From contig JAZDJS010000003.1 in the NCBI GenBank assembly GCA_043803745.1, positions 1 to 21,037 of the forward strand: DNA of 21,037 bases. Reading direction: 5' to 3'. The stretch is from an archaeon. GTDB lineage: Archaea > SpSt-1190 > DYHY01. This document shows positions 1 through 21,037 of this stretch, one piece after another; within the stretch, counting starts at the first letter, position 1, and every line of letters begins with the position of its first letter. Under the pieces are notes generated by a model, which was given only the letters and a program-made list of their open reading frames with translations, made no database searches and was not told the origin of the DNA. The position numbers and the translations under genes are program-made.

Positions 1-328
1 CGGTCTTGACAATAGCAACAACAATTCCCGGCTCAAAATAACTTTCATCTGGATGTTCTGAACTCTTTGGAAATCCTGAAGATTCAAGAGCATACTCCGC
101 AGCCTCAACCAAATTTGCTGGATAATACTGTTCCAGCGCAAGAACTTCGTCTGCAGGAGCGGTCGGAGGAAGCCATTCAGTTGGCGTTGGCGGCGCCTCG
201 GTTGTCGGGGTTGGAGTTGCTCCGCCAATGTCAATGTAGTGCGGGGTATTGATGTCGCAGCCAGCCAAGATGGGTACTGTAACAAGAAGGATAACAAGTC
301 CCGCCCGTCTCATCATCGCGCCCGGCAT
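1..328 (-). CDS. Putative lipoprotein (partial, runs off the left edge), probably with an SLT/lytic transglycosylase-like domain
   Basis: Not in the ORF track. Manual translation from ATG at 328 gives MPGAMMRRAGLVILLVTVPILAGC-DINTPHYIDIGGATPTPTTEAPPTPTEW...ESYFEPGIVVAIVKT, open to the edge. It has a LAGC lipobox and a Pro/Thr linker. EPGIVVAIVKT followed by a codon starting with G fits the SLT motif xPxLVxAIxxxES. AGGAG lies at 340-336 and TTTAAATA at 370-363. Confidence 0.8.
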   Translation of the reverse strand, partial: MPGAMMRRAGLVILLVTVPILAGCDINTPHYIDIGGATPTPTTEAPPTPTEWLPPTAPADEVLALEQYYPANLVEAAEYALESSGFPKSSEHPDESYFEPGIVVAIVKT

Positions 329-362
329 TTTTTCTCTCCTAAAGCAACTAGCTGCCTCATAG

Positions 363-370
363 TATTTAAA
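363..370 (-). promoter_or_regulatory. Archaeal TATA box (TTTAAATA) for the lipoprotein gene
   Basis: TTTAAATA about 35 bp upstream of ATG 328, in an AT-rich intergenic gap. Confidence 0.55.
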
Positions 371-417
371 TTTTGGAGCAAAAATGTCCTTTTTTTGGGC
401 AATAATCAAAGGAAAAA

Positions 418-1017
418 TCAAAGACCTTGTCTCTTTCTGGTAGTGACTATATACAACACAAAACCTGCCAAACCAATCAAAAGCGCGCCTGCCGCAAGAT
501 AGGGCGTCTTTTTCGAAGCCTGCTGCGGCGCAAGCCCGGCAAGCCGGCAGTCCGGGGGGCAGGTTGTCGCCCGCTCCCCCTTCGAACAAACCCCGTCACC
601 GCAATAGGTTACAAGAGCCCGGTCGACAATCCTTCCGTCCTTTAGGAGGATTATCTCGATTTTCTTCCCTGCGTAGTTCTCCTTTTCCGGGAGGAGGAAG
701 CTTGCCTCCTGGATTCTGCTTGCGCTTTCAAGTCCGGTCGAGGAAATCTCCCCGCCATCGACGAAAAGGGAAACCTTGTACTGCTCATCCGAATATTCGT
801 TCGAAATCCATAAGGATGCTCCGGGTCCGGCAACAATTGAGAAGATTGAGGTATTCTCTATTTTCCCTGTTCCGGAAGCCGAAATCCGCGCGTTAACTCC
901 GCTGATTATTGTGGGCGCTTCTTCCTCTGCTGAAGAAAAGGAAACTAAGGAAGAAAGCGTCAGGGCAAGCAGGAAGACGCCGAGGAAAACGGGAAGGACT
1001 CTTTCTCTGTTAGTCAT
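418..1017 (-). CDS. Exported, C-terminally membrane-anchored surface protein with a CGDGxC...CPxDC motif
   Basis: N-terminal signal peptide (VFLGVFLLALTLSSLVSFSSA), motif YCGDGVCSKGERATTCPPDC, and a C-terminal TM helix (LAAGALLIGLAGFVLYIV) followed by the basic tail RKRQGL. It starts 13 bp after the stop of the giant gene. Confidence 0.8.
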   Translation of the reverse strand: MTNRERVLPVFLGVFLLALTLSSLVSFSSAEEEAPTIISGVNARISASGTGKIENTSIFSIVAGPGASLWISNEYSDEQYKVSLFVDGGEISSTGLESASRIQEASFLLPEKENYAGKKIEIILLKDGRIVDRALVTYCGDGVCSKGERATTCPPDCRLAGLAPQQASKKTPYLAAGALLIGLAGFVLYIVTTRKRQGL

Positions 1018-1030
1018 TTTGCGTCAGACC

Positions 1031-4000
1031 TCACGTCAATCCTACGAGATGCCCGGGGTCAATTGTCTGCGCCCCTCCGCCGCTCCCAAAGCAGCAGCCC
1101 TGGCCGGCAAACCCGTAAGAGGCGCAGGTCCGATCTCCGCTCTGCGGGTTCTGGACCTCGTAATGCAAATGGACGTTTGAGGAACAGCCCTGGTTCCCCA
1201 TCCTCGCTATCGGGTCTCCGGTATGAACGGTCTGTCCAATCTGGACCTCTGCGGAATGGGGCATTATGTGGTAGAAAATCGACCTCCTTCCGTCGGGATG
1301 TTCTATTATTATCACGTTCTTGCTGCATTGAAGACAGCCTCCCCAATCTCCGGCATGGCAGGTTGCGCATTCGTCATAGTTCGGGGCATGGGAGCCGTCA
1401 ACCCAGCAGTTGGTTGTCGCGCCATCCTCAACCTTGATGATTGTCCCGTCGAAATCTGCGTAGATTGGCGCTCCCTCGATGTTCCCGGCAACCCCAAGGT
1501 CAAGGCCGTTGTGGGTGCCGCGGGCGCAATACTCTTCGGTAACAATCCCGTTCGGGACCGGGTTGGCATAGCCGCTTGCAGGTATTCCACCGGGATAGGG
1601 CGGGATTGGACCTAGGGGGGTTCCCGGACCGGTTCCCGGGACTCCCGGATTCCCGAAATATCTCCCGCCAAGCCAATCCCCTTCGCAAAGGGCATCGTCG
1701 CCGTTGAAAATTATTCCGGCGGAAGAGGAGGAAGAAGAAGAGCCTCCCGGATATGTTCCCGAAGTCCCGCAATCGTTGTCAAGATAGGGTCCCGGATTTA
1801 TCGTCGGCCTCCCGGTTTCCCCGGTGCAGCAAGTCTTTCCTGCCGCGTTAGCCTCTTCACAACCGGTGTCCCCTGGATCGCGCTCGCCCTCCATTGTGAA
1901 ATGCAGGTGCGGGCAGTTCGCAATCCCCTGCATCCCGACCCGCGCAATAACCTCCCCCCGCTCAACCCGCGCCCCGGGCTGCTTGAATTTTTCCGGAATC
2001 GAGCCCGGCTGAAGGTGTATGTATGTCGTGACTTTCCCGTCCCCGTGGTCTATCACTATCCTGTTTGTCGAGGCAGCCGAATCCTGGTATGTGTAAAGGG
2101 AGGTGTCAAGGGTCTGGCCGACGCACATTGTTGCCGGGTCCGACCCTGCGAGGACATAGCTTCTGGATTTCCTTGAATCGTCCCTTGCGAAACTTATCGT
2201 CCCTGACTGGGCCGCGAGAACCGGAGTCCCCTCGTCAGCGTAAAGGTCGATTGCCTTGTGCCAGTCCGGCCTTGCTACTGGGGGCGCGCAATACTGGGAG
2301 CCCGCGGCAGCATGGTTTCCGCTCGGGACTGGGTTGCAGTATGGGCCTGGGTTCGGAGTCGATCCTGAAGAGGAACCGGAATTGGCCCCGGACAAAAGCG
2401 GGCTTGTGAACTCGATTGTCCCGACAACCGCCTCGGCTTTGTCATATCCGCAGCAGCCCGGACCATAGCTGTTTATCCCCGATTCGGGGACCATTTCCGG
2501 GACGTAGTATTTCTTTGTCCCGACGCCGGGTGGATCGACCGACCAGATTTCCGCTGCCGGAAGATTCATCAGGGTACATTCGGATATCTGGTTGTTCCCG
2601 CCGGTTCCGAAAATCTTCGCAACAGCGGGGGTTGAAACATCCGCGCCAATCCCTCTTTCGCAATCCCTGTTGGTGTACGCGAACTTGAGGCCGAACTTGA
2701 ACTCGTCCGGGATTCCCTCAAGCGTCGTGCTGTCGGCCGGATTCTCCCGGAGCAGTGTTGAAAGCGCCCATCTAGAGTTCGTTATGGTCACCTCGCAGTC
2801 AAGATAGGAAAGCTTCACGTCAAGCTGCTTTTGTCCGGTGAAATGCGCCTGGTTCAGGGTCGGGAGCGGCGGGGCGAACCAGCATTTTTTATCTACGCCG
2901 ATTGGCCGCGGATATGCGCATCCGTTTAGGAGCTTTCCGCTGTCTGGGCCGCCGAAAATGTCGACTCCTAGTTCCGCGAAGCTCAGGGGGTCTGGAAGGT
3001 CGGCGGTGTTCCCCCAGGGCCTTCCGTTGATGCTCACCTGCATTGCATCGAAAATCGCCTGGCTTCCGGGTCCGGCATTCCTGAAATATTCATATGCTTC
3101 CTCGAAAACCCGCCTCCATGCAAGGACTTTCGCCGGATATTCGGTGAAGAGGGCCGGGTCATAGCCGTAGCTGCTTGAGATGAAAACCGGGAGTTCCCAG
3201 CCGCAGTTCGGCCCGTCCGGGTTTGCCTCGTCAAGGGCGCCCGCTCCCGCATTATGGCTTGAGGCAACATATGCAAGATAGCCGGAACAGTCGGAAAGGC
3301 TGCTGTAATATCCTGAGAGGATTTTGATTATCATGGGAGTCTGGACATCCGGAAGTCGCCAGTATGCGGAATCAATCCCGCCGCCGGAACAGCTCCAGCC
3401 GGGAATTGCCGACCTGTCCTCGTCAATTGTCTCCGCGGGGCATCCCTGGGAATCTGCTTTCACGGGAATGTTCGTCCTTCCGTAGCTTACGCTCGGGTCA
3501 TAACCCGGGAGGTCTTGGAGAAATGCGGAGTTTCCGCAGAACTGGCTTGCCTGGAGAGCGAAAAGCCCGACGCCTCCGTCGACTGTTGAGACGCCGCATA
3601 CGTCGAACATGCTTTCGGATGCCGCGATTGCGAAGAGGAACTCCTTCGGCAGCTCGTCGGTTTCCGGAAAATTGCCGGAGCCTTCAAGCGCGGCTGCCCG
3701 GAGGAGCATCCCTATCACGCTTTCCGGGCTTGAGGCAATCTTGTCATATTCGGCCTGGGCAACGTCAATCAGCCTTTCTCCGGCATGCACGCCGGCTCCG
3801 TCCCGGTAATTGACCTCGGAAAGCTCCTGCCACCATTCCTCCGAATAGCCCCGGCCCGGTTTAAGGTAGCCAAGGCTCCAGTCAATCTTGTAAAGCGGGA
3901 TTTCATAGGAACTTCCGGTTGGCACAATCGGGTTGTTCACGCAAAGGCCCTTCGCTCCCTGCGTCTTGTCCCCGCAGGGGACGTGCATTGCCTCTTCCGG

Positions 4001-7000
4001 CCTAAGGCCGGGGTCTGCATCAGTTATGGCGCAATCGTACCAGGGATCTTCTTGAGCGGAAGAACACACATCATGCCATCCTAGGGGCTCAGAAAAGACA
4101 AGATATGTGCAAGAATGCCCTGATAAGCCAGAACAATCCGTTGATTGAAGATCGCCTCCTGCCGAACAATAATATCTGCTTTTGGTGTGGTCAATTGAGC
4201 AGGCTCCCGGAATCTTATCAAGACAATAGTTGATGTAAACGCCATATTCAGACAAGAGCCCCTCGACCCCGGGGCAGGTTCTCGGACGTCCCGCAGCTAA
4301 CTCATTTGCGTAGCCCTTGAAGCATATTTCAATTGGCGTGCTCCTCCCATTCACGTCAACATCGTTCCTGCAGCCTGCGGAATATGCGCTCCCGCCATCA
4401 TAGCTGGTCCCTAGCCGCGGGTCGGAAAGGTCCGTTGCAGACCAACCGCTTGCTCCGAGCCACCAGTTGCAAACCGGCGGTTGGAGCGGGTCGTTCGGGT
4501 CGCAGCAGGGGACTTGCCCGGCAAGCGCCCCGCCGGGGCAGTTCACCCAGTAGTGTCCGCTGTCTCCTCTTGGCCAGCCGCTGGGCAAGCCTTGCCAATC
4601 ATTAATATCTGACCTGTGGGGGGGCCGTTCAATATCGTCAAGGCTTACGCACATGCAAAGATTGAAGTCTGACGGGTTTGCGGGGCTGTCAAGCTCCTCA
4701 TAGTCGAGGGGGTCGTTGGGTTTCCCGGCCTCGTAGCCGAAAACGCAGCAATGGTCGTTTATGTTCCTGCACCATTTGAACTGCCCGTAGCCCTTGTCGG
4801 GGCTGTTCGGATTCATCTCATGGCAAGTGATGCCGTTGCTTACGCAGATTCCCATCGAGCCGGTTTGCTCATCCTCATAGCAGCTGTTCGGGTTGACAAT
4901 TGCCTCGTTAAGGTTCGTTCCCGGATATTCGACAGAATCGACTGCGCAGGAATAGTTGTATACCTGCGCCTTCAGCTGGCAGGACATCCGGTACGGAACC
5001 GAAAGCTGGCCCTCGCAGGTTATGGCCCCCCGGTTCCCGTCAGGGCAGATATAATCCCCGATTTCGCAGGAATCCGCATCGGAGCGCTTGAAGAATCCGG
5101 AAATGCACTCGCCGTTCGGGCCAAGGGTGCAGGAAACCGAGTTCGGGACAATTGTCCTTGTCGGATGCCTTGCGATAAGGCGCGCTTCCTTCAGTATTTC
5201 GGAAATTGAAAAGCCGACAGCCCCGGTTGAATTGTCCTCGGAATAGACGAGCCCGTATCCGCTAAGATACCTTTCCTGGTTGGCAAGCCGGATTGTCGAC
5301 ACCCGTGTTGTGTGGTTTGCCGTCCCGTAAAGCTCGCCCCAGGGGGAAAAGCTCGGCTCAGCCCGCATTGACGAAAGGACTCCGGAGAATTCTTCCTTGA
5401 CGCATATCGGGCCCACGTCGATTTTCTCCTCCCGGGCGAGGTTGTACGCAGCCCTGATGAAACTCCTTGCCCTTGAATCCGGGGAAACCCCGGGCCAGTC
5501 CGCTGTCATGAAAATCTCCCGGTCCCCTTCGAGTTTCTCGAGGAGGAAGCTTTTGAGGATTTTCAGGCGGCCGAATCCGCTGCAAGTCGAGGGGGTGCTC
5601 GGATTGCAGTCGTCGAATTCCTCCTCAGGCGATTCGCTCCCGGTCGCATAGAACTCGATTATGTCGAAATAGTCCGAGGTGCCGCTGTAATACATTTCAC
5701 TTAGGAAGCTGAACTCGGAAAGGGTTGCATACCTGAACCTGGTGTAATTCACCGGGCGTAGGCTTGCGTCATACATGTAGGGCATCCAATAGTCGGAGGA
5801 CTGGCATTCCATCAGGCCGCCTGAGCCGTCCCTCGGAGTGTCGGGCCTTGTGCAGTCGACGTTCTGGGTCGGGAGGCAGTCTATGTTCTCGTGGGTCATG
5901 TATGCCGTTGAGCAGCGCTCAAGATATTTCAGCCCGAGGCACGGCTCCCCGAGGCAGCCGGTTGAAACCGAACCGCAGCCGGCGACCGAACTGTCAAGAT
6001 ATGTGTCGAAGGATTTCGGGTCGTCGGGATATCTGTCGTATCCGCAGGTCGGCGTCGGGGCAAGCGCCGGGAAGATTATCTTCAGGGACGGGCCAGCCTT
6101 TTTCGCCTCAAGGGAAGTGAGCTTCAGCATCCGGGCGAAGTCAATTGGCTCGATTCCCGCCTTTGACCATTCCTTTGCGGAATTCGGGAATTGCCAGGGG
6201 ATCAGGTAGTTTATCCCGTATTCCTCCCACCTCAGGTGCGAGACAAGCTCGCCCGCGAACTTGGCGAAATCGTTGATTCTTTCCGGAGCGGGCGCGGTGT
6301 TCCTGTCCAAATCGAGGGGCTTGTCAGCTTCGGCAACAGCCCATTCCGGAGCCCATCCAAGAACGGGGATTACCTCTATCCCCCTTCCGTAAATCCCTTC
6401 ATAGAACGCGTCAATCTCTTCCCAGTTGTATTCCCCATCCTCCTCCGGCTGGATATCCCGCCATTTCACAGGAAGTTTCACCCAGGTTGCCCCGACTGAG
6501 GCGGCGTTCTCGATTGCCTCCGCGCTGGGTTCCTCAAGGTAAAGGCAGCTTTTCTTGTATCCGCTCTCGGCCGTCGCGTTGTCATAAACTGAGATGTTCA
6601 CCCTGTTCGAAACCTCGTATTCCGAGAAAAGCTCCGCGTATTCGTTCAGTTTTGCGGGGAAGTTGTACCTTATGTTCTCAAGAACGCGGTCGACCAACGG
6701 CTTCAGCGGCCCGCTCACTTCCTGGGGGTTCACGACAATCTCGAAAGCCCTGTCGCTGTCCGGGCAGCGCTCCGGAAACTCATCGGTTTCCCTTGTTGTC
6801 AGGTAGGGCTTGCCCAGCGGGGTCATTTCAGACGCTTGGATGAAACCGCCGTTTTCGGAAACCTCTATCACGGCAAGCTGCAGTGAATATTCCGCAGCCT
6901 TCCTGATGTAAAGGCGCGCCTCCTCGCTTACGTGGAGCGCATTGATGAACTTGTTTTCGGCTGACTCGACAGTTGCGTAAAGGTCAATTGGCCTGTTGAG

Positions 7001-7087
7001 GGCAATCCAGACGTATGCAATGACGCCTATTGCGAAGGCAATCACCAGGAGCCCGAGCCATTCCGCAGCCTGGGATTTCCGTTTCAT
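1031..7087 (-). CDS. Giant (~2018 aa) pilin-leader, Cys-rich multidomain protein: GH-A-like barrel + SLT-like domain + two M23 peptidase domains
   Basis: Start reassigned to ATG 7087 (MKRKSQAAEWLGLLVIAFAIGVIAYVWI), which overlaps the upstream TGA as ATGA. GH5/GH39-like segment GATWVKLPVKWRDIQPEEDGEYNWEEID...GIEVIPVLGWAPEWA (~5380-6560). SLT-like FLFAIAASES...GVGLFAL...SHNAG...EYPAKVL (~3100-3760). M23 #1: HKAID...YIHL...HLHF (~1890-2280). M23 #2: HNGLD...FYHI...HLHYEV (~1100-1560). Confidence 0.9.
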   Translation of the reverse strand: MKRKSQAAEWLGLLVIAFAIGVIAYVWIALNRPIDLYATVESAENKFINALHVSEEARLYIRKAAEYSLQLAVIEVSENGGFIQASEMTPLGKPYLTTRETDEFPERCPDSDRAFEIVVNPQEVSGPLKPLVDRVLENIRYNFPAKLNEYAELFSEYEVSNRVNISVYDNATAESGYKKSCLYLEEPSAEAIENAASVGATWVKLPVKWRDIQPEEDGEYNWEEIDAFYEGIYGRGIEVIPVLGWAPEWAVAEADKPLDLDRNTAPAPERINDFAKFAGELVSHLRWEEYGINYLIPWQFPNSAKEWSKAGIEPIDFARMLKLTSLEAKKAGPSLKIIFPALAPTPTCGYDRYPDDPKSFDTYLDSSVAGCGSVSTGCLGEPCLGLKYLERCSTAYMTHENIDCLPTQNVDCTRPDTPRDGSGGLMECQSSDYWMPYMYDASLRPVNYTRFRYATLSEFSFLSEMYYSGTSDYFDIIEFYATGSESPEEEFDDCNPSTPSTCSGFGRLKILKSFLLEKLEGDREIFMTADWPGVSPDSRARSFIRAAYNLAREEKIDVGPICVKEEFSGVLSSMRAEPSFSPWGELYGTANHTTRVSTIRLANQERYLSGYGLVYSEDNSTGAVGFSISEILKEARLIARHPTRTIVPNSVSCTLGPNGECISGFFKRSDADSCEIGDYICPDGNRGAITCEGQLSVPYRMSCQLKAQVYNYSCAVDSVEYPGTNLNEAIVNPNSCYEDEQTGSMGICVSNGITCHEMNPNSPDKGYGQFKWCRNINDHCCVFGYEAGKPNDPLDYEELDSPANPSDFNLCMCVSLDDIERPPHRSDINDWQGLPSGWPRGDSGHYWVNCPGGALAGQVPCCDPNDPLQPPVCNWWLGASGWSATDLSDPRLGTSYDGGSAYSAGCRNDVDVNGRSTPIEICFKGYANELAAGRPRTCPGVEGLLSEYGVYINYCLDKIPGACSIDHTKSRYYCSAGGDLQSTDCSGLSGHSCTYLVFSEPLGWHDVCSSAQEDPWYDCAITDADPGLRPEEAMHVPCGDKTQGAKGLCVNNPIVPTGSSYEIPLYKIDWSLGYLKPGRGYSEEWWQELSEVNYRDGAGVHAGERLIDVAQAEYDKIASSPESVIGMLLRAAALEGSGNFPETDELPKEFLFAIAASESMFDVCGVSTVDGGVGLFALQASQFCGNSAFLQDLPGYDPSVSYGRTNIPVKADSQGCPAETIDEDRSAIPGWSCSGGGIDSAYWRLPDVQTPMIIKILSGYYSSLSDCSGYLAYVASSHNAGAGALDEANPDGPNCGWELPVFISSSYGYDPALFTEYPAKVLAWRRVFEEAYEYFRNAGPGSQAIFDAMQVSINGRPWGNTADLPDPLSFAELGVDIFGGPDSGKLLNGCAYPRPIGVDKKCWFAPPLPTLNQAHFTGQKQLDVKLSYLDCEVTITNSRWALSTLLRENPADSTTLEGIPDEFKFGLKFAYTNRDCERGIGADVSTPAVAKIFGTGGNNQISECTLMNLPAAEIWSVDPPGVGTKKYYVPEMVPESGINSYGPGCCGYDKAEAVVGTIEFTSPLLSGANSGSSSGSTPNPGPYCNPVPSGNHAAAGSQYCAPPVARPDWHKAIDLYADEGTPVLAAQSGTISFARDDSRKSRSYVLAGSDPATMCVGQTLDTSLYTYQDSAASTNRIVIDHGDGKVTTYIHLQPGSIPEKFKQPGARVERGEVIARVGMQGIANCPHLHFTMEGERDPGDTGCEEANAAGKTCCTGETGRPTINPGPYLDNDCGTSGTYPGGSSSSSSSAGIIFNGDDALCEGDWLGGRYFGNPGVPGTGPGTPLGPIPPYPGGIPASGYANPVPNGIVTEEYCARGTHNGLDLGVAGNIEGAPIYADFDGTIIKVEDGATTNCWVDGSHAPNYDECATCHAGDWGGCLQCSKNVIIIEHPDGRRSIFYHIMPHSAEVQIGQTVHTGDPIARMGNQGCSSNVHLHYEVQNPQSGDRTCASYGFAGQGCCFGSGGGAQTIDPGHLVGLT

Positions 7088-7815
7088 TTCTCGCCGCACC
7101 TCCCATCCGAAACGAACCCGCTGCAGCACTCGGTTCCGCTCGCGGCCGGCGCGCCAGTCTCCTTGCAGAATGGCCTTCCGGCATCGGACGAGGAATATCC
7201 CTCGGCAATCGAAAGGTCGTAGATGAACTGGGCGGTTAGCCTTGCCTGGTTGTCAATGAACGGAGGCACCGGGATGAAGTAGGAGTTGCCGTTCCTTGCG
7301 CTCGCAATCATCCCCTGCTCTCCAAGGGTTGCCTCGAGGGCGGAGCAGTTCTGGCTTTCCTCGGAATAGAGCCCGGGTGAAAGCATCTGGGTCAGGATGG
7401 TCCCGCCGTCGGGCCCCGCAAGCGCATAGTCGAAGCAGTGGTCGGAATATTTGGCAAGCTCGGTTTTCGCGAATTCGCCGAGGATTTCCCTGATGAGGCT
7501 GTCTGCGACAAGGGTTTCCCTGCCAAGGTCATATTCGGTCCTTCCCGTCGCTGCGGAAACCGCCACTAGGTCGTAGAATGAGATCGGGAAATGATTCAGG
7601 TAGCCGACGGTCTTGTAGGAAAGCGCCTGGAGCGTCGGCTTCTGATCCCCCTCGAGGGTCTTCTCCGAAATGTTGAACTGGACCTTGAGCTGGGTTGTCG
7701 CGATTATTATGACCGCCCCTATCACAAGGATTGCCGCGAGAATGACTATCAGAAGCGGCATCCCGAACTGGGCCTTTCTTCTGCTATGCGCCAGTTCCAA
7801 CGCCTCCCTCGACAT
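7084..7815 (-). CDS. Type IV pilin-like protein (class III signal peptide), no recognisable enzyme domain
   Basis: RRKA|QFGMPLLIVILAAILVIGAVIII leader and a Cys-rich C-terminus (FCKETG...ECCSGFVSDGRC). The start is uncertain: ATG 7815, TTG 7800 (after GGGAGG) or 7851. It overlaps both neighbouring genes. Confidence 0.75.
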   Translation of the reverse strand: MSREALELAHSRRKAQFGMPLLIVILAAILVIGAVIIIATTQLKVQFNISEKTLEGDQKPTLQALSYKTVGYLNHFPISFYDLVAVSAATGRTEYDLGRETLVADSLIREILGEFAKTELAKYSDHCFDYALAGPDGGTILTQMLSPGLYSEESQNCSALEATLGEQGMIASARNGNSYFIPVPPFIDNQARLTAQFIYDLSIAEGYSSSDAGRPFCKETGAPAASGTECCSGFVSDGRCGEK

Positions 7816-9064
7816 CCCAGCAGGAAGAGAATGAAGTGTAGTAATAAACAATCCGCTCTGCGGACGCCCTTATGTTGCTCCTGGGGTCCGGGGTTTCAGT
7901 CCAGTCAATGTAGCGCTCAACCTGGTCGACTCCGGCAACGTTCGCAAAGGCAACGTAATTGACAATGCATTGGCCTGCCGATTCCGCGCCGGAGAAATAA
8001 TCCGCGTTCGCCTTCAGGTTCTCGGCAAGGAGCTCAAAATCCGCGGAAGCAGTCAGGCTCGGGTCGAATCCGGTTTCAAGGAACAGGACTGCCCGCACAA
8101 GGTTCGGGTCAATCCCCGCATCCGAGGAAACCTGCTCGATTTTCTCGGTAATGGGCGTCCCGTCCGAGGCAGTCAGGACCTTCAGCCCGTCGATAAGGGT
8201 TGCTTCCTCAAGGGTGAAATGCCTCGATATTTCGGAAAGGGGGAGCTCCTCGCACCGGAGGTATTTGGTCACCTGCCTGTCCGGGTCCGAGCGGGCAATG
8301 TACGGAAGGAGGATTTCCGAATAAGACGTCCTTTCGGTTCCGAGCGGGCGGGGTTTTTCGTAGAACTTGTTTATCAGGGAAACCGCGGTCAGGTATTCCT
8401 CTTCAAGGGAATCCTCGTCGAAGCATTCCTCTGTTTTCTTGACGAAAACGTCCAGGACGCCGAAATCGTACTTCCTTATCTGGTTCCCCTCGTAAACCGC
8501 GATCGAAACCGGGAGCGCATAAGCCCCGACAGCCGCCTCGTCTCCGGCATCGGACCACATGCTTGCCGAAATTGACCTGTCATAGGTCGATTCTACGTAT
8601 TCTTCAACTTCCGTCTGGAGTGAATATGGAAGAACCTTGAACGCCCCGAAAACCCACATCAGTCCCGTGCTAGAATCCTTTACGGTGGCAGCCCAGGAAT
8701 AGCATTTCGTCCTCAGCTCGTAAGGGGTTTCCGTTTCAGTTATTCCCGAGCCTCTGCTGAATTCGGCGAGCCTGAGGAATTCGGAGAACTGCTTGTCGAG
8801 CTTCCGCGAGTCAAGGATGTTCTTGTGTATCCCCTGCTGCTGGGTTGTGTCAATGAGGAAGTCCGGGGCGCCGGTCATTCTTGTAGCAACCAGCACCGCG
8901 AACCTGTTCTGGTTGTGCTCCTCGATGATTGAGATGAACTGGGTTTGGGAGACTATCAGTCCCACCGCGATTGCAACTATCACTACGAGGAAAATCAGGG
9001 ACATGAGAAGGAATGACGGGTTCTGCGCTTTCCTCATGTGCGTTTCCATTGCAATTTCGGCCAT
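7784..9064 (-). CDS. Pilin-like protein with a C-terminal degenerate SLT-like domain
   Basis: MRKA|QNPSFLLMSLIFLVVIVAIAVGLIV leader. The C-terminal EKIEQVSSDAGIDPNLVRAVLFLETGFDPS matches the SLT N-terminal helix and catalytic-Glu motif, but no GLMQ motif follows. Confidence 0.8.
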   Translation of the reverse strand: MAEIAMETHMRKAQNPSFLLMSLIFLVVIVAIAVGLIVSQTQFISIIEEHNQNRFAVLVATRMTGAPDFLIDTTQQQGIHKNILDSRKLDKQFSEFLRLAEFSRGSGITETETPYELRTKCYSWAATVKDSSTGLMWVFGAFKVLPYSLQTEVEEYVESTYDRSISASMWSDAGDEAAVGAYALPVSIAVYEGNQIRKYDFGVLDVFVKKTEECFDEDSLEEEYLTAVSLINKFYEKPRPLGTERTSYSEILLPYIARSDPDRQVTKYLRCEELPLSEISRHFTLEEATLIDGLKVLTASDGTPITEKIEQVSSDAGIDPNLVRAVLFLETGFDPSLTASADFELLAENLKANADYFSGAESAGQCIVNYVAFANVAGVDQVERYIDWTETPDPRSNIRASAERIVYYYTSFSSCWDVEGGVGTGA

Positions 9065-9073
9065 TTTCAGAAT

Positions 9074-10321
9074 TCAGAAAGCGCAGATTGAGGGCGTCTT
9101 TGCGCTGCAGCCGGCTTCAGTGAGGCCTCCTCTCCTCAATGCAAAGCTGATTCTTTCCTTATAGCCTCCTTGCGGAAGGCTTGTGAGCGATTTCTTCAGG
9201 ACAAGGGTGTATTTCCCGCCCCTCGGTATGTGGAAGACCGCGGGTTCGATGTTCGAAACCGGAAGGTAAAACACCGCGCCGGTCCGGTCATCCGTCCGGA
9301 GGACTGCAACGAAACCGTATCTCGCGGAGCCAAGACCCCTTGACTCGAAGAAGCGGGCGAATGCGGTTCCCCTCGCAACCTCGCATGCGTTCTGCTTCTC
9401 GACAGTGTAGCGGCTCCCGTCGCCGAAAGTCATTGCGGAAAGGACAGGCCCCTCGTTTGTTGCCGTGAAAATCGGCAGCTCGAGGAACTCCGCATCCTGC
9501 AGGTTCGAGACCCAGGATTCCGGACCGCCAAGGGCATCGATGAAGCCGGTCATCCATTCTGTAAGGTCTCCGTCCCCGTCGAAATCGTATATGTCAACGC
9601 CCCCAGTCATCCCGAAGGTCCCCCCGCTATATGCGCCGAGCGCAGCCTGGAAATCCCCGCCGAAATAGTCAAGCTTCGTCTTTAGTTCCCTGGCGCCGGC
9701 GTTTATGTTTGCCTCGGGTTCCCTGTTCTCATCAATGCAGGGCACGGCCATTATCCCGCAGTATCCGGAGCCGAGGCTTTCCCCTGAAAGCAGCCCGGAA
9801 GTTGCATAGTCCGGGGCATAGTGGTTTATCCCTGACTCCAAATATGCAATTGCGAGCAGGTATGGCAGGGGGACGCCATAGTTCTCGGAAGCCGCATCGA
9901 AGAGCTCCTTGTAGGGGCCCTCGGAATAAAGCTCGAATGCCTCGTTCCCGAGTTCGCTGACCGGGCAGTATGTCCCTAGATCCGGGACCTCCCTGAGCGT
10001 CGGACCTACCTTTGTGCCCTCCTCGGTTTCGGTTCCGATTGCAATGTCGTAGCTGAAAAGCCCCGGAAGGGTTACGCAGTAAATCCCGTTCTGGGGCGCC
10101 GAGGAAACCGCAGTTACCGCGCCGGCAACCGCCCTTGAGACAATCCTTGCCTCAAGGAAATTGGATGTTGTCGCGAGGAAGGAAACCTCGTTCGCAATTC
10201 CCCAGATTGCGACAATCATTGCAATCGAGACAACGACAAGCTCAAGCATCGTTGAAGTCAGGAAAGCTTGAGCAGGCCTCCTTCTGAGAGAATTGCGCCT
10301 CCGTTTCCCAAAGCCACCCAT
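9074..10321 (-). CDS. Pilin-like protein with an internal SLT/lytic transglycosylase domain
   Basis: Basic leader RRRPA|QAFLTSTMLELVVVSIAMIVAIWG. All three SLT motif regions are present: ELFDAASENYGVPLPYLLAIAYLESG, GIMAV...PEANINAGARELK, and FGGDFQAALGAYSGG. A DFDGDGD acidic loop follows. Confidence 0.85.
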   Translation of the reverse strand: MGGFGKRRRNSLRRRPAQAFLTSTMLELVVVSIAMIVAIWGIANEVSFLATTSNFLEARIVSRAVAGAVTAVSSAPQNGIYCVTLPGLFSYDIAIGTETEEGTKVGPTLREVPDLGTYCPVSELGNEAFELYSEGPYKELFDAASENYGVPLPYLLAIAYLESGINHYAPDYATSGLLSGESLGSGYCGIMAVPCIDENREPEANINAGARELKTKLDYFGGDFQAALGAYSGGTFGMTGGVDIYDFDGDGDLTEWMTGFIDALGGPESWVSNLQDAEFLELPIFTATNEGPVLSAMTFGDGSRYTVEKQNACEVARGTAFARFFESRGLGSARYGFVAVLRTDDRTGAVFYLPVSNIEPAVFHIPRGGKYTLVLKKSLTSLPQGGYKERISFALRRGGLTEAGCSAKTPSICAF

Positions 10322-10347
10322 TTCCTGCCAATCTGACGGAAAACTAG

Positions 10348-10355
10348 TATATTAA
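10348..10355 (-). promoter_or_regulatory. Archaeal TATA box (TTAATATA) at the head of the pilin/hydrolase operon
   Basis: TTAATATA 27-34 bp upstream of ATG 10321, in the 76-bp gap after the SPFH gene. Confidence 0.55.
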
Positions 10356-10397
10356 TCTGAAGGATTCGGGCGCACAGGGAGCTGGAGAGCGGGCGTG

Positions 10398-11441
10398 TTA
10401 AGTTGACTTGCCCTCTTCCGGAGCAGCCGCCTTCGCTCCTTCCCCTCCGGAATCATCCTGTATGTCGGGCTCTCCTTCGTTCTCGACGGTCATTCCTCCG
10501 CCCACTGTGCGAAGGCCGACCGGATAAAGCGCGGCAGCCGCTGCCTTGAGCGCAGAGGCGGCGTTCGGATTCTGCGTGTCTGAAAATGCTTTCGCAAGGT
10601 CAGTGAACTGGGTGGGGAAGAATAGCTTCGTTGACTTGCCCTCGGCAATCCTCGGGAGCCCTTCCTTGATGTAAAGGTAGTTGAGGGCGTTCTGGTCGAG
10701 CTTCTTTGCGGCATCTCCGAGCGCCTCTATCATCGTCTTCTGCGCCCTCGCCTGGTATTGCGCGGCAGCCCATTCCTCCTTCGCCTTCCTTCTTGCGTGC
10801 ATTGCAAACTGGATGTTCTCCGGAATCGTGACGTTCGTTATCTGGACGTCGATTATCGTCACCCCCCACTCCGAAACAAGCGGTTCCATCTTTACCTTGA
10901 CAAGGTCGTTCACCTTCTCAAGCTCGCCGAAAAGCTCGTTGAGGGTCAGGTCGGATGCGATGTCCCGGAGCGCCCCGTAAACGAAGCCGGCCGCGGTTTT
11001 CTCGAAGGTCTTCACCTTGAGGACCGCTTTCTTCGGGTCAAGGACCTGGTAGTAGACAATCGTGTCAATTGCCGTCCGGATCTCGTCCGTCGTGATCACC
11101 TCCTGGGGCGGAAGGTCGAACGATTGGACGCGCAGGTCGATTACCTCGACAGATTCCAGGAAAGGTATCAGGAGGACCCAGCCCGGCCCGGCGACCCTGT
11201 GGAAATGCCCCATGCGGAAGACGACCGCCCGCTTGTATTCCGGGACTTCCAGGACGAATCCGGCGTTGAAGAGGAGCTGGAAAATGAAATAGACGAGGAC
11301 GAGCCCCAGCGCAACATATGCAGCAATCCTTATTTCGGGGAAGAAGTAGGCTGCAATCGCAACCATCACGAGGGCGAGCAGAGTAAGCTCGATCTTCTCA
11401 GTTACATATTCGCGGACTGTGCGGTACTTTGCCTTTGCCAT
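10398..11441 (-). CDS. SPFH/band-7 (stomatin-like) membrane protein
   Basis: Two N-terminal TM segments, then VPEYKRAVVFRMG...GPG...IPFLES...IDLRVQSFDLPPQEVITTD...YYQVLDPKKAV...LRDIA...WGVTIIDVQI. These are classic SPFH motifs. Confidence 0.93.
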   Translation of the reverse strand: MAKAKYRTVREYVTEKIELTLLALVMVAIAAYFFPEIRIAAYVALGLVLVYFIFQLLFNAGFVLEVPEYKRAVVFRMGHFHRVAGPGWVLLIPFLESVEVIDLRVQSFDLPPQEVITTDEIRTAIDTIVYYQVLDPKKAVLKVKTFEKTAAGFVYGALRDIASDLTLNELFGELEKVNDLVKVKMEPLVSEWGVTIIDVQITNVTIPENIQFAMHARRKAKEEWAAAQYQARAQKTMIEALGDAAKKLDQNALNYLYIKEGLPRIAEGKSTKLFFPTQFTDLAKAFSDTQNPNAASALKAAAAALYPVGLRTVGGGMTVENEGEPDIQDDSGGEGAKAAAPEEGKST

Positions 11442-11493
11442 TTTCCTTATCAGTTTCTCCTTTTCCGTTCTTTTTTATTATTTCGCCGTTTCC

Positions 11494-12093
11494 CTAGAGA
11501 TACTTCCTCTTTATCACGAACTCGAATCCGAGGAGGTTGAAGTAGAAGAAGTCGCGGTTGTATTTCTCGACGTTTATCCGGTTTATGCTGCTTATCAGGG
11601 TGTCGCCGAGGAACTTGCGGAAGAGGTTCATCGAAAGGTCGTATGTCCGCTCAATCCGGTCATGACCGCGCTCGAAGAAAACCATTGTCGCGATAATGTT
11701 CTTTGTCGTTATGAAGCCCATTGCCAGCTTGGTCATGTTCTCCTTGTATTCCGTCCTAAGCTCCATTGAGACCGCGTTTTCCATGTGTATTTTCTTGTCA
11801 TAGACGAACCGTATCTGGACGACTGCGACGAAAACCGAAATCTCGAAGGTTTCCGCCTGGACAAGGTCGCTTATCAGCCCCTGGTTGAATTCGCGCGTCT
11901 TGACCGATATCTGGGCGCGGTTCGGAATCTTGTAAACGATTTCAACCGGCGCCTTTGCCGCCATGTTGATTGTCTTTATTGAGCCGTTATAGAAAATTGA
12001 TAGGAGGCGTCCTATTGCGAGGAGAAGTCTCTGCTTGCCCTCGGGGCCTGTAATCGAGGTCCCAATGTTCGCTTTGTAGACTATTACGCCCAT
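11494..12093 (-). CDS. Hypothetical protein (199 aa)
   Basis: ATG start with TTAAATA (12126-12120) about 27 bp upstream. Codon usage resembles the neighbours, and it fills the gap co-directionally with SPFH. No motif recognised. Confidence 0.7.
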   Translation of the reverse strand: MGVIVYKANIGTSITGPEGKQRLLLAIGRLLSIFYNGSIKTINMAAKAPVEIVYKIPNRAQISVKTREFNQGLISDLVQAETFEISVFVAVVQIRFVYDKKIHMENAVSMELRTEYKENMTKLAMGFITTKNIIATMVFFERGHDRIERTYDLSMNLFRKFLGDTLISSINRINVEKYNRDFFYFNLLGFEFVIKRKYL

Positions 12094-12215
12094 TTTTTCC
12101 TTTTCTTTCCCCTTTCTTCTATTTAACCCCTCTTAGTTCCGCCCTCAAAAGGGCCTTCGGAGGGAAGTGCTTGTTTTTCCCCTTTCTCTTACCCTCAAAT
12201 GGTGGTTACTTCTTT

Positions 12216-13100
12216 TTAAGTTTTGCCCAATTTTTCCCCTGCAAACGGTTTTTTCGTTGACTTCGGGGAATCCCATCTCGCAAGGGAGCCCATTTTGCAA
12301 ATGGAAAAAAGGAATCCCGCCGAGAAGGAGAACGCCTCGAAAGGAACTGAAAGAATGGAGAAAAACAGCTCATCCGGACCCGAGCAGATTCCGGGCGCGG
12401 TTTCCACAAAAACCCTGAGCCGCTCAACCGGGGAAATTGTCGGGACTCTTTTTCCGGAAAAAACGAGCTGGAAATGCCCTGCTGCAATCCGCATCCTCTG
12501 GGTGAAAAGCTCCCAGACATTTTCCGGCGGGGTGAGGAAAACCGTTGCCTTGGGGGAATAAACCGTTGAGAATCCCCTGCTTTCCGAGAAAGCCTGCAGG
12601 AAAGCGTCATCGTTTATTGTTCCGTCCGGAACTATTTCCGGCGCGGCGCGGGCCTTGATTGCGAAAGCCTCGCCAGCCTTCGGCTTGCCGCGCGCGCCAA
12701 ACGCGTTGTGCATCTCCCAGTTGAGCCTGCCGAAGAATCCGCAGAAGTTTTTTCCGGAAGCGGGCATGACCTTGGCAACGGAAATCCCGACGCCCGGGTT
12801 TGCTGAACCAAGGGGCTTGAGAATTTCCCGGAAAAAATCCTTGCCAACCCAGTCATCAGCCTGAATGAAAACAACTGCATCGATGCCGCGCTCCCTTGCA
12901 TATTTGAGTATCCGGGAAACTGCGGCAGCTTTTCCGAGCCGCCCCTTCGAAGCAAGAACCGTCCGCTTCCTTTTTCTGAGAAACTCTGCCGAACCATCGG
13001 TTCCGTCAACTGCGAATACCGCGCGCCCGGGGAGGGTCGGCTCAAGAGCGCGAAGGCAGGGGAGCTCGTCATATGCGCAGACCCCGGCAATCCATTTCAT
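12216..13100 (-). CDS. Glycosyltransferase family 2 protein
   Basis: GVCAYDE, AVDGTDGS, GKAAAV, FIQADD (DxD-like), GEAFAI, INDDAFL and QRMRI (QxxRW-like). Confidence 0.85.
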   Translation of the reverse strand: MKWIAGVCAYDELPCLRALEPTLPGRAVFAVDGTDGSAEFLRKRKRTVLASKGRLGKAAAVSRILKYARERGIDAVVFIQADDWVGKDFFREILKPLGSANPGVGISVAKVMPASGKNFCGFFGRLNWEMHNAFGARGKPKAGEAFAIKARAAPEIVPDGTINDDAFLQAFSESRGFSTVYSPKATVFLTPPENVWELFTQRMRIAAGHFQLVFSGKRVPTISPVERLRVFVETAPGICSGPDELFFSILSVPFEAFSFSAGFLFSICKMGSLARWDSPKSTKKPFAGEKLGKT

Positions 13101-13129
13101 CCTGCGGTCACGCAGCCAGGACAGAGGTC

Positions 13130-13140
13130 TTTTTATTTAA
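13130..13140. promoter_or_regulatory. Shared AT-rich/TATA element between the divergent GT2 genes
   Basis: TTTTTATTTAA sits in a 59-bp gap between ATG 13100 (-) and ATG 13160 (+), and reads as a TATA-like box on both strands. Confidence 0.5.
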
Positions 13141-13159
13141 GTCCCGCTCCCCGCAGACA

Positions 13160-13846
13160 ATGATTTCGGTAATAATCCCCGCCCTTGACGAAGCCAGCTC
13201 AATTGGCGCGGTCGTTTCGGGCGCGGAGAAATCCCTGAGGAGGACGCGGCATGAGATACTCGTTGTTGACGGCGGTTCGAAGGATGGGACGGTTAATCTT
13301 GCGAAGAAGGCGGGGGCAAGGGCGATTTCCGAAAAGCGGCGGGGTTATGGGCGCGCATATCTGACTGGGATTGCCGCTTCCCGGGGGAGGCTTGTTGTCC
13401 TTATTGACGGGGACGGGACATATCCGGCGGAAAGGATTGGCGCGCTTTGCAAGCTCCTCGACAAATCCGGGGCGGATGTCCTTCTTGCCTCCCGATTTGC
13501 CCACGGGCCGGGGCGGCTTAAGCCGGGCGCAATGTCCCTACTTAACCTTCTCGGCAACCGGCTCCTGACCTACGCGACAAACCTCCTTTTCAGAACGCGC
13601 CTTTCCGATTCTCAGACCGGCTTCCGGGTCTTCCGGGCGTCCGCCCTGAAAAGACTCCCGCTGCGGAGCAGCGGAATGGAATTCGCATCGGAGCTTAACG
13701 TTCTTTCCGCAAGGGCCGGACTGAACCTGATCGAAATTCCGGTTGAGTATGGAAAGCGCAGGGGCGGAAGCAAATCCAAGCTGAATCCCTTTTCCGACGG
13801 GGCAAGGCATTTCCTGTTCCTTTTGAAATCTTTCGCTTCCGGATGA
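13160..13846 (+). CDS. Glycosyltransferase family 2, dolichol/polyprenol-phosphate glycosyltransferase (DPM1-like)
   Basis: Start reassigned to ATG 13160. Motifs: MISVIIPALDEA, EILVVDGGSKDGT, RGYGRAYLTG, IDGDGTYP, ASRF, SDSQTGFRVF, EIPVEY..R.G.SK. Confidence 0.92.
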   Translation: MISVIIPALDEASSIGAVVSGAEKSLRRTRHEILVVDGGSKDGTVNLAKKAGARAISEKRRGYGRAYLTGIAASRGRLVVLIDGDGTYPAERIGALCKLLDKSGADVLLASRFAHGPGRLKPGAMSLLNLLGNRLLTYATNLLFRTRLSDSQTGFRVFRASALKRLPLRSSGMEFASELNVLSARAGLNLIEIPVEYGKRRGGSKSKLNPFSDGARHFLFLLKSFASG

Positions 13847-13909
13847 AATCCGGCGAATCAGCCGGAAATCCGAAGAACGTTTATTAACCCCTTTTCTCGT
13901 TTTTTTCGC

Positions 13910-14242
13910 ATGGCACAGGGCGGAGGAGCAGCTGACGAGCAGCCGGGACGCGCGACACACAGCCACGACAGGGACAACAGCGGGACCATTTTCATCGGGA
14001 ACAGGCCGCCGATGAACTATGTCATGGCTGCGATAACCCAGTTCCATAACGGCAACACCGAGATAACGCTGAAGGCGCGCGGGCGGGCGATTTCCGTTGC
14101 AGTTGACGTTGCAGAAATAGTCAGGAATCGCTTCCTCCCGGACATCAAGGTCCTCGGGATAAAGATAGGGACCGAATCCGTCGAGAACGAGAAGAAGGAA
14201 AAGTTCAACGTTTCCTCGATTGAGATTGGGCTCGGAAGGTAG
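13910..14242 (+). CDS. albA: DNA/RNA-binding chromatin protein Alba
   Basis: IFIGNRPPMNYVMA...LKARGRAISVAVDVAEIVRNRFL...IKIGTE...VSSIEI is the canonical Alba signature. TTTATTAA lies at 13880-13887. Confidence 0.96.
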   Translation: MAQGGGAADEQPGRATHSHDRDNSGTIFIGNRPPMNYVMAAITQFHNGNTEITLKARGRAISVAVDVAEIVRNRFLPDIKVLGIKIGTESVENEKKEKFNVSSIEIGLGR

Positions 14243-14301
14243 GGAAGGGAAAAGCAGGGCCCAAGCCAGTTATTTTAAACGGGCTTTTGCTCCGAAACGC
14301 A

Positions 14302-15318
14302 ATGGTTCCTGACAGTTCAACAGGTCCCCTTCCAGCCGGCTGCGTCAAATGCCTGCGCGGGGAAAAGCTCGTCCTCTTCGTAACCGGAATTTGCGCGAAG
14401 AAATGCTACTATTGCTCGCTATCAAACCGGAGGAAAATGAAGGACGCTCCATTTGCGAACGAGCGGAAGGTTCACGGAAAAAAGGACCTTCTTTTGGAAG
14501 CCGAACGGATGGACGCAACCGGAGCCGGGGTTACCGGGGGAGACCCCCTTTTGAAAATCAGTAGGACTCTGAAACTTGTAAAAGCGCTAAAGAAGAAATA
14601 TGGAAAGGGCTTCCACATCCACCTCTACACAACTGGCGAACTTGGCACTCCTGAAAAATTCCGTCTCCTTCGGGAGGCGGGAGTTGACGAAATCCGCTTC
14701 CATTTCAACCGGAAGGAAATCCTTGACGCCCTGAAACTTGACTGGGTTGTCGGAGGGGAGATTCCGGCAATTCCCGGGAACTGGAGGGAAACGACCGGCT
14801 ATCTGAGATTTCTTGCGAAAGCAGGCGCAGCCTTCTGCAACCTGAACGAGCTTGACTGGTCTGAAGGGAACCTTTGGGCGTTCAAGAGGCGCGGCTTTGG
14901 GCTCAAGGCGCGCGAAAGCTATGCAGTAAAGGGAAGCGAGGAGTTTGCAAAGAAAGTGCTTGCCTGGGCAAGGAAAGCGGTCCCGAAGCTCTCGGTCCAC
15001 TATTGTTCCAGCAGGACCAAGGATGCAGTCCAGGTCAGGAAGCGGTATATCCGGACTGCCGCAAGAATCAAAAAGCCGTTCGAGAAAATTGACCGGGACG
15101 GCCTTCTTGTCAAGGGGGTTGCCGAAGGGGTGAGAAGGGTTCCCGGTCTCGGGCGCGCCCAGTTCTACAACAAGAAAAAAAGGCGGGTTGAATTCTCCCC
15201 GAAACTTGCAAAAAAGATTTCTGGGATTTTCCCAGGGAAAGTTTCAATTGTCTCGGTTGCGCCGACTTCTGAGGAGACTGAGATGGAGCGGCTGCCCTTC
15301 CGGAAAAGAAAAGAATGA
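14302..15318 (+). CDS. Radical SAM protein (archaeal, PFL-activating-enzyme-related family)
   Basis: LPAGCVKCLRGEKLVLFVTGICAKKCYYC (CxxxCxxC), ANER, GVTGGDPL, FHIHLYT, DEIRFH, EIPAIPG, NLNEL, VHYCSSRTKDAVQ. ATG 14302 is preferred, with TTTTAAA at 14273-14279. Confidence 0.9.
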   Translation: MVPDSSTGPLPAGCVKCLRGEKLVLFVTGICAKKCYYCSLSNRRKMKDAPFANERKVHGKKDLLLEAERMDATGAGVTGGDPLLKISRTLKLVKALKKKYGKGFHIHLYTTGELGTPEKFRLLREAGVDEIRFHFNRKEILDALKLDWVVGGEIPAIPGNWRETTGYLRFLAKAGAAFCNLNELDWSEGNLWAFKRRGFGLKARESYAVKGSEEFAKKVLAWARKAVPKLSVHYCSSRTKDAVQVRKRYIRTAARIKKPFEKIDRDGLLVKGVAEGVRRVPGLGRAQFYNKKKRRVEFSPKLAKKISGIFPGKVSIVSVAPTSEETEMERLPFRKRKE

Positions 15319-15372
15319 CCCCTAGTTAGTGAACTCAGGAACACTTAAAAATAGTGACTGAACTTTCTCGGG

Positions 15373-15939
15373 ATGGCAGACGCAGAACTTTTGAGGGTTT
15401 ATTTCGCGCATCCGAAACCGCTCTATCCGCAGGTTATCCCGGGAATAGAAGAAGACCTCCTCGCAGAAATAAATCGGCTCCTTCCGGAAGCGCTCGGAGT
15501 CGAGAAAATTGAAATTGAAAATCCGAGTGAACCTCAACATCAGAAAATCGTTGGTGCGCTCTTCAGCAGAAAACGCGACGGAATGGCTTACTTTACAACT
15601 TCGCTTGTGCCGAGCTGCGACGCGACTATTTATTGCGGATATCCGGAAATGGAAGGAGACCCCGCCGGCGGCTACATTGGCGCAGGCGTTGCAAAGGAAG
15701 TTCAAAGAGCTTTTGAGCTCAATCAGCCCGTCTTCGAGCTGAGATATCGGGTTGCTGGGAACGACCGCCTTGACGGCTATGCGGAACTTGTTCGGGTCAC
15801 TGAGCTTGACCCGTCCCGAAGGTTCAGCTCGGACACTGGACAGGAAATCAGACTAACTTCGGCAAGAAACAGTCACTACCGGGAAAAATACAAAAGCATC
15901 CAGCAGTCGAGCGACCTCTCTGCTGCAAGGAAGCGATAG
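15373..15939 (+). CDS. Nucleoside 2-deoxyribosyltransferase (NDT)-like fold protein
   Basis: RVYFAHP...NPS...LVPSCDATIY...IGAGVAKEVQRAFELNQPVFEL follows the NDT/N-glycosidase pattern (xYxAxP; D-h-h-h; G-x3-E-x3-A-x5-PV). Confidence 0.6.
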   Translation: MADAELLRVYFAHPKPLYPQVIPGIEEDLLAEINRLLPEALGVEKIEIENPSEPQHQKIVGALFSRKRDGMAYFTTSLVPSCDATIYCGYPEMEGDPAGGYIGAGVAKEVQRAFELNQPVFELRYRVAGNDRLDGYAELVRVTELDPSRRFSSDTGQEIRLTSARNSHYREKYKSIQQSSDLSAARKR

Positions 15940-15963
15940 ACGAAATAGAGTGAAGAACAGAAA

Positions 15964-16992
15964 ATGCCAAAAAATTGGAGATTTGTAGGACCGACTGGAG
16001 AGGAACTGGCACTTGATGGGGGCGCCATAGAGCTATACACTGCGACGATTGCACAAGCTGAGAAATCTCAGGCGAGCGCAACAAAGTCAGGTAGTGAAGT
16101 CCATTCCGCGGGCGCTCATGTCCTTAGCCTGACAAACTTAAGCAAAAGGATTCCTGGCGCAATAACCAGATGGCTCCCGAGCGGGGGGCGCGCCCTTTTC
16201 GCGCGGGCAGGGAATTTCGAAACCGGCGATTCCCCGGCGTTCCACGCTGACCCGAACGCGGTAATTGGCCTTTTACAATATATGCCAAAAGACGAAGTAA
16301 AGCGAGTTGATGTTATTGCCTTCCACAAGAAGGACGCGCCCGGCGCGCCAGCCAAAATGTGCGGGCTTTGCAGGGGCTTCCTTGCCGACTATTTGCATCC
16401 GGAAACGGCAATAATCGGGGCTGGCGGAGCTGACAACGTTGCGTTCATAATCCCTTGGGAAGATTACCTGCCAAGGGAAGCGGGTCATGTCAATTTCCCG
16501 GGCGCTCTGAGAGATGACATACTTACCGCCGGCTGGAATGCAATACAAGCTTCCGAGCCCGTTTACCGGAAGGACATCCCGAGGGCTGCAGGTGCTTTCG
16601 GGGGCGCCGACGGAAACTACGTATGGATGCCCTTGAGCGGATATACTTCATGGAGCCGCGCGCCGGGGCCGGTTATCCAGGCGTTCTCGGCTGCCGACCT
16701 TGACGCTTTCGAGAAAGCGCGTGCACAGGGGCTTGAGAAGCCTGAAGAGGCCCTTGCATATGTCCCCGGAAGCTTCATTTTCATCCAGGAAGGGAGCGTT
16801 CCAAGAGTTACCCAGCCCCAGGCTCAGGCAATTGTCGATTTCGTTAACAAGAAGGGCGGCAAGGGATATCCTGTCGGGGACTTTCCGGTTTTGACCGTGG
16901 GCATCGATGCCTCCTCTGGAAATCCGGAACTAATCGACGCAAGAATCACGACCTGCGGAGACCTGCTTCCCTACACTTTCACGTCGAAGTGA
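15964..16992 (+). CDS. Two-domain cytidine deaminase-like protein
   Basis: Domain 1: AGNFE...FHADPNA...KMCGLCRGFLADY, giving Zn ligands H, C, C. Domain 2: NAIQASEPVY...AGAFGGADG...GPVIQAF...VTQ...DLLPYTF resembles the non-catalytic repeat of homodimeric Cdd. Confidence 0.7.
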   Translation: MPKNWRFVGPTGEELALDGGAIELYTATIAQAEKSQASATKSGSEVHSAGAHVLSLTNLSKRIPGAITRWLPSGGRALFARAGNFETGDSPAFHADPNAVIGLLQYMPKDEVKRVDVIAFHKKDAPGAPAKMCGLCRGFLADYLHPETAIIGAGGADNVAFIIPWEDYLPREAGHVNFPGALRDDILTAGWNAIQASEPVYRKDIPRAAGAFGGADGNYVWMPLSGYTSWSRAPGPVIQAFSAADLDAFEKARAQGLEKPEEALAYVPGSFIFIQEGSVPRVTQPQAQAIVDFVNKKGGKGYPVGDFPVLTVGIDASSGNPELIDARITTCGDLLPYTFTSK

Positions 16993-17105
16993 AGAAGTCT
17001 CTGGGCGGAACCGGCTTCTGAATAGGCATAGCGAGTTTCCCGACTGCTCTGACTGAAATAACGCTAGCGCGCCTCTTTTGTCTCCCTCGGAAATTCTTGC
17101 GCAAT

Positions 17106-19679
17106 CTAGGGAAGCTTCACCGGGTCTGCGAATTTCTCATAGCTCTTGTCAAGGTAGAAGGTGACATCAGCCTTTCCCCTGGTCGGATCAAAGCTAACCA
17201 CTGCGAAACCGTGGGGCGAACCGGGATAGCCGCTTGCGTTGGTGAAATCGCCTTCGCCTTCCTGTCCGGGAACTAGCACGCGGATATTAACGGAATCTAT
17301 TCCTGCTTTTGGGTCCTTCCGGTTCCTAATTGAAAGCGAGCCCCTGTGCCTGTCGCCAATTGCCCCGAGCGCGGCATCGTAAAACTGGTCAGCCTCGATT
17401 TGCCTGCTAAGGTCTCCGCTTCCAACCGGAGTGTGCGCGAGGAATGCAACATATTCTTCAAGGGGGACGCGCCCGCCGCTTTCGGCAACCGCTCCGCTTA
17501 CGGTGACTATTCGGTCCCAGTATTTTTGGTCAACGCCATGGGTTGCAAGGGCCGGCTCGGTGATAATTCCCCTCGGCCTTCCGCTCTTGCCAATGTGCTG
17601 CCCCTGGGCGCGCGCGTAGTTTTCCATCCCGTGTTCGAAAAGCCAGGTGGTGAGCTCCGCTCCGCCCTCGACTTCGAGGAACCTTTGCTGCTGGATTGTG
17701 AGGTCGGAAACTGGAATCGCCTGCCCTAGGCGGCGCATGAAGTTCCCTAGCAGATATTTCTTTTCCGCATCGCTAAAGTCGGTAGCGTTCACAATCTCGT
17801 CAATCCGTTTCGCCGACCGCGCCGGGTCATATCCCAAACCGACGTATTCTATGTGGGCGCCCTGCAGGTCGTCGCCCGGGTCGAACCAGTATTTTATTTT
17901 CATCCCGCCTTCCACAAGGTGCTTGATCATGCGGGCCGCCCGCATCGTGTTCTCTTCGTTTGAGAGATCTTCCCCGTCCCTTATGTTCCGGGCAACTTTC
18001 TCAACCTGTTCAGGGTCGCCGCTGGCTTTCGCCTGCGCAAATTCGCCAACCTGCCTTGCAGCTGCCTGCTCGGGCCTTTCGGCATATTTCGAGAAATGGT
18101 GGACATCTCCAATATGCCTGTCCCCGAAAACCAAGGCGGTGGTTGGATTTCCATCCCTCTTAGCCCCTTTTGCTCTGCGCTCAAGCTCGGTGTCGGTATA
18201 TGACCGCACCCGTATGCTTCCCTTGTTTTCGCCGACCGTGACAATGCTTGCGCCGGGGTTGAGAAGTCCCTTGTCAGCCATCTGGAGTATTGGGTCGGAA
18301 TAATGGGCTGAAAGGCCCCATTCGGCCAGGAATTTGTAGACTTCGGCCTCGGAAACCATTGGAGGCGCAGTAAACGCGAAGAAAGGTTCATCGCGGGGCC
18401 CGATAACCTGCATGTGCGTTGTCCCGCTATCTCCGGAAATTATCAGGTCATGGGGTTCCCTCATGAGAACTCCGCTGTCAAGGATTCTGCCAACCGAATC
18501 CCCGACCGGATTCTTGGTTCCGAGGGAAGGGGAATATGCGACGCCAATGACAATCCCGCCCTGCGTTTTCACGCTGCTCAGGGTTTCCGCTTCGCCAGCT
18601 TCTGCTGCCGAGGCAAGCGCGAAGGTGCTCGGACCCGGAACAATAATCCAGCTGTCCCCGAACATTTGCTTGTATTTCTTGCGCTCGTCAAGGGTTGCGA
18701 GGAACCGGGCAACTGCCTGGTCCGGGACATCTGCCTTTAGCTGGCCCGTTAGGAAGTAGAAACTCCTAGCGCCGGTATCCTGGCGGTCAAGGGTTTCCTC
18801 CTTTCTCTGGGCTGCTTCGTCAATTGCCTCCTTTGCCGCAAGATATCTCCAGGTTTTCAGGGTTGCGAGGTCCTCCCTGCCTGCGGCGCCTATTTGCACA
18901 AGGCCCTCCGCAAGGGCAAGCCAGCCTGCAGGGCTGGGCCTGTTCTCCGCTTTTTGCTTCTCCGGATATTTCGTCAGGAACCTTGCCGCAGTCGTGCTGT
19001 GCGAAACTGCCTTGAGAAGCGCTTCGCGCCTTTCCGGCTCAAGGCCTTTGATGTTATCTTCAAGCTTCGCATATAGCTTGTGTTTGGTTTTCTCATCAGG
19101 AGCGTCCCCCCTTATTGCGCCGATATCTGTGATGTAGGTCTTTATTGCTTCCCGTATGTTATACTCAAACGATTGTCCGGGAACAAGCAATTTCAACGTT
19201 TGCGGCCCGGCAAGCGGGGCAAGGATGTTTTCCGCCCGTTTTCCATATGTGAAAATGTCGGAAGGTGTTGAAATGTTTGCTGCAAGCCTTGCTGCAGCTT
19301 CAAGGATTTCGGGATCCTCAAGTGCAAGGGCCCCGTATTTTTGCTTGAAGAGCCGCTTTCGGGTTCTTCTGCTGTCCCTCTCGCCCGCAACTACTTCCGG
19401 AGCGTCCCCGTTGAATGGCGGGAGCTTTGCGATTGACGCAGCCTTTTCAGTGTTCGTTACGCTAAGGCGGAAAGGCCATCTTGGGAACGGGTCGTAAAGG
19501 ACAATTGCGTCAAGGTCATCCGGCCCAATTCCCTCGCTAGCAACGGCTGCGGCAACGCCTTTGAAAAGTCTAAGATCATTGGGCTGGTAAATCGTCCCCA
19601 GTGCGGTAGGACCAAGCACCAAAATGTTCGCTTCTGCAGTTCCCATTCTTTCCACTCTTTGAGCTTGTTTTTTTGCCAT
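17106..19679 (-). CDS. Large (857 aa) calcineurin-like metallophosphoesterase-domain protein
   Basis: The C-terminal half has the motifs in order: LVFGDRHIGD (DxH), PGDDLQG (GD), QGQH (GNH-like), FLAHTP (H), IGDRH (GHxH-like). The N-terminal half is helical with a possible degenerate repeat (HDLIISGD). Confidence 0.7.
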   Translation of the reverse strand: MAKKQAQRVERMGTAEANILVLGPTALGTIYQPNDLRLFKGVAAAVASEGIGPDDLDAIVLYDPFPRWPFRLSVTNTEKAASIAKLPPFNGDAPEVVAGERDSRRTRKRLFKQKYGALALEDPEILEAAARLAANISTPSDIFTYGKRAENILAPLAGPQTLKLLVPGQSFEYNIREAIKTYITDIGAIRGDAPDEKTKHKLYAKLEDNIKGLEPERREALLKAVSHSTTAARFLTKYPEKQKAENRPSPAGWLALAEGLVQIGAAGREDLATLKTWRYLAAKEAIDEAAQRKEETLDRQDTGARSFYFLTGQLKADVPDQAVARFLATLDERKKYKQMFGDSWIIVPGPSTFALASAAEAGEAETLSSVKTQGGIVIGVAYSPSLGTKNPVGDSVGRILDSGVLMREPHDLIISGDSGTTHMQVIGPRDEPFFAFTAPPMVSEAEVYKFLAEWGLSAHYSDPILQMADKGLLNPGASIVTVGENKGSIRVRSYTDTELERRAKGAKRDGNPTTALVFGDRHIGDVHHFSKYAERPEQAAARQVGEFAQAKASGDPEQVEKVARNIRDGEDLSNEENTMRAARMIKHLVEGGMKIKYWFDPGDDLQGAHIEYVGLGYDPARSAKRIDEIVNATDFSDAEKKYLLGNFMRRLGQAIPVSDLTIQQQRFLEVEGGAELTTWLFEHGMENYARAQGQHIGKSGRPRGIITEPALATHGVDQKYWDRIVTVSGAVAESGGRVPLEEYVAFLAHTPVGSGDLSRQIEADQFYDAALGAIGDRHRGSLSIRNRKDPKAGIDSVNIRVLVPGQEGEGDFTNASGYPGSPHGFAVVSFDPTRGKADVTFYLDKSYEKFADPVKLP

Positions 19680-19882
19680 TCTTCCCCGTCCCCCAAGTTT
19701 TTCTGAGCTAAGAGTTCAAAAGAAGCAACTAGTCCACTTCCCCAAACCCCGCACAAGACTGTTTTCTGAATATATATGTCAAGCAGGATTACCAATCAGG
19801 GGTTATGCTCTGTTGCTACGGAAATTTAAAAGGTGGAGTGTACTGATTAGTTCCATCCTATTCGCTTTTTATTTTGGAATGA

Positions 19883-20197
19883 TTATCTCTCTTGAGCCCC
19901 CCGCTCAGGAGCAGGTCCGAGATCAAAATAGTTCTTCTGGGGAAAAACGCGCAGGTTTCCATCCGGGAGAACTTCGGCTGCGGCAACAAGGGTAATCCGG
20001 TATTCTCTTCCGCCTAGTTCGGCGACTTTGGGCTCTTCGAGGATTGCCCCGATTCCGGTTCCCGGGGGAATGCTTTCCTCGAAAACGAGAGCGGGCGGGT
20101 CTCCCGCAGAATATGGGCTGGGTAAGGGGTTCTCGCGCAGGTATCTCAGGATTTCCAAAAAACTCTCTCGGTATCTGGACGTAAGCGTGCAAACCAC
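19883..20197 (-). CDS. Hypothetical protein (~104 aa)
   Basis: GTG-start ORF directly downstream of and co-directional with the PAP2 gene. Codon usage is plausible, but the start is uncertain and no motif is recognised. Confidence 0.45.
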   Translation of the reverse strand: MVCTLTSRYRESFLEILRYLRENPLPSPYSAGDPPALVFEESIPPGTGIGAILEEPKVAELGGREYRITLVAAAEVLPDGNLRVFPQKNYFDLGPAPERGAQER

Positions 20198-20221
20198 CCG
20201 AGCTGGCTTGCCATTTGGTTT

Positions 20222-20746
20222 TTATTTTTTGTGTGGTCGCTGGGCGGGGGTATTGGCGCGCCGGAAGACTTTCTCGCTAAGGGAATGGTTGAAAACGTGT
20301 ATCCGCGCGTAGATTCCGCCTATTATGGTTCCGAGGAGCGCTCCTGCCGAGATGTCCGCAACAGTGTGGACCCCTTGGATTACGCGCGACAGGGAGATTA
20401 TGAAGGGGAATGCCAGAATCAGCTCCGAAGCCTGCCAGCGCCCGTTGAGGAAAAAGAGGAATGAGAAGACTGCGAAGGAAACCATAGCATGGCTTGACGG
20501 GAATGAATAGTCCCCGGGGCAGTCAATTGCCTTTCCAGCACAGGGCCTTTCGAAGGAGAAATGGCCTTTGAGGAGAATTGAGAGCGCGCCGGAAGTAAGG
20601 ATTACAAGCACAAGGAACCCGAAAAGGACCGCGAGCTTCTCCTTCCTGTGGAAGAATTTGTGGAGGAGTATCCCTGAGAAGAAGAGTCCGCAAATGAAGA
20701 AGGGGTCGGTTAATATCCCGGCAAGGCTCAGCAAAAGAGACTCCAT
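20222..20746 (-). CDS. PAP2-family membrane phosphatase (lipid/polyprenyl-pyrophosphate phosphatase-like)
   Basis: All three PAP2 motifs are present: KGHFSFERP (KxxxxxxRP), FPSSH (PSGH) and SRVIQGVHTVAD (SRxxxxxHxxxD), with several TM helices. TTAAATA lies at 20775-20769. Confidence 0.92.
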   Translation of the reverse strand: MESLLLSLAGILTDPFFICGLFFSGILLHKFFHRKEKLAVLFGFLVLVILTSGALSILLKGHFSFERPCAGKAIDCPGDYSFPSSHAMVSFAVFSFLFFLNGRWQASELILAFPFIISLSRVIQGVHTVADISAGALLGTIIGGIYARIHVFNHSLSEKVFRRANTPAQRPHKK

Positions 20747-20799
20747 TCCGTTCCTCTCGCCGCCGGAATATTTAAGCAGTTCCTTCTTCCGGAAACCAG

Positions 20800-20838
20800 T
20801 TACTTGACGGTAACGCTCTTTGCAAGGTTGCGGGGCCG
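20800..20838 (-). pseudogene. Orphan second copy of the glmS 3' end ([12 protein letters not shown])
   Basis: The minus strand reads CGG CCC CGC AAC CTT GCA AAG AGC GTT ACC GTC AAG TAA. It is in frame with the functional copy and 72 bp downstream of it. Confidence 0.85.
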
Positions 20839-20840
20839 TT

Positions 20841-20910
20841 AGGTCGAGGAACCTCCTACCGACCTCGGAACCTATTTTACTGTAACTGATTTAGCTAGGT
20901 TCCTCGGCTT
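20841..20910. repeat. Nested inverted repeats at the glmS 3' end
   Basis: CGAGGAACCT (20845-20854) / AGGTTCCTCG (20897-20906); GGAACCTA (20867-20874) / TAGGTTCC (20896-20903); AGGTCG (20841-20846) / CGACCT (20860-20865). Confidence 0.8.
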
Positions 20911-21037
20911 GTCAACGTCGTTCCCGCGCAAAACTCCCGAGTAATATGCGAGGAGCTGGAGGGGAACCACTGAGAGAAGCGGATAGAACGCCGGGTCCGC
21001 ATCGGGGAGCCGGATGTGGTAGTTGTAAATCGGGTTC
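20872..21037 (-). CDS. glmS: Glutamine--fructose-6-phosphate aminotransferase, C-terminal end (partial)
   Basis: Not in the ORF track. Manual translation gives [54 protein letters not shown], the hallmark GlmS C-terminus. Confidence 0.96.

What the first reader, a model, noticed from the sequence alone, without database searches (positions are those of the whole stretch)
1031..10321. Archaeal operon of four type IV pilin-like proteins armed with peptidoglycan-hydrolase domains: a candidate wall-lysing pilus
Seen: four consecutive minus-strand genes with gaps of 9 bp or less (two junctions overlap, one as ATGA) behind one TATA box. Each begins with a basic stretch, then A/S-Q, then a hydrophobic helix (RRRPA|QAF, MRKA|QNP, RRKA|QFG, KRKS|QAAEW). 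Three carry SLT-like domains and the last also has two M23 domains. Established: such leaders are class III signal peptides of archaeal pilins; SLT enzymes cut the glycan and M23 enzymes cut the peptide cross-links of bacterial peptidoglycan; archaea lack murein. Peptidoglycan hydrolase homologues in archaea are known in general. Inference: the sizes (415, 426, ~245, ~2018 aa) resemble a minor-pilin/tip complex ending in a giant adhesin, so the hydrolases may be assembled onto a retractile filament. This would let a probable DPANN cell attach to and breach a bacterial (or pseudomurein-walled) host or prey. I am not aware of this pilin-fused arrangement being described as a system.
Basis: partly seen in the sequence, partly recalled or inferred. 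Interest (0 to 1): 0.92.

Follow-up and report, generated by a model that had tools for sequence, protein, structure and literature searches.

The report
Pilin-like archaeal proteins carrying wall-cutting enzymes
A small DPANN-type archaeon has four neighbouring genes for pilus-subunit-like proteins that have picked up enzymes able to cut bacterial cell walls, which suggests that it uses a pilus-type machine to attack or feed on bacteria.

Summary
The four minus-strand genes, their junctions, the basic-[A/S]-Q leaders, one SLT domain (gene 1) and two intact M23 domains (gene 4) are real. Of the three claimed SLT domains, only gene 1 passes Pfam. Gene 4 is sub-threshold and gene 2 is only a lead.

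The pilin reading gains new support. In related genomes the four genes have orthologues in the same order that are small and carry no enzymes (about 170, 210, 200 and 330 aa). These orthologues end a long operon of leader-bearing small genes behind a T2SSE-family ATPase and a polytopic membrane partner. In one relative that does have the enzymes, the ATPase lies 13 kb upstream on the same contig.

Gene 1 is such a small protein with an SLT domain inserted. Its AlphaFold model has a 55-residue N-terminal helix and a β-sheet split by the lysozyme-like domain.

The same ATPase is widespread in DPANN. In at least 7 of 31 other DPANN genomes surveyed, an SLT/M23 protein is the last gene of a run of leader-bearing genes.

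Not shown: cleavage of the leaders, assembly into a filament, retraction, or the target cell. Giant DPANN murein transglycosylases are already published, but I found no report of their link to a pilus-type machine. Verdict: a new variant of modular pilins; interest is high.

The parts
10348..10356 (-). TATA-like box ATTAATATA, about 30 nt upstream of the g1 ATG, in the 76-nt spacer after the Band7 stop codon
   Evidence: Read directly from the sequence. Function as a promoter is inferred, not tested.
9074..10321 (-). g1: pilin-like protein (415 aa) with an SLT domain inserted into a small core of about 170 aa
   Evidence: Translation. Alignment with small orthologues shows an insertion of about 240 aa and a conserved Cys pair, C82/C405. 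In tblastn the small G003 protein matches both ends of g1 (E=1e-9 and 6e-5). The AF2 model has pLDDT 74.8, a helix at 19-73, strands at 79-99 and 334-397, and a helical domain at 126-330.
9617..9904 (-). SLT (GH23-type lytic transglycosylase) domain of g1, aa 140-235, with the Glu-Ser motif at E162-S163
   Evidence: Pfam PF01464, E=7.2e-9, 35.7 bits, cut-off 21.3. Foldseek top hits are a cell-wall hydrolase, g-type lysozyme, MltC, LtgA and Slt, with best E=5e-3.
7784..9064 (-). g2: pilin-like N-terminal domain (aa about 1-224) plus a C-terminal domain of uncertain, possibly degenerate lysozyme-like fold
   Evidence: hhalign of the N-domain against small orthologues gives prob 97.9%, E=4e-13. 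The C-domain has no Pfam, PDB or hhalign support and only Atlas leads.
7084..7815 (-). g3: pilin-like protein (243 aa) with a Cys-rich C-terminal tail and no enzyme domain
   Evidence: hhalign against small orthologues gives prob 98.2%, E=2.8e-14. There is no Pfam hit. The AF2 model is poor (pLDDT 54) and starts with a long N-terminal helix.
1031..7087 (-). g4: giant terminal subunit (2018 aa) made of leader and helix, a conserved N-domain, a GH39-like stretch, a Cys-rich region, an SLT-like stretch and two M23 domains
   Evidence: Translation. The N-domain matches g4-like proteins of relatives (tblastn E=1.3e-7; alignment). It also matches the terminal proteins of Woesearchaeota-labelled runs (hhalign prob 92.8%, E=3.9e-7).
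6059..6445 (-). GH39-like (clan GH-A TIM-barrel) stretch of g4, aa about 229-357
   Evidence: phmmer against PDB hits β-xylosidase 4m29/4ekj at E=1.5e-4. Pfam Glyco_hydro_42 scores E=0.059, below its cut-off.
3140..3682 (-). SLT-like stretch of g4 (aa about 1150-1330; ASES ... GLFALQ ... HNAGAG), sub-threshold
   Evidence: Pfam SLT scores E=0.047, 13.7 bits, below the 21.3 cut-off. ESM Atlas scores 0.94 and 25 of 30 hits are SLT clusters. phmmer against PDB found nothing relevant.
1880..2260 (-). First M23 metallopeptidase domain of g4 (aa 1624-1750; HKAID ... HLH)
   Evidence: Pfam PF01551, whole-protein E=1.9e-34. The motifs were read.
1148..1516 (-). Second M23 metallopeptidase domain of g4 (aa about 1872-1994; HNGLD ... 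HLH)
   Evidence: Pfam PF01551 on the C-terminal piece, E=1.9e-37, best stretch 312-434 of window:1034-2449.
418..1017 (-). Downstream co-directional gene (199 aa) with an N-terminal signal-like helix, a CxxxC-rich stretch and a C-terminal TM helix. G002 has a similar-looking 229-aa gene directly after its giant gene
   Evidence: ORF lists. No Pfam hit above cut-off. The likeness to the G002 gene was judged by eye only (shared CGDG.C.KGE...C.PDC stretch and C-terminal TM helix).
10398..12093 (-). Band7/SPFH gene (10398-11441) and a 199-aa gene (11494-12093). These are conserved neighbours of the g1-g4 module in relatives
   Evidence: Pfam Band_7, E=3.7e-39. tblastn of the G001/G003 neighbours against the genome gives E=1e-108 to 1e-37.

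Best explanation
g1-g4 are the conserved four-gene terminal module of a divergent pilus-type (type IV filament-like) machine that is widespread in DPANN archaea. In this lineage the four pilin-like subunits have gained peptidoglycan-hydrolase cargo.

Each subunit has a short basic leader ending in G/A/S, then a hydrophobic N-terminal helix, then a globular domain. The cargo is:
- g1: an SLT lytic transglycosylase inserted into a loop.
- g2: a possibly degenerate lysozyme-like domain added at the end.
- g4: a GH39-like barrel, an SLT-like stretch and two M23 endopeptidases strung onto the conserved N-domain.

In this genome the rest of the machine is on other contigs. The ATPase, a 702-aa polytopic partner and two small TM genes are on C34, and nine further leader-bearing genes are on C11.

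Inferred mechanism. The genome's A24 prepilin peptidase trims the leaders. The N-terminal helices dock the four proteins together into, or at the end of, a filament or short pseudopilus built by the ATPase and its partner. The glycan-cutting and cross-link-cutting enzymes are thereby held at the point of contact with a murein-walled bacterium. They open its wall locally for attachment, feeding or lysis.

What is shown: gene order, domains, homology, synteny and the recurrence of the arrangement in other genomes. What is inferred: cleavage, assembly, enzyme activity and the bacterial target.
For: (1) Orthology with enzyme-free small proteins in the same order.
- g1: tblastn/HMMER E=1e-9 to 1e-7 to ORFs of 160-190 aa in G001, G003, G005 and G006.
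- g2: hhalign 97.9%, E=4e-13.
- g3: hhalign 98.2%, E=2.8e-14.
- g4: tblastn E=1.3e-7.

(2) In G001 and G003 these genes end a run of small genes that each start with a hydrophobic helix. In G001 the run lies behind a T2SSE ATPase (Pfam E=9.4e-11) and a polytopic partner; the G003 contig begins inside the partner gene. In G002, which has the enzyme-bearing forms, the ATPase is on the same contig 13 kb upstream.

(3) G000 has the orthologous ATPase (61% identity to G001, 86% to G004) and the partner on C34. The partner shows about 9 hydrophobic segments on a Kyte-Doolittle scan. The nine orthologous leader-bearing genes are on C11.

(4) The AF2 model of g1 (17-row alignment, pLDDT 74.8) has a helix at 19-73 (block pLDDT 79-93). 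Its β-strands at 79-99 and 334-397 are interrupted by the helical SLT domain.

(5) Members of the g1 family often begin with [KR]G-Q or [KR]A-Q. The pilins beside a canonical T4P locus on C36 also read K/R-[GAS]-Q and give sub-threshold PF04021 hits. One A24 peptidase gene is present.

(6) The enzymes look active. g1 has SLT above cut-off with a Glu-Ser motif. g4 has two M23 domains with HxxxD and HxH. No Mur_ligase_M was found in the 90%-complete genome.

(7) Recurrence. The ATPase has orthologues at 45-62% identity in 80 DPANN-labelled loci. In L113 the same operon ends with four genes: 278 aa with a KRG leader and M23 (E=1.7e-15), then 155 aa, 192 aa, and a 416-aa ORF with a KKG leader and SLT (E=8.5e-26). 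Of 20 further SLT/M23 ORFs fetched from the surveyed genomes, 6 have their own leader and follow at least 4 consecutive leader-bearing genes, and 1 more follows 5 such genes. The N-domains of these terminal proteins match the g4 N-domain (hhalign 92.8%, E=3.9e-7).
Against: - No Pfam pilin family (PF04021, PF07790) hits g1-g4 or the C11 genes.
- As read by eye against the FlaFind-type pattern (recalled), the window's four leaders do not fit strictly: P at -2 in g1, S at -1 in g4, polar residues after Q in g2.
- There is no Glu at +5. In many g1 relatives 10-15 polar residues separate the [KR]G-Q from the helix. An uncleaved signal anchor is therefore possible.
- The leader motif is common in this genome (40 of 92 bitopic ORFs).
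- The 702-aa partner gives no T2SSF hit.
- Foldseek on the g1 model found no pilin. All relevant hits are to the SLT part and none reaches E<=1e-3.
- The g3 model is poor.
- In G000 and G004 the four genes are not next to the ATPase.
- The g1-g4 HMMs do not detect the Woesearchaeota-labelled genes at E<=1e-3. The parallel with those lineages rests on architecture and on one 51-column hhalign match.
- Only 1 of 31 surveyed genomes has SLT/M23 downstream of the ATPase on the same contig.
- No expression, protein or microscopy data exist.
Confidence: 0.6

Rival explanations
1. The four proteins are plain type-II (signal-anchor) membrane proteins. The basic stretch and helix only tether them to the archaeal membrane. 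They form no filament and are not cut by a prepilin peptidase. The enzymes act as cell-bound exo-enzymes that digest murein debris (necromass) or nearby bacteria for nutrients.
For: The leader motif is not specific (40 of 92 bitopic ORFs; Q only about 2-3 fold enriched). There is no Pfam pilin hit. As read by eye, the leaders do not strictly fit the FlaFind-type pattern. Polar spacers follow the [KR]G-Q in many g1 relatives. In G000 and G004 the genes are detached from the ATPase. The GH39-like barrel suggests general polysaccharide digestion.
Against: The four-gene order is fixed across three families. It ends a long run of small leader-bearing genes, next to a T2SSE ATPase in G001 and G002. 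g1 models as a 55-residue N-terminal helix plus β-sheet. The same arrangement recurs in distant DPANN genomes. Simple anchors would not need three enzyme-free partner proteins kept in strict order.
Confidence: 0.22
2. The machine is a type II secretion-like pseudopilus. g1-g4 are pseudopilin-like parts of a piston or gate, and the hydrolase domains are shed or presented only briefly. The system would then be a secretion device for wall-lytic enzymes rather than an adhesive pilus.
For: There are many (about 13) different pilin-like genes per machine, most of them large, and a single ATPase. This resembles T2SS and Com systems more than a pilus built from one major pilin. A set of four conserved minor subunits is the hallmark of T2SS GspH-K and of T4P priming complexes (recalled knowledge).
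Against: No secretin or outer membrane exists in archaea, and an archaeal T2SS has not been shown (recalled). The enzymes are fused covalently to the pilin-like cores and are not encoded as free cargo with Sec/Tat signals. No protease site or shedding signal was found, though none was searched for.
Confidence: 0.12
3. The hydrolases serve the archaeon's own envelope. They would act like the specialised lytic transglycosylases of bacterial secretion and pilus systems (VirB1, FlgJ, BfpH; recalled), cutting a path for the machine through a murein- or pseudomurein-like wall of the cell itself.
For: Bacterial T4P, T4SS and flagellar loci often encode a dedicated SLT enzyme (recalled knowledge). Here the enzymes sit in the machine's own gene set.
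Against: No Mur_ligase_M was found in the 90%-complete genome, while the same search hit 12 of 14 control genomes, including two archaea. Enzyme-free versions of the module in G001, G003, G005 and G006 show that the machine does not need the enzymes. Two M23 domains, two or three SLT-type domains and a GH barrel are far more than a path-clearing role needs.
Confidence: 0.03

Closest known systems
Modular type IV pilins of bacteria (e.g. Streptococcus sanguinis PilB/PilC; reviewed in PMC10191384 and PMC9934059, which I saw only as search listings and abstracts)
   Same: A pilin module (leader, α1 helix, small globular core) is fused to a functional module that the filament displays. Several minor subunits are encoded side by side.
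   Different: The known modules are adhesive (vWA and lectin; recalled), not murein hydrolases. Here one module is inserted inside the pilin core (g1) rather than appended. The host is an archaeon, and assembly has not been shown.
Archaeal class III signal-peptide proteins that are not pilins: the Sulfolobus bindosome sugar-binding proteins and other 'functionalized T4F' (PMC13705601, section 21 read in full)
   Same: These are archaeal proteins with a pilin-type N-terminus and a large functional domain. They are proposed to be mounted on a T4F base machine so that they work outside the cell.
   Different: The cargo there is solute-binding proteins linked to ABC transporters. The paper contains no 'peptidoglycan', 'hydrolase' or 'transglycosylase'. 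It calls DPANN T4F genes scattered and mostly unassigned. Its supplements (S4, S5, S10) could not be read and might list this ATPase family.
[quoted passage not shown] Also GH23 genes of 'vampiristic' Woesearchaeota (PMC9723730, passages read)
   Same: These are DPANN archaea with very large (up to 3,000 aa) secreted SLT-domain proteins, proposed to bind and degrade bacterial walls of hosts or prey.
   Different: Those reports treat the proteins as stand-alone extracellular enzymes. The texts contain no pili, pilus or pilin. Here the enzyme-bearing protein is the last of four pilin-like subunits tied to a T2SSE-ATPase operon. M23 and a GH39-like module are also present. I did not test whether fam00969 members are the same family as g4.
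Archaeal peptidoglycan hydrolases that kill bacteria (Woldo/Danwoldo of Halogranum; PMC12352652, passages read)
   Same: These are archaeal M23 and glycosidase enzymes acquired from bacteria and aimed at bacterial murein. That study also found M23 homologues in four Nanoarchaeia genomes.
   Different: Those enzymes are soluble and Tat/Sec-secreted, with PG-binding domains. 68% of that paper's archaeal PGHs had no recognised signal peptide by SignalP 6. This would be expected if some of them carry pilin-type leaders like the ones here.
Minor-pilin / pseudopilin tip complexes of bacteria (GspH-I-J-K; FimU-PilVWX with PilY1) (recalled; cited within PMC13705601)
   Same: Four different minor subunits are encoded consecutively, the last or an associated one is much larger, and they are thought to cap and prime the filament.
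   Different: No sequence relationship was tested or seen. No complex was demonstrated here. The archaeal machine lacks the other bacterial parts.

Membership tests
Type IV pilin-like proteins (class III signal peptide) | Short positively charged leader ending in a small residue (G/A/S) at -1 | tested here: met
   The window reads RRRPA|Q, RKA|Q, RRKA|Q and KRKS|Q. Orthologues read RKG|A, RRG|Q, RRA|Q, RKS|L, RKG|I and RRG|V. The motif is not specific, however: 40 of 92 bitopic ORFs in the genome carry it.
Type IV pilin-like proteins (class III signal peptide) | Hydrophobic stretch of about 20 residues directly after the cleavage site, as part of a long N-terminal α-helix packed on a β-sheet | tested here: met
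   The g1 AF2 model has a helix at 19-73 (pLDDT about 80-93) and 7 β-strands. The g3 model has a helix at 4-66 but pLDDT 54, so it is not reliable. g2 and g4 were not modelled.
Type IV pilin-like proteins (class III signal peptide) | Structural match to a solved pilin | tested here: not met
   Foldseek of the whole g1 model against PDB gave no pilin among its hits. The SLT part dominates and the best E is 5e-3. The core could not be searched on its own.
Type IV pilin-like proteins (class III signal peptide) | Match to a curated pilin or class III signal family (PF04021, PF07790) | tested here: not met
   g1-g4 give no such Pfam hit at E<=0.1. Nor do the small orthologues or the C11 genes.
Type IV pilin-like proteins (class III signal peptide) | Encoded with, and dependent on, a T4F ATPase, a platform protein and a prepilin peptidase | tested here: inconclusive
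   Synteny with a T2SSE ATPase and a polytopic partner is seen in G001 and G002. In G000 the parts lie on C34 and C11. One A24 peptidase is on C31. The partner gives no T2SSF hit. Functional dependence cannot be tested with these tools.
Type IV pilin-like proteins (class III signal peptide) | Cleavage by the prepilin peptidase and polymerisation into a filament | not testable with these tools
   This needs N-terminal mass spectrometry, a peptidase assay or imaging.
SLT / GH23 lytic transglycosylase (PF01464) | Profile match above the curated cut-off, with the catalytic Glu (E-S motif) | tested here: met
   This row is for g1. It scores E=7.2e-9, 35.7 bits against a cut-off of 21.3, with E162-S163 present.
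SLT / GH23 lytic transglycosylase (PF01464) | The same feature, for the g4 stretch at aa about 1150-1330 | tested here: inconclusive
   It scores 13.7 bits, below the cut-off. The Atlas score is 0.94. The motifs ASES, GLFALQ and HNAG were read.
SLT / GH23 lytic transglycosylase (PF01464) | The same feature, for the g2 C-terminal domain | tested here: not met
   There is no Pfam, PDB-profile or hhalign match. The only support is leads. The candidate Glu is replaced in the G002 orthologue.
Peptidase M23 (PF01551) | Profile match above the cut-off, with the zinc and catalytic motifs HxxxD and HxH | tested here: met
   g4 has two domains (E=1.9e-34 and 1.9e-37). They read HKAID/HLH and HNGLD/HLH. 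The motif definitions are recalled.
GH39 / clan GH-A glycoside hydrolase | Profile match above the cut-off and the catalytic Glu pair | tested here: inconclusive
   The only matches are to PDB 4m29 at E=1.5e-4 over about 130 residues and a sub-threshold Pfam hit. In G002 a second copy hits PF01229 at E=7e-4, below its cut-off. Catalytic residues were not mapped.

The most novel reading that the evidence does not exclude
Many DPANN archaea, not only this lineage, own a dedicated and so far unclassified pilus-type machine. It consists of an ATPase of about 760 aa, a polytopic partner of about 700 aa, about 9 pilin-like genes, and a conserved four-subunit end module. The end module is a swappable tool-holder: in different lineages it carries nothing, SLT, M23, SLT plus M23, or a 2,000-aa multi-enzyme chain. 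The 'large extracellular murein transglycosylases' long noted in Woese-/Pacearchaeota would then be the terminal subunits of this machine. That would make it a wall-breaching filament and would point to bacteria as hosts or prey of a sizeable share of DPANN.
Probability: 0.35. Interest if true: 0.9.

Novelty: new variant of a known kind. Interest (0 to 1): 0.78.

Why it matters
How DPANN archaea attach to and feed on other cells is largely unknown, and so is who their partners are. Peptidoglycan hydrolases in their genomes have been read as hints of bacterial hosts, but nobody has proposed how the enzymes are delivered.

This locus and its relatives link the enzymes physically, by fusion and insertion, to subunits of a pilus-type machine. 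The result is a concrete and testable delivery model. It also gives a sequence handle, the g4 N-domain and the ATPase, for finding such systems.

The link may also explain why most archaeal peptidoglycan hydrolases lack a recognised Sec/Tat signal. In addition, g1 is a clear natural case of a catalytic domain inserted inside a pilin-like core.

Tried and rejected
- Leader motif as evidence. A genome-wide regex and a per-residue control show only about 2-3 fold Q enrichment. The base rate is 40 of 92. I therefore rejected the motif as stand-alone evidence.
- SLT in g2. Pfam on the whole protein and on the C-terminal half, a PDB profile search, and hhalign against the g1 SLT domain all found nothing. 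I kept this only as a lead.
- Structure of g3. The 5-row alignment gave pLDDT 54, too poor for a fold search.
- Complex prediction on the four small G001 orthologues (alignments A10, A6, A5, A11; partner g4). The tool's verdict was 'no answer'. The score was 0.85, the partner-replaced controls scored 0.00 and 0.01, and the control with chain 2 replaced scored 0.72. I do not use this as evidence either way.
- The look-up of sequencing runs for 1031-10400. No run was listed and no RNA holder was listed.
- Family sizes. The word-index searches found 4 proteins for g3, 2 for g2 and 2 for the g4 N-part. The exhaustive profile search for g1 found 20 representatives at E<=1e-3. The word-index numbers are lower bounds: that tool missed the 31%-identical G002 protein.
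- g1-g4 HMMs on 80 DPANN ATPase loci. They hit only the G001 contig. Orthology of the Woesearchaeota-labelled modules is therefore not established, apart from the g4 N-domain match.
- Self-wall remodelling was rejected because no Mur ligase was found.
- A bacterial or chimeric contig was rejected. The GC content (0.551) lies within the genome's range. The neighbours Band7, the 199-aa gene and radical SAM are syntenic in G001, G003 and G004 of the same phylum.
- Paper supplements are closed. Tables S4/S5 and Fig S10 of PMC13705601, and the family tables of PMC8204110 and PMC12352652, might already list these genes.

Full report
**What is in the window**

The window is a whole 21,037-bp contig (C3) of a genome of 1.23 Mb in 51 contigs, 90% complete. 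The genome encodes ribosomal protein L15e, so it is archaeal.

Four minus-strand ORFs fill 1031-10321:
- g1: 9074-10321, 415 aa.
- g2: 7784-9064, 426 aa.
- g3: ATG at 7815, stop at 7084, 243 aa.
- g4: ATG at 7087, stop at 1031, 2018 aa.

The junctions are a 9-nt gap, a 32-nt overlap and an ATGA overlap. An ATTAATATA box lies about 30 nt before the g1 ATG. Each protein starts with a basic stretch, then A or S, then Q, then a hydrophobic helix.

**Domains**

Pfam finds SLT in g1 (E=7e-9) and two M23 domains in g4 (E=2e-34). Both M23 domains contain HxxxD and HxH.

The g4 stretch around ASES...GLFALQ...HNAG scores 13.7 bits, under Pfam's cut-off of 21.3. It also has an ESM-Atlas lead of 0.94 to SLT clusters.

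The C-terminal half of g2 has no Pfam hit, no PDB-profile hit and no hhalign match to the g1 SLT domain. It has only Atlas leads. Its candidate Glu is lost in one of four orthologues.

g4 also holds a GH39-like TIM-barrel stretch, which matches PDB 4m29 at E=1.5e-4. g3 has no enzyme domain.

**The leader motif is not enough**

Of 92 ORFs in this genome with a single N-terminal TM helix, 40 carry [KR][KR].?[GAS] before the helix. Q after the small residue is only about 2-3 fold enriched relative to composition.

Read by eye against the FlaFind-type pattern (recalled), the four leaders do not fit strictly. No Pfam pilin family is hit. The pilin reading therefore has to rest on other evidence.

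**Relatives**

The genome's phylum holds only 17 species genomes in the collection.

G004 (same genus) and G002 (same family) have the same four enzyme-bearing genes in the same order.

In G001, G003, G005 and G006 the N- and C-terminal ends of g1 match small proteins of 160-190 aa (E=1e-9 to 1e-7). These small proteins are followed by genes that match the N-domains of the other three:
- g2: hhalign 97.9%, E=4e-13.
- g3: hhalign 98.2%, E=2.8e-14.
- g4: tblastn E=1.3e-7.

In G001 these four genes are 169, 213, 206 and 327 aa and have no enzyme domain. They end a run of small genes that each begin with a hydrophobic helix. The run lies behind a 760-aa T2SSE-family ATPase (Pfam E=9.4e-11) and a 708-aa partner.

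In G002, which has the enzyme-bearing forms, the orthologous ATPase lies 13 kb upstream on the same contig.

In G000 the ATPase (61% identical to G001's), its 702-aa polytopic partner and two small TM genes are on contig C34. Nine orthologous leader-bearing genes are on C11. In G000 and G004 the four-gene module sits apart from these, next to a Band7 gene. That Band7 gene also flanks the module in G001 and G003.

**g1 is a small protein with SLT inserted**

Alignment shows that g1 is the small protein with about 240 residues, including the SLT domain, inserted between two strands. A conserved Cys pair (C82/C405) flanks the insertion.

An exhaustive profile search of 1.84 billion representatives found only 20 members at E<=1e-3. 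Most are 149-182 aa. Three are about 390 aa; one was tested and carries SLT, and the other two are (near-)identical to the SLT-bearing G002 and G004 orthologues. One is 696 aa and one 363 aa, with other additions.

Many members begin with [KR]G-Q or [KR]A-Q. So do the pilins beside a canonical T4P locus on C36, which give sub-threshold PF04021 hits.

The AlphaFold model of g1 (17 rows, pLDDT 74.8) has a 55-residue N-terminal helix. Its β-sheet is interrupted by the helical domain. Foldseek hits for this model are lysozyme-like only, with best E=5e-3. No pilin was hit.

**Beyond this phylum**

The ATPase has full-length orthologues at 45-62% identity in 80 loci. Most of these are labelled Woesearchaeota or Nanoarchaeota by their submitters. 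The two closest are labelled Altiarchaeota and Undinarchaeota, and the second of those is the G001 contig.

In locus L113 the operon ends with four genes. The first is 278 aa with a KRG leader and M23 (E=1.7e-15). Then come genes of 155 aa and 192 aa. The last is a 416-aa ORF with a KKG leader and SLT (E=8.5e-26).

Among 31 genomes whose locus had at least 9 kb downstream of the ATPase, 11 have M23 and 12 have SLT somewhere. Only the L113 genome has them on the ATPase contig downstream.

I fetched 20 of these SLT/M23 genes with their flanks. Six have their own leader and follow at least 4 consecutive leader-bearing genes. One more follows five such genes. The other 13 look like Sec-type or other contexts.

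The N-domains of the terminal proteins match the g4 N-domain (hhalign 92.8%, E=3.9e-7 over 51 columns). The g1-g3 HMMs do not reach these genomes.

**Reading**

The best-supported explanation is that g1-g4 are the end module of a divergent DPANN pilus-type machine, and that in this lineage the module has been armed with murein hydrolases.

No Mur ligase was found in the genome. The enzyme-free orthologues show that the machine works without the enzymes. The enzymes are therefore cargo aimed at foreign walls.

Cleavage, polymerisation, a tip position, retraction and the target are all inferred or open. The complex prediction gave no usable verdict. No sequencing run was listed.

**Literature**

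- PMC8204110 (passages read) reports large extracellular murein-like transglycosylase proteins in Woese-/Pacearchaeota.
- PMC9723730 (passages read) reports GH23 genes in 'vampiristic' Woesearchaeota.
- PMC12352652 (passages read) shows archaeal M23 and glycosidase enzymes that kill bacteria. It notes that only 32% have a Sec/Tat signal.
- PMC13705601 (section 21 and passages read) describes class III signal-bearing binding proteins on T4F machines, and scattered, mostly unassigned T4F genes in DPANN.

None of these texts links murein hydrolases to pilin-like subunits (term counts). Four literature searches turned up no such report. Supplements could not be read.

**Verdict**

The arrangement is a new variant of modular pilins and functionalised T4F, and it recurs across DPANN.

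Noticed in passing
G000 contigs C34:3147-8575 and C11:475-8361 (loci L006, L125): The rest of the machine in the window's own genome is split over two short contigs. C34 holds the ATPase, the 702-aa polytopic partner and two small TM genes. C11 holds nine leader-bearing genes of 156-625 aa, none with a Pfam family.
   Followed up: partly
L126 (G035:C27), L128 (G022:C69), L133 (G024:C20), L102:34-3557: A second recurrent DPANN arrangement: a gene of about 400 aa with a KKGQ-type leader, then a protein of about 900-1,200 aa with M23 and/or SLT but no N-terminal helix, then two to four lipoprotein-like genes. In L102 this set lies just upstream of the ATPase operon.
   Followed up: partly
L019:11077-17940 (G002 giant gene): The G002 orthologue of g4 has a different module order. 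It has a true SLT domain (matching g1's at E=6e-17) placed after the conserved 'LDCEVT' region, a second GH39-like barrel, and only one M23 domain. The cargo is being shuffled within one family. A 330-aa opposite-strand gene separates g3 from g4 there.
   Followed up: partly
L019:4530-6781 (G002): Two extra leader-bearing genes (199 aa with RRRGQ, 551 aa with GRKG) sit directly before g1 in G002. No counterpart lies next to g1 in the window.
   Followed up: no
window 17106-19679 (-), 15373-15939 (+), 15964-16992 (+): An 857-aa ORF and ORFs of 188 aa and 342 aa have no Pfam family at E<=0.01.
   Followed up: no
L055 and L104: Contigs carrying the archaeal DPANN-type ATPase (48-50% identity, full length) lie in bins whose submitters labelled them Armatimonadota and Acidobacteriota bacteria. 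These are probably mis-binned contigs. The L055 genome (G027, 2.5 Mb) also has four typical bacterial M23 and four SLT genes.
   Followed up: no
G005 and G006: Two genomes of 3.6-3.8 Mb (98-99% complete, 5-6% contamination) are filed in the same class as genomes of 0.6-1.2 Mb. They carry the enzyme-free g1-g4 module, with a 544-aa g2 and a 430-aa g4.
   Followed up: no
P0021 (696 aa) and P0023 (363 aa): Two members of the g1 family carry long C-terminal additions with no Pfam family. The g1 core therefore accepts cargo other than SLT.
   Followed up: partly

Follow-up and report, generated by a model that had tools for sequence, protein, structure and literature searches.

A giant, putatively pilin-like protein of a small archaeon with two M23 endopeptidase domains and a probable SLT-type domain

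Archaea without murein can nevertheless encode M23 domains, as seen in the zoocin A homologues of Halobacteriales and Nanoarchaeia (PMC12352652). In the available excerpt of that source, archaeal M23 hydrolases are read as anti-bacterial, an activity shown for one protein, and these weaponised hydrolases are modular combinations of M23 with PG_binding_1. The protein described here carries no known wall-binding module, and adds to its two M23 domains a putatively pilin-like N-terminus, a probably dead GH39-like barrel and an SLT-like domain. Among DPANN archaea, Woesearchaeota encode large lytic murein transglycosylases of the GH23 type, which are proposed to attack bacterial walls; the excerpt of this source mentions neither M23 domains nor a pilin-like or filament context (PMC9723730). 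Our protein has the former and, putatively, the latter, and its SLT-like domain is far more divergent, falling below the Pfam cut-off. Sulfolobus bindosome components and other non-pilins with class III signals are surface proteins that use a prepilin-type signal and a type-IV-filament-like ATPase; as excerpted, these sources describe sugar-binding proteins of Thermoproteota and mention no hydrolase cargo of the present size (PMC3047682, PMC13705601). SPEARE of Nanohaloarchaeota, a giant multi-domain surface protein, is proposed to act on the envelope of a partner (PMC6642349). As far as the excerpt of that source goes, giant size, multiple domains, a surface location (predicted in our case) and a DPANN host are common to both proteins. 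SPEARE differs in its reported content of protease, adhesion and nuclease domains, and its hosts are said to be archaeal.

We analysed a 21,037-nucleotide stretch of archaeal DNA, hereafter the window, in which a giant gene occupies positions 1031–7087 of the minus strand; all features below lie on that strand. The ORF is real. It encodes 2018 amino acids from an ATG at 7087, bearing out an earlier note, made from the sequence alone, that had proposed a polypeptide of about this length; that account did not give the minus-strand orientation. Between 1031 and 7129 it is the single long frame on this strand. Its ATG overlaps the TGA of the upstream gene (ATGA, 7087–7084), and a GGAGGTG box lies upstream at 7103–7097. 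Only four family members were found, this one included. An assembly chimera or decaying gene, with unrelated pieces joined in a long frame, seems to us barely credible. The first M23 domain (residues ~1566–1760) is indeed the sole block without a positional counterpart in the other three members, and the orthologue in a related genome (G004) is split across two contig ends. However, 2018 codons run without a stop, GC content is even at 0.55–0.59 over 1–7 kb, collinear homologues in three other assemblies cover residues 1–1565 and about 1790–2018, and, exactly where the first M23 lies, the other members have another enzyme module. An identity of just 31% between the two M23 domains excludes a recent repeat collapse.

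Profile and motif comparisons establish two M23 zinc endopeptidase domains, each with its five motif residues intact. Pfam PF01551 matched the whole protein with an E-value of 1.8e-34 over two stretches. The first domain, with a Cys-containing insertion, spans 1808–2392 (E 2.3e-19, aligned to 6jmx), and the second, with the stop codon, spans 1031–1537 (E 3.8e-17, matched to 9gy1_A). Twelve solved M23 chains in the PDB matched at E ≤ 0.001, 9gy1_A being the best (4.4e-10). The HxxxD and HxH ligands and the catalytic His claimed earlier for both domains could all be located, at H1610/D1614, H1691 and H1727/H1729 in the first and at H1859/D1863, H1940 and H1973/H1975 in the second. In the C-terminal domain, none of the five varies among the four family members. 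Both domains thus pass the cut-off and keep the motifs of the family that includes lysostaphin, LytM, zoocin A, Pgp3 and DipM (PF01551), yet they differ from it in the Cys-containing insertion between the two halves, in a C-terminal CC motif and in forming a tandem pair on a 2018-residue archaeal protein. Insertion and CC motif are both missing from the small M23 protein that the same genome encodes on contig C49. Pfam scans of the giant protein recognised no LysM, SH3b or PG_binding wall-binding module. A Ser/Gly/Pro-rich linker (1538–1807) separates the two domains; SSSSSSSAG was located at residues 1783–1791 and PGVPGT...PYPGG at residues 1814–1834. This linker and the Cys richness of the chain, with 76 Cys counted, are as the earlier note had described them. 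The disulfide-stiffened stalk proposed there is a conjecture drawn from this Cys richness.

Residues 1061–1395 (2903–3907) are probably a divergent SLT-type lytic transglycosylase or lysozyme using Glu1158, to judge from its motifs and a chain of homology. The Glu codon of AIAASES, put forward previously as the catalytic position, lies at 3614–3616, and by alignment Glu1158 is the putative catalytic acid. Glu1158-Ser1159, GLFALQ (1174–1179) and SHNAGAG (1277–1283) follow the same order as the ES, GLMQ-like and AYNAG-like motifs of Escherichia coli Slt70 and the SLT family (GH23, PF01464). The giant protein's domain differs from these in long insertions between the motifs and in its length, about 335 residues compared with 117 positions in the Pfam model. 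The second of the copies in protein P0005 was matched by BLASTP with an E-value of 8e-23, and ES, GxGLFAL and YxASxxNxGxG are invariant in all five copies, which argues for kept activity. SLT was the only Pfam family matched by these copies (three of five, best E 3.6e-5 for that P0005 copy). Whole P0005 scored 22 bits, just above the cut-off of 21.3, whereas the giant protein's own copy reached 12.6 bits (E 0.1), so that its PF01464 match is not significant. Searching the PDB with the domain profile returned two Slt70 chains as the sole matches (E 0.09 and 0.15), in which the Glu of an ARQES string aligned opposite Glu1158. SLT clusters made up 25 of 30 Atlas matches to the domain, although these share just 111–118 of 256 features, which the tool rates as a distant relative or chance. 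When the domain was compared by hhalign with three canonical SLT domains from these loci, the match had a probability of 0.5% and was not significant, and the AF2 model of the domain had a pLDDT of 46.5, too low for fold assignment.

Residues 185–575 (5363–6535) form a (β/α)8 barrel of the GH-A clan, which is real as a GH39/PslG-like fold according to homology and the AF2 model. Phmmer returned 1155 matches to it, and nearly all of those listed cover residues about 190–350; 15 of 22 non-family relatives scanned had Pfam matches of the GH5, GH39 or GH42 type. The mean pLDDT of the model was 73, 195 of its residues reaching at least 90, and Foldseek identified PslG (5bx9) as its best structural match (E 2.5e-9, TM 0.45/0.49). 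Fold and homology thus uphold the GH-A-like barrel proposed earlier; catalysis is not upheld, as both canonical Glu positions are replaced. The acid/base column holds Glu in 90 of 97 relatives and F, A, P and A in the four family members, and the nucleophile column holds Glu in 68 of 97 and A, A, P and A in the family. In the giant protein, PWQFPN stands in place of the WNEPN acid/base motif of PslG and GH39 enzymes, and MTADW in place of their TE(F/Y)G nucleophile motif. The barrel is therefore probably non-catalytic, and possibly glycan-binding. It is further distinguished from PslG and the aligned GH-A relatives by an extra Cys-rich insertion (residues 350–453, 5729–6040; 104 residues, 7 Cys, 6.7%), modelled with pLDDT below 50. 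Of the proposal that a single chain cuts both glycan and peptide, what stands is two apparently intact M23 domains and the probable SLT-type domain; the barrel is unsupported as a glycan cutter.

The GH39/PslG-like barrel is related to exopolysaccharide enzymes, and this would suit a protein directed not at murein but at the envelope of an archaeal host, be it S-layer glycoprotein, pseudomurein or exopolysaccharide. The M23 domains would then be general metallopeptidases for Gly-rich or cross-link substrates, and the SLT-like domain would be inactive or bind another glycan. The sub-threshold SLT score of the giant protein's copy agrees with such a role, and the cultured Micrarchaeota known to us have archaeal hosts. 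We nonetheless judge it distinctly improbable: the SLT motifs are invariant down to the catalytic Glu-Ser, a canonical SLT protein is encoded in the same cluster, and the M23 relatives found in the PDB, NCBIfam and PHROGs are all peptidoglycan enzymes or their regulators. Pseudomurein, moreover, has β-1,3 links and L-amino-acid isopeptides, and the pseudomurein cutters known to us are cysteine peptidases.

The remaining parts of the chain have no assigned family. The middle region (residues 576–1060, 3908–5362), alignable with homologues P0003 and P0004 only, comprises a conserved block at about 620–700 and a Cys-rich stretch at 701–1060 (26 Cys in 360 residues, 7.2%); it has no Pfam or PHROG match and belongs to no known family. 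Residues 1396–1565 (2393–2902) had been taken for a Cys-rich spacer before the first M23. Instead, no block of the family is better conserved than this one, which has the densest invariant columns of the family alignment and the motifs CWFAPPLPTLN, DCEVTITN, PDEFKF and GCCGY in that order; no Pfam, PHROG or Atlas match was found for this orphan domain.

The N-terminus (residues 1–34, 6986–7087) consists of a basic MKRKS, a Q and about 25 hydrophobic residues, and residues 5–34 contain the only hydrophobic segment of the protein. It is plausibly either a signal of the class-III, prepilin-like type or a signal anchor. Motif and gene context make the pilin leader suggested in the earlier note plausible, whereas pilin HMMs matched neither the giant protein nor any neighbouring pilin-like protein. 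Orthologues have RKG or RRG followed by a hydrophobic helix; in the giant protein Ser, not Gly or Ala, precedes the putative cleavage site (−1). The following domain (residues 35–185, 6533–6985) is conserved in the family alignment, has no Pfam match and is common to shorter single-helix proteins in related genomes. N-terminal profile positions 19–103 and 13–85 matched a 670-residue frame (genome G003) and a 357-residue frame (genome G001).

The giant gene is the last in a conserved series of genes whose products have class-III-like N-termini, and gene order around it is kept in loci L008 and L036. Directly upstream, a 255-residue protein beginning with RRKAQ (7084–7851; its stop overlaps the giant ATG) and a 426-residue protein beginning with RKAQ (7784–9064; orthologues in L008 and L036) each have a single helix. 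Further upstream, a gene at 9074–10321 encodes 415 residues, in which one N-terminal helix is combined with a canonical SLT domain (Pfam E 7.2e-9), the genome's only SLT at Pfam level; the orthologue at the corresponding position in L008 shares 41% identity with this protein. Four consecutive genes, like their orthologues, have in common a basic-[A/G/S]-Q/hydrophobic N-terminus. Downstream, a 199-residue protein with a signal-like helix near its N-terminus and a membrane helix near its C-terminus (418–1017) is kept beside the giant gene and is 46% and 41% identical to proteins in L007 and L008, respectively. In a genome of the same family, G002, a FlaI/TadA-like ATPase (E 2e-38 and 2.4e-35) is followed by a polytopic, platform-like 689-residue protein with about 10 hydrophobic segments, 12 single-N-terminal-helix genes and the giant gene. 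This ATPase also matched BasE of the bindosome, but weakly, the score (E 3.7e-18) falling far short of that model's cut-off. The linkage is seen in G002; in the window's own genome the matching ATPase and platform genes sit on another contig, C34.

The signal could alternatively be an uncleaved anchor that holds a scavenger in the membrane at the archaeal surface, where it would digest free peptidoglycan debris or necromass with no filament and no contact-dependent attack, supplying a cell of limited biosynthetic capacity with amino sugars and amino acids. Such a function would fit the same enzyme domains, the small genome (1.23 Mb), the unmatched pilin HMMs, the Ser at −1 and the absence of the ATPase from the window's contig. 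The N-terminus shared by four consecutive genes and the contiguity of the G002 run with the filament ATPase and platform-like gene speak against it, and a stalked architecture of 2,000 residues would exceed the needs of debris digestion. We therefore think it unlikely.

The host encodes archaeal ribosomal protein L32e, one Peptidase_A24 (prepilin peptidase) and five T2SSE (type-IV-filament) ATPases. Mur_ligase_M had no match in its genome, which is 90% complete; of 14 control genomes, 12 were matched. Wall-cutting domains in an organism that makes no bacterial-type wall suggest that the protein serves to attack bacteria or to feed on them. On balance, and with considerable reserve, we favour an extracellular, N-terminally anchored, pilin-like multi-enzyme of a small DPANN-type archaeon that acts on bacterial peptidoglycan. 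The A24 peptidase would process the class-III-like N-terminus, and type-IV-filament machinery would mount the protein either as a pilin-like subunit, minor or terminal, or within a surface assembly resembling the bindosome. The enzymes may be kept at a distance from the cell by the probably dead barrel, together with the Cys-rich region and the orphan block. Glycan strands would be cut by the SLT-like domain and peptide cross-links by the M23 domains; the local opening in the bacterial wall would let the archaeon attach, reach the cytoplasm or obtain released nutrients. The protein would extend the known archaeal and DPANN peptidoglycan hydrolases with a new architecture.

Bacterial secretion and pilus clusters carry specialised lytic transglycosylases, and the SLT protein within the filament gene cluster could by analogy suggest self-directed remodelling, in which the cell's own wall polymer is opened for filament assembly. 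This is very improbable in an archaeon whose 90%-complete genome has no Mur-ligase match, and two M23 domains plus an SLT-like domain on 2,018 residues would far exceed what local gap-making requires. A functional parallel to our preferred reading is found in phage virion hydrolases, in which enzymes at the end of a long structure pierce the wall locally. The giant protein's M23 domains matched endolysin and tape-measure families (phrog_6700, 7.9e-14; phrog_10030, 7.4e-8), and the neighbouring SLT protein matched a lytic tail protein and an internal virion protein. In contrast to virion-associated hydrolases, the giant gene stands in an archaeal type-IV-filament-like cluster, and no phage structural genes were found in the window.

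The archaeal host without a Mur-ligase match, the pilin-like cluster with its second SLT protein and the swapping of modules had all escaped the first reading of the sequence. Within the family, the C-terminal enzyme sets are M23+M23, SLT+M23 and SLT+GH-A+M23. Enzyme modules are swapped between orthologues, a pattern that fits tuning to different walls.

The window is an entire contig of 21,037 bp. On its minus strand, a single long frame extends from 7129 to 1031, and translation from the ATG at 7087 yields 2018 residues with no internal stop. This ATG overlaps the TGA that terminates the upstream gene (ATGA, 7087–7084) and a GGAGGTG box lies at 7103–7097, which bears out the ORF coordinates (1031–7087) of an earlier note and makes co-translation of the giant protein with its upstream neighbour probable. 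GC content is even over the ORF (0.55–0.59), and chimerism of the ORF was tested by means of homologues only. Residues 35–185 form a conserved N-terminal domain with no Pfam match, which recurs in two related genomes, at the N terminus of frames of 670 and 357 aa. A middle region (residues 576–1060) belongs to no known family and could be aligned with two homologues only, P0003 and P0004; its residues 701–1060 contain 26 Cys (7.2%).

All searches together identified a family of four members: the giant itself, P0003 (2189 aa, 47% identical, from a metagenome contig), P0004 (2152 aa, 37% identical, from genome G002, whose record is labelled Candidatus Micrarchaeum) and P0005, the C-terminal 1107 aa of a gene of G004, a genome of the same genus; the N-terminal part of this gene is found at a different contig's end. 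A first scan of genome contigs returned no members; a second found two loci, a metagenome scan one locus, and a search of proteins of similar length one relative besides the query. A word-indexed search of shorter proteins for relatives of the SLT-like domain recovered P0005 only. Because the family has just four members, its alignments are shallow. In the archaeon's GTDB family (f1), the giant gene is present in three of four genomes, including the source genome, and the fourth (84% complete) has a relative of the N-terminal domain only. The G004 orthologue is split between the ends of contigs G004:C2 and G004:C6 (loci L036 and L007/L011), with the break inside the Cys-rich middle region, which seems to be hard to assemble.

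The scaffold of the family is collinear through a conserved block at residues 1396–1565, after which the enzyme sets diverge. The window protein continues with two M23 domains, and both P0003 and P0005 with a second SLT-like domain and one M23 domain. P0004 carries a canonical SLT domain, a further GH-A barrel in which VWNEPN and FTEIG are intact, and an M23 domain, and has no first SLT-like domain. The family thus shows how enzyme modules are swapped in nature while the scaffold stays constant. M23 matches also occur inside open frames of 1887–2355 aa, some of them Cys-rich, in two genomes of the same class (G005 and G006, 3.6–3.8 Mb; loci L028–L033). We rejected these frames as family members, since they have only the M23 part in common with the giant (profile positions ~1940–2100).

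The source genome comprises 51 contigs totalling 1.23 Mb and is 90% complete. It carries a gene for ribosomal protein L32e, whose model among the controls matched the four archaeal ones only. The archaeal SSU model found no 16S gene in this genome, so that the domain call rests on L32e and the label of the relative. Micrarchaeum is a DPANN (Nanobdellati) genus in the NCBI taxonomy. Placement of the lineage within DPANN/Micrarchaeum, resting on this one relative's label, is approximate, because the GTDB phylum comprises only 17 species genomes. Mur_ligase_M had no match in the genome and matched 12 of 14 controls, which leaves, at 90% completeness, no sign that the archaeon makes murein or pseudomurein peptides of its own.

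The two M23 domains occupy residues ~1582–1745 and ~1851–2018 and are separated by a Ser/Gly/Pro linker. PF01551 scored 118.2 bits over the whole protein (cut-off 28.7; E = 1.8e-34) and 69.8 and 62.7 bits, both above the cut-off, for the separate segments. Twelve solved M23 chains matched at E ≤ 0.001. Alignment to the motifs of 6jmx and 9gy1 placed H1610/D1614/H1691/H1727/H1729 in the first domain and H1859/D1863/H1940/H1973/H1975 in the second, confirming that both retain HxxxD, the catalytic His and HxH, as had been proposed. In the M23 family these residues serve as zinc ligands and catalytic His. Both domains are predicted to be endopeptidases acting on peptidoglycan cross-links. They are only 31% identical to each other and therefore do not represent a recent repeat. 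Each carries a Cys-containing insertion, which is absent from a second, small M23 protein encoded elsewhere in the genome (contig C49:37495–37785, locus L001; 211 aa with an N-terminal hydrophobic helix).

The region in front of the first M23 domain had been described as a Cys-rich spacer. That description proved too modest, as residues 1396–1565 hold the densest invariant columns of the family alignment and constitute its most conserved block. This block had no matches in Pfam, PHROG or Atlas.

Residues 1061–1395 probably constitute an SLT domain. The family has five copies, of which P0003 and P0005 contain two apiece and the window protein a single one, and E-S, GxGLFAL and YxASxxNxGxG are invariant in all five. 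In the window copy the corresponding motifs are E1158-S1159, GLFALQ (1174–1179) and SHNAGAG (1277–1283), which reproduces the SLT order of a catalytic-Glu E-S, a GLMQ-like and an AYNxG-like motif. The putative catalytic Glu codon that the earlier note placed at 3614–3616 agrees with these coordinates. Its SLT assignment was borne out as to the motif set and fell short as to PF01464, the sole family to appear, which reached 12.6 bits in the window copy against a cut-off of 21.3 (E = 0.1). BLASTP linked the window copy to the second copy of P0005 (8e-23), and the latter matched Pfam SLT at E = 3.6e-5; the whole of P0005 scored 22 bits (cut-off 21.3). Searched against the PDB, a profile of the five copies returned E. 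coli Slt70 alone (E = 0.09 and 0.15), the alignment covering ARQES, GLMQ and, less strongly, AAYNAGPG. In Atlas, 25 of the 30 nearest named clusters were SLT clusters at a score of 0.93, with 111–118 of 256 features in common, a level compatible with either a distant relative or chance.

Other sequence comparisons of this domain were negative. The five-copy profile found nothing at E ≤ 0.1 among 8000 scored candidates, its hhalign comparison with three canonical SLT domains stayed below significance (probability 0.5%), the best phmmer match of the segment in the PDB was uninformative (E = 0.41), and PHROG returned no matches. The AlphaFold2 model built on the five-row alignment had a mean pLDDT of 46.5, too poor to tell whether the domain has the lysozyme-like α-helical fold of SLT enzymes; Foldseek found no matches for it at E ≤ 0.001, and in a wide VIA-align comparison the best Z was 4.2, with MltD at rank 43 (Z = 2.7). 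On motif order and intermediate sequences, we nevertheless consider homology of residues 1061–1395 to SLT quite probable.

Residues 185–575 fold into a (β/α)8 barrel homologous to GH5/GH39/GH42, as indicated by phmmer, Pfam, a structural model and Foldseek. A phmmer search with residues 181–1380 against 1.84 billion representatives produced 1155 matches with E no higher than 0.001; of the top 150, those outside the family align to residues ~190–350 only. GH5/GH39/GH42-type Pfam matches were found in 15 of 22 scanned non-family relatives, and the phmmer E values for proteins with such matches go down to 5.6e-22. The AlphaFold2 model (101-row alignment) reached a mean pLDDT of 73 with 195 residues at or above 90, its low-confidence stretches being model residues 166–265, a Cys-rich insertion, and 392–445. 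In the PDB, the best Foldseek matches were PslG (5bx9; E = 2.5e-9, TM 0.45/0.49) and a GH39 enzyme of Bacteroides, with GH1 and GH53 barrels behind them.

The catalytic pair of this barrel has been lost. The acid/base column (WNEPN, after strand 4) is Glu in 90 of 97 relatives, and is Phe300 in the window protein and A, P and A in the other family rows. At the nucleophile column (TE(F/Y)G, after strand 7), Glu is found in 68 of 97 relatives and the family has A, A, P and A, the window residue being Ala529, followed by Asp530. We therefore read the barrel as a putative non-catalytic module, possibly one that binds glycans. The family offers a GH39-like barrel lacking its catalytic pair and two conserved blocks (35–185 and 1396–1565) with no known relatives. 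Among the 97 relatives, ten have Arg in place of Glu at the nucleophile column (for example VRYGW), so that catalysis may frequently have been lost in barrels of this family. Of the 22 relatives scanned, six (P0019, P0020, P0024, P0029, P0031 and P0033; 870–1029 aa) bear a C-terminal Wzy_C (O-antigen ligase) domain, so that the barrel is fused to a membrane domain of the polymerase/ligase type.

Class III signals consist of a short basic N-terminus, a small residue at −1 and then a hydrophobic helix of ~20 residues. Residues 1–34 of the giant comprise MKRKS-QAAEW and the sole hydrophobic segment of the protein, a helix; Ser at −1 is atypical, and the orthologues have RKG and RRG at this place. 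The three genes that precede the giant on its strand (415, 426 and 255 aa) each encode a basic stretch that leads into A-Q (RPAQ, RKAQ, RRKAQ) and from there into one hydrophobic helix. The 415-aa protein contains a canonical SLT domain (E = 7.2e-9), the sole Pfam-level SLT in the genome. The downstream neighbour (199 aa) has an N-terminal and a C-terminal helix. This gene order is repeated in G002 (locus L008) and in G004 (L036), and the cluster is conserved at identities of 27–41% to L008, with 46% for the downstream protein against that of L007.

At its end, the 426-aa neighbour (window 7784–9064, minus strand) bears a motif resembling the start of an SLT domain, IDPNLVRAVLFLETGFDP, whose Glu persists in the orthologue from G004 and is Arg in that of L008; this may be a decayed SLT domain. 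That the protein holds the cluster's third SLT domain with a conserved catalytic site (LFLETGFDP) was rejected on account of the same Arg. Directly upstream of the pilin-like run lies an SPFH/Band 7 protein (window 10398–11441, minus strand) that shares 81% identity with the corresponding protein of G002, whereas the adjoining surface proteins are 27–41% identical, a difference that fits fast evolution of proteins predicted to be exposed.

In G002 the run begins with a 766-aa ATPase (TadA 2e-38, FlaI 2.4e-35, both below the model cut-offs), followed by a 689-aa protein with ~10 hydrophobic segments, 12 consecutive same-strand genes with a single N-terminal helix, and the giant. The orthologous ATPase and polytopic protein of the source genome lie on another, short contig (C34), and in G004 and a further relative, G001, the orthologous ATPase is found 10–19 kb from the giant gene or the homologue of its N-terminal domain. 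Additionally, the source genome encodes one Peptidase_A24 (contig C31) and five T2SSE-type ATPases. A prepilin peptidase, an assembly ATPase and a platform protein are thus all encoded, the latter two standing within the giant's own run in G002. Judged by its predicted products, the cluster is laid out as archaeal type-IV-filament loci are, though the pilin and archaellin N-terminal HMMs of Pfam and NCBIfam matched neither the giant, nor its neighbours, nor the pilin-like genes of G002.

An archaeon with no Mur-ligase match devotes 0.5% of 1.23 Mb to one protein with three predicted wall-cutting domains, which points to bacteria as its partners or prey; several pilin-like proteins and another lytic transglycosylase are encoded in the same cluster. 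In the reading that we favour, at slightly better than even odds, the giant would be secreted, processed and mounted on a filament, its Cys-rich parts would serve as a stalk, and bacterial murein would be the target. It is possible, if rather unlikely, that a DPANN-type type-IV filament presents this 2,000-residue pilin-like protein as a warhead, with exchangeable modules (M23+M23, SLT+M23, SLT+GH-A+M23) behind a conserved orphan domain, and works as a harpoon, piercing the peptidoglycan of bacteria on contact. Were this last reading true, the lineage would live on or prey on bacteria across the domain boundary. The nearest functional analogues of the giant are phage virion-associated wall hydrolases: its M23 domains match endolysin and tape-measure families in PHROG, and the neighbouring SLT protein matches lytic tail and internal virion proteins.

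One study reports bacteria-killing archaeal peptidoglycan hydrolases, M23 homologues of Halobacteriales and Nanoarchaeia among them (PMC12352652), and another describes large Woesearchaeota lytic transglycosylases, which are interpreted as predatory (PMC9723730). A 2026 survey finds type IV filaments scarce in DPANN, and in its main text the terms peptidoglycan, hydrolase, M23 and transglycosylase never occur (PMC13705601). Our literature search, which covered few subscription journals, found no giant peptidoglycan hydrolase of DPANN archaea described as pilin-like or as linked to filaments; archaeal peptidoglycan hydrolases are thus already published, and the architecture of the giant is undescribed in the literature searched. 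If pilin-like delivery holds, the giant would extend the cargo of archaeal type IV filaments by a new class, of which the accessible portion of that survey (PMC13705601) contains no example. For most DPANN archaea, hosts and lifestyles are obscure, and the giant provides testable handles in the form of expressible domains, mutable residues and a localisable protein.

Several further features of the genome and the window were observed. The five T2SSE-type ATPases are located on contigs C31, C34, C36, C48 and C49, and the one at C31:26200–26757 lies 9 kb from the sole Peptidase_A24 gene; five such ATPases in 1.23 Mb are an unusually large investment in type-IV-filament-like systems. The minus strand of the window at 17106–19679 carries an 857-aa orphan ORF with no Pfam or NCBIfam matches and no hydrophobic segments, a large cytoplasmic protein. 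Two GT2 glycosyltransferases are encoded on opposite strands (12216–13100, minus; 13073–13846, plus), followed by a radical SAM protein (14287–15318) and two orphan ORFs, and the interval 12216–16992 may be an envelope glycan-modification patch adjoining the surface-protein cluster.
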